From Thalia democratica (lineage: Eukaryota), in contig OZ241827.1 in assembly GCA_965202585.1 (NCBI GenBank), forward strand, positions 20,460,001 through 20,524,000: 64,000 nt of DNA, given 5' to 3'. Within the stretch, counting starts at the first letter, position 1. Every line of letters starts with the position of its first letter. Below are positions 1 through 64,000 of this stretch, one piece after another. The translations under genes and the position numbers were made by a program. The notes beneath the pieces are model-generated. The model saw only the letters and a program-made list of their open reading frames with translations. It did no database searches and was not told where the DNA came from.

Positions 1-1624
1 TTTGGATGTTTTAATTATTATGGTTTCTCACACATTGATAACCTAAGTTCAAAAAATATTAAATTAAGTATTGTCAGATATAAAAAACCTTTTATTAAAA
101 GCTTTATTTATGCTTTAAAAACTTAATTTTACTACAGATTTTGGATAAAACGGCAACTGTGCTCCCTTTCACGTTTAACTAATTAGTTTTAATGGTGCTA
201 AAAATCCTCGGAGCTGCAACAAGATATTTTGGCGTAAAAAATCTCAACTGTACTTAAAAGTAAAGTTTTGTATGATTCTTTCAAGCTTATAGTAATTAGC
301 AAATTAAAAAAAGAAAAAAATAATTCTTTTAATTCTAATTTTAGTGATTGCTGTACATATCTTATTCTACGTTGAAAATTAAACGTATTTTTACTAAGTT
401 TTTTAGCAGTTATGATAAAATTTAATTGATATAAACACTTAATAAGTATTTAATATATAAAACTCAGCTTACTTATTTTTGTTTAGTAATATTTTTTTAT
501 TAAAAAATTTCAAGCATAATTCTGTCGTTGCACCTACAAAACTAATTGTTACCTTTTATTGTTTCGTGTATTCAATTCTTTTAAAAAAGTTTAAATTAAA
601 CTATAAATTTTTATTTATAAAACTTAAATTGTTTAAAAAACCTTTTATAACACTAACGATAAATACTTACTTTAAACACTTTTGTGAACATATAATAAGT
701 AGTAAACGTTTTGCATTGGTAGAGAAAAGTTTTAATTAACAATTAGAATATTATACATAATTGTAAAAAAAAAAAAACATTTAACACTTTTAATTTAGGT
801 TTTGAATTAGTAATCGTTAAAAACTATAAAGTTTAAAAAATTAATCTGTGTATATAAAAACTTCTTTTAGTTTATAGTATATTAACAAAAATTCTACAGA
901 AATGAAACAAAATAGGTATTTATCTTTTAAAGTAACAACAAAAATTAATGATCAATCTATGAAATTACACTAAAGCTTCGATCATGTAACATACAATAAT
1001 ATAGACAAAAATAAACATTTGTTTCTTTTTACTGTAAATCACTTACCTAAAAAACATCCGATAAAACTTTAGAACAGCGTAGTAATATTTTTACCAAAAA
1101 TGTTATTTGATTTTTTCAACGTAATCTTTAAGTCTTAGTTATAATAATTAAACTTTTTCAAACTTAAGTACAAACTACTAATCTGAGATAACTCGATGTT
1201 ACGCCGCATCCTTATAAAGTCATCTCGGATCGTCACATCTTATTAATAGGGTAGGTGTAACAGCAGCACAGCATCACTTTAGCACGTAGTGTAACTTTTG
1301 CATGCAATTTAACTTTGCACGATCGATACTTTTTAGTTAATAAGTTGAATAAATGTAAATAAAAATAGCAAGTTTAGAAAATAAGAAAAAAACTTATCTT
1401 TTTCTGGTAAAACTATACGTATTTAAAGGAACATAAATGTTACAAACAACGTATAAAATAACAAAACAACAATTGATTCGTGTACTTTATTATTGATAAC
1501 AACCTGATAATTGTAGTGCAAAAACGTAATTTTGAAAAGATCAAATTCTGACTCCTGTCACCGACCGAAATGACGTTAATGCTTCAAATAGATGATTATT
1601 ATAGTTTTCAAAACATTAAGAAGT

Positions 1625-1883
1625 TTACAACTATCACATCACAGTAATGAGAAGCTACAACTATCACATCACAATAGTGAAGATCTGCAACTATCACATC
1701 ACAGTAGTGAGGAGCTACAACTATCACATTACAGAAGTGAGGATCTGCAACTATCACATCACAGTTGTGAGGAGCTACAACTATCTCAACACAGTAGTGA
1801 GGAGCTACAACTGTCACATCACAGTAGTGATGAGTTTACAAGTATGACGTCACAATAGTGAAGAGTTACAACTACAACATAAC
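1625..1883 (+). repeat. 30-bp minisatellite array (~8 units), consensus tacaactatcacatcacagtagtgaggagc
   Basis: Tandem units read directly. They explain the repetitive ORFs LQLSHHSSEE / YNYHITVVRS / VIVVAPHYCD in the ORF track. Confidence 0.97.
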
Positions 1884-2480
1884 ATTTTTTTTTTAAGAAA
1901 TATACCTTTGAAGCAACTCTAGAAAAGACTCAGTTCTTTCTTGAGGTGTTTTACATTACATATGTATCTCCTAAAACGATTGTAAATAAACAAAATAAGT
2001 TTAGTGAACACCAAAAAAAATTAAAAAATGAGCTAAACTAAACCTGTTTTAATCAACAGAAAACTTATAAACAAGGACTTGCTGTGACAAAATAACAACT
2101 GCTTTGCGTACTTTTATTTATTATAACGACCTAATGACCAACTAAATGGCGAAAAAGTTTTTCTAACACTAGGTAATATCCTAGCTACTGTCACCAACAA
2201 AAATGACATTAATGCTTTAAGAGAGATTCTTGATCACAGTTGTCCCAAACATTACAAAGTCTGCAAAACACTTTTCGAAACACTAAAAAGTTTACAACTA
2301 TCATATCACAGTAGTGAAGAGCTACAACTACCACATCACAGTTGTTTTGAAAAGTGAGCGATAATCCTTTGAAGAAGCTCTATATAAGACTCAGGGATTT
2401 CTTTAGTTGTCTAAAATTATCAAATGTTTTTCCTAAATTCATGTTTTTACAACATTAAAAAATTTGTTAATAGTGCCATG

Positions 2481-5376
2481 CAGGGACGTAGCTAGCTCTA
2501 AAAAATTACGAGTCTGCAAAAAAATCAATAATAATGTGTGATGACGTCATAACGGGAATAGAGTAGTTTTAACTACCTTTAATTTTATATGAAAGAGTGC
2601 AGTTTTGTTAAAAGTTTAAAAGTAAATAGAATGTTGAAGTATAATGAATCACTGAATACAAGGCAAGTTGTACTGCTTTGACCCCTATAATTCTTTATGT
2701 GTTGAAACTTTTATGAGCCTATAAAACCTTTCATTTAAAATAAAAATATTAATTAAGAATTTAACTTTAATAGTTTTACTGATAGGTCTAAAATATATAA
2801 CTTTGAAAACAGTTTCCCCACTTCAGAAAATATTTGCGAAAATTGTTGCTTTTATTGAAATAAAAATCATAAATTTTAGAGTTGAATAAAAAACAAAAAG
2901 GATATAAAATAAAAAGTTAAAACATTAGATAAAATTCAGATATACAATTACTTTATTTTGTCAAAAATAATTCATAAAGAAAGGAAGAGTACAAGTCTTT
3001 GTAAATGTTATTACTACCTTTGGTAGCATAAAGATTTAAGCTGTAAATAAGAATAAAACATTTTCTTATTAAAAAAAATTGTTAAATAAAAGCTGTAAAA
3101 CAGAATTAAACTTTTTTTTACCAAACAAACATGTTAAATAAAACAACTTAGTTAAATAACAACAAACCTTGAATGTTAAACATTAATATTTTTCAGATAC
3201 AATGTGAAACATATAAATAAATTCAAACATAAAGATTTTTAAACATAAAATATATTAGTTTTTTTTTAACTTGTTATTAGTTTACAATACAACTATACAA
3301 TTATTAAAATAAATAGTACTAACTTATTGATTTTAATCTTAGATTGAAAAGGTTATATAAAACTTATTTTAAAACTATAAAACTTACTTTTATCATTTAT
3401 CAAATATAGATTAAAGAATTAAACTGATATATTTTTTTAAATTACTAAACCACTTTAAAATTTATAAACTTATTTTAAAACAACAAATACAATCCATATT
3501 CTTAATACATTTAATGAAAATATAAAATACAAAAATCTTTATATTGTAAATAACAATGCTTGTAGAAAAATAAAATTTACAGTAATATTTAAAAACAAGT
3601 TGAAACAAACTTTATATTTTACATAGTTGTCTGATGACATCATTCAAAGAGCTTTTTCTTGAAGTACTTATCTGGAACTCATTGTAACAAACTGAACTTC
3701 AGATTGATTGACTTTGTTAATAGCTTTGAGTGTCAATGGTATCAAGTGGATGATTTTACTTTCAAATGATATTTGCATAATTTTAACCTTAGAAAACTTA
3801 ACTTTTAAACTTAGTTTTAAAAATCTGTTAAACAACTAAATTTGTTAAATTCCACACATAGTGTACCAAGTTTACAGTAGTAATACAAATAAAACTCAAA
3901 AACAATTTTCAAAATGTAAAGCTAACTAGAAAATACAAATTTACTAACTTAATTTTTTGTAATTTTGTAAACTACTTAAAAATTGTTAATATAAAGATGA
4001 AAAAAACAGAGATAATGAAAAACCTTTGAAAGTTGGGAATAAAACCAAAAACTCTGAAAAAATCTTCATATAATAAAACAATATGCATAGAAAACAAACT
4101 CATTGTAAACAAATAATATAACAATACAAGTAAAATAGGTATTAACAACAGCTCTACCCTATGACCAACAACAATTCCTGGATTTTATTTTTGAATTTTT
4201 CTTCTTATTTTTTGAAATGAGACTAACTTTTCAAATATATCAATGTTTTTTTTACAAAATTGGTAATAAAATAAAAATTTATTAAAACTAGCTAGCAAAA
4301 TCTCATTCAAATCTAGAAAAACATTTGTTATGCAAACCTAAAATGTCTTTAATTTTTTATTGATAAAAAAAATTATACTGAGTCAGCCTGAGTTCAAAAA
4401 AAAAACTCTAAATATCCTAGAGTTATCTAGAATACTTTGAGTGTGTGGCTAAAATGTACAATTTAAATCTTTTAACTTTGCTAAAAAATGCAATAAAAAC
4501 TTTAACTAAGGTAAGCATTTATAAAATCTTTAAAACCAGTTTTAATTAAAAAATAAAGTTCTAAAATACAATAAAAAAACCATAGTCTTTTAATTAATCT
4601 TGAAAAATAAAAACTTTAACTTACTAAACATTTAAAAAATCTTTAAAACAAGTTTTAATTAAAAAATAATAATTTGTTTATATTTTTCTTAAAAAATGTT
4701 TATATTATTGAGTTTTTAAATTTTTCTTCTTATTGCAAGCTATTTGTCTTATTGTGTTATTTTTTCTGATTTAATAGATTCTAATCTTCTTGATAAAACT
4801 TCAGGAAATCATGATATTATTACTGTTTCAAAAGTTTTTCATTTTTGTATATTTGTCAACCACAGGGATTTAATCTTAAAACATTCAACTCAGATAGTCA
4901 ATTTGATTTAAAACAAAAGTTAATTCTTCATGTTACTTTACTTTGAGGTTCATCTATTCTAAAATTTATCTTTTTATATATCTTCTATCTGTATTTGTTC
5001 TTCTGTAAGACAAAAAAAAGTAAATTTAAACACTTTTACTTTTTTTTATTCCCTCACATCATTTAAACCAAATAAATTTACAGCCTCGAAATGGATTTTT
5101 TTACAATAGTTTGCTATGTGATAATAGATTTTTACACGAAGCTATTTGTATACAATTTAGATGTATTCAATTTGTTCAGTATTTACGACACTAAAAGCGC
5201 TAGAGAATCCGTAAAAATAAAATCATTTCTCAGGAGTGCAAAACTAAGTATAAACGATTACTTGAAGCTAAAGAAACAAGGTCTTAAAAGCTGAATAATC
5301 GAGAGAACAGCAAGTTTTTTCGCACAAATGTTTAGGTTTCTGTAGATTTGCAGAAACGTACCAAGCTACGTGCCTG
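2481..5376. mobile_element. Non-autonomous or decayed hAT-superfamily DNA transposon (~2.9 kb) inserted in a macro-satellite unit
   Basis: Left end cagggacgtagctag (2481). Right end caagctacgtgcctg (ends 5376), a 13/15 inverted match. Flanks gtgccatg (2473-2480) and gtgccaag (5377-5384) form an 8-bp TSD with 1 mismatch, and 8-bp TSDs are diagnostic of hAT. Removing the element restores the unit consensus ttgttaatagt...aagtatacttttaaaatga. No intact transposase ORF. Confidence 0.85.
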
Positions 5377-5800
5377 GTGCCAAGTATACTTTTAAAATGA
5401 GAATTAACTACTTTTAAAAAAATGAGTCAATTTAAGTGGAAAAATTTAACTTATTGCGCTGTATTTATAACTGTACTTATTTATCTGTATAAAAATTACT
5501 GAAGTTATAACACAAAATGTTGTATAAAAAAAATAAAAAAAATGTTTAAGAAAAAAAAAAATCTCAAAATTTTGTTGAAACTAAACGTTATTTAATCAAC
5601 ATAAAAATTATAAATAACGTGTACAATAACAGAATAACATTTGATTCATAGACTTTAAGTATTTATAAAAACTTGATAACCAACTGTAATCCAAAAACGT
5701 AATTAAAAAAAAAGGGTAATTTCTGACTCCTGTCACCCTCTAAAAGGATAATGACGCTTATTAGAGATACTTTATCATAGTTTCAAAAACAATAAAAAGT

Positions 5801-6025
5801 TTACAACTATCACAACATAGTAGTGAGTAGCTACAACTATCACATCACAGTAGTAAGGAGCTACAACTATCACATCACAGTAGTGAGGAGCTACAACTAT
5901 CACATCACAGTAGTGAGGAGCTACAACTATAACATCACAGTTGTTGGGAGCTACAACTATCACATCACAGTTGTGAGGAGTTTACAACTATCACTTCACA
6001 GTAGTGAGGAGTTTCAACTATGCAC
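5801..6025 (+). repeat. 30-bp minisatellite array (~7 units)
   Basis: Tandem tacaactatcacatcacagtagtgaggagc units. Confidence 0.95.
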
Positions 6026-8094
6026 CTCCTAAATTTAATTTCTTTACTACATGAAAAATTTGTTAAAACTACTAAATATACTTTTAAGAAGATAATTAAC
6101 TGCCTTTAAAAGTGTGTCATTTAAAGTAGAAATGTTTAAGTTAACGAGCTGTATTTCTAACCGAATTTATTTGTATACAAATTACTAAAGTTTCAACACA
6201 AAATATGATATAAATATAAACATAAATAAACAAAAAACAAGTTTAGAAAGTTAGGAAAAAACCTGAAAAACTGTGTTAAAATTAAACGTCTTTCAATTAA
6301 CAAAAGTTTTATAGGTATTGTAACAGTAACAAAATAACAATTGTATTATGTACTTTAATTGTTTGTAAAAACCTAATAAACATTTATAATACAAATAAAT
6401 ATTTAAAAAAAGGTTAAATTCTGACTTCTTTAACGAACCAAAAGGAATTTGAAGCTTTAAAAGAATGGCTTTATCATAGTGGCAAAATTATTAAAAAGTC
6501 TACAACTAATACATTAGAATAGTAAGGAGCTTTAACTATCACATAACAGTAGTGAAGAGTTTACAACTATCACATCACAGTAGTGAGGAGTTTACAACTA
6601 TTACATCACAGTAGTGAACAGTTACAACTATAACATCACAGTTGTTTTAAAACTTAAATAAATAAACTTTCAAGCAACTGTTTATTAGACACATCACTTT
6701 CTTTAGTTGTCTTAGGTTAACAAATATATCTCCTAAATTAATTTTATTTTTACACCATGTAAAAAATTGTTAGTAGTAACAAGTATAGTTTTAAAATGAT
6801 AATTAATTACCTTCAAAAATTTTATCAATTTTAATATTACTTTAATACTAACTGTATTAATTTATATGTTTAAAAAATACTAAAGTTTCGACACAAAATA
6901 TGATACAAATATAAATGTAAATTTACAAGTTAAAAAAAAGAGGTAAGAAAATGTGCTTAAATTACACTTATTTAATTAACATAAAGGTTGTAAACAATAC
7001 ATACGGTAACTAAATAACAGTTGATTCATGTACTTAAACTATTTATAACAACGTGATATCCAACTGTAATGTATATAGATAATTTATTAAAAGCTTAAAT
7101 TTTGACAATTTCACTAACCAAAAGGACATTGACGCTTTAAAATTGATGCTTTATCATTGTTACAAAAACAATAAAAAGTTTACAACTAACACATTAGAGT
7201 TTTAAGAAGCTACAACTCTCATATCACTGTAGTGAAGAGTTTACCAATATCACATCACAGTTGTTTTAAAAACAAAGAAATAAACCTTTGAAGCGACTCT
7301 ATATATGATTAGCATTTTCTTCAGTTGTCTAACGTTAACATATGTATCTCCTACATTTAATGTATTTTCAACATGCAAAAATTTGTTAATAGTACGAAGT
7401 ATACTTTTAAAATGATAACTAACTACGTTTAAATAATATGTCAATTTAAGTAGAAATGTATAAGTAACCGAGCTGTATTTCTAACTGTATTTGTTCATCC
7501 GTATAATGTTACTAACGTTTTAACACAAACTATGATATAAATGAAAATTAAAATAACAAGTTTAGAAAAAACCTAAAAAGCTGTGTTAAAGCTAAGCGTG
7601 TTTAAATTAATATAACGTTTTAAATAATGTATACAGTAACAAAAAAACAATTGATTCATCTATTTTAACTATTTATAAAACCTTATACCCAACTGTAATG
7701 CAAAATAGTAATTTATAAAAAGGTTTAACTTTTACTTCGGTCTTCAACTAAAAGAACATTGACGTTTTAAAAGAAATGGTTTATCATAGTTTTAAAAATA
7801 TTAAAAGTTTACAACTATAACATGTTTGAAATCAACCTTTGAAGCATCTTTATAAAAGACTCAGTACATTTTCAATTTGTCTTATGTTTTTGTATATATC
7901 TCCTAGAACAAAAGTAATTGAATAAAATAGGTTAGGTCAATAAAAAAAAAAAGCTTGTGTAAAAACTAAACCTATTTTGATCATGAGAAAACTTGTAAAC
8001 AATGCCTTGCTGTACTTTGTTTTTAAAGTTTACATGTTGCATACATCGTTTTTATATGTTTAAACAGCTATCAATATAATAAAACCAATAATAA

Positions 8095-8585
8095 AAAGTA
8101 CCTAATAACAAGAGCAAAAAATGCAAAAATTGTGCGTTATGCGGAAAATACAGTAAATATAAAAACATGATTGATGAGAATAACTACATAAAAACAGTTG
8201 AAAACAGAACAATAAACATAAAATCAAAATTAAACTGTAAAAGTTACGGGATATATTCTGCTCAGTGTACAAAATGCAAGGAGATTTATGTAGGACAGAC
8301 TAAAAACGGTTTTTACGTAAGATGGAATGCACACAGAAACAATTGGAAAAGTTCCAAAGAAATTTTAACTTTGTTTGTAAAGGAGACGAATCTGCATTAT
8401 TTAAACACTACTTTGAGAATCATCATAGTGATATTGAGAATATGGGATTGGATAATGCCTACAAGATAATGTTTTTAGAACAACCAGAATTTAAAAACTT
8501 GGACTACAAAGAAAGTTTATGGATAAAAAGTTTAAATGCAAAAATTAACGTAAATAAAACAGTTTATGAAGATTTAATAATTTAG
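8095..8585 (+). pseudogene. Penelope-like retroelement GIY-YIG endonuclease domain, 5'-truncated and frameshifted
   Basis: The frame of ORF 8167-8469 gives CKNCALC (8122-8142) then NCKSYGIYSAQCTKCKEIYVGQTKNGFYVRWNAHR, i.e. a Cys motif plus GIY...YVG...R..H. The C-terminal half (SALFKHY..H..LEQ..LDYKESLWIKSLNAKIN) continues in ORF 8322-8585, so there is a frameshift near 8350-8370. This Cys-GIY-YIG layout is characteristic of Penelope-like elements. No RT remains. Confidence 0.88.
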
Positions 8586-8844
8586 AACTTGTTATTTTAG
8601 GATGTTTAAGAAAAGAGCATTTTTGTACATTGTGTTTTGGCTTGTTTACTTGTATGCATTTATGAGTTGTTAGTTAGTAGAATCTTAGTTGTTTAAAAAA
8701 TTTTTGTATGAAATTAATTGTTTGATAATATAAAATGTTTATAAATTTATATAGCCTAAAAATTTAAGTTTTAACTTTTATTTAATTTTGTTTTCTTTAT
8801 AAATTAGTTACTATTAATTGTGTTTTATATTTTCAGCCGTTTAT

Positions 8845-8880
8845 CGCTTGATAAAGTTTTAATAAACGAAAGTACTAGCG
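8845..8880 (+). ncRNA. Minimal type I hammerhead ribozyme in the 3' region of the Penelope-like remnant
   Basis: Sequence cgc-ttgataa-a-gttt(taat)aaac-gaaa-gtact-a-gcg. Stem I CGC/GCG, core U3UGAUA8A (U3:A8 covariant of CUGANGA), stem II GUUU/AAAC, GAAA, palindromic stem III AGUACU, cleavage triplet CUA after 8877. It lies 260 bp downstream of the GIY-YIG stop, where PLE hammerheads are expected. Confidence 0.72.
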
Positions 8881-9451
8881 TGAATTCAAAAGCGTGTTAT
8901 TTGTTCATTTTTAAGACAGTGGAAGCAATATTGTACTCTTTACAATAATTTTGTTATATAATAAAATCAAGTATATTTTCCAAAAAAAAGACTAACTTTA
9001 ATATGTAGTAGGAGTGGAAAGATTTTATATTTTTAGACTGTGTTTTAACTGTACAAACTTTTTTGTATAAAAATAACTAAAGTTTTAACACAAAACAAGA
9101 CTTCAAACAATTGATCACAGTTGTCCAGCGTTTTTACAGAGTCTCTATTATCACGTCTAAGTTTTCTGCAAGTTTACAAAGTATACATAATCACATAGCA
9201 GTTTTTCACAACATTACAATGTCTAGAACTATAAGTGTTAAAGCTAAACTTATATTAATAAACAGAACAATTATAAAAAATAACTTGCTGTAAAAAACAA
9301 CAATTATTAATTTTTTTATGCCAGTCTGTTGAAAAAATGTAAACGAAAAGTTATTTAAAAAAGAGGTTAACTTTTGACTCCTGTCACCAAATAAATTTAT
9401 ATTGACGCTTTAAAAGAGATGCTTATCATAGTTTACAAAACATCAAATACT

Positions 9452-9718
9452 TTACAACTATCACATCACAGCTGTGACGAGCTAAAACTACTACATCACA
9501 GTAGTTAAGAGCAACAACTATCACAGTAGTAAAAAACTTACAACTATCACATCACAGTAGTGAATAGCTTTACAACTATCAAATCACAGTTGTGAGGAGC
9601 TACAACTATCACATCACAGTAGTGAGGAGATTTACAACTATAACATCACAGTAGTGACTAGTTTACAACTATAACATCACAGTAGTGAGGATTTTACAAC
9701 TATAACATCACAGTAGTT
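9452..9718 (+). repeat. 30/31-bp minisatellite array (~9 units)
   Basis: Tandem units read directly. Confidence 0.95.
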
Positions 9719-9892
9719 TTAAGACTTAAGAAATGAACATTTGAAGTAGCTCTATAAAAGACTCAGTACTTCCTTGAGTTGTCTTATGTTAATAAATGTA
9801 TCTCCTAAAATTTTAGACAGTAGATAAAAATAAGTTTGTAAATAAAAAAAAGACTCAGAAAAATTAAACCTTTTTTAATTAATAGAAAACAT

Positions 9893-10110
9893 ATTATTAT
9901 TATATTGTTTATTGTGCAATGTTGGACTCAGGCATCAAAACCTGAGCCACTTAAACAGGACACACAAAAAGAGAAAAAGAAAATAAACTTATATTCAAAA
10001 CTTTAAAATAAATTATATATATATATATACAAACATAATTTAAATGAAAACACAAAGTTAAACACAATATGATAAACAAATGAACTAAATTGAAAACAAT
10101 ATAAACAATA
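9893..10110 (-). mobile_element. 5'-truncated non-LTR retroelement (LINE/SINE-like) 3' end
   Basis: This ~220 bp is absent from the inverted sister copy (14930-14990 joins its flanks directly). The minus strand reads the hairpin ctcagg-ttttgatg-cctgag, then AATAAA and an (AAT)n tail. Boundaries are approximate and there is no exact TSD. Confidence 0.55.
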
Positions 10111-13100
10111 TATAAACAATAACTTGCTACAACAAAATAACAACTGCTTTCTGACTTTATTTCTTATAACGATCTAATGACCAACTGTATGGTAAAAAAG
10201 TTTAAAATAAAAAGATCAAATCCTAGCTACTGTCACCAACCAAAATGACGTAAACACTTTTTTTTGATCAAAGTTGTCCCAAACATTACGTAGTCTTCAA
10301 CTCACACATCACAGTTGCCTACAGTTATCTGCATCATTGTAGAGCTAGATCTATCTCATCATAATTTTTATTAACTTAAGAAATCAATCATTGACGCAGC
10401 TATATAAACTACTTAACACTTTCTTGAGTTGTCTAACGTTTTCACATGTATCTCTTTAATGTGGTTGATCTTGGGCGGTTTAAAAGTACCGTTTAATAAG
10501 TAAGACTCTCAGCCCTATTTTCAATTGTTTTCATCTTCGTTCGACAAGAAACTACAAACTTTTTTTTCGAACTCTTTTCTTCTAAAAATTTTATTAAACA
10601 CTTCATAAATTTTCTGACAATTTCCAATATATAGTTTTTACAACTATTACATCACAGTAGTCAGAAGTTTACAATTATCAAATCACAATAGTTTAAAAAT
10701 TTAAGAAGTAAACCTTTTATACATAGTGTATTTGCTTCAATAATTCAACTTCATAATTGAAAGTATCGTTTGAAAACCAAGACTCTCAGCCCTATTTTCC
10801 AATAATTTTTATTATGTGCGACAAGAAATAATAAGAATATGTTTTATCGATCTCTTTTCTTCTAATTTTTTTTAATTAAAAACTTCATAAATTTTCTTGC
10901 AATCTCCGAAATAGATAAAAAAAAAATTATAGTTTAATTATGTTAAAAAACTAAATTATAACTTAATAAAAAAATAAATTTGCTGTTAAGGAGTCAAATG
11001 CGAGGTGAAAAAAAAAACAAATGTTAAATCCTGTCACCAACCGAGAGGACTTTTAAGCTTTGAATGAAATGATCGATCATTGTTGTTCGCAACAGTACTA
11101 AGTCTACAACTATCTCATCATAGTTGTCTGTAACATTAAGGTTGAAATTGTTTTAAAGTTGAAGAAATCTATAAAATACTTTTTTTAGGTGCGTCATGTT
11201 TACTAATATATGCGGTCGATCTTAGCAAGTTTGAAACTACCGTGGAAATCAAAGAATTCCACTAATATTTTCTAATAACTTTCATCTTCGTGCCATAAGA
11301 AAAAATAAACTTATGCTTTATCGATTTTTTTTGTTCTATAATTTAACTAAACACTTAACAAATTTTCCGGAATTCTACACTATAAAGTTTAAAAAAAATC
11401 AAGTTGTAAAAACAGTTTAATTGGTATGGAAAACCTTAATTTATACTCAAATATAAACTCTAATCATAGTTAATTTTTTTATCAAAACTAAACGAAAATA
11501 CCAATTTTTCTTCATGCCGTCTTGAACATATAACCACTATCTGTATGATCAAAAGTTAAAATTTGAAAATTCTTCAAAATTTAGCATATGCAAGTTATTA
11601 AGCGAACTGTTTGGCCTACTACTTGGTGTTCTAGTAGGCCAAGCAGCGGCACATAAGTCATAACGTCACTAATACAAATTAACAAACGGTGACATAAAAA
11701 CAAGTATTAATAAAGAGACTAGTTAGCTTAACAAACATTCTTTGAGAAAAAGGGTTAGTGAAAACTACAAGTAAGTAAGTTCTTTATTATTACTTTATCA
11801 CTCTCCTTTAAGTTTCACATTCTCTGTGCTGATTTATTTTTGAATATAAAGAATCAAATTACTTAAAGGATAGATACAATAATTAATACAAGTTGACTAT
11901 ATATGTTCATTCCATAAAAAAAAAATAAAGAAAATCAACCTTTGACGCAACTTTATAAAATACTCAGAACTCTGTGAATTGTCTTACTTTACTTTTTTCC
12001 TAATAAATTAAATATCTTTAATTCTTGCAAAATTTTGTTAATAGATCTAAGTATGAATGTAAAACTATAAATAAAAACATGTGTCGATTAAAATGATAAT
12101 CTTACCATTATTAAACTGCATTTGTAAATGTATTTATGTTTTTATTACACTTACGATGGTTTTAACATTAAATGAGATATAAAACAATTATAAGTAAATA
12201 TGAGTTTATTACATAAGAAATAAAAAAAACTTAACAGTTAGGTTAAAACTAAACGTAAATCACTTAACACAAATACTATAAACAATATAAACAATTACTT
12301 CTTGTAACAAAATAACAACTGTTTCGTGTTCTTTTATATCCAATAATGACCTGATGACAAACTGTAGGGCGAATATTTAAAAGAAAAAAATTCACAACCA
12401 AAGACGCCGTATTCGCTTTGAAAGAGATGACTTAAAGTTGCCTGCAACACTACAAAGTCTCTAACTATCACATCACAAATGTTTGCAACTTTACAGAGTC
12501 TAAATCTTTTTAAACTATAATTTTTTGTAATATTAAAAGTTATACGAATTTTACATCGTAGTTGTTTTAACCTTTAAGAAATCAGTCTTTGTATCAACTT
12601 TATAAAATACTCAGAACTTTCAGGAGTTTTTTATCTTTACAAATGCATCTTTTAATACGACCGATGTTGGCAAAATTGAATGTATCTTCGGAAAGCCAAG
12701 TCTACCAGTAACAAATATTAATAGTTTTCATCTTCGAGCAACAAGAAATAACAAACTTATATATTTTTAAACTTTTTTCATCTAGAAACAAGTTTAAAGA
12801 GATACACATAAACCTATAATAGTTTATTTAAATTCGACGTCGTTTCGACTTTACCTAAGTCATTATCAAACATAAAACTGTATGTTATTTTAACTATAAT
12901 TAGTGCTAAAACTAGATATATTAGGTTAACAAACTAACACAATGTATAAATTTTTACAATACGGTAAAATACAACATTAATAATAATATTTGAGTAACTG
13001 ATCGTTTACAAAATTCTTAATGTGTTGGTAAAACCCGGTTTAGTTAATTGCTTGTTTAAAATTCGGCTATAACGTTTAATTATAACTGCTTCATTATCAA

Positions 13101-13947
13101 GGTTTTAACTTTATTTCTTCATTTTTTAAATACTTGAAATTGTTGACAGTTATTTTTTTCATTTATACAAAAGTCATAATTGATAATATGGCCTGATACT
13201 GCTTTTTTCTCTTAAATTTCCATTAACTCTTTCAATCAGTGGTCTCGAAGTAAATTCAATATATTGGTTACTGTTATCATCAGAGGACTTATATTCGTAG
13301 ACTACATCAAACTTCAATTCATAAAGTATTCAACATGTTCTTTGGTATTTTTTTCAGTATAAACAATAAAAGCACTAAAAGCATAGGAACTTTAGACAAA
13401 ACAATAAATTTAAAAAGTTAGTTTGTTAAAATTTCAAACATTTAAGAAATCGACATTTTACACAGCTCTATATAAGATTTATCACTATCATCAGTTGTCT
13501 TACTTTAACAAAATTATCTCCTAAACTGAATATTTTTACAACATGCACAAGTTTGTATACTTTTAAAAGAGTAATTAAATACCTTTAAAAGGATCAAATT
13601 GATAAACTATATTTCTGCCTATATTTATTTATCTGTATAGAAAATATTAAAGTTATTACACGAAGTAAAATATAAAATGTTGTAAATAAAAAACAAAAAG
13701 TTTAGAAAATAAGGTAATTACTTTATAAATTGTGCTAAAACAAAACGTATATTGATTAATAAAAATATTATAAACAGTGAAAAATAACAACTGATTCGTG
13801 TACTTTAATTGTTTATAAAACCATGATAATCAAGTGTTATGCAAAAAAGTAATTAAAAAAAGTCAAATTCTAACTTCTGTCACCAACCAAAAGAACACTG
13901 ACGTTCTGAAAGAAATGCTATATCATAGATTTCAAAACAATTTGGAC

Positions 13948-14278
13948 TTAACAACTATCACACCACAGTAATAAAGAGCTACAACTATCACATCACAGTA
14001 ATTAGGATACACAACTTTTAATCACAGTAGTGAGAAGCTACGACTATCACATCACAGTTGTGAGGAGTTCACAACTATCACATCACAGTAGTGAGGAGTT
14101 TACAACTATCACATTACAGTAGTAAAAAGTTTACAACTATCACATCACAGTAGTGAGGAGTTTACAACTATCGCATTACAGTAGTGAGGAGTTTACAACT
14201 ATCAAATCACAGTTGTGTGGAGTTTACAACTATCACATCACGTTAGTGAACAGTTTACAATTATCACAACACAGTTGT
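13948..14278 (+). repeat. 30/31-bp minisatellite array (~11 units)
   Basis: Tandem units, mostly the 31-bp gagtttacaa variant. Confidence 0.95.
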
Positions 14279-15127
14279 TGAAAGTTAAAAAAAATAAATT
14301 ATTGAAGCAAATACACTATATATAAAAGGTTTACTTCTTAAATTTTTAAACTATTGTGATGTAATAATTGTAAACTTCTGACTACTGTAATGTGATAGTT
14401 GTAAATTTCTGACTACTGTGATGTGATAGTTGTAAAAATTATATATTGGAAATTGTCAGAAAATTTATGAAGTATTTAATAAAATTTTTAGAAGAAAAGA
14501 GTTCGAAAAAAAAAGTTTGTAGTTTCTTGTCGCACGAAGATGAAAACAATTGAAATAGGGCTGAGAGTCTTACTTATTAAACGGTACTTTCAAGCCGGCC
14601 AAGATCAACCACCTTAAGGAGATACATGTGAAAACGTTAGACAACTCAAGAAAGTGTTAAGTAGTTTATATAGCTGCGTTAATGATTGATTTCTTAAATT
14701 AAAAAAAATTATGATGATCTAGCTCTATAATGATGCAGACAACTGTAGGCAACAGTGATGTGTGAGTTGAAGACTCCGTAATGTTTGGGACAACTTTGAT
14801 CAAAAAAAAGTGTTAACGTCATTTTGGTTGGTGACAGTAGCTAGGATGTGATCTTTTTATTTTAATTTTTTTTTACCATACAGTTGGTCTTTAGATCGTT
14901 ATAAAAAATAAAAGTCAGAAAGCAGTTGTTATTTTGTTGTAGCAATTCATTGTTTATAAGTTTTCTATTGCTTAAAATAGGTTTAATTTTTCTGAGTCTT
15001 TTTCTTATTTACTTAACTTATTTTTTTTTTAAATTTTAGGAAATACATTAATAAACATGAGACAACTCAAGGAAGTACTGAGTCTTTTATAGAGTTACTT
15101 CAAATTTTCATTTCTTAAGTCTTAAAA

Positions 15128-15458
15128 CAACTGTGATGTGATAGTTGTAAACTCCTCACAACTGTGATGTGATAGTTGTAAACTCCACACAACTGTGATT
15201 TGATAGTTGTAGCTTCTCACTACTGTGATGTTATAGTTGTAAACTCCTCACAACTGTGATGTGATAGTTGTAAACTCCACACAACTGTGATTTGATAGTT
15301 GTAAACTCCTCACTACTGTAATGTGATAGTTGTAAAGCTCCTCACTACTGTGATGTGATAGTTGTAAACTTCTTGCTACTGTGATGTGACAGTTGTAATT
15401 CCTTACTACTGTGATGTGATAGTTGTAGTTCCTCACTACTGTGATGTGGTAGTTGTAA
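15128..15458 (-). repeat. 30/31-bp minisatellite array (~11 units), reverse orientation
   Basis: Tandem ctgtgatgtgatagttgtaaactcctcacta units. Confidence 0.95.
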
Positions 15459-17461
15459 ATTATGTAATGTTTCGGAAGCTATGACAAAGCATCTCTTTTA
15501 AAGCGTCAATATCCTTTTGGTTGGTGACACAAGTCAAAAATTGCCTTATTTTCAAATAATTTTTTGCATTACAGCTCGAAACAAGTTGTTATAAACAAGT
15601 AAGGTACACGAATCAATTGTTATTTTTACCGCAAGGCTTGTTTTTAAGTTTTCTGTTGATTAAATTAGGTTTATTTTTTTTGAGTCTTTTTTTTATTGAC
15701 TAAAATTATTTTATTTATTTACTATTGTTTTAGGAGATACATATGTAAATATAAGACAACTCGAAAAAGTACTGAGTCTTATATAGAGTTGCTTCAAAGG
15801 TTTAAAAAAAAACAATTTTTTTAAATAATTTTGTATATAGTGTTCATTAATTACCTTATATATATGGTTTTAGCACTAATCTTGGTTAAAATAACATACA
15901 GTTTTATATTTGATAATGACTAATGTAAAGTTTAAACGCCGGCGCATTGAAAAAAACTTTTATAGGTTTATGTGTGTCTCTTTAAACTGATTTCTAGAAG
16001 ATAAGAATTCGAAAAAGTTCAAGTTTGTTATTTCTTGTTGCACGAAGTTGAAACGAATTGCTAAATATTACTAAGACTCTTGGCTTGTCGAATGTACATC
16101 CAAATTTACCAAGATCAACCGCATTTAAAAAATGCATATGTAAACATAAGAAAATTCTAGAAAGTTTTGAGTTGAGCCAAAGACTGATTTCTTAAAGTTC
16201 AAAACAACTACGACGTAAAATCTATATAATCCTTGACATTATGAAAACTATAATATTCGGACAGCTGTGGTTGATATTTGTATACTTCGTATTGTTGCCG
16301 TCAACTTTGATGTGATATTTGTTGACTTCGTATTGTTGCAGTCAACTTTGATGTGATAGATGTAGACTATTTAATAATGCTGGACAAACGTGATCAATAG
16401 TTTTAAATTATATTTTATGTTAAAACTTTATTAGTTTTTATACAAAAAAGTGTATACAGTTAGAAGTACAGTCTAGTAGTATAAGTTCGTTTTAATTCTA
16501 CTGACATATATTGAAGGTAGTTATTTCCTTTATTTAAATATACTTGGTTTTGTTAAAGTGATCTACCAGATCCACTAATTAGGATACAGCTGAATTTGTT
16601 TTTATTATTCAAGTTTTGGCCGGATCCAGATTTAATATTTTAAGCTTTATGAAGTGTTAAAAGGGAACAAACTTATAAAAATTAAGTTATTTTGATACCA
16701 CTAGTTTAGTAAAAAAGTGCTTAATCATTTATCTTATTAAAAAACAACTAAATGTTGTACTTAAATTATTTTATTTTGAACTCTAACAAAGTAAAAATTT
16801 AATGTCGTAAAAAAAAATCTCTACGAAATCTTATTTTAGATTTTTAGATTTGATTTCAGGCTACTTGTACGATTGAACTTGAATTTTGTATCCCGTATGG
16901 TTTAAAATAAATGAAATTACATATGAAAATTGTTGATAAATAACAAACTTAATGTCGATAAACGTATTTTAAATTAAACATAAAAAAAAAAACTTTAATT
17001 TTATTAATACATTTAACTAAATTTCTTTTATTAAACAAGCTAAGGTTTTTTTTTATTGGACGTTTGAAAACTTCGTTTGAGGTAAATTTAAATTTAGCTA
17101 TGTATTTATCAGACTAACTTAAGTTTTTTCTGTTTAGTCATTGATGTATCACAAGAATAACAAGACTTGTTTTTATTTATATTCATATCATATTTTGTGT
17201 TAGTAGTTTTTATACAGATAAATAAGTACAGTTATAAATACAGCTCGATAACTTAAACCTTTCTACTTAAATTCTCACATTTTTAATGAAAATTAATTAT
17301 AAACTAACTTAAAAGTATACTTTATACACTATTAACAAGTTTTTGCATTTTGTAAAAACACTGAATAAAGGATATACACTTATTAACTTAAGACAACTAA
17401 AGAAAGTGTAAAGTCATATATAGAGTTTTTTCAAAGTTTTATTACTTAATTTTTAAAACAA

Positions 17462-18100
17462 TTATGATAGCATAGTTGTAGCTTGTTACAACTGTGATAG
17501 TTGTAAACTTCTAATTACTGTGATTTGATAGTTGTAAACTCTTCAACACTGTGATGTGACAGTTGTAAACTCCTCACTACTGTGATGTGATTGTTGTAAA
17601 CTCCTCACTACTGTGATGTGATAGTTGTAAACTTCTAATTATGTGATGTGATAGTTGTAAACTTCTAATTACTGTGATGTGATAGTTGTAAACTCTTCAT
17701 TACTGTGATGTGATAGTTCTAACTTCTCACTACTGTGATGTAATCATTAATTTAAACCTTATTACTTAAATTGACACATTTTTAAAGGTAGTTAATTATC
17801 ATTTTAAAAGTGTATTTAGTACATTTAACAAATTGTTGCACCTTGTAAAGTAATTAATTTTAGGAGATATAGTTGTTAATGGAAGAAAACTAAAGAAAGT
17901 GCTGAATTTTATATACAGTTGGTTCAAGAGTATTTTATTTTTAAGTTTTGTAACAACTGTGATGTGATAGTTTTAAACTCTTGACTACTGTGATGTGATA
18001 GTTGTAAACTCTTTACTATTGTGATGTGATAGTTGTAAACTTTTTACTACTGTGATGTGATAGTTGTAAACACTTTACCACTGTGATGTGATAGTTGTAA
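17462..18100 (-). repeat. Two reverse-orientation minisatellite arrays (17462-17742 and 17955-18100)
   Basis: Tandem ctgtgatgtgatagttgtaaact units separated by macro-unit sequence. Confidence 0.93.
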
Positions 18101-18283
18101 TTTCCTTAAGGTTTTAGAAACCATGATAATGCATCTCTTTTAAGCGTAAATGTCCTTTTGGTTCGTGACATATGTCAGAATTTGAGCTTTTTTAAAATTA
18201 CTCTTTTACGCAACAATTGATTATCAGTTTGTTTTCAATAGATAAATTGCATGAATAAACTGTTATTTTGTTACTGTTTATAA

Positions 18284-18560
18284 CAGGTTTTCCCAAAGTG
18301 GCCCTCTTGGGATCCATAACTGAAATTTAGGGGGCCATAAGCAGCAGGGGGGGGGGAGCATAAACTGTGAAGGGGCCACAGAGGGACCATGAGGTCATAA
18401 TTTAAAACTTAGACTATATTTTATTGAGTTTATAATGAAGAGCAAAAAAAAAAGGTCTTAGGTGTTTTTAATGCTAGTTTTAAAACTTACTAGATATTCT
18501 GGACTTCATAATGAAGAGGCAAAAATTATCGAATATTTGTCCCCACAACCGACGATTCTA
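18284..18560. mobile_element. Probable hAT-type MITE fragment (one end only)
   Basis: The macro-unit stops abruptly at caggttttcccaaagtggccc, which resembles hAT MITE termini. GC-rich gggggccat/ggggccac motifs and gaagagcaaaaaaaaaaggtctt follow. The partner TIR was not found. Confidence 0.45.
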
Positions 18561-21149
18561 TTTTAAATAACTCTGTCTACTTATGTACTAATTTATTTCA
18601 CAACACTCACAAACTTTTGCAAATTTAATACTTCATGTTTTTAAGCTGGTTAAATTATTCACCAATTTGTTAAATTTATTATGACGTAACATTTCTGCAC
18701 AACTCAATTTAATTTTCATTTTAAAAACTTGCCTATTCTTAGAGCTTTTTGAGGTCAGTGCTTACTTTTATTAAAATTGTATTTTTTTTAGACAATTTTA
18801 TAATTTTATGTTTTTATCCCAAACTTTGTTTTTAAACCATAAAGTTCGTTTATAGTTACTACCTACATAAACACTATACATGATTATACATGCTTTTTCT
18901 GCTTTTTTTCCAATGTGTGTTAATATTTTATAGACTCCGTAGATCTGTTCTTAAATTTATTTGAGAGCAGTGAAACGCCGTTAGTCGGAATACAGTTTTA
19001 ACACAAAAACATCTGTGGTATATATATATATATATAATTTAACCTTTACTTTTTAATTTATATTAACTGAACCTTATATGTATATAAAGTTCAGTTTATA
19101 TTATGTAAAAAATAAAGGTTAAATCATGTTTTTTGACACCAAGTTCATAAAAGTCTTTACTTTTATAAAGAACACTTGAATTAAAATTTAACAACATTAT
19201 TCAGTGTATATTTCAATCTGGTTCAGTTACGGTGAATACGTATTTACAATTATACGTATTATACAATTTAAACTCATATAAATCATAACCCTTTGGTACA
19301 TTATATTTTAACCAACCTATATTTTATTCAAGTTTGTTAGATATGATTACATATATAAATACAGTTAAAATTATCTAAAATTTTATTGTTGATGTTTCAG
19401 ATAATTTTTAGTGTTTTTATAATGTGATCAATATTTGTAAACTTAGCTAAACAAAAAAGATTACAAACTGTTTTATAAAAGGTGTATGTTATAAAGTTTT
19501 ATTAAAATTTCATTAATCACATCAAATTTATATTTATATAAATATTATATATTATCAAAGGTACCCGTGGTGTACGACTCAATTAACCGAAAGGTTCTTC
19601 GTATCGTACACCAGGTCTTAGGACCAAACATTTTGAGCGTTTTTTGTCGTTTGACAAACTATACTAATGTAAATTTTTGTTTTAAATTTAGGCGTTGGTT
19701 TAGAAATGACTTGAATATAAATTTCTAAAAATGGATATCAATAACAGGCATTATAAACAGGGGATTTTACCTAACCTGAAACCCACTGCGCTTAGAGTTT
19801 ACTTTTCATTGTTTTTTACTACCAGGTGCGAATATACACACTTAATCATACGCTGTTAATGCAAAATTTTTTTCTAAAGAAATTCTGATAATATTATAAT
19901 TTTTCAAAACAAGTTAACTGCTGACAATAAAAGCAATACATATTTTTTATTTAGTTTGGAATTTAAGCTATAAAAACTATACCACATTTTGAACTTAGTA
20001 TAAATTAGATTTTGATGATTACTACTTGCTAAACTAGTTTAAAAAAAGAACATAAATAAGTTTAAACAGTTTTAGCTTAGCATTTAAATTTTTTTTTCTA
20101 AATTTGTACTAAAAATGAATAGTTTAAAAGTGACATCGACTTTCTCAAAAAAAACTAAAAGGTATACTAGAACAAGAATCAGTACAAACATTCTACAACA
20201 AACAACTTCTACGTTGTACGTTAGATTGAGCTTGTAAAACATAAACCTAATATTTTAAAAATTTATTACAGTATTTACACACGAATCTTGGTTAAAGCTA
20301 TGTAACCGAATAGTAATTTATTTAATTTATAGCTTAAAACTGCACTTACACACGATGCAGGGCAAACAATTATAATCTAATTTTTTTTTAACTATACTTT
20401 AGAATAAAATTTACTTTTATGTTAAAATGCTAACATGTGATAACAATTTTAAATTAAGTCCAAAAACTTTGTAAAGTTTATTAACATACAAGTTTAAGTA
20501 AACTTTTAAGCTCTAATGAAAAGTTAAAAAAAATTTAAAATAAAAATTAATAAGACTACTATAGTGTTAAACTAGCTAAAAATAAGTTAACTATCAAACT
20601 GTTGTTTTACTTTAACAAAAAAAGCTTTTAGTTAGAAATTTTCTTTGAAGACTTTTGAAATTTGTACAATATAAACTTAAAATTATACAATCTAACATCA
20701 TTGTCAAAAATCCTGGTTCGTGCGTGTTTTTGTGCGTTTATGTACTTTATTTTGTATTTTTTGATTTTAAACCGAGCCAAAGTCATCTTTAAATTGATTT
20801 CTATAAAAAAATATAAAAAATTAAACTAACAAATATTTTATTTTTTCAAAAACTTTTTAAATTATTTTCTAAAAACAAATTTTTAAAATAGAATTTTATA
20901 AATTTAGTTTAACGCTAAGTTTATTTTAATTTTAGTACATTTTATACTTAATAAACTTTTAAAGTTTAGTTTTAGGTTAAGTTTATTTTGATCTTGATAT
21001 ATTTTACATTTAATAAATTAAAGTTCTTGTGTAATATAAATTAAAATATAGTTTTATTATTTTTTAAAGGTTTATGAAATTTAAATTTAACTTAGTTTAA
21101 ATTATTTTAAATACAGTTTTGTATTAATATAGATTTAAACTGTGCAAAA

Positions 21150-21400
21150 GTGACGATTTGTTTAAAAGTGACGTCATGAAAATACTTGCCCAAAAGTGAC
21201 GCTTCGTGCAAAAATGAAACCCGTATGAAAAGACGTGCAAAAAAAAAATTAAAACTGCATAAATGACGAATGGCTTGGGTGGGAAATAATCGGGTTGGAG
21301 TTGGTCTGGGTGGAAATTGATCGGGTTTGATTTGATCTGGGTGGGAGTTGACCCGGGTCTGGAATTGACTCGTGCAGGTGGGAATTGTTATTATACCCTC
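21150..21400. repeat. Fragment of a non-autonomous element: gtgcaaaagtgac subterminal repeats plus a gggtgg(g/a)aattg-type G-rich tract
   Basis: The repeated aaaagtgacg/gtgcaaaa motifs match the reverse complement of the ttttgcacga motifs of the element at 59710 and 62979. The tract at 21277-21390 repeats gggtggga/ggaattg. Confidence 0.6.
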
Positions 21401-24129
21401 CAAATCAATTGTTTTGAAATATAAAAAACATAAAAAGTATTTTAATAAATTTAAAACTAAATGTATTTGTTAAAAGGAGCAAATAAAAATAGTAGTAATG
21501 TTAACTTTATTTATCTATTCATACTTTGAGACTCATTAATTTTAAGTTTTTTTAAAAACACAAACTCATAAACACCAACAAACGCTTACCGATCTTATTT
21601 AAAAATGAAGTTATTTGATTATTAGATTTATACAAAACAAATTTAACTAATTTCCTAATTGAGTTTTTGTTAGCATACATTTTTGTCATTTAGTAATCTG
21701 TTATTAAGTTAGCAACAGTTGTATCATTTAAATTTAAAAGTCATCGCAAGCTTTATTTTTAATTTATACACCTTTGTTAAAAGTATAAAAAATATATCAT
21801 TGTTATATTAAATCTTATCATTCTATTTAAATAAGCTCTGTATCTAATGATTAGATGCCTAGCGGCCAGCGTAGAAACTTAATAATGATGAAAGATAAGA
21901 AACAATCACTTAATTAAAAGTGGTTACTCCCAACGAGAATCGATTACCCTTTTAAGAATAACCTTGTATTTGACTTAATAGGTTGTTGTATTAGTTAAGT
22001 CATATATAATTAATAATCAACTTTTTCGTGTTACACTACAGGCTTTGGATTAACAATAAGTGAGATTATAAACGAAACTTGCTGAAGTCAAAATATTTAG
22101 TATTTTGTAAAAATTTTAATGTCAAATGAACTAGATAACTCAACTATTTGTAGATTTTTATTAACCTTATATTTATAAAACTAAAGTATCATTTGTTAAA
22201 TAGAGGTAAAACTTGTTTTATTTTGTTTGAAATTAAAACAAAGGTAGTAGTTTCTAGTAAAGTATCTAACTTAAATGATATTACTAATATTAAGTAAACA
22301 TCTTGAGCATTTAAAACCGCATTTGAATAATAACACTATACTTTTGTTATATAAATTACGTTACGGTTTTTAGACCACTAAATCTTTTAAACATTATTTA
22401 TTTATTAAAACAACTTTTAAACTTAGATAAAATTTTTGTTAACTGACTAAAACCAATTATAAAAGATTGAAATTATACCCAAATGTATCTATCAAGTCGT
22501 CAATAATTATCATAGTAATTGTTAATATTAGACACAGGTTTTTTCTTAAAACGTTTATGCACATATGCATAATTCTATCGTAAACAATAAATTAAAAATA
22601 TATTTCAAGACTTACCATAACTTAATGATTAACTTACCAAAAGAATACTTAATGCTAAAGAGTTTGTACATAAATGATATAATTAAAAATAGTATCATAG
22701 ATTATTTAGAAAACTATGTAAAATAACTTTCGAATTAATTACATGGTACTTTTTAATTAAATGTGGTAGAAATTCTGTTAACGTTGAACATGAATAACTT
22801 TTTGTCTTTTTATATCTGAATATAAACTTATTTTGCATCTACTTAACCTTCTTGTTTTACATTTTAGTTTTGTCAAAATTAAAGGCTACAGTTATACTTC
22901 AAATAAAAATTTTTAGTCAATATTAAAGTTATAGACTATTGAAAAGAAATTCGAAGAATGAAGAAAATGTGCCTAAAAATTAGTCTCAACTATGTTTATA
23001 AATAAAACTAAGTTTTATTTCTAACTTTTGTTTTCTTGTTTTGCAAATCACTAGACTTGTAATTAAAATTGCTTTTATCGTAACCTAACTACTTAGTTGC
23101 TTTCTTGAAAAACTTGCCAAGAAGTTAGGTTTGTTTTTTATACATAACAATGTGTTTTAGTTGTTATAAAGTTGTCTATACTGAGTTGTCATTAGATGTG
23201 TTAAAAATGAGTTTATTTACTCGTTGTTATTGTACTAAAAAAAAATAAACATAAATTATTTGTAGACCATTAAAGTTTAAATATTTGTATAAATTAGTAA
23301 AGTTTTTTTTTGGTTTTTGATAACAAATATCATCTACAATTATTTACATTGTTGAGATCGTATAATCAAAGTTATAAATAATGTTTACTTGATTACCACT
23401 GCCTTTAAATGTTAACTGTTTCTAAATACGAATTTAAACATTTCAAGCAGTTTAGATTGACTAATTACCTTTAAATTAATTATTTTAAAGGAAAAATATT
23501 TTGTGTTCAAACTTTAGTATTTTTTATACATATAAATATAAAGCTCTTCACTACTGTGATGTGATAGTTGTAAACTCCGTAATGTTTTCGAAATTATGAT
23601 AAAGCGTCTCTTTTAGCGTCAATGTTGTTTTAGTTGTTGATAGGAGTCAGAATTTGAAATTTTTAAAATTATTTATTTGCATTACCGCTGTTTATCAGGT
23701 TGTTGTAAACAACTAAAGTACACAAATCAAATGTTATATAGTTACTATATACATTGTTTATAATGTTAATGTTAATTAAAATACATTTAGTTTTAACACA
23801 GTTTTTAGGTTTTTTCCTTATTTTCTGAACATGTTATTTTATATTTATTTTTATATCACATTTTGTTTAAAAACTTTAGTAACTTTTATCTAGATAAAAA
23901 AAACAGTTAAAAATACAGCTCGATCACTTAAACCTTTCCACTTAAATTTACACACTTTTTATAGGTAGTTAATTATCATTTTAATAGTAAATTTTTTATA
24001 TTAAAAAATTTTTGCTTATTGTAAAAACATTGATTATAGGAGACACATTTGATAACTAAAGACTACTAAAGAAAGTGCAGAGTTTTATAAATAGTTTCTT
24101 TAAATTATTATTAATTAATTTTTAAAACA

Positions 24130-24345
24130 ATTTTGATGTGATAATTGTAGCTCTTAACTACTGTGATAGTTGTAAACTCTTCACTTACTGTGAAGTGATA
24201 GTTGTAAAATCCTAACTACTGTGACGTGATAGTTGTAGATCCTCACTACTGTAATGTGATAGTAGTAGCTCCTCATTTTTTTAATATGATGGTATTAGCT
24301 CCTCATTTTTTTAATGTGATAGTAGTAGCTCCTCACAACTGTAGT
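24130..24345 (-). repeat. Last minisatellite array of the macro-satellite region
   Basis: Reverse-orientation units, ending at a short TIR-like remnant cctccccacgctacgcctccg. Confidence 0.9.
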
Positions 24346-26154
24346 GCACCTCCCCACGCTACGCCTCCGATTAATAATAAAATTAGAACTTACAAACAAA
24401 GAAAATACTGAAGTTTTGAGAAACTAAAAATATTACTGAAAACAAAATATTAACCGTATATACATTTATTTGTCGTTTTATCATAATTACAAAACAAAGT
24501 CTTTATATAAATAAAAATTTCTAATAAGGTAAAAAATTGTTATGCACAACTAGATTTTTGTTTAAAATCAATATTTTACAAGTCGGCTGCTATTCCTTTT
24601 TAGTTCCACATTGTTATTATTGTTTATTGAACGATAAAAAAGCGCTCAAAGTATTTTTTCTAAGGACCTTGTTTACAAAAAAAACCTTTCGGCTATTGAG
24701 TCGTACACCACATGTTTATACAATTTCTTACGGGCTTTTACGCATAATTATTTTATCATCTAAATATTCAAATCCTTAGTAATAAAAAAATCAATAAAAG
24801 ATTAGTTTAAACACTAACTGATTTAATTACAATAAATGAAGTAATTTGTTGATAAATAACTTATTAAATCCTATCAGTTTGTTGTAGTTTGTCTCAGTGA
24901 GATATAATTATTCAATTTTTTATATTCAAACACTTTATCTTTATATTAAACAAAAAACAAATTTCACGTTAAACAACTAAAAACAAAACTTTTTAAAAAC
25001 AACTTTAACAAAATCTTATCAAAAAAAATCATGATATTTCGTAATATAAATTATTAGGAATATTGAAAAAAAATAAAAAAGTCATAATGAAAACATTCTG
25101 CAGTCCATCTTAAAATTCGTGAAAAACCAAATATGTAAATTCTACTACTTTATATTTTTGTAAGTTTCTAGCACAAACGCAAAAAGTGTTTAAAATAATT
25201 TTAAACCTAGTTAACTATGTTTAATAATTTCAGGCTTTATGCTAAAAAATCAAAAAAAAATCAAAACATTTTGCGTAAGTTATACGTTCTTCCTTTGTTT
25301 TTAAATTGAAATGTTTATTTTTGCATTTAATTTTGTTATTTGCGGGTAATAAAAAGCCAAAACAAAATATTTTTGTTAAAAGTAAACATCGTAAAAATAC
25401 TAGGTGATTTGGCAAAAATTGTAGCGTCCTAAAAAGGGACTATTAGAATAACGACTTAATTTTAAGAAAAAAACATGTAATAAATATTCTTGAAGTAATA
25501 TGTCCTGTCAAAGTACTATAATTACATCAATGTTATTTACAAACACGTGAAACAATTAATTCGAAAGCAATTAAAAGATAAATAATAAAAGTAAACGAAG
25601 TTTTTGATAAAAGTCAGTGCATCAAAAATCAAACAAAAGTTTAATAATTAACTGATGTTATTAAACGTTGAAATACCAGTACATAAAATACTTTGGTCAT
25701 GCACAAAAGTTTATTTGATCAGTTCGTTTGACAGTATTAAAAAAAAAATTAAATGTGGTTTTAGATGGTACTTTAGTTAAATTAATTAAAGACTAGTAGA
25801 TTTGAGCTTTAAAATTAGATAGTGTCGAGTTTAGTATTTATCTAACAATGCATTTAAGTCGTCATGAAAGATAATTTTGTGTTGAGACTTTTTCTACTAA
25901 CTTTCTTATGCTTTTCCAAGTTAAATAATTAAAAAATAAGTTATCAAATAAGTTATCAAATAAGTTACAAATATGTAAGTATTTTATTAAAACATAAATT
26001 ACTGCTCTTAAAGATTTTGAAATAAGAATTGTATAACAAACTTATGAAACTAAGGTTTATCATTATGTATTTTATTTGATAGTCTTTAAAGAATATTTTT
26101 TACAGAACTTTAAACTTGAGTAGTTTTTTAAAAATTGCTCAATAAAGCTTCAAA

Positions 26155-29100
26155 ATGGGCAAAAAAGAAGATGGTTAGTTACTGTTTTTAATATTAAGGT
26201 TAATTTCTAAAACTCTGAACCAAATAAACAGACAACTCTTCGGTCGAAAAGAGAAGTATGGAAAGTATGGATATAGAAAGTAAGCTTTAATTTTTAATTT
26301 TTACATAAATAAGTTATTTTACTCTTTACGACCGTTAAAAAAGCTACTTATCTTTAAATTTTTCTATATTGGATTTAATTTATATAAAAAAATAACTAAG
26401 AACTTAAGTTTAACGTTTACCGTAGTTTTAATTTTCACAATTTAAGTTAGCTTTCGTTTGATATTATCAGTGAACTTTAATAAGAAATACTTTGATAGTA
26501 ATCCATTGTTTAAGGTCATACAATAATACTTTTTTATGAATATATTTAAAATTACTCAAAGCTTACCTGAAGTTTTACCCTAGTTTTGCTTTTATTTATT
26601 AGAAGCATTTATTTAGTATTTTGAAAGCTTAATTTAAATAGATAATACTATGATACTATAATTTCTAGATAAAGTAAACTTTACTTCTTGATCTTATATG
26701 TTTTTAAAGCTTCAGTTAATAAAGAGTTGTCTAAATATTTTATTTGAAAAAGCAAAGATTTAACAAATTGATTTATTTAACAGGCAAAAAGAAAAAAGAG
26801 GTAAGACCGTTCTTTTATTTTTTACGAACACTAATTGTCTAAGACTAAATGTAATATTTAATTAGTAAAAAACTCACAGCAAACTAAGAGCTTATTGCAC
26901 TAACTGACTTTCATAAAAAGTTTTATTCTTACGTTTTGACCAAAGAAGAAAAACGATATTGAAATAAACACTTTTTTTAAGTATTGTAACTTTGTATATC
27001 TAACAAAAAAGAGTCGTACGGTCGTACAACGTTTAAGAAAAAGACAGTTTAAAACATACAAGACTTAGTATGTTTGCCTATATCCTAGTTGGTTAAAATA
27101 TTTCAAAAGTTGACAAAGCGCGACAGTAAAATCAGTGGATTAAACAAAAAAAATGCGCTTAACGACCAGGTTCAGATGTTTTCAACAGGCATAGAAAAAA
27201 CAATTGCTTTTTAGAAATAAATTAGTCCTACTGTTTCGAAATATATCCTAAATTCAAAAGATAAACTCCTAAATTCCAACATGAAGTTTATAAAAAAAAA
27301 TTAAAAACAGTTTACAGAAGTTAAAAGTAAAAATACTTTGACATATAAAGATAAACTACAACTCTTAATAAAAGTAAAAAGTTTAATAATAGGAAACAAA
27401 TTTTCTTTACCTTCCCTTATTTCCGCATTACAATTTTAAATACTTGAAATTTCTTTTATTTGCTAATTCCATAGCTTTATATTGCAATTATGTACATATT
27501 TTTATTTATTTTTTAATAATTTAGTTTATAAAATAACTAATTAAGATCAAGTGTTAAATATAAAACCGGTAAAAAAGCTGCCTAACAAAAACTAAGAACT
27601 TTATTTACTATAAACATAAATACTTTACAATTTAGATAAGTATGTGTCTTAGTACATTTTAAATTTTGTATTACAATTTAGCTTCTATATATACTTTAAA
27701 ATAAAAATAGTATGTAAAAATTAAAAACGTGACATGATGCTTTTAAGCGGTTTTGTTAACATTTTACTTAGAAAACTTGATGTTTTTAATCTAGCTTTAA
27801 CAAAACTTGCTACAAAACGTATTGATAAACAAACAAAACTCTTCCTGTAAACATTATTGCGACCGACTTGTTTAACACTAAACCACTAGCTTTTACTGCC
27901 GACCGTTTAACACTTTTTCTGAAAAGCACTAAGCACCGCGTTAGCAACAAAGCATGTCACGTGACTTATCGCTTGAGTGATTTCAAGATTGCCCACGCGC
28001 TATGCCAGCACTTCATTCTTTCCGCTCTTGCACAACGTTTCAGCGTTTAAAAACTTTTGCGCGTTTTGTTTTCATATCATGAAACTCTCATGAAACTCTT
28101 GGTCGGCTCAAATGCAGCTGGAAAACTTGGAAGACAGGCCGCTGCTTGAAACGCCGAGGCGTGATAAAAGCAGAAAGCGCAGGAGCAAAAAGGTTTTGTT
28201 TGAGCAATAGAGGTTTTGTTTCGTGAAATTATTTTGTTTTTGTTTTGCAGGGGTTTCCACTGCAAGTTGGCTTCATTCTGGGAAATGAGTTTTGCGAAAG
28301 ATACTCGTACTATGGAATGAGAAGTTGGTTTAAAACTAAACAATAAGTTTTAGCTGTAAATTAAAATAAAATACTGCTGTTTTTTTTAACTGTTTGTTGT
28401 TTTTATTCACAAACTGAGTTTTGAAGGTTTTTTGAGTTAAAATACTAATTTTCAAGAGTAAATTAAACATCTTGAAACATTTCTTTAAACCTTTAGTGTA
28501 CAACAAAATATATTATTTAAACATCTTTAATAAAAACTTGTTTTGGTGTACTTATTTAGTATAACCTTAAAGTAAAAAAAAAAACTTTTAAACTTTGGTT
28601 GTTTATTGTTTAATATTTAAAACTTGAAAAAATCGTTTGAAATGTTTGTTAAGTTAAACTAAATATTTGTAAATAAACTGACATTTTAAGTCTGTTTGAA
28701 ACAGAAATAAAAACTTTGCAAATGACTTTTGTTTAACACAAATAATTTAATGTAATGTTTAATTCACCCACAAAAACATTATCAAGAATGGATTAAGAAT
28801 AAAAATATGATAACAGTTTTAAAATTACGCAGTTATTGTAAATAAAAAGCAGTTTGAAAGTTTTTTTAGTGTTCAGTCTGAACAAACACCGGATAAATGT
28901 TTTAAACGTTATTTTGTTACACATAGAACAATACTTAATACCTTTGTTGATGATTGATGGCTTTTTTCTCTGTACAGCTCAAAAATGTCTACTTGTATTT
29001 GTCAAAGTTTTCTTATAGTCACTGGTGTATAGTTTAATCTAAACAAAGTTTTCTGAAGACCTTTAACAGTGAAAAAACACTCAGCAATACTATTTTTACA

Positions 29101-32100
29101 TGAATCTTTGAATGAAATCACAACAATACTAATTATTTTTAGCATAACAGTTCTAAAACAAAGAGTTTATTAAAAAAAAAAATATTTTTCTAATTATTCA
29201 GTATTGTCGAAACTTTAATTTTTCAAGTGTAACTAAAAAAATTAAAACTCCGAATTAAGTATTCTACCAACATCCTCTCAACATTCAAAAGTGATGGTGT
29301 TTGAGCTTACCTAATTTTATCACAACTGTTTTGCTATATATAGTACAAATTTCAATAGATTTATTTATTTCCATAGCTGGTTTGCTATAGCTATTGACTG
29401 AACAATAAAAATAACTATTTTTTTAAGTCTTTATTTTATTAAACTTTAATTTTTTCAATCGTGTTTAACTATACCTAAACAATTTATGTTTAAAAGTTTA
29501 CCAACATCCTTTAAAAACTAATCGTTGTTCAAACTTACTAATTTTTTTCAAGACCGTTCTGATAGCAAAATATTCATTTCAATTTTTTCTGCAAAATGAA
29601 AAAAAATATTTTAAAAGCTGCTTTACTGTAACTGTCGACTAAATTGTTTTCTCAATTATTCAATTCAAACAGCCGTCCTCGTCTTGTACCTTTCGAGTGA
29701 TCTGATTGGCTGGGACGAGAACACCGCCACCGCCGTCTACCACGCCTTCACCGTCCTCGCCTACCTCTTTCCGCTGTTGGGCGCCATCATCGCCGATTCG
29801 TCGTGGGGTAAATACTGGTCGGTTGACTTTTGTTTAAATGATTTGTGGGTCTTCGTATTCGCAGTTAGTAAAATTGTTAATGAAAGAATTATTGTTTAGA
29901 TGGTAGAATTTAAGATAAAGTATTACTAGTATTACAAACTTTATTATTTATTGGTTATAAGCTTTTTAGTTGAAAACAGTCTAATTTCTATCTTTAAAAA
30001 TTTCGCTGAGATAATATGCTGGTAGTCTTGAAGAATCGGATAGTTTGTTATAGTTTGAAAATTAATAAAAAAAGGGTTGAAAAGTCATTGAAAAAAAACT
30101 GTTTCATCTCGTAAAATCAAATACTTGAAAGAAGATATTTCGTTTGTTAACATTTAAAAAATTCTTATTACAGTAGAATTCTAAATGAATTCTGATTTTA
30201 TAGTTTTTTGAACAAATAAATTTGGTTTGTTGTAAGATCTACTTATTAAAACCTAACCAACACATTAGGCTCTGAAGCTGTTGTAAAACTTTTTAACAGC
30301 AAAGTATTGAAAGATTAGCCTACGATTTAAAGTTAATAAGCAATATTATTTGTTTTGATTTTTTGAAAACAAATACAAAGATCTCAACTTCTAGAGGAGA
30401 ACTGATATAGTTTATTCTTTCAAGACTTTAATTAGCAAACTATGTATCCGTCAAAGACCTCGTCAGTACTTATATAAAATGTTAACCAAATAGAACAATA
30501 AGCAACACTTAACACTTATTTACAACCGTTTGGTTAACCCATCAAATAACACTTTTCGAAACTATTACAATTTACGTAACTGCTTTATAAATGTCATATA
30601 TTTCGGCAGGACTATATTCTGGCTGTCTATCGTGTACGCGATTGGTTCAGGCATAAACATGATGAGTGCAATCAAACCAATAGGAGGAGACAATCTTGTT
30701 GTGCACGCGTGAGTAAAGGAAAATATTTTTATTAAAACTTTGCTATTGATATACATTATTTTTTTGTCGATTCGAAAAATGAAGCGAAAAATGATACCTG
30801 TTAAACTTTACCTGTAAAAATCAAGTTATTTTAACTTTTTAAGCATTTTGAAAATAGATAGTTTAGCTTGTAAGTCTTTGTCCTAAATATAAACGTTAAT
30901 AACTATGAATGAACTTAAAATGAAAATTAATTTAAAAAGTGCGCTGGCCTCGGTGGGGTTGTTTGTAATTGCGTTTGGAACGGGAGGAATTAAACCGTGC
31001 GTGTCCGCGTTCGGTGGTGATCAGTTCTCTGAAGATCAGGTAAGTAAAATATAATTGAGTAAAATGTGATAGTTTCAATTGTAAAACTTAAAATATTTGA
31101 GCTCAAACAAGCTCGAAAAGTTTTACCTGATAGTAAGATATTCGTGAAAAAACACCTGAAAAAATTTATTTTTTTACCGATTTTAAACTTTTTTCAAGCA
31201 CTAAAATTTAATTTATGTTTTAGTAAATTTTTAAAGTTTAGTTTTGACATGTTTTGTAATAGTAAGTCGTTTGAAATTTAATTATTTTCTTAGGATGACT
31301 ATAGAAAAAGTTTCTTTTCTCTCTTCTATTTTGCCATCAACGCCGGAAGTTTGGTTTCCACTTTTGTTTCGCCTCTAATCAGATGTAAGTTACAATACAA
31401 GTTATATATTGTAATAATAGTATTATATATAACCAACTAATCTTAAAAAAACAGTTATTAGTACCTTGTAAATGTTTTTAAATGCAAGGCTACAAGCTGC
31501 AAATTATAAAAAAATCTAAAGTGTAGTATAAAAAGAAAACATTTTTTCAGCAGTAATGACTTTTGTACATTGTAAAATGTTCCTAAATTATAAAACCACC
31601 ATATTTTAGTAAATATAGAAGAAATAAATTTTTCAAAAACATTCTTAAACACTTAAACACATTTTACGAAATAAGGATGACTTTATTTACAGATAAATTT
31701 CTTTGTAATCATTTTTATTTTTTAACTTAAGTTCTAGAACAAGTAGCTTTATTTAACATAAACTGTTTTATTATACTTTTTTTTGTATTTACCAAACATT
31801 ATTTATTCCAAAATATGCCAAAACAAACTAACAACTTTTACTTAACGTTTTACTAGCATCCTTTGAAAAACAAATATTCTTTAAATTGGCACAACTTTAT
31901 CACAGCTGTACAAACTACTTTTATTTTATACAGTGCTGTACTTATTTTCTTGTCTTACTTTAAAATTAGCTGAAACGCAACTTTTAGGATTAAACATTTC
32001 ATTTTACAGCCGAGGTTTCTTGCTTCGGTGATGAGTGCTATGCCCTTGCATTCGGTATTCCCACAGCTCTGATGGTTGTTGCTATTTGTAAGTTTTAACA

Positions 32101-35100
32101 ATTACATGTTTTTTGATCTGTCTTATTCGGTTTAACTTATTCATCTTTGTTTTAAATTGAATGTAACCAAAAACTATCAAACAAATTTTAATGTATAACA
32201 ACTGCCTGCAACTAAAAAGCTACTGAGCTGCTAAGGCGTCTAACAATTTAATCTTAATAACTTGCTGTAACGTTTACAACCAATTTACTTCGCACAGTGC
32301 TGTTTGCTATTGGCACGCCTTACTACAAGAGAGTTGAGCCTGAAGGAAACGTTTTCGTGGAAGTGTCAAGAGTCATTGGGGTTTGTTAATACAAAAACGC
32401 ATTTGATGTTGATATGTTAAACAAAAAATCGGCTGTAAACAGTCAAAAATGCTAACTTTTAAAACATATCATACTAAAACAAGATACCTAAAAATCATCT
32501 TGTTGTATATTTTCACAGTTTCTAACCTTGATAATTTGAATACATGTATTTTTATCAGTACGCACTGAAAGTGAGAGGAAAAGTTCCTTCCAAAGAAAGA
32601 AATAAGGAGCATTGGCTCGATTATGCCGAGGATGGTACTAGAGAAAGAGTAAGTTGATAATAGCATAAATTTAAAAAAATTCAACTTAGCAAGTTTCTTA
32701 TCAAAACTGGCCTGTATCTAACAATTTGATATTTTTAACTTTTTGCTAAAACTTGTTTAAGTTGTTAAGATTTGAGTAAGAAAAAATCAACAAGCTAAAT
32801 TCTTCTTAAATTAAGTAAAAATCCCAAATAGCATAAGTACAAAACGTAACGGCAATAAAATTTGTAAAGGCTATTAAAGTTCAGCTTCAGTTTTGCTTAA
32901 AATCCCTTACTAATGTGCTTGATATTAAGTTTTACTCATTCTTCTTTGTATTCAATCTTATCAACAGTTATTTCTACGAAAACCCTTTTTTACTGTTTCG
33001 ACTACGATTTTAGCTTTGGCTTAAGTTTATGATAACTACTGATTACCAACAAAACTTGATGGTTTCTTAACTCCTCCTTTTTTTCGATCTTTATCAAAAT
33101 CGAACAAAGTTACGGCTTGGGTTTACTCTAACGTTTTCGACAGGACCAGATCATCAGGGACATCAAGTACGTGTTCAACGTGCTCGTCATCTACATCCCC
33201 CTCCCCCTCTTCTGGTCTCTGTTCGACCAGCAGGGATCCAGGTGGACCCTGCAGGCCGTCAGGATGAACGGAGTCATTGTGAGTGAGCAGTGTTTTAATT
33301 GTTGTTGAAATGATAAGCTGGATGTAAGTACTTAAAGAGAGTTTTTAAACACAGTTTGGCTGGTTTCCTTAAAACAAAATTGAGAAAGCTGTGAATGCTT
33401 TTCGTTTCAGGATAAGCTGAAACATTTTATCACTATATTATTTTTTGGGCAAATATTAAAAATTGACTTAACTTGACTAAAATACTTTTTATTTTAACGA
33501 ACTAGTGTCATTAACTTTAAAGAAGTAAATACATTTTTAAAAAACAACCAAAAAGTGTTCACTCACCTTATTTAGCTCTTATATGTTCGAATTTTCTTAA
33601 TTGTTATATAAAACAAAATTATAATTTGAAATTTTATGCAGCGGGTTCGTGCGCATAGTTTATTCATTGATTAGCTAGAAAATCATAACCTGAAAAAAAC
33701 GCTTTTCTTATCAAGTCAAACGAATCAAGACGTACTAACATCCTAATTAAAAGGTCAGAAAACAAATATTTACCAACAGGGAGACGTGTTGATCCTTCCC
33801 GATCAAATCCAACTTTGCAACCCTCTGATGATCATTGCGCTCATTCCCCTGTTCGAAGTCACTCTCTACCGGTGGCTCCGCGCCAAAAACATCAACTTCT
33901 CGTAAATATGTTTTTATTTGTTTTCAAAATTTTTTTGTGATATTCAAATTTTGTTTTTGTCTTAGATGGTTTCGAGTTTGTCTGTTTCGTTTAAACTTTT
34001 AGCTGTTTTCCTGCAAAACGTACGTATTTCAAACTTTGTACAGTCATATTTTGCAACTTCATAAGAACATTTTAACAGACCACTGAAAAGAATGGGACTT
34101 GGCATGTGGCTGGCCGGTTTAGCTTTTGTCGTGGCTGCCATCATACAAACAATGATCAACGTAAGTTTTTGTATTTATAAATATGTGAAAGCTTTATCGC
34201 ACTAAAACTAAGATTTTTTTAAAGAGTTTAGACTTCATAATGAATATGCAATAATGCGCAGTTATGGTATTTTGATACAAGCAAAATTGTACGGGAAAAA
34301 GTTATTCAAAATACTAGACTGTTTTGAAAAATTGCTACAGTTGTTTTAATCATTAAGTTTGAACTAATAATATATGTACAAAATTAAAAACAGTATAAGG
34401 CAAACGTATCAGACGTTTGACACATCATTAAGATTGGCTAATAGATCTCAATAGTCTATTGAGAAAATGCAGTGATCATTCTCTTATTTTAAAGATGTCT
34501 GAGTTCGTAACAAAATTGACTTTTTTCATATGAAAAACATACAACTGATTAACACCCACCTTATTTTCACAACAACGCCGTTTGTCTTTTTCAAAACTAT
34601 CAAATTCGCATCATCTTCAAAAGATCAGCGCCATTTTTTCCAAGTACAAAACTCAATTCAAATATTTTCGTTCAGGAAAACCTGACGCTGACGCCGAGGA
34701 AGGGAGAAACCACGTTGAGAGTTCTGAACGGAGTCGACCTTAATTGCAACCTGAAAATGGGGGGAAGCATCTACAACTGGAACACTGAGATGCCCATGGT
34801 CATGTTCATGAAGGTTAGTTGTCACTTGCACTAGTTTTGAAGTGTGAGGTTTTATAACATGCTAATAGTAAACTTACACGTGTGAGCTATTTGTTTTTCA
34901 AAAGCTGTTTGAGTAAAAAGTTGGGTTCAACAATTTTTTTGTTATGTTAGCTTAATTTTTTTAAACTGTTTTGACAAGCAGGCTGTAAAGTCTTCAAAAT
35001 GTTATGTTTTGAAATGCTGCTTTTTAGTTTATTATAAAAACTGTCTATGACTTTACTGGCTTAAAAATTTAAAGTCGGTTACAATCAACACCATAGACAA

Positions 35101-38100
35101 ATTAACTTTTCAGTTATTTACAGCAAACAAACTTAGATAAAACAAATAGGCGTCCAATACCACTGAAGATATGATAGATGAAGGAAGATACACAATAGAA
35201 GCGTCGTGCCCCGGCTACACAACATTCGAAGCAGAAATCGACTTGCTCGGTGAGAAAGCATACGATGCCGTCATGTATAGAGACGGAAGCAGCATAGCAG
35301 GAAAAGTGGTAAGCTATTTTATTACAATTTTATGACAGCACTGTGTAGTTTTTCAAAAGGGTAACTAGTATTTTTTTTCTTTTAGCTGCTAGTTTCGTGC
35401 ATTTTGTTGTCATTTACAAGTGTCGAAACATTTAAAAATACGCCTAATTTTGTATTTTCCGCATATTTATAAGTTCGGTTATGAAAACGCTTATTATGGT
35501 ACACTGGAATGAAATTTTATAGCTAGAAAGCTAGTTTTGATGAAAGTAACACATAATTACTTAAAGTTTATTTAAATTAAAAAAAACACAAGTCTTTTAA
35601 AACTGGTGTGGTTTTCTACTTTATACTTACTAAAGACCGACTTTTATAGATTTTGTTTAATAACTGAACACTAAAATACGGTTGAAGTTAATAAATCCTA
35701 ATACTCCTATAAACTGTAACAGGATTATACGTAGTTTTTTATGAGGTATAAACTATTTTTTAGTCTTAATCAACTTAAACTACTTTTTAATAAGTCGATC
35801 AAGTTATTATTATAAAAAAAAATATTTTTTAAGTTTTTAAAACACGTTAAGTTTCTATATCATTTCGTGAAATAAATAATAACCGTAATAGTTAGTCGTA
35901 AATTAGTGTTTTAAATCTGTTGTATATAGTAAAATGATAAATTAAACTTTACAGTAGTCTGTTTACCAGAATAAAAAAATATTTACTTGAAAAGTTCTGC
36001 AAAGTATTCAAAAGTATACTAGTTTATACTTTTTTTTACTTATGGTGCTAACAATTTTTTAATTATGAAGACTTTTTGTTTAGGTTGAACGTAATGTGAA
36101 AAAGTCGCAAAGTGGAAACGCAATTTTCAGGTAACAAGATTTTTCTATTAATAAGCATCTATAAATTTACAGGCAAAGTTTAACCTCAAACTTCTTAACT
36201 TTTGTAGATTCATAGTCGTAACATGAATATGAAAGAACTTAAAAAGTTAAAATAAATTCATTATTGAAAAAATAATTTTATGAAAACTAACACAAAAAAT
36301 TCTTCAATTAAAAGAAAAACTAATTTATTTTCAGTGTAGCGAATGCGTACAACGAAAATATAGAAGTTTCGATGGTCATCAAAGGAAAGAATGACGTGAA
36401 AATGGATTTGATGCCGGGAATGAAGTACGAATTCGAAGAACTCAAACAAACCGATGGACCGTTAGTTGATTGTTTTTAGTCAATGAACAAGAACTTTTAT
36501 AGCCTATATCTTACTTTTAATCAAAAAATATTGAATTTTTAGTCGCAAAACGTGTTTTATAACTTAAAATTTTTACTTATATTAAAATTGATGTAGATGA
36601 TAATTATATTTAATAAAATTGGTTAAAAATGATCTAAATATATGTTTCGACGAATAACAATAATAGTATTTATCCTCCAACTATTAAGGCTTAAAATGTA
36701 ATAGTACGAAAAACAACCTAACTTTTTCTCTAATATACAAGTTTTCTATAACTTCAGGATTTAATGAAAATTTACATAAAACATTGTTTAAAAAATGCTA
36801 ATATTTTAAATAAGATAAGTATACGTTAAAACTAGTTATTTGTATAGTTTACATATTAAAATAAGCAAAAAAAAGTCTATAGCTTTTTTAAATGAAGTAC
36901 ATGTGTTTCGATTTCAACCAAACCACTAACAGCTTATTTACTTTAGATAAGAGCTTAAGAGTTGTTTAGATAAATTCAAACTATTATTTCAATTTAAAGT
37001 ATTTTTTTCTGTAACTTAATTATTGTATTAGGTTCACACTGAACGTGAAAGCAGGAAGTGATGAATATACAGATGAAATAAATCCGTTGACCGGTGCTGA
37101 CTACACTTACCTAGTGGCACCCGGAGAAGTTAGTTTTGATTTTTAACTACAGTTTGTTTATGTGTTAAAAACTTAGTTGATGTTTTAATATTTGCTGAGG
37201 TTTGTAAAAATTTTATTCAAGTGCAATAAGTGTTGCGTTAAAGGTAACGTCATATAGTAAAAATGTAAATATATATTTTAATATTAAGTTTTGTTTATCT
37301 AAAAAAAGAAACTAATGCGTTAAAAAGTTCAAGTTTTATTAATCATGATCCAAAAAAAAAAGCATTTTGAGTAGTGTCCATCGTAAAAAAATAAGTTTGA
37401 ATCTTTTTAAATTTTTAATCTTCAAAACATAGTTTTTATGAAAGTTGCCTTATAATCAATTCTGAAAACTATTAGCAAATAGTTTATTTTTGTTGAAAAA
37501 TTATAAAGTTATGATAACCAACATAATGTTTATGTACGAAAGAAAAGATATTTTTTCTTTAGTTGTTTTATTATTAATCAAACTTTTATTACTACAAATT
37601 TTTATAGAATCACGAAAACTTCAAAGACATTTACGAAAATGACATAAGTATATTTTGGATGGTGCCCCAGTATTTCATTATCACTTTAGGGGAAGTTTTT
37701 CTGAGCGTTACCGGTCTCGAATTTGCTTATTCACAAGTAAGTTTTTTAAAATACTTTACATAAAGAAAACACACTGTGTATTGTTTTAATTGCATGTATA
37801 ATGATTTAAATTCATTATCAAGTCTGATTCTAAACTCTAGTTAATAAAAATAAAAACTGAAATATATATTTAAAAACTGTTTTTAAAACATAAATACTGA
37901 TTCACCTAAAACTGCAAGACTTTAAACCTAAATAGTATATACATTTATAACTTTATAAGTCATTGTTCAATTTAGTAACAAACTTAAACTGTTATTCCGT
38001 TTTAAATTAACTTTTGTTTCTTAAAAAAAAATCAAAAAGCAATCCCCTAAAACATTCAACACGTACAATATAATACTTATTATATTCATTCCCAACTTTT

Positions 38101-38827
38101 CAGGCCCCACAAAGCATGAAGTCGGTGCTGCAGTCTTTCTGGCTTCTCACCGTCTCCATCGGAAACATCATTGTCCTGATTGTGGCCGAACTCAGTCTCA
38201 TTCCTAACCAGGTACTTTTTGCTTGCTAACAAATGCTATTTTTTTTGTATTTTTACATAAAATTTTGTACAATTGTAAAATAAACGCAGCTAAAAAGTCC
38301 TAGACTTAAGCATCAAATGCTTGACTATCAGTCTGAGTTAGTACAAGGTAGTTTTTACTACTTAGTTTTAGTTTTTACAATCATCTTTTAACTAAGGGTC
38401 TACTAGTGTATATTTAAATGTTATATTAAAGTAAAATCTTTTAATATAGTTACATTTTACATTTGTCTTGGTAATAAACGTTTTAAACCGACTATGTATA
38501 ACACAAGCTTGTACGTCTACTTGTTGTAAAAGTTAATAAACCATCCGACAAACATTTTTCCTCATACAAATCACAATTGTGACGTCACAGGCTGACGAGT
38601 ACTACCTGTTCGCGGGTTTGATCGCCTTCGCCGCCCTCGTCTTCCTGTGGCTGGCCACCAGGTACAAGTACGTCGACGAGAACGAGTTCCGAAGGGACTA
38701 CTCCGACTCGTCGGACGATGACGTATCATCGGTGACGTCATCCAACATGAGCGAGAAGCCCCAAGAGAAGAAGGAGAAGAAGAAGGCGTACGACAACCAG
38801 GCCTTCGTCAAGAACACCCAGCTGTGA
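26155..38827 (+). CDS. SLC15A1: Proton-coupled oligopeptide transporter, PEPT1/PEPT2 type (SLC15/POT family), ~740 aa; invertebrate co-orthologue of SLC15A1/2
   Basis: Manual GT-AG model with all phases consistent. Shared exons: 28251-28323, 29673-29817, 30610-30708, 30940-31039, 31294-31384, 32010-32087, 32298-32380, 32559-32648, 33144-33278, 33780-33901, 34079-34160, 34676-34813, 35150-35308, 36084-36130, 36335-36460, 37032-37128, 37608-37736, 38104-38211, 38591-38827 (2139 nt = 712 aa + stop). Motifs: NEFCERYSYYGMR (ExxERxxYY), [77 protein letters not shown]. There is also a large TM9-TM10 extracellular domain (34676-37128). The candidate distal 5' exons 26155-26173, 26232-26279 and 26784-26800 give MGKKEDDNSSVEKRSMESMDIESKKKKE; these are less certain than the body. 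Confidence 0.95.
27956..27965. promoter_or_regulatory. Perfect CLEAR element (GTCACGTGAC; TFEB/MiTF-TFE E-box) in a CpG-rich island inside SLC15 intron 3
   Basis: Exact palindromic 10-mer within a locally GC/CpG-rich stretch (~27860-28200), 147 bp upstream of the ATG at 28112. An RFX-like half-site, gttagcaac, is at 27940-27948. Confidence 0.75.
28112..28192 (+). CDS. Candidate alternative first coding exon of the SLC15 gene: MQLENLEDRPLLETPRRDKSRKRRSKK
   Basis: ATG at 28112, then 27 open codons and the donor AAG|gttttg (28193). A 58-nt intron leads to the acceptor ttttgcag|28251 in phase 0, in frame with GFPLQVGFILGNEFCER. Read-through of the intron hits TAG. It encodes the [DE]xxxL[LI] motif EDRPLL. 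Confidence 0.72.
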
Positions 38828-39107
38828 TTTTGTTTGAGCGGGGGTTTTTTGGTGGGCGAAAATGGCTTTTTAGAGCGTAAACCGTTTTACTTGTTTTGTT
38901 TTTTTTAGTTGTTGTATTTGTAGTGGTGCAACGTTTTTTTCTTCTCAGTGCAAAAATAAGTTTAATAAGTATTCCGTACAAAGTATAAAAGTACTGTGAT
39001 AACAAACAATTGTTAATACTCAGAAAGTTTAGAGGTTTAAGTTCGACAAAAAAAAAGTTTTAAATGTCGTTATTTACTTTGTAATCGTGCCTATTTACCA
39101 TATGTGC

Positions 39108-39113
39108 AATAAA
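39108..39113 (+). other. Candidate polyadenylation signal of the SLC15 gene
   Basis: AATAAA 281 nt after the TGA stop. Confidence 0.5.
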
Positions 39114-42100
39114 TCATTTCGACTTAAACCGTCATTTTGAAAGTTTTTGTTTTAAAGCACTACTTAGTAAACAAAAACTGACAAACAAAAACTTTTCCAT
39201 GGAAATTTTGATGTTTATTCAGGAGAAGTATTTGTGCAAAGTACTACAATGTGTCGAAATTAATCACCAATTTTTAATAATTAACTTCCAGTACCAACTA
39301 CCACCGTATGACTAAAAACGTTTTGAGTTCTCACGTTTAAAAGCTTCCGATATTTTTCTACTTGCGTCATTAAACTTGACCTTAATATTATGTTTATTAT
39401 AACTTTAATAATAAAACTTTCTGATAGTTTGATTACGTAAGCAACTATTTTTTAGCCTCATTTGGTTGTAAAAATATATATACAAGTTTTAATTTGTTAA
39501 AAAAAAAAAGTACTTTCGTTCTATAAAACAAAAGTTTATAATATCCAGTAAGAAATAGATAAATGATTTTTTTATTTATTTAAAGCTCTTATCAACAGTA
39601 AATTTCTGTGTTAAACAAGTTAGTTATCACTTATAGATTTCTGCTTTAGAAGCTAACGCAAGTTTTTCTTCATGAACGACAGTAGTAGTAAAATTTTATG
39701 CGAAAATATTAAGAAACACACTTTCTGTTTTATACTAATGATGTTATTAAAAAAGCAAAACTGATTGAAAAAAAACTTATTAAGTGCTTTACATGTCCTT
39801 GAGCTAATAAATTCTTCGTTCACTTATAAATAATAGGTGCAAAGTCTAAAATTTATTTGTTAAACTAATCACAAAAGGTTTGCTTACTGTTTTACGATTA
39901 AATTAAACGTTAAATTTATTAAAAACAATATTGTAACTTTTTCGTAATTTTACACTAATTTGCATTCATAATGTAAACCCTAACCTAAAGTTAAGTTTGT
40001 TTTTAAGTTTTTAAATTTAGAAAAAAAAAAGAATTGTTTAAATCTTTCGTAGTATTTTCTAATTTTATTTTATCTTGAACATACTGGATAAAACAGCTTA
40101 AAAATAATAGTATTTTAGTATGGAAAATTAATTATTATTAATTTATTAATTATCATTTATTATTTTCTTTATTATTTTTTAATTAAATCAAGTTAAGACA
40201 GTAAGAATTAAAAAAATTTTTAGAACAAATCAATTAAATTTGATAATCAACAAAAATAATATATATTGGCTACTTTTATTCAAGTTTTCTTTTATTACTG
40301 TCATAATATGATATTTGAATTTTTGTACAAACAACAATAACCTTATAAAAATAGTAAGCACTACTCATTATATGTTATGATAATTTTAATTGTATGACAG
40401 AAAAATAAATGAAAAGTTAGAATTATGTAACATTAGTTGATGTTAAACTTACCTGAAATTATATTTCACTAAATTAATCCGATTTTGTACTTATTAATTT
40501 AAGTTGATGATTATTTTTTTTTTTTGTTTTAATTTGACTTTTTTATAAGTTTCGACTGCCAACCACTTGGTATTTCGTGGCTAATTCTAGAAAGCAGTTC
40601 ATATAATAAGGCAAAAACTTAGTAATTGGCAAAAAAAAACACCCAATTAATATCTTAAATGATGTACTGTAAAAGTATTAGACCTTTAAACTCTTTCGAT
40701 TTAAAAAAATTTAATAACATAGTTTTCAAACTTTTTATTACAAATAAATAGCTTTTTATAGTCTTCGGGCTGATGTGATAGCCTTGTTTATTAGACCTGA
40801 ACTTTCACGGGATGCTTTAGTTTCATAAACTTATACAAGTGTTTTTTCTTAATAACAATTCATAAGAAAAATAAAAACAGACAAAGAAATTAGCAAAAAA
40901 ACGTTCTCAAAAACTACTCAAAAATAAAATACATCATGTTTCTTACTTTCTATCAAAACAGACTTAATATTTTGTCTTTTGTGTTGACTTTTTTTAAAAA
41001 TAAAATAATTTTGCTGACCAGAAAAACTTCCAAGACGAGTTTCATTTTTATTTCAACCAAACAATTAGAAATATAACTTTGTAAAAGTGGAACGAGCTCT
41101 ACATCTGCAAAGAGTACAAAGCTTTCTAACATCTGCAATAGCGTTATTGTTTTTTTGTTTACTCTTGTATATTATTTTACATTGCAGAACATATAAACAT
41201 GCTAAAGATATACTTTGAAGTTTAAGTGAATCTGAACTTTATCACAAAGCCTAAATTTATTTAGTGTAATATCTGTTACGTTGAAACGAAAAATTTAAAA
41301 CTTAAAAAACATTATCCATTAATACTACAATTTTTATCAGTTTTTTTAAGCAATGTTGTTTTTATGAATATTTCAAAATAATTTTGTGTTTTTCATTACA
41401 AACAATAAAAGAGTTAATACAATTTTCATGTAAAACATGATTTCATCATCAAATAGCTAACTTTTAATTTTTAAATAAAGATTATATTTATTATATTAAT
41501 CTAAAAAATTAAGTTTTAGCATAAAGTTGATTAGTATAAAAAAAGTACTATAAAATTTGTATGTACATTATACTTCCTTTAAACACAACTTTAAAGAGCA
41601 TACTTAACTGGAAGCGTGTATTCAAGTTGACCTAGTCTAACAGTTGGTACATTAAGACTAATCCAGATAATTTAAAACTATCTTATGTTATATGGTGATT
41701 AATAATTCCCTTAAACAAAAGGTAAATACTCACCGTAAACATAATTTCCATTGAGGTTGTTACAAATGTAGATGAATTAAAATTATAAAGTATAGATTTT
41801 AAACTTTTGAATACTTTTCTGATACAGTTATGTCTTTGATACTTAAGTTAACTAGATATTTAAATGTGTTAACAATTGTATTTTAAACTTTTAATCTTAT
41901 TTAAATAGCAGGAATGATTTTTGATCACCAATTTCCAAAATGCTTTCTTGGTTTCTCAACAAATAGTTGCAAAAGTTCATAAACAAAGCTTTAAGATTCT
42001 GAGTTATTTATCATTATTTCACATTAATTACTACTGAATAAGCTATGGTTTAAAGTTACTCAAAATGTTAGTTGTTGCAAATTTTTACTATACTTTAAGC

Positions 42101-44010
42101 TAAAAGGAGTAATAAAAGTTGTTGAACCAACGCTTTAAAATATAGTATCAAATTGTTTTTTAAGTTTAAAACTTTAATATACTAAAATACTGAAAGCTTT
42201 TATTTGTTACTCACGTTAAATTTCGTTTCTGAGTATTAACTGTTAGGTCACAACGAGTTTCAAAATCAGTTTTTGTGACGTAGTAAAACAATTAATGTTA
42301 CTTGTAAAAGAAAGCAAAAAACCATAACTGTTTAGTTTTTTAAGTTTTTGATTTTTTTAAAGTCCAGAATGGCTTTTCAAAGTAAGAATAAATCATAAGC
42401 AAAAAATTTTCTTGGTAAGAGTTTATCTGTAAGATAAAAACAAATGCAACCACTGTAATAAAAACTAAACGACAATTTTAAATTTTACTTTAATTTGTAC
42501 ACCGAATAAATTTTTTTATAAATTTTTATCAGAAGTTGATTTTAAATAATAACTATTTTACTACTAATAACTTACGACTATATTAAATTTATCTTTAAGA
42601 TTTAATATTTAGAAAAATATATAAAAAATCGTACTATGGAGTGTTTTGTAATTAAACTGTGCTTTAACGAGGATTCTTGTTTGATTTGGTTCAAGCGAGT
42701 GAAACTTTAGTACTTTGTATATATATTAATTGCTTTGAAAAGATAATTAATAAAAAATTAAACTGTAACAGTGTTTTTTTGAACAGAAATTTAGATATCA
42801 AGAATTATCTTAAAATAGCTCAAGCATGTATCAAATGTAAAAGAAATAACAATTTTAAGCCCAAAAAGTATGTTTAAATTTCAGTGTAAGTTAAGAGCGA
42901 GCGACGTTGGATCAAACCTTTTAACCGGATCTGGCCTGTCAAGGACAAATATTTGTCCTGCAAACTATTTCTATTAAACGAAGTTAAATGAAACAAAATA
43001 TTTTTTTATTAAATATTGTTGTACATGTTATTTATTTTAGTTTTAGAGTTCTATAGTTTTCATTTAATAATTGTTTCATTACAACTATGATTTAAAGCGT
43101 TTATAGTATAATTTTTAAAAACTACGCCGCCCGCAAAGACATTTTTGGTAATTCTTACCTGACGACTAGAAAAGTTACCCACTCCTAATACAAATCATAT
43201 TTTACAGGTTATACTGAACAATTAAGCAAACTAGACGCTTTGTTATTATTTTAGAATTGTATATATTTACGCATTCTTGCGATTTCAAACAGCTAGTTTT
43301 ATAAATATTATTTAACTTTTATTTTATCATTATTTGATATCTAGTAACTTTAAACAGCAATTTCGGTACATTTTGCATTATAACAAAACAACACTGTAAT
43401 GTTTGTAATCTTAACATAAACAATGTTTTTTTTTTCAGAACTATAGTTGTACTTATTGTATATGTTGTTGCAGACAAACCAATGTTATAAATTTATTTAG
43501 TTTTAATTATTAATTTGTAAAATTAAACCTCGATACTTTAAAGACAAAATAGAATAAAACGTATATGACATAAAACAAACATTTACTTTTGTTTTGTATC
43601 AAATATAGTAATTGTTATATATATATATATAAGTTGTACATAAGTTGTTTTCAAAGTAGGCTAACTAAAATTATTCAATTTTAGTTGAAACGTCACAATG
43701 TGTTTTTTTGTGTGATTCTTTAAAAATCTTACTTTGTTCTTTATTTCGTTCTGAGGATATGCGCAAAGCATTGAAACTAAGTAAACGATTCAAATACTAG
43801 TTGTTTTTTATATTATAAATATAAATAAATATATATATATATATATAATAAAAATAACTACTTTAGTATGTGTCAATATAAAAAAGTTTTCAGCAGTAGT
43901 CCAACAGTTTCTACTGTGATAATTGAGCTCAATGCTTAGAAAGTTGTACAATCCTTTATACACAACTTATGTTGAACTAGAAAGAAATGACTGTCTGACA
44001 ATTATTTTTC

Positions 44011-45396
44011 TTAAAACGAAGTTCCAAAAATTCTATTAACCTTTTTGCTTACAAAATCTTTTATCTTTTCGGTGTCTGAAAATTTTCTGGGAATGTCTTC
44101 GTTTGTTTCATCCTTGTCCTTTTCACAAGTGGAATTCTGAGGTCTTTCACTTCGTACATCGCTTGTGCTGCTTTCAGAAATTAACTCATCTTGGCTTAGA
44201 GTGTTCTCATCGTTTGTAGTTATGAAATTTTTGTCGTTAATCAGTTTTTCTTTACTTGAATTTTCTTCCAAAAGAGTTTGAACCTTACTGTTAAGACTGT
44301 CTTTAACCTTTTCATAGTTTTTCCTAACTGTATCCACCTCTCCTTTTAAGTGTTCGTTTTCCTTTGACAAATTTTCGTTTTTCAAATTTGCTTCGGTGTT
44401 TTTATTTATTTCTACTTGTAACTCTTTAGTTAGTTCTAGAACTTTATTGCATAGTGAATCCGCTTCGTCTTTAGTTAATTTAGATTCATTTTCATGTGCA
44501 TCTAAGCTCTCTAAAGCTGCAACACTTTCTCTTATTTTTTTGTATAAGGCGTTTTTAGATTGAGACTGTAGTTGTTCTTCATCATTTAGTTCTGAAATTT
44601 TTTGCTTATTCTCAACAGCTGGGCTCAACAAAAGATCATTTTGGGGTGTATTTAGCAAGCTATTTTCCACCTTAGCTTTTTTCTGGCCTATAAAGTTACA
44701 TTACATTATATTAGAAAAAATAGTTACCTTATTATACTTTAAATCAAAAGATTTGTTTTAAGAAACAAGTTTAAGTTTTCTTAAAAAGCTTAACTTAGTA
44801 AAGTTTTTAATAAAACTAAAGTTCTTAGAATATGTTTATACATTATAAAGTTAGCTTGAAATAAAAAAAAGTTGCATAAACCTAACTAGAATACACTAAC
44901 AAATTTTTTTGTTGTGAAATCTATAAAAAAACAACAAAACTGACAAAAAAAACTTTTTTTAGTTAAGTAAGTATGTGTTTCAAAATTCACTAGTTTTCGT
45001 TTTTTTGTTGTAGTGAAACAATTGTTTTAAAATTAATAATAGAAATAAAAAGCTAATAATACTTTAATAACGTTTTAAAGTAATTTGAAAGTTCATAGTG
45101 ATTCAAATGATGTAAACTAAGTATAAATGTTACAATTTCAATCGCTCTATGCTTAACTTTGTTTTGAGTTTTATTATAAACTAAGCTAATTGCTTTTCTT
45201 CATAACTGCTACCTTTTCTATCACGCTTTAACTAAAGTACGATAAATTTAAACTAACCTTGATTGATGATTTTAGCTTCTTTTACTTGTGCTTTACCCTC
45301 TACGTTTGAAGATCCATCAAAAAGTTTTTCAGCAATATTGATGTTTAAACTTATTTGACTTCTGTTCAATAATAAAGAGTTCTTAGTTACAAACAT
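44011..45396 (-). CDS. Uncharacterised coiled-coil protein (at least 271 aa); exons 45396(or 45442)-45258 and 44687-44011
   Basis: The 219-codon ORF extends upstream to the acceptor ttatag|GC CAG AAA AAA GCT AAG GTG (44687, phase 1). An upstream 61-codon open stretch (…MFVTKNSLLLNRSQISLNINIAEKLFDGSSNVEGKAQVKEAKIINQ G|gttagt at 45258) ends in a matching phase-1 donor. A heptad-like E/K/N/L-rich segment is present (LCNKVLELTKELQVEINKN…KVQTLLEEN). No recognised domain. The true start may be further upstream. Confidence 0.65.
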
Positions 45397-46309
45397 ATGT
45401 TTAATCTTGTGATTATGTTTAAGTCTTGTTCGTGTTACGGAGCTTTAGTTAGAACCTAATTAATATTTTTGTATATGACTTAATACTAATTTATAAAGTT
45501 TAATGATAGATTATATAGCTTTGTTTATCTTGCTTCATAGAGTTTGTTAAACGTGATCATTGCTTAAGCGCGTGAAACACAGTGTTGAGTAATAAACTTG
45601 GTTAAAGTTGTCTTGTTGATTTTGACAAAAAGTGTAAAAAACATAAAAACTGTTAAATTAACGAGTTTAATAGCAATTGGTACATTTTTTTTTGTAAAAC
45701 AATTATTATTTTTCTATAGATTTTCTTAAACTGTTAAGTTCTTTAAACTTAAGGTAAAAACTAAGGGTTAAAAAACAAGGTTTCAAACGTGTCTTTGTTT
45801 TATGGTGTAAGTGTGAGAAACAAAACTGTAAACATTATGATTTTCCTATACTTAATTAATTGCTTTTGTTGAAATCTAAACGAAACTAGTTGAAAAATAA
45901 CCTTATAAAAAATTACGAATAAGTCATAAAATTTTTAAATGGGGTTGTTTAATGTTGTTTATTTTTAATGTTTACGTGAATAACATTTCAAACAAGACTA
46001 AAAAGAGTTTAAAACAGTTTAGTTTAAAACTTTCATTACCTATAAATAGTAATCTATAGATAATCTAATAAATATAGATAATGGAGAAATTATGTCTATT
46101 ATTAAGAAAAAATAAAGTTTATACAAATTTATAATTTTGTAAACAATATATGACAATTACTTTAGTGGTTCTTTTCTGCTATCATTTGTTACTTTTTCCA
46201 TTAAACTTTACAGTAAAATCTGAAAACAAAACTTTTAATTTTTTTAAACTAAAACTAAGAAAATTTAAATGATAGCTTTGTGTTTAATGTCTTAACCTAT
46301 CAAAGTTAA

Positions 46310-46700
46310 TTAAAAAGGTGTAAAAAATTGTTAAAAAAAAAGTAATACATAAACGTTTTCATTAAAAATAAAGGCTTTTTCTTAAGCAACCACATTTTAA
46401 GTATTTTTTTTTCTTTTTTCATTCCTTTTTGTTTTAGTTAAACAAGGTAACTCATTATCATTAGAAAACAAAACTAAAAATTATACAACAAAACTTTTTG
46501 ACCAACTAAAAAAGTGTAAAAACTTGTTAAAAAAAGTAATACATAAACGTTTTTATTAAAAATAAAGACTTTTTTCTTAAGCAACCACATTTTAAGTATT
46601 TTTTTTTCCTTTTTTGATTCCTTTTTGTTTTAGTTAAACAAGGTAATTCATTATCATTAGAAAACAAAACTAAAAGTTATACAACAAAACTTTTTGACCA
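46310..46700 (+). repeat. ~196-bp tandem duplication (2 copies)
   Basis: gtgtaaaaa…gtaatacataaacg…aagcaaccacattttaag…acaacaaaactttttgacca occurs twice back to back. Confidence 0.92.
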
Positions 46701-49700
46701 AAAATTGCACGAATTTGTGGTTAAATATTGTTAAAAAGCACCACAAAAATTGTGTATTTGTTTAAGAACTTTTAATAATAAACTAATTGCTATAATTTTG
46801 TTACAAATGTTTGTTTACATTTAGTTTTGTCACAAATTCATATATGTTGATAATGTTTTGAGAAAAATATCTAAAAATTAAATTAAAAACCATACGTTAC
46901 TTTTTAGTTTCATAGTTTTTTGTACAATGATGTGTTTAGACTACTTTGAAAATTTTTATTTGTCAAGTATTAGAAAAAGTTATAACAAACTACTTAGTAA
47001 AAGTTGATTAAAAAGTTCTTATGTGGTCTAAGGCGCTCCGGATTAGCTAATACTTTATTTAATTTAGTTTAAAGTTTTATCTCATAAAACTATATTTTGA
47101 TTTGTTCTTTACAAATTTGGGTAAAGCAATTAACAATAAGGGTCTAAACTAAAACTTGTGGGTAAAAATGGTTAACGGTAGGAGATTAGATGTTATTAGT
47201 ACACTGCTAATAAATACTTTACCTCATTCGCATATGTTTCGAATAAAAAATTCCAAAACCTTATAACTGCAGTCGACCCGAACTTATGGCCCAACAATCA
47301 AGTCTTGTATTGAAACTTGTAAGTAAGTCCGAGTTAAAACAAATATAAATAAAACATTCTTCTTTATAAAAAAACATAACTTATATTTTTGACATCAACT
47401 CTTTTAACTGAACACTTATGCTTTCTATTACCGCGCTTAGTGCTACTTTTATTATTATCAAGCTTTCAGATATGATGCCGCTTAATAACTTTTGTAATGC
47501 ATTACGCTGTTCTTCGCAATTATTTCTGGCTTTTTATTGAAGTGGTTTACCTTCAATCGGTAATATCATTTGCTATGAATAAACAGCCTAAATCTGTGTG
47601 TTTGTTTACATTTTGATGGAGATTGTTTACAGTTTCTTAGTATACTATAATTTTTCAATTTTGAGTTGATTTTAAAGTCCAAGGATGTAAGTGTATTTAC
47701 TTTTATAAGCTTGTTTTTGTCGTCGGTGGTTGATGCTGATTAAAAAAAGTGCAATGAACATTAAGCATCGTAAAGCACAAAACAACTTTTAAAATTCTTA
47801 GTAAATTTATTTACATTATTGAGTTGGTCGTTATTAAAAGTTTTTAGGAAAATTATCAAATAATTTTTAAAACTAATATTTCAACTAAATTTCATGTATA
47901 AACAAGCTTTTTTACTTCATTAATATTGTACTGTAGTTTATTTTGTTTTATTTACTGCTGAAAATAATTTCAAGCCTATACAGAATTAGTTTACTAATAC
48001 ATAGTAAAACTGAAAATAATATACTCGATTAAGGCTAGATAAGCTTTAGAATAAGATTAGATTGGCGAAATCAACTTTGTCACTTATACCTCTGTTTGGT
48101 ATTCATTATGTTTATTTTTTATTTTTCAACGATCATTATTTGTTGAATAATAAACAAAAAAAAATTACGTCAAAATTGCACTAAAAACTGTCTGCACCTC
48201 TTTCGAAGTAAGTTTTAAAGGAGTAGCTGAATAATTTTCTAAATAGAATGCCAAAACTAGTTAGTGTTTGTAATTTAAGTGAAAAGAACAAGTCTAGTTT
48301 TTCATAGAGCCAGTTAAAACTTTTGCTGTGCAACTTAATGTATTAAAAGCTCTTGTTATTTTACGCTATTTTGATAAGAACTAATTGAAAAAAGGTTTTA
48401 GTTATTGAAAAATATATAGATTGCTTATCGTAATAGTTTCAATTTAAAACAAAAACAATGGTTGCAGTTTTATACTGCTTGGTATAAACTCAAACGACTA
48501 TTTAATTGTGTAAAAACATCGTTATTCTTTTGTCATTAGTTAACTAAAAATGACGATTACTAAAACATTTAACACAGGGTATAGCTATAAGTTTTAGACT
48601 TAATTTCGTAATTAAAACATTGTTTAAACTTTTATTATATAGACTCTTAACATTTATCACAAGTTAATTTATAAATTATAAACAGTGTTATTATTAAAAC
48701 TATTGATACTAAAGGATTTTTTAACAAAAATTTTTATATTAAGTTACTGATTTTTAACTACAAAAGGTTTGAGTTTTAATTAGTGCATTTTTGACGTTTT
48801 TGAAACGTATATGTAAGTTGTATGTAATTTCTCGTTTTGAATAGTTTAAAAATTATATATAAGTAATAGTAAAAAATATTTTAAATACTTTAAGATAAAG
48901 TAAAACGTTACAATAGCTTACTTTTTTATACAAGTAAAACTATTTTTCAGATTGTTAACAAAAAACGTCTTTTAGATTTTATAGTATATTTTTTTTTTAA
49001 TATTATAATTTAGACTATTTGAAACATACATTTATAAAGCACATAAATTTTCTAAAAACTCATTAATTGATTGCTTTTCCGAGCTATAATCGAAACTTTT
49101 ACTATTACAAACAATTATCTATGGTTTAAACATCTAAAATAAAACAAACTAGATAAAAACTTTTGATAAAAATGAGGTTGTATAAAAAACTAAAAATTGA
49201 AGTATAGCTAGTATTTATTAAAATCTTTAACCACTTAGCTGTAAGTATACTTTGCAGACGTTATTTGGCCACAATTACGTTGCCGAGTTTAAAATTGTTT
49301 AAAAAAATACAAGGTCCTTATAAACGAATCGTCCTTAAATCTAGCGCTTTAAAATTTATACTTTTACATTTTAATAGTCAATATTAGACGATATAAGAAA
49401 CCGTAGCATTTACAACCACTAGGATTACAAACATTAATTAGTGGCAGCTACGTACTCTGTACTGTTTAATTTCATCATTACAGTTTATTTTTAAGTTTTT
49501 ATCATATGTATTCACTGTAATTAATAATTCAAACATCGAGTTTATTGACTTGAAAAAGTTTGTTTAATGTTTTAATTAGTTTTTGTCACAATTGAGTTTA
49601 ATCTAAATGAAACACATTTTTTTTTATTGTTATGTAGATTGAAATTATATAGATTTTTTTAAAGTAAATTTTTCAGCTTCAAGCTCTATTAAAAAGTATG

Positions 49701-50087
49701 TATTAAAAATACCACGAATAAAATTGTTTGTCCAAAGTATAGTTTTTGTCATAACAACAACAATCTAAAATTTATAATTATGTTAATAGACGTGATTTTA
49801 GGCAGTAACGAATATCAACAAACTATTATGGATTTGGCTTAAAAAGTGCAAAGTTTATATAAAATAAGTTGTCTGACAAAAAATAAGTAAAAATTAATTT
49901 TGCAAACTTCAAAAAAAAAAATTCCACAAATATAACAAATTATTTGACTAATAGTCGATGTTTTAAATCTACCAAAAACTGATACTGATGATTAAAGCTA
50001 AATCAAACAAAAGTATTTTAACATTCGACAGATACGTAACATCTGTAGACGACAAGCGTAAGTATACTTATAAGTTAAAGACCTTAC

Positions 50088-50199
50088 CACTGAGCAGATT
50101 GCAACTGCCCATTGGTAAAAAATTAACTTCAAAGAAGTTCGCGCGTACTTGCACAGTTATAGAAATCCAGAACTGCAGGAAAAGTGCAATTTTCTTCAT
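50088..50199 (-). CDS. Candidate first coding exon encoding a signal peptide: MKKIALFLQFWISITVQVRA/NFFEVNFLPMGSCNLLS
   Basis: ATG at 50199, 37 open codons, then the donor G|gtaagg (phase 1). A strong upstream acceptor, ttttgtttttctccag, is at 50276. The peptide has a basic N-region, a hydrophobic core and a V-R-A cleavage-type site. Downstream exons were not identified. Confidence 0.5.
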
Positions 50200-51076
50200 T
50201 AAAAAATTTGTTTTATCGAGATCGATTACCGATCAAGGAAATTGAGTGAAAATGTTTTTAAAGAGCAGTTGTTAGCTGGAGAAAAACAAAACATTGATTT
50301 GTAATCAGTTTTTAATCGATTATAGAACCACGTTAGATAAAGGACGTTTGTAAAATTATCTTTTGAGAAAAAATCAAATTGTGATATTTTATGAGTGAAG
50401 TTAAAATTTCATAATGAATAAATACAAAAGTACTTTTATCATAAACTAAAAATTAAGAGATGTTTTAAGTCCTACTCACACTTTCGGTTTAGAGTAAAAA
50501 TTAAAAAAGTGAAATACTCTATGCAATGTGTTTTATTTTTTGTTTACATATTAGGTGTTAAAAACTTTTCTTGTAAAAGTATAGAAATAGTAGCTATGAA
50601 GTTCTTTTTGTTTTACAAACTAACGCTTTAAACTCTAGTTTTATCCAGTCATGTAATCAAAAATTATACTTTGTTGCGCTTCGTTTATAAAAACTAAACT
50701 AGTCTCGATATAAGTTTATAAGCAAAACATTTACAACAGCTAGATATACAATATCTCAAAATATGGCAACTGTGCCCTGGAGTCGTTGTGAAAATGTACT
50801 TTTCGAATAACAATTTTCAAATGAAATTTGATTATGTGTTTACTATATCACACTTACATTTGACTTTGTAATACTACTTGTATCGTAATTCCGGTAGCTA
50901 GCTTAAAACTCGATTTTGATAAAAGAAAACTATCAAAAATTCAAAAGCAGTAAGTTTTATGACTTTTATAAATTTTGATACTTAAAGCCGAGCTGAACTT
51001 TTGCCAAAACCATTGACAGATATTTACTTTTAAGCTCAACAATGTTTATCCAAGTGTGAAAAAATTGTGTACCTAA

Positions 51077-53648
51077 CAGTAGCGTAGCGTGGTATTTTGG
51101 TCAGGGGGTGCGCAAATTTTTTTCTCAAAAAATCCCCTAAATTAAAACTTTTGGGCCGCAAATTTTTCGGGGTTAATTTTCTAGGAAATATAAAAATTTA
51201 CTAAAAATCTATCTCCTACTTTATTTTTCAAGCAATCTTCTTCAAATTTTAGAAAATGTTCCTTACATTACAGTAAAAAATGTACTTATGAATTTAGATA
51301 ATTGTAATAAATAAAAATTTTATAAAAAAAAAATTGTCTTTTTTTTTCAAAAAAGTATATTTTTACTACAAGTTTTTAATTCATATTCACAAGTAATGTT
51401 TTTTTTTTATTGTAAAAAGATTAAACTTTTGATCTAAAGATTAAAGTTTGAAGAAGATTGCTTGAAAAATGTATTAGGAGATAGATTTTAAACAAGCTAG
51501 CCTTTTTTCGCTGTTTTAGTTTTCCCTTCCCATAGGGAACCTATTATGCGGCCCGACTTTGACTGGTCATATCTCAAAAAATAATTCGAATTTTTTAAAA
51601 ACAGTAAAAAGCATCTTAAAGCTTAAAAAAATCTATAAAATAAGATCAACTTTTAAAAAACATGGCTTACCCCCCCCTATGGCCTTAAACTACAAATAAA
51701 TAGTCAACTAAGTATAACAATTAAACCTCAGAACATTTTTCTCTGTGCAATTTGTAAATAATGTTCAATATCTATTTTACATCAGCAAAAAACAATTGTA
51801 TTAAACTCAAAATAACTTATACTTTTAGTTTGTTGCAGCTTTTAATATACTGTTTTAATTTTGTATATAAAAATGTAAAATCTTCAGTATTAAAATTGAA
51901 AGTTTTAAATATCTAAAGCGCTAGTTTTTTTTTAACTTCTACATTTTTACCTATATTACAATATAAAACTGTAAAAATAAATCTTAACAAATAAAGAAAA
52001 TTTATAATATAAACAAAATTAAAAATAAAAATTTCATACCACTTGAACTGCAGTCTTGAGTTATAGCAATATCTGATGTTGGTCTACTATTTTTCAATTT
52101 AAGCTTATGAACTTCAGATAATTTTACTATCTGACATATTTTTAGACTTGCAACATTCCATACAATATCACTTTGCATATTTTTTAAAATAATATACTAA
52201 AAATTAATAAAAACAAGTGTTTACTTTTTCTTTAGTATAATAAAACATATTTTACAAAAAAAAAATAAAACAATTAATTTTGAAGATATCAGGATTGCCT
52301 TGCCACTCTTTGAGTTAAAATAACTGTCCTGAGGTAGTTTTTTATGTCATGTGTCATCATAAGCATTTTAAATTCTTTTAAAGAATTTTTTATTGTTTTT
52401 AAACTTATAGAAACTAGGCTTTATAACAAAGCTTTTAAAACCACTAAATCTACCCTGAGTTAAAAAAACAAATCAATCCTTAGTCAGCCTGAGCTTAAAG
52501 ATACTTAAAACATTCTAAGTTATCCTGATTTTTACTGAGACATACTAAAGTTTTCCAAAATTTCATAAAATCCTGAGTTATCCTGAGTGTGTGGAAAGAT
52601 TTTACTAAATGCTTTTGATACAAAACAAAATGTTTAAAAGATAAATTTTTTAAGGCTTTTAAAAATTCACAAGAAATATAACTTTTCACTTATGTTAAAA
52701 TCAGTTTTTCTAAGATCTTTACGGAATAGCATTTTTTAAATACTAGAAACAGTTGGTAGAAAGGATTTTTTTTAAAAATACCATTTAAAATTTGATTTAA
52801 AACTAAATAAGTTTAAATTTAAAATTAATCTATTATGTCTTTTAGACTAAAAATTGATTGTAAAAATTTTGTTTTACAAGTTGCTATAAATTAATTTATG
52901 ATGTAACTAAAGAAATTTTAAAATAACTTGCTACAAATTTTTAATTTGTTTAATTTTTAAACTTTATGGCTGATAGAATAACAAAGTTTGATTTGTTTCT
53001 TATCTTAATAAAAAAAGAAACTACTTTTAATAAAAAATTTAAGTTAAGATAATTTAAACAATACTTTTTGTATAGTAAGATTAAAACTGTAATCACAGTA
53101 TGAACTGTTTGTTTATTATTTATTTTAATTTATTATTTTTTTTTTTCTGTTTTTTTTTTTTTAAATTATGTTGTTAATATCTTTTATTCTTATTATCAAT
53201 TTATTTTATTAGCAGTTGTTTATTGCTATTTTTACTACAATTTGTTTATTCTTGAATCATTATGACTATAAAACAGGTTTAGCTTTGTGGTCTGTTAAGA
53301 AAATGTTAGCATTTGTCCTTGTAAAAAAATCTGTCATAAGGTTATACTACTGCGGTGCACTAACTAGTTGCGTACTGTTTGAGTCTAAATTCTTATGAAG
53401 TAAATGAAGTTATAAAATGTTTTGCAATTACGCACCGAATCAGTATACTGGGTAATTTCCCTAACTTGTCACTAATTGGTATTCTTAATTTCGTTTTACT
53501 TTTCAAATACTAGAAACACATAGTTGAAAAAAGGCAAATTAGGCAGAAAAAATAAACAATAAAGGATAAAGGTATTGCATTTTTTTTTACTTCTTTTTTT
53601 TTTGGGTGGCACGCATGCGCCAGCGTCCCTCCCAACGCTACGCCCCTG
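51077..53648. mobile_element. Non-autonomous or decayed hAT-superfamily DNA transposon (~2.6 kb)
   Basis: Left end cagtagcgtagcgt (51077). Right end acgctacgcccctg (ends 53648), a 12/14 inverted match. There is a perfect 8-bp TSD gtacctaa at 51069-51076 and 53649-53656. The interior shares patches with the 2481-5376 element (agtcagcctgag at 4381 and 52482; gagtgtgtgg; aacttcaga). Confidence 0.9.
51204..51489. repeat. Nested inverted repeat or MITE inside the hAT element
   Basis: aaaatctatctccta…tttttcaagcaatcttcttcaaa (51204-51246) versus tttgaagaagattgcttgaaaaa…taggagatagatttt (51448-51489). Confidence 0.75.
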
Positions 53649-55020
53649 GTACCTAACAGGTCAATTAGTTAAATATTTAAAATAGAAGGAATTTAGTATT
53701 TTGTTTAAATTAACAAAGTAATGACGTTAAACACGTAACGTCATAGTTGTAGAAGTTTACTGTAAAATAACAGGTGTTTATTTAAAAGCTATATATGTAT
53801 ATAGAACTTTAACAGCTTTTTGATGTTTTACTTACAATTTATTAACTAATTTAAGCACTTAACTATTAAAAATAAATAAAAAACCTAACTGTTAATTTTT
53901 TTAACACTAAATAAAACTATTTTTGGTATCTCTGTGAATTTTGATATTTATAAATCCATAGTATTTTTAGATCTAGTATCTTATATTCATGACTTTATTT
54001 TAATAAGGTCGCAAGTTCAAAACTATAAAATCAAAAAGCTATTAATTTAAGTAACTTAATTGTAAGTATTTTTTAAATAAATTAACATTTTTATAAGTAG
54101 CATAAAAATACTTACAGATATTGTTTTATTTGAAATAGTTAAGCGACAGTAAAACAAGTTTGAGAAATAAAAACAGAGATTATAGTTTTGAATGTACAAT
54201 AACAAATGGTCATAAGAACTAAAACATTATTATAAATAACATAAATGAGGTTTTAATTACTATACATGAATTCTAAATACGAATAAACATACTGTTTTGA
54301 TTTTAAAGCATATATCAACTTACTTAAATAAAGCCATTGTTTTTATTCATTGAACTGGTTTTAGTTATTAAAAGCTTTTGAGTAGTACACGTACTTAAAC
54401 AATGATAACAAAAAATTGAGACAAACAAAGGTTTTAGTATTATTATTATTTTCTGTGTAACATTTTACAATCATTCGTACTAAAAACAAATTTTAGTCTA
54501 AGCTAAAAAAAAGGTACTTTATTATTTATAGAAACTTTTCAATTTTTTACAATTTTAAAACAGTGTTTTTATAAGCTTATAGTATATATTTAATTTAAAT
54601 ACGACAAAAAAAAATACATAACATCAAACAAAAAATTAAAGGATTATTTTTTAAAGATTTTTGTAGACAACTTTTTTTGTTTAATAATTAAATAACCAAA
54701 TACATGATACATTATTTAATAAGTTCTTAAAGTTTGTAAAACCGTTTAAACTCAAGTCAAAATTAGCTTTTTTAAATGTATTGTTTTAAATAGTATTAAA
54801 AAATTTAAGCAAATCTTTTTTCCGGTTTTTTTTAAAAAGAAATTCTTAGCTGTTAAAAAGTATTAATTTTTTTTTGATGTTAAAAATCGTTAAATATGTA
54901 TTTTTTTAAAAATAGAGCAGTTTGTATTTAATATATGATTTATACATTGCGTTTTTATCTTTAACTTTTTCTGACTTACATATTTATAGTTAAATTTAAA
55001 ATATAAATAAATTTAGTTAA

Positions 55021-56070
55021 TTATAAGGACTGACACCTTTTCAACGTACCCTTGAGTTGTTTTTGGCGGTTTGGTGAACCTAAAGCACCGCAAATTTTTT
55101 GTAACTTTTCATTTGACGAGCTGGTGTTCTTGTGTTGCTTTGTATTGAACTCACATCTCCTCAACCTATATGTTATATCGTTAGAAGCTTTCGTCTCGTT
55201 CTCTTGCCTCTGTTGCTTGTTGTCATCAACTTTTTTATCGCGGTTGGTTTTTAAAAATGGAAAGAATCTTCTTTTGTAGTTTCCATACGAGCACATCAAA
55301 GATATCAAGTTCAAGTTGACGTTGGTTATCAAAACTATTGGCATCGGTCTGTTTATGGTCTTTACCGTGACGAACTGTATTATCAAGAACAAAAAGTCGC
55401 TTATAGAAAACAACAAACTGCAAATGGCAACTCTGTTAAACGTCGATTTCAAACTGCGGTTCGAAATTCTAGATGTGTTGTTTAGGTGCTTGTAAATCGG
55501 TTTTATAATTTCCACTAAGATAACAGCTTGCATTATTGTAACAAACGCGAAACACGTGGCCATTAATATAACATGAAGTGATTTTTTGTTGAAGTTTATT
55601 TTCAAAAACAAACAGTTTTTATTGCTGTCTATCGTTGCAAACGTGAAATAGAAAAATTCAAGCAGAAGCTGGAAAGCTGAGATTGCAACGATAAGTATAG
55701 AGTACAAGTACGCTCGTTTGACAAGTGTTGGGCATCGCCTGTTGATGCTCTTGTAGCGGTAGGCGAAAATGAGGTTAGACAAGCACTTGTTGACCACCAG
55801 TACCACTTTGTACGCGGTTGATGAAACCTTGCACAAAACTGTGTTCTTTTCAACTTTTTCAAACTTGTTGTAGTGCAGTACTTCTAGAACTTGCAGAAAG
55901 TAAATAATGCAGGAAGGGAGGGAGGCAAGAGCACACAGTAACACGAGTAAGTTCTCTTTTCTGTTGCTTTTGTTTTTGTCTTTGACCAGGTAAATGAGGC
56001 AAGCTATGGATAAGTATGTTGAAAGTAAAGTGAAAAAACAACCAAGGGTAGTAGAAAAAAATTCGAACAT
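55021..56070 (-). CDS. Intronless orphan seven-transmembrane, GPCR-like protein (349 aa)
   Basis: Single ORF with seven hydrophobic segments and almost no N-terminal ectodomain. There is a Cys at the top of TM3 (VLCKV) and in ECL2 (KNCLF), a DRY-like YRY at the end of TM3, and TM7 followed by YKRRFFPF and a basic tail. Its GC content is higher than the flanks. A 5' acceptor, tttctacag, is at 56105. Confidence 0.85.
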   Translation of the reverse strand: MFEFFSTTLGCFFTLLSTYLSIACLIYLVKDKNKSNRKENLLVLLCALASLPSCIIYFLQVLEVLHYNKFEKVEKNTVLCKVSSTAYKVVLVVNKCLSNLIFAYRYKSINRRCPTLVKRAYLYSILIVAISAFQLLLEFFYFTFATIDSNKNCLFLKINFNKKSLHVILMATCFAFVTIMQAVILVEIIKPIYKHLNNTSRISNRSLKSTFNRVAICSLLFSISDFLFLIIQFVTVKTINRPMPIVLITNVNLNLISLMCSYGNYKRRFFPFLKTNRDKKVDDNKQQRQENETKASNDITYRLRRCEFNTKQHKNTSSSNEKLQKICGALGSPNRQKQLKGTLKRCQSL

Positions 56071-56401
56071 GCCTTTGTCAGAAACTTTCTATTTTTTAAA
56101 AAATCTGTAGAAATGATTTATTTTTTTTATAAAAAGTTGAGTTGCTCCTAAAATGACTATATTAACTTTTTTATTTGATCATAATTTTCTTAAATTTCCA
56201 AATTTAACATTCATTTCACTAATAAAAGTAGTTATACAGTTACTTTTTATTTATCTACATCATTGAGTAGTTTGAAGTATTGTAACTAATCTAGGTTGTT
56301 AGGGGTAATTAAAGTGGGATAAATACATCTAAGATACTTAAAAGTAAACAAAAGTTTATTTACAAATATAAGATAATCACACGACACACTAAGTAAAACT
56401 A

Positions 56402-56789
56402 CAGTAGACTACCGCTTAAGTACGCAAATTGAACCCGACCAAAAAGTGCGTACTTAGCACGGGTAGTGCGTATTTTTTGACGACATAGTATAAAATGAAA
56501 TTTAGTTGTTTGTTTTCTTTCTTACAGTTAGCCACATATTCGTTAACATAGTTATTAAAATTTGCTCTACAATGTTCATTATCAAGCAACTCAACATCAA
56601 GCAACTCACAGTGACACTAAATCTTTTAAATGCTGTATTTGTCCCGAAGGTAGATTTTTCAAAACTAGTTCTTTAATTTGGTTTTTTAGTAAAAAAAAAA
56701 GTAAATTATTTTTTTGTTTTTCTGGATAAGTGCGTACTTAAGGCGGGGTGCGTACCAAAAAAAGTGCGTACTTAAGCGGTAGTCTACTG
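56402..56789. mobile_element. Tc1/mariner-type MITE (388 bp)
   Basis: Perfect 25-bp TIRs: cagtagactaccgcttaagtacgca (56402-56426) and tgcgtacttaagcggtagtctactg (56765-56789). TA TSD on both sides. Subterminal gtgcgtactta repeats. Confidence 0.95.
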
Positions 56790-56883
56790 TATATTTGAAC
56801 ATAAGTAACAAAAAGTATCTTAAACTAAAGAAAACGAAGCATTAAAAACTTAAATTTAAATATTTTATAATACAACATTACGA

Positions 56884-59800
56884 AGTACACCAAACACCAA
56901 CCGATACTGCGGGTAAGTTCTAGTAAAATTCCAAAGTACACAATATTGTTTTGTTAGTTATAAAAGTTGTTTTGGCAAAAGCTTGTTTTTAGAATAATGA
57001 TAATTGTTTTGTAAAAAATCTTAAAAGGATGTTTTTTTGAAACAGTTATTTGTAGTTTAAAATAAATTACTTCTAAAATAATAAAAATATATATACCCAT
57101 TCGGCACAGTATTCATGGATCAATACATTAATTAATCTATAAGTTGAAAGAAATATTTTAAACGTAAACAAAAAACGATTTTATTTGCAAGTTAATTGGT
57201 TTTTCAACGTTAATTATCGAACAAAAATTTAAAGTGGCAGTTTAAAATAAGTAAATGTTAATTTGTTTTTTCTTGTAAATTCTAAAGCTAAAATTTTTGA
57301 TCACAGTACTAAAACAGGTATTACCAAAAAAAAAAACATTTTCATGGAGCAGCAATTTAAAATAAGTATAACGAAGGTTAAATTAAAAACGTGTTTTCAT
57401 TCAAATTTTTTCTTAAGCGAAAAATTTTTTACAGTACGTTTGTATTTTTTATTATTATTTAGTAATTAAAAAAAAAACAAATTTTTCCTTTAAATTTTAA
57501 ACTCCTTACATTTATATATCTATCTATAATATAAATGTTTATTTTCAAGTATTTTAATCTATGAAAACTTAAATTTCACTAAAAAATTGTTTAGACTTAT
57601 ACAATTAAGTTAAAATATCTTTATAAAAAATTATTCTAGTTTTAAATATTTTATAATATTGTTTCCTGATGAAAAAGTTAATTTTTTATAGAGTAAGTTA
57701 GTTATGTCTGTAATATTTTTCTTTTGAATATCATTTGTAAGTTCATAACATTTAAATAAAACTTAAAGAGAATTTTAATTTTCATTTAAATGATAGTATA
57801 GGTGGAGTTCTTACAAGTTTGTTTTTCAAACTCTTTACATTTATATATATATATATTTAAAATTGAAAAGTTTTTTTTTCAAGTAATTTTATCTATAAAA
57901 ATTGAAATTTCACTAAAAAAATGTTAAAACTTATGCAATCAAATTGTAATATCTTTAAATTTTATTGAAATTTTTGCCTGATGGTGCTGGGATTCTAATG
58001 ATGGTTTTTGAATCTCTTTGAGTTGAAAATTTGAAAAAGTCAAGAATCAACTTTGTGGCCAACAGATAAACAAAAATAAAACAACTTAAATAAAAATATT
58101 AAAACGCCATTAAATAATAAAAGAATAAATTGCCAGGTGGTGTAGTTGTCTAAAGATGATTTTGAAAACTCTCTGAATTGAACTTTTCAAAGTTTAAACC
58201 CAGTTGGTTGACACATAAACAAAAAATATAAATGTTAAAGTACAAACACAACATTACTATATAACAACATATCACAAAAGCTTCACACAACATTATTATA
58301 TACAACAAACTAAGTAAATTAAAACTTTAGTGATTATATTGGACAGTTTTTAAGTAAAACTGTACTTACTAGTTCAAAAACAATACTTAATCAAAAGTTG
58401 TTTACTTTAAGTAAGAATTTATAATGGGAACTAAGACCATCTTAGTAAAAAGTTTACTATAAAAACATGCTACTTTAAAATTTTACCTATTACGACGTCA
58501 CAATTAAATTTTTATTTAAAATCTATTTCAGCTGGACAAAAAGGAGCATTTTTGATTGCTGAAGATTTTTAATCTTTCAGTGTTATAAATTCAACATTTA
58601 TTATTCAAAGTTTATCAAATAACGAAAACAAAGTCAATAAACAACGTTTTTAGTGATATTCTAAGATTTTTTTTTTCTTTTTTTATTCAGGGGGTTCACA
58701 GGAAACAGGAGCCAGTCAAAACACGCCCCTGTTCTAATATGTCATAAAAAACTATACAATGACAGTTAAAAGCGAAATAAATTTGTTACCAACTATCTTT
58801 TTACACATTTCAAAAACTGACTGTAATTAAACAATTGCTTTAGCAAAATTTACTTATTTTTTACTTTTAAATAGTTAAAAAAAAAAATAAAAACCAATAT
58901 TTTGAAAATAAATTAAAAGCTAAATTCAAACATATAATATTTTTTAAGTAAAAAATAGAAACTAGCTGAATACAACTGACTAGTAGATCAGAATATCTGT
59001 GCTTTCTGACCAATAATCTAGTGAAATAAAATTTAATAAATATCAGTTTGTCTAAACTCAGCTTTATAAATAAAAGATTTCAAAAAAAAAAACAATGATT
59101 GGGTAACCGTTGAACACACGTTTGTTTATATACATTGTTCATATAAAATTTAATAATCCTTGACGGGGAATTTTTTAATTTTTACCCTCTAATTTTGTTC
59201 GATTATTATTGTTAACTTTCTAAAGTTAACTTTCATTTCGCTTATAAAAACAGTCATACAGTTACTTTTTGATTATCTACAGCATTGAATAATTTATAAT
59301 ATTTACTGATAAATAAATTTACCTAATCTGTAAATTGCAAGAAATGGTTATAACGTGAAAAAAAAATCTTATTTGCAAGTATATTGATTTTTCAAGATTA
59401 ATCATAGAAGAGAAATCAGTTAAAAGCGAAGGTTAACTTGATTTAAGATTTTTTTTTTCTAAAACGAAAATTTTTGATCACAGTATTATCATAAAACAAT
59501 TTTTTATAAACTAGCTGTTTAAAATAAGTAAAAAGAAAATAAACTTAAAAACATCATTTCATTGTTGTTTTTATTTTTCTAAATTTACGGTACGTTTGTA
59601 TTTCTGTTTAATATTCAATGATAAAAAAAATACCTTAAAATGTATTTGATTAAAATAAAAAATATTATATTTAAAACAAACTTGAGTAAAAACCTTTAAA
59701 TAATTTTTTGGGTAGCTGTCTAAATTGCACGAGCGTACAAAATTGCACGAAGATAATTTTGCACGAGGGGATAAAATTGCACAAAGATAAAATTGCACGA

Positions 59801-62800
59801 CGATACTTTTGCACGAAGGGTCACTTTTGCACGAAGACACTTTTGCACGAGCAGACAATTTTGCACGGGTTAAACTTTTTTTATTAATTTTATTATTTTA
59901 TTATTTTTAATATTTTTTCACTATTAGTGTTACCCCTAAGCCTTACCCTCGATCGGTAAGTTATTTTTTTTTCCAATTTTTATTATGTTTATTATGTTTT
60001 ATTATTATTATTTTTTAAATATTTTTTTATTTTTACTATCACTGTTACCCCTAACCCTTACCCTTGGTTGATAGCTTTTTTTTAACGAGTATTATTATTT
60101 TTAATTAATTTGTTTTTTTTATTATAATTTTATGAGTGTTTTTTTTTAATTTTTACTATCACTGTTACAGTACACCAAACACCAACCGATACTGCGGGTA
60201 ACTCCAAAGTACACAATATTGTTTTGTTAGTTATAAAAGTTGTTTTGGCAAAAGCTTTTTTTTATAATAATGATAATTGTTTTGGAAAAAATCTTAAAAG
60301 GATGTTTTTTTGAAACAGTTATTTGTAGTTAAAAATAAATTAATTCTAAAAAAATAAAAATATATATTCCCATTCGGCACAGTATTCATGGATCAATACA
60401 TTAATTAATCTATAAGTTGAAAGAAATATTTTAAACGTAAACAAAAAACGATTTTATTTGCAAGTTAATTGGTTTTTCAACGTTAATTATCGAACAAAAA
60501 TTTACAGTAGCAGTTTAAAATAAGTAAATGTTAACTTGTTTTTTTTGTAAATTCTAAAGCTAAAATTTTTGATCACAGTACTAAAATTAGTATTACCAAA
60601 AAAAAAAAACATTTTCATGGAGCAGCAATTTAAAATAATTATAACGAAGGTTAAATTAAAAACGTGTTTTCAGTCAAATATTTTCTTAAGCGGAATATTT
60701 TTTACAGTACGTTTGTATTTTTTTTATTATTTAGTAATTAAAAAAAAAACAAATGTTTCCTTTAAATTTTAAACTCCTTACATTTATATATCTATCTATA
60801 ATATAAATGTTTATTTTCAAGTATTTTAATCTATGAAAACTTAAATTTCACTAAAAAATTGTTTAGACTTATACAATTAAGTTAAAATATCTTTATAAAA
60901 AATTATTCTAGTTTTAAATATATTATAATATTGTTTCCTGATGAAAAAGTTAATTTTTTATAGAGTAAGTTAGTTATGTCTGTAATATTTTTCTTTTGAA
61001 TATCATTTGTAAGTTCATAACAATTAAATAAAACTTAAAGAGAATTTTAATTTTCATTTAAATGATAGTATAGGTGGAGTTCTTACAAGTTTGTTTTTCA
61101 AACTCTTTACATTTATATATATATATTTAAAATTAAAAAGTTTTTTTTTCAAGTAATTTTATCTATAAAAATTAAAATTTCACTAAAAAAATATTAAAAC
61201 TTATGCAATCAAATTGTAATATCTTTAAATTTTATTGAAATTTTTGCCTGATGATGCTGGGATTCTAATGATGGTTTTTGAATCTCTTTGTGTTGAAAAT
61301 TTGAAAAAGTCATGAATCAACTTTGTGGCCAACAGATATACAAAAATAAAACAACTTAAATAAAAATATTAAAACACCATTAAATAATAAAAGAATAAAT
61401 TGCCAGGTGGTGTAGTTGTCTAAAGATGATTTTGAAAACTCTCTGAATTGAACTTTTCAAAGTTTAAACCCAGTTGGTTGACACATAAACAAAAAATATA
61501 AATGTTAAAGTACAAACACAACATTACTATATAACAACATATCACAAAAGCTTCACACAACATTATTATATACAACAAACTAAGTAAATTAAAACTTTAG
61601 TGATTATATTGGACAGTTTTTAAGTAAAACTGTACTTACTAGTTCAAAAACAATACTTAATCAAAAGTTGTTTACTTTAAGTAAGAATTTATAATTGGAA
61701 CTAAGACCATCTTAGTAAAAAGTTTACTATAAAAACATGCTACTTTAAAATTTTACCTATTACGACGTCACAATTAAATTTTTATTTAAAATCTATTTCA
61801 GCTGGACAAAAAGGAGCATTTTTGATTGCTGAAGATTTTTAATCTTTCAGTGTTATAAATTCAACATTTATTATTCAAAGTTTATCAAATAACGAAAACA
61901 AAGTCAATAAACAACGTTTTTAGTGATATTCTAAGATTTTTTTTTCTTTTTTTATTCAGGGGGTTCACAGGAAACAGGAGCCAGTCAAAACACGCTCCTG
62001 TTCTAATATGTCATAAAAAACTATACAATGACAGTTAAAAGCGAAATAAATTTGTTACCAACTATCTTTTTACACATTTCAAAAACTGACTGTAATTAAA
62101 CAATTGCTTTAGCAAAATTTACTTATTTTTTACTTTTAAATAGTTAAAAAAAAAATAAAAACCAATATTTTGAAAATAAATTAAAAGCTAAATTCAAACA
62201 TATAATATTTTTTAAGTAAAAAATAGAAACTAGCTGAATACAACTGACTAGTAGATCAGAATATCTGTGCTTTCTGACCAATAATCTAGTGAAATAAAAT
62301 TTAATAAATATCAGTTTGTCTAAGCTCAGCTTTATAAATAAAATATTTCAAATAAAAAACAATGATTGGGTAACCGTTGAACACACGTATGTTTATATAC
62401 ATTGTTCATATAAAATTTAATAATCCTTGACGGGGAATTTTTTAAATTCTTACCCACTAATTTTGTTCGATTATTATTGTTAACTTTCTAAAGTTAATTT
62501 TCATTTCGCTTATAAAAATAGTCGTACAGTTACTTTTTGATTACCTACAGCATTGAATAATTTATAATATTAACTGATAAATAAATTTAGCTAATCTGTA
62601 AATTGCAAGAAATGGTTATAACGTGAAAAAAAAAATCTTATTTGCAAGTATATTGATTTTTCAAGATTAATCATAGAAGAGAAATCAGTTAAAAGCGAAG
62701 GTTAACTTGATTTAAGAATTTTTTTTTCTAAAACGAAAATTTTTGATCACAGTATTATCATAAAACAATTTTTTATAAACTAGCTGTTTAAAATAAGTAA

Positions 62801-63441
62801 AAAGAAAATAAACTTAAAAACATCATTTCATTGTTGTTTTTATTTTTCTAAATTTACGGTACGTTTGTATTTCTGTTTAATATTCAATGATAAAAAAAAT
62901 ACATTAAAATGTATTTGATTAAAATAAAAAATTTTATATTTAAAACAAACTTGAGTAAAAACCTTTAAATAATTTTTTGGGTAGCTGTCTAAATTGCACG
63001 AGCGTACAAAATTGCACGAAGATAATTTTGCACGAGGGGATAAAATTGCACAAAGATAAAATTGCACGACGATACTTTTGCACGAAGGGTCACTTTTGCA
63101 CGAAGACACTTTTGCACGAGCAGACAATTTTGCACGGGTTAAACTTTTTTTATTAATTTTATTATTTTATTATTTTTAATATTTTTTCACTATTAGTGTT
63201 ACCCCTAAGCGTTACCCTCGATCGGTAAGTTATTTTTTTTTTACAATTTTTATTATGTTTATTATGTTTTATTATTATTATTTTTTTAATATTTTTTTAT
63301 TTTTACTATCACTGTTACCCCTAACCCTTACCCTCGGTTGATAGCTTTTTTTTAATGAGTATTATTATTTTTAATTAATTTGTTTTTTTTTATTATAATT
63401 TTATGAGTTGTTTTTTTTTTTATTTTTACTATCACTGTTAC
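56884..63441 (+). repeat. Recent ~3.28-kb direct tandem duplication (56884-60168 and 60169-63441)
   Basis: agtacaccaaacaccaaccgatactgcgggtaa starts both copies. The copies are near-identical throughout, with scattered SNPs and small indels; duplicate ORFs lie at 57263/60569 and 59571/62840. Confidence 0.97.
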
Positions 63442-63609
63442 CGCTAACCCTTACCCTCGGTCAGTAGCTTTTGTTTTTCTTTTTATTATTTTTTTTTACT
63501 GTTTATTTTTATTTTGATTATTTTTCTGTATTTTTTTACTTTGGTGCAAAAATGTCATTCGTGAAAAATTTACTTTTGGTGCAATTTTGTCTTTGTAAAA
63601 TATAGACCC
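62979..63609. mobile_element. Non-autonomous DNA element (631 bp) with GGGT…ACCC termini, (t)tgcacga subterminal repeats and ~125-bp internal subrepeats; truncated copy at 59710-60168
   Basis: The left end gggtagctgtctaaattgcacg is followed by ~10 ttgcacga-type repeats. The right end …ggtgcaattttgtctttgtaaaatatagaccc carries the inverted motifs. It is flanked by ttt/ttt, a possible 3-bp TSD. Superfamily not assigned. Confidence 0.65.
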
Positions 63610-64000
63610 TTTCCCATTTTTTGACCCTACTTTTCTAATTTGCTGTTGAAAAATAAACCTCTATTTTTTGAATATGAATGTTTTTTATCGTTTTATGCGA
63701 CTATATCTAACAAACAAATTAGTAAGTTTATTCTAATATATCAAAAAAATATTATAATGAGAGTTAAAAGCGAAATTACCAACTAATATTGTTAATTTGT
63801 TACTAACTATATTTACACACAGTTTAAGAACTGATTGTAATTAAACAATTGTTTTAGCAAAATTTACTACTTTTTTAGTTTTAGCTAGTTTTAAAATAAA
63901 AATGTTAGAAATTTACGATGTAAAATTAAATAAAAACCTCAAAATCACATGTATAATACTTTTCAAATTAAAAACAGAATACCTATACTTTTGATTAGTG

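Follow-up and report, generated by a model that had tools for sequence, protein, structure and literature searches.

The window analysed here is a 64-kb stretch of DNA that is identified from its sequence as tunicate and as carrying a PEPT1/2-type SLC15 gene, a proton-coupled peptide transporter. This one gene has two alternative first-exon sets, distal and proximal, each joined to exon 2, and the resulting isoforms are identical except for their first ~27 amino acids. The shared body spans 28251..38827 on the plus strand, with the stop codon at 38825-38827, and comprises approximately 19 further exons, including those of a luminal or extracellular domain, as delineated by tblastn with the related protein P0001 and from the list of open reading frames.

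The first shared exon (exon 2; 28251..28323, plus strand), placed by sequence, the X4 RNA contig and tblastn, has the translation GFPLQVGFILGNEFCERYSYYGMR and encodes TM1 with the ExxER(F/Y)xYY motif, which is present in NEFCERYSYYGMR (NEFCERYSYYG). Shared exon 3 (29673..29818, plus strand), which encodes TM2-3, is covered by the X4 RNA contig and by tblastn, and tblastn places the large TM9-TM10 loop domain in window exons at 34.6-37.1 kb. All window exons align to P0001 in this search.

The family assignment made in the first-pass annotation is borne out by the PTR2 domain, the ExxER motif and a far closer match to PepT2/PepT1 than to SLC15A3/A4. The PTR2 domain (PF00854) is found in P0274, an orthologue of the proximal isoform, with an E-value of 3.4e-109 and 366 bits against a Pfam cut-off of 27. 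The best matches among solved structures are PepT2 and PepT1 (E ~1e-160, in one stretch over residues 19-707), whereas matches to SLC15A4/A3 are weaker (1e-30 to 1e-35). The gene thus resembles SLC15A1/SLC15A2 (PEPT1/PEPT2) in its full-length match, PTR2 domain, TM1 ExxER motif and TM9-TM10 loop domain. The nearest named proteins are ascidian, with 52-57% identity, and the closest matches of all come from marine metatranscriptomes, which points to a pelagic tunicate.

Two first-exon sets joined to one body

The proximal alternative first coding exon (28112..28192, plus strand) comprises 27 codons, MQLENLEDRPLLETPRRDKSRKRRSKK, and has orthologous N-termini in P0274 and P0273. Its ATG at 28112, 147 bp past a palindromic 10-mer discussed below, opens the exon (MQLENLEDRPLLETPRR...) as the first-pass annotation had read it. 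The GT-AG intron that follows, 58 nt in length (28193..28250, plus strand; GT at 28193, AG at 28249-50), joins the exon in frame to exon 2 at 28251. Expression evidence in the source species comes from one RNA run, X4, which yielded a contig of 2,237 nt with a depth of 72 that aligns to 28098-28190, 28249-28323 and 29673-29818, has its 5′ end at 28098 and contains the junctions 28192^28251 and 28323^29673. This shows that the proximal exon is expressed and that the 58-nt intron is spliced out, at exactly the junction for which a check in RNA had been proposed.

The distal set consists of three tiny exons on the plus strand. Exon D1 (26106..26173, ATG at 26155, MGKKED.), defined by sequence and by the contigs L004 and L005, has as its 5′ boundary the acceptor ttttttacAG, and both contigs end at 26104/26105. 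Exon D2 (26232..26279; DNSSVEKRSMESMDIE.) was placed by tblastn with P0001 and by sequence, and the 17-nt micro-exon D3 (26784..26800;.S-KKKKE), with a donor GT at 26801, was recognized by sequence and matches the N-terminus of P0001/P0269. Together, D1-D3 encode MGKKEDDNSS...KKKKE, giving the distal N-tail MGKKEDDNSSVEKRSMESMDIESKKKKE. The placement of the proximal exon inside intron 3 stands, as the three distal exons exist upstream of it and are matched by P0001-type transcripts. These transcripts match the distal window exons exactly, and the idea that the proximal exon is an ordinary first exon preceded by imaginary upstream exons was rejected. N-myristoylation of the distal MG... head was also considered and rejected: a charged residue directly after Gly is disfavoured by the N-myristoylation consensus, such a residue is present here, and the Gly is absent in Clavelina.

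Both N-termini are found as transcripts in two related taxa. Transcripts of the proximal form are represented by the X4 contig, L002 and L003, and those of the distal form by L004 and L005; at the protein level, the proximal isoform in relatives comprises P0274 (MQLENLENKPLLETPK...) and P0273 (MQLENYEHRPLLETPK...), and the distal isoform P0001, P0151-54, P0269 and P0157. The same pair is present in RefSeq for Ciona (X1, ...YELEPLLLSD..., and X3, MGATKDEK...) and for Clavelina (X1, ...VELSPLIAGD..., and X2, MSDKK...), with the same exon order in both. The choice between first-exon sets is a real switch, conserved across tunicates. The isoform had been put forward as one not previously described. 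RefSeq lists both N-termini, in Ciona (X1/X3) and in Clavelina (X1/X2), so that this holds only in part; a literature search found no paper that interprets them.

An acidic dileucine motif in the proximal tail

The proximal peptide contains, as first noted, the sequence EDRPLL at residues 7-12 (codons at 28130..28147, plus strand), a match to the acidic dileucine signal [DE]xxxL[LI]. In keeping with the earlier reading, this signal is encoded only by the proximal first-exon set; the distal N-tail is without a sorting motif. It lies ~17 residues before TM1, which begins near residue 30, and thus beyond the minimum of ~6 residues from the membrane. The tail would be cytosolic, by analogy with the POT topology of the solved PepT1/2 structures. 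The tunicate tails are otherwise unalignable, and within them E-x-x-P-L-[LI] is invariant; in alignment A3, the conserved columns are M1, E7, P10, L11 and L/I12. Conservation of the motif in relatives, proposed earlier as a check, is therefore found across tunicates, including three of the three nearest named orthologues.

The two 5′ ends might instead serve only tissue- or stage-specific transcription, with equivalent tails and an incidental dileucine match. Many genes have alternative first exons, each of the two tails is short and charged and precedes a basic cluster, and the transcript counts fit differential expression: plankton metatranscriptomes contain at least seven contigs of the distal form and two of the proximal form, and only the proximal form is seen in RNA run X4. 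We nevertheless consider equivalent tails very improbable. Among thaliacean-like taxa, Ciona, Phallusia and Clavelina, no tail residue other than Met, E, P, L and L/I is invariant; both Leu codons of the motif carry synonymous changes in L003; and [DE]xxxL[LI] occurs in 0 of the 84 N-tails of non-tunicate, mostly vertebrate, SLC15A1/2 proteins that served as the control set, setting the window gene and its ascidian orthologues, with their second first exon, apart from SLC15A1/SLC15A2. The invariance of E-x-x-P-L-[LI] in tunicates, together with its absence from the 84 other PEPT1/2 tails, makes isoform-specific, adaptor-dependent sorting a well-supported prediction.

On balance, the switch probably works through two mutually exclusive 5′ ends, the dileucine head directing its isoform to the endolysosome and the distal isoform residing at the surface. 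The distal transcript, with its three tiny coding exons and a splice acceptor as its 5′ boundary, supplies a motif-free N-tail, and its product would remain at the cell surface by default. The proximal transcript would start within intron 3, at ~27990-28023, from a GC-rich island with one E-box. The cytosolic E-x-x-P-L-L would then be read by the clathrin adaptor complexes AP-1/2/3, which may deliver the proximal isoform to endolysosomal compartments. With its large loop on the luminal side of these compartments, the unaltered body could then draw on their acidity to move di- and tripeptides out into the cytosol.

N-terminal dileucine motifs are known to target SLC15A4/A3, MFSD1 and GLUT8 to endolysosomes (PMC9169117, PMC10990142, PMC2730553). 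In SLC15A4/SLC15A3 (PHT1/PHT2), a cytosolic motif at the same N-terminal position and of the same type as in the proximal isoform serves AP-3-dependent endolysosomal targeting (PMC9169117, PMC10990142). Those proteins are, however, encoded by separate genes, match the window gene with E ~1e-30 and are without the large loop domain, whereas the window gene adds the motif to a PEPT1/2-type body through the choice of first exon. In the MFS transporters GLUT8 (SLC2A8) and MFSD1, intracellular or lysosomal sorting requires an N-terminal E-x-x-x-L-L or can be conferred by it, and mutation of the dileucine to AA relocates the protein to the plasma membrane (PMC2730553, PMC10990142); in contrast to the window gene, their motif is constitutive and is not switched by a first exon.

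The dileucine tail might also be a signal for polarity or endocytosis, such that the proximal isoform is basolateral (AP-1B type) or AP-2-cycled and the distal isoform apical and stable. The same motif conservation fits this account, as do the roles of [DE]xxxL[LI] in AP-1-dependent polarised sorting (PMC4294670) and in AP-1/AP-2 interaction (PMC2730553), and the motif can also give basolateral sorting or endocytic cycling in place of lysosomal residence. We regard this as rather doubtful, since E-x-x-P-L-L on MFS N-termini (SLC15A4/A3, GLUT8 and MFSD1) is typically endolysosomal at steady state (PMC9169117, PMC10990142, PMC2730553). Lysosomal residence of the proximal isoform is the leading reading of the motif.

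No new principle is involved, and the isoform-specific gain or loss of sorting motifs is known in other carriers and channels. An alternative promoter within an intron of TPC1 gives rise to TPC1B, with an N-terminus that lacks the dileucine of TPC1A (PMC4386455), and use of an alternative last exon produces cystinosin-LKG, which is located at the plasma membrane instead of the lysosome (PMC4858208); both follow the logic proposed for the window gene. The loss of the N-terminal dileucine through the alternative promoter does not abolish the endolysosomal localisation of TPC1 (PMC4386455). These systems differ from the window gene in that they belong to other families and in that the localisation effect in TPC1 is only partial; in the window gene, each tail is a complete alternative coding exon, and both are retained throughout a subphylum.

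PEPT1/2 are regarded as plasma-membrane proteins, and the exit of peptides from lysosomes has only recently been tied to specific carriers, namely MFSD1 and SLC15A3/4. A conserved, switchable dileucine head on a PEPT1/2-type carrier, in the sister group of the vertebrates, offers a testable case within SLC15 in which promoter or first-exon choice would set the compartment, and it bears on how roles came to be divided between the surface branch of the family and its lysosomal branch. If the two-headed reading is true, one gene does work for which vertebrates use two sets of paralogues, PEPT1/2 and PHT1/2. Ciona is suited to testing it, as the same isoform pair is annotated there and tagged constructs and reporters are routinely introduced by electroporation.

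The putative proximal promoter and its E-box

The putative proximal promoter, the proximal exon and the mini-intron lie in a GC-rich island (27851..28301, unstranded), delimited by composition peaks and single-copy according to the flat single-contig depth of DNA runs X1-X3. Its GC content is ~42-45% against a background of ~25%. The earlier description of a CpG-rich island holds for GC richness (~42% versus ~25%) but overstates CpG, for which the observed/expected ratio is 1.11, compared with 0.89 for the whole window. An origin of the island as a bidirectional promoter was rejected, with no convincing ORF or RNA on the minus strand, and an origin from a transposon was rejected on the basis of the single-copy DNA depth.

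The island contains a perfect palindromic E-box, GTCACGTGAC, at 27956..27965 (unstranded), where the first-pass annotation had placed it. It is of the CLEAR type and also of the USF/CLOCK-BMAL1 type, and no other copy exists in the 64-kb window, even with one mismatch. By chance, the exact 10-mer would be expected 0.0055-0.007 times per 64 kb, a figure of the same order as the 0.004 estimated previously, and 0.0003 times within the local stretch of 481 bp. The 5′ UTR of the proximal transcript (27988..28111, plus strand) was defined by alignment A1 of relatives' contigs and the X4 contig, with the start site placed from contig ends. The relatives' contigs begin at ~27988-27990 and 28023 and the X4 contig at 28098, so that the three proximal contigs have ragged 5′ ends (27988-28098; ends of assembled contigs, not cap-based) and share no common acceptor. 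The E-box precedes the mapped 5′ ends by ~25-60 bp and is upstream of every 5′ end observed in these transcripts; we take it to be a real bHLH-Zip site.

The palindrome is a potential target of USF, of Myc/Max and of CLOCK-BMAL1-type factors. The first-pass annotation proposed a CLEAR promoter driven by TFEB, which in a tunicate would mean control by the single MiT/TFE factor, Mitf, of a starvation-inducible lysosomal exporter standing in for SLC15A3/4. The 10-mer is the published CLEAR consensus (for example, PMC7195473) and, as in the promoters of the CLEAR network (targets of TFEB/TFE3/MITF), lies exact and close to transcript 5′ ends; it coincides with an independent, protein-level sorting signal; and the single Mitf of Ciona is an orthologue of MITF/TFE3/TFEB (PMC7693978). 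However, the window has only one site, which suits USF equally well, and in mouse liver the E-boxes bound by BMAL1 include the identical 10-mer (PMC10182026); Ciona also has Usf, Myc, Max, Mlx and further CACGTG-binding factors (PMC7693978), and its group-B bHLH genes that bind CACGTG number approximately ten.

Conservation of the site, the other check proposed in relatives, is missing in Ciona and ambiguous in Clavelina. Neither CACGTG nor TCATGTG occurs in L006 4900-13000, which covers ~3 kb before and ~5 kb after the Ciona dileucine exon (8001). In Clavelina, two sites spaced 60 bp from each other, CCACGTGAC and the M-box TCATGTGA, are located between distal exon 1 and the dileucine exon, which supports the Mitf model, but they are 1.45 kb upstream of the latter. 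JGI metagenome contigs, scanned for genomic copies of the 5′ UTR and exon from relatives, gave no match. We consider the full model, with Mitf acting through CLEAR on a starvation-inducible lysosomal exporter, unlikely, and the case for TFEB acting on the proximal promoter, made by one short motif, is weak. If the model is true, TCACGTGA should be enriched at the promoters of lysosomal genes in this genome. The overall interpretation given earlier thus survives in its protein part, in that there are two first-exon sets, one with a conserved dileucine, and is weakened in its promoter part, as the E-box is missing in Ciona and the palindrome is not specific to TFEB. The broadest version, in which one PEPT1/2-type gene has, through first-exon choice, supplied a surface importer and an endolysosomal exporter across Tunicata for hundreds of millions of years, with the promoter of the latter MiT/TFE (CLEAR)-wired at least in this lineage, is in our view improbable.

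No variants were found at the E-box in the three DNA runs. The site is situated within a 67-bp SNP-free block of an otherwise SNP-rich promoter; as the probability of finding no SNPs there is only ~0.08, the block was set aside as evidence. The proximal transcript also contains an upstream ORF (28090..28149, plus strand) of 19 codons, which begins with an ATG at -22, is out of frame, overlaps the main ATG and is kept in two related taxa.

Gene identity and alternative first exons

A query with exon 3 retrieved P0001, a protein of 738 aa that is identical over this exon and whose every exon maps to the window (28.2-38.8 kb). Its closest homologues are marine metatranscriptome proteins (87-100% identity to P0001), followed by ascidian proteins annotated as 'solute carrier family 15 member 1/2-like' (52-57%; Phallusia, Clavelina, Ciona and Styela) and then by vertebrate SLC15A2/A1 (40-44%). 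P0274, a proximal-type protein of a relative, matches PTR2 at 3e-109, the solved PepT2/PepT1 structures at ~1e-160 over its whole length, and SLC15A4/A3 at 1e-30 to 1e-35. Exon 2 (28251-28323) reads GFPLQVGFILGNEFCERYSYYGMR, which is the signature of TM1 in proton-coupled peptide transporters. Judged by these similarities, the window gene is a tunicate PEPT1/2-type gene; the marine sources of the nearest homologues suggest a pelagic species.

The N-terminus of P0001 is MGKKEDDNSSVEKRSIESMDVESKKKKE, joined to the common GFPLQV. A tail of this type, differing by two substitutions, is encoded by three window exons: 26155-26173 (ATG to a final G, followed by GT), 26232-26279 and a 17-nt micro-exon at 26784-26800, so that the first-pass annotation was correct in its 26800 donor and in placing the dileucine exon within intron 3. 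Two distal-type transcript contigs of a relative (L004 and L005) both stop at window position 26104/26105, the AG of ttttttacAG/AACTTT, and the distal 5′ boundary is, by this signature, a splice acceptor. The acceptor suggests trans-splicing of a spliced leader, a frequent process in tunicates, or an exon still farther upstream; either would argue that the distal promoter is not located at the first coding exon.

The proximal exon (28112-28192) is the predicted 27-codon exon opened by the ATG at 28112; it encodes MQLENLEDRPLLETPRRDKSRKRRSKK, including EDRPLL (28130-28147), and precedes a GT-AG intron with GT at 28193 and AG at 28249-28250. Four public sequencing runs cover the stretch, three genomic (X1-X3) and one of RNA (X4). 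In the genomic runs, depth on a single contig stays flat at 86-111 through the introns. An X4 contig (2237 nt, depth 72) ends at 28098 and aligns to 28098-28190, 28249-28323 and 29673-29818 with zero mismatches; the 2-nt offset at its first junction reflects the AG/AG ambiguity of 28192^28251, and the proposed junction is thus used in RNA. X4 depth is zero over 26000-27199 and below 0.3 over 27200-27999, the distal-exon stretch having no X4 match. In the sole RNA run it is therefore the dileucine isoform that was assembled, with the proviso that a contig shows presence and not absence.

A 19-codon ORF (28090-28149), begun by an upstream ATG at -22 in weak context, runs out of frame across the main start codon of the dileucine exon. 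The upstream ATG and the flanking TCATGAAAC are kept in both related taxa (L002 and L003), and the conserved ORF could be a translational control element.

Conservation of both tails in tunicates

P0274, from the relatives' cluster, begins with MQLENLENKPLLETPKRDKSRTKRRRSKK before GFPLQV. Its body equals that of P0001 save for a few residues, and therefore the two appear to be isoforms of one taxon. P0273, from a taxon ~87% identical, begins with MQLENYEHRPLLETPKHDKTKRKSRKRRQKK before GFPLQV. The 5′ UTRs of the corresponding contigs (L002, 89 nt; L003, 104 nt) align to the window back to ~28023 and ~27988-27990. Both leucine codons are synonymously changed in L003 (CTG>CTT and CTT>TTA), and the two residues separating E from P vary (DR, NK, HR).

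Paired heads recur in RefSeq models of Ciona intestinalis (X1, MLNDEEYELEPLLLSDQ...; X3, MGATKDEKGSSDDVSQMEEVKPAK) and Clavelina lepadiformis (X1, ...NEDDVELSPLIAGDES...; X2, MSDKKANNEKEDERNNISEMEEIKPKK), and the Phallusia orthologue reads ...KEGEPLLKAD.... The Ciona (L006) and Clavelina (L001) loci share the exon order of distal exons, dileucine exon and common exon. Alignment of eight dileucine-type tails gives conserved columns M1, E7, P10, L11 and L/I12, as well as an Asp a few residues past the motif and a Lys closing the tail; E, P, L and L/I of EDRPLL are accordingly kept in the relatives and in ascidian orthologues. The distal-type tails are mutually homologous. None of 84 control non-tunicate SLC15A1/2 N-tails of similar length has [DE]xxxL[LI], a pattern present in 4 of the 9 named tunicate proteins and in 2 of the 30 assorted representatives.

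This structural half of the case is solid. The isoform, of which the first-pass annotation knew no description, already belongs to pairs in automatic annotation (RefSeq); no interpreting paper was found in the literature searched, be it one joining Ciona with SLC15A2 or peptide transporters or one on dileucine motifs of PEPT1/2-type proteins. That a sorting motif can be gained or lost through alternative terminal exons is a known principle (PMC4386455, PMC4858208).

In Ciona and Clavelina the gene lies between an upstream Nsp1_C nucleoporin gene and downstream tandem PTR2 paralogues, one of which, Clavelina P0175, likewise begins with a dileucine-type tail (EKTYLL).

Proposed sorting by the dileucine tail

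The termini of PEPT1/2 are cytosolic in the solved structures matched, and a cytosolic E-x-x-P-L-L ~17 residues ahead of TM1 is a classical AP-1/2/3 ligand. The motif is of the same kind as those in SLC15A4/A3, MFSD1 and GLUT8: similar N-terminal motifs target SLC15A4 to endolysosomes in an AP-3-dependent manner (PMC9169117), and likewise target SLC15A3/A4 and MFSD1 (PMC10990142) and GLUT8 (PMC2730553). In the lysosomal membrane the topology of the transporter would be unchanged, and we infer that the luminal proton gradient would drive peptide export. Alternatively, the tail may be a basolateral or endocytic sorting signal, roles documented for such signals (PMC4294670), or may have a partial effect only, as for TPC1A/B (PMC4386455).

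In the C-terminal tail common to both isoforms (38579-38827), YKYV (YxxPhi-like) directly follows TM12, and an acidic serine cluster (SDSSDDDVSSVTSS) is also present. Both are further candidate sorting signals and might alter what the N-terminal switch does.

Proximal promoter and its proposed TFEB/Mitf control

The window has a GC content of ~25%, and 27851-28301 forms a GC-rich island (42-45%), for which the term 'CpG island' is only mildly apt, with a CpG o/e of 1.11 vs 0.89 window-wide. The E-box GTCACGTGAC stands at 27956-27965 as described and is the sole copy in the window even with one mismatch allowed; 0.0055-0.007 copies are expected per 64 kb (base or dinucleotide composition) and ~0.0003 in the local 481 bp. 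CACGTG, the core alone, is present four times vs 2.4-3.5 expected. The E-box lies 25-60 bp upstream of the relatives' mapped proximal transcript 5′ ends and inside no transcript. It is variant-free in X1-X3, which carries little weight, as these runs are ~99% identical to the window overall.

GTCACGTGAC equals the published CLEAR consensus and its position is favourable; it also stands alone and lacks factor specificity. Besides one Mitf (the MITF/TFE3/TFEB orthologue), Ciona has the CACGTG binders Usf, Myc, Max, Mlx, Mad, Mnt, Srebp and AP4 (PMC7693978), and BMAL1-bound E-boxes of mouse liver include GTCACGTGAC (PMC10182026). The site is not conserved in Ciona, where neither CACGTG nor TCATGTG occurs from 3 kb upstream to 5 kb downstream of the dileucine exon. 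Clavelina is ambiguous: its locus (L001) has CCACGTGAC at 10193 and an M-box, TCATGTGA, at 10252, 60 bp apart, but these lie just downstream of the distal first exon, before the dileucine exon and 1.45 kb from it. The proposed TFEB/Mitf control of the proximal promoter is thus rather unlikely.

Directly adjoining the E-box (GTCACGTGACTTATCG), the minus strand carries a GATAAG core (27966-27972), which may be a GATA site of the gut type. Relative to the window, X1-X3 all show, across 27779-28097, two indels (27779, +15 nt; 27792, -6 nt) and an SNP cluster spanning 27814-27933 and 28001-28097; the lack of variants in 27934-28000, which contains the E-box, and in the coding exon is suggestive, not significant.

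Elsewhere in the window, 24600-24799 is a very high-copy repeat, with a summed contig depth of 1.6-2.3e5 vs ~90-110 for single-copy sequence in the DNA runs. Tandem ORF-like repeats (VVAPHYCDVIVV / SLQLSHHSSEE), in several frames and on both strands, occupy a large part of the sequence upstream of the SLC15 gene (~1600-1850, 5780-6030, 14130-14280, 15130-15500 and 24210-24410) and look like a satellite or transposon-derived array.
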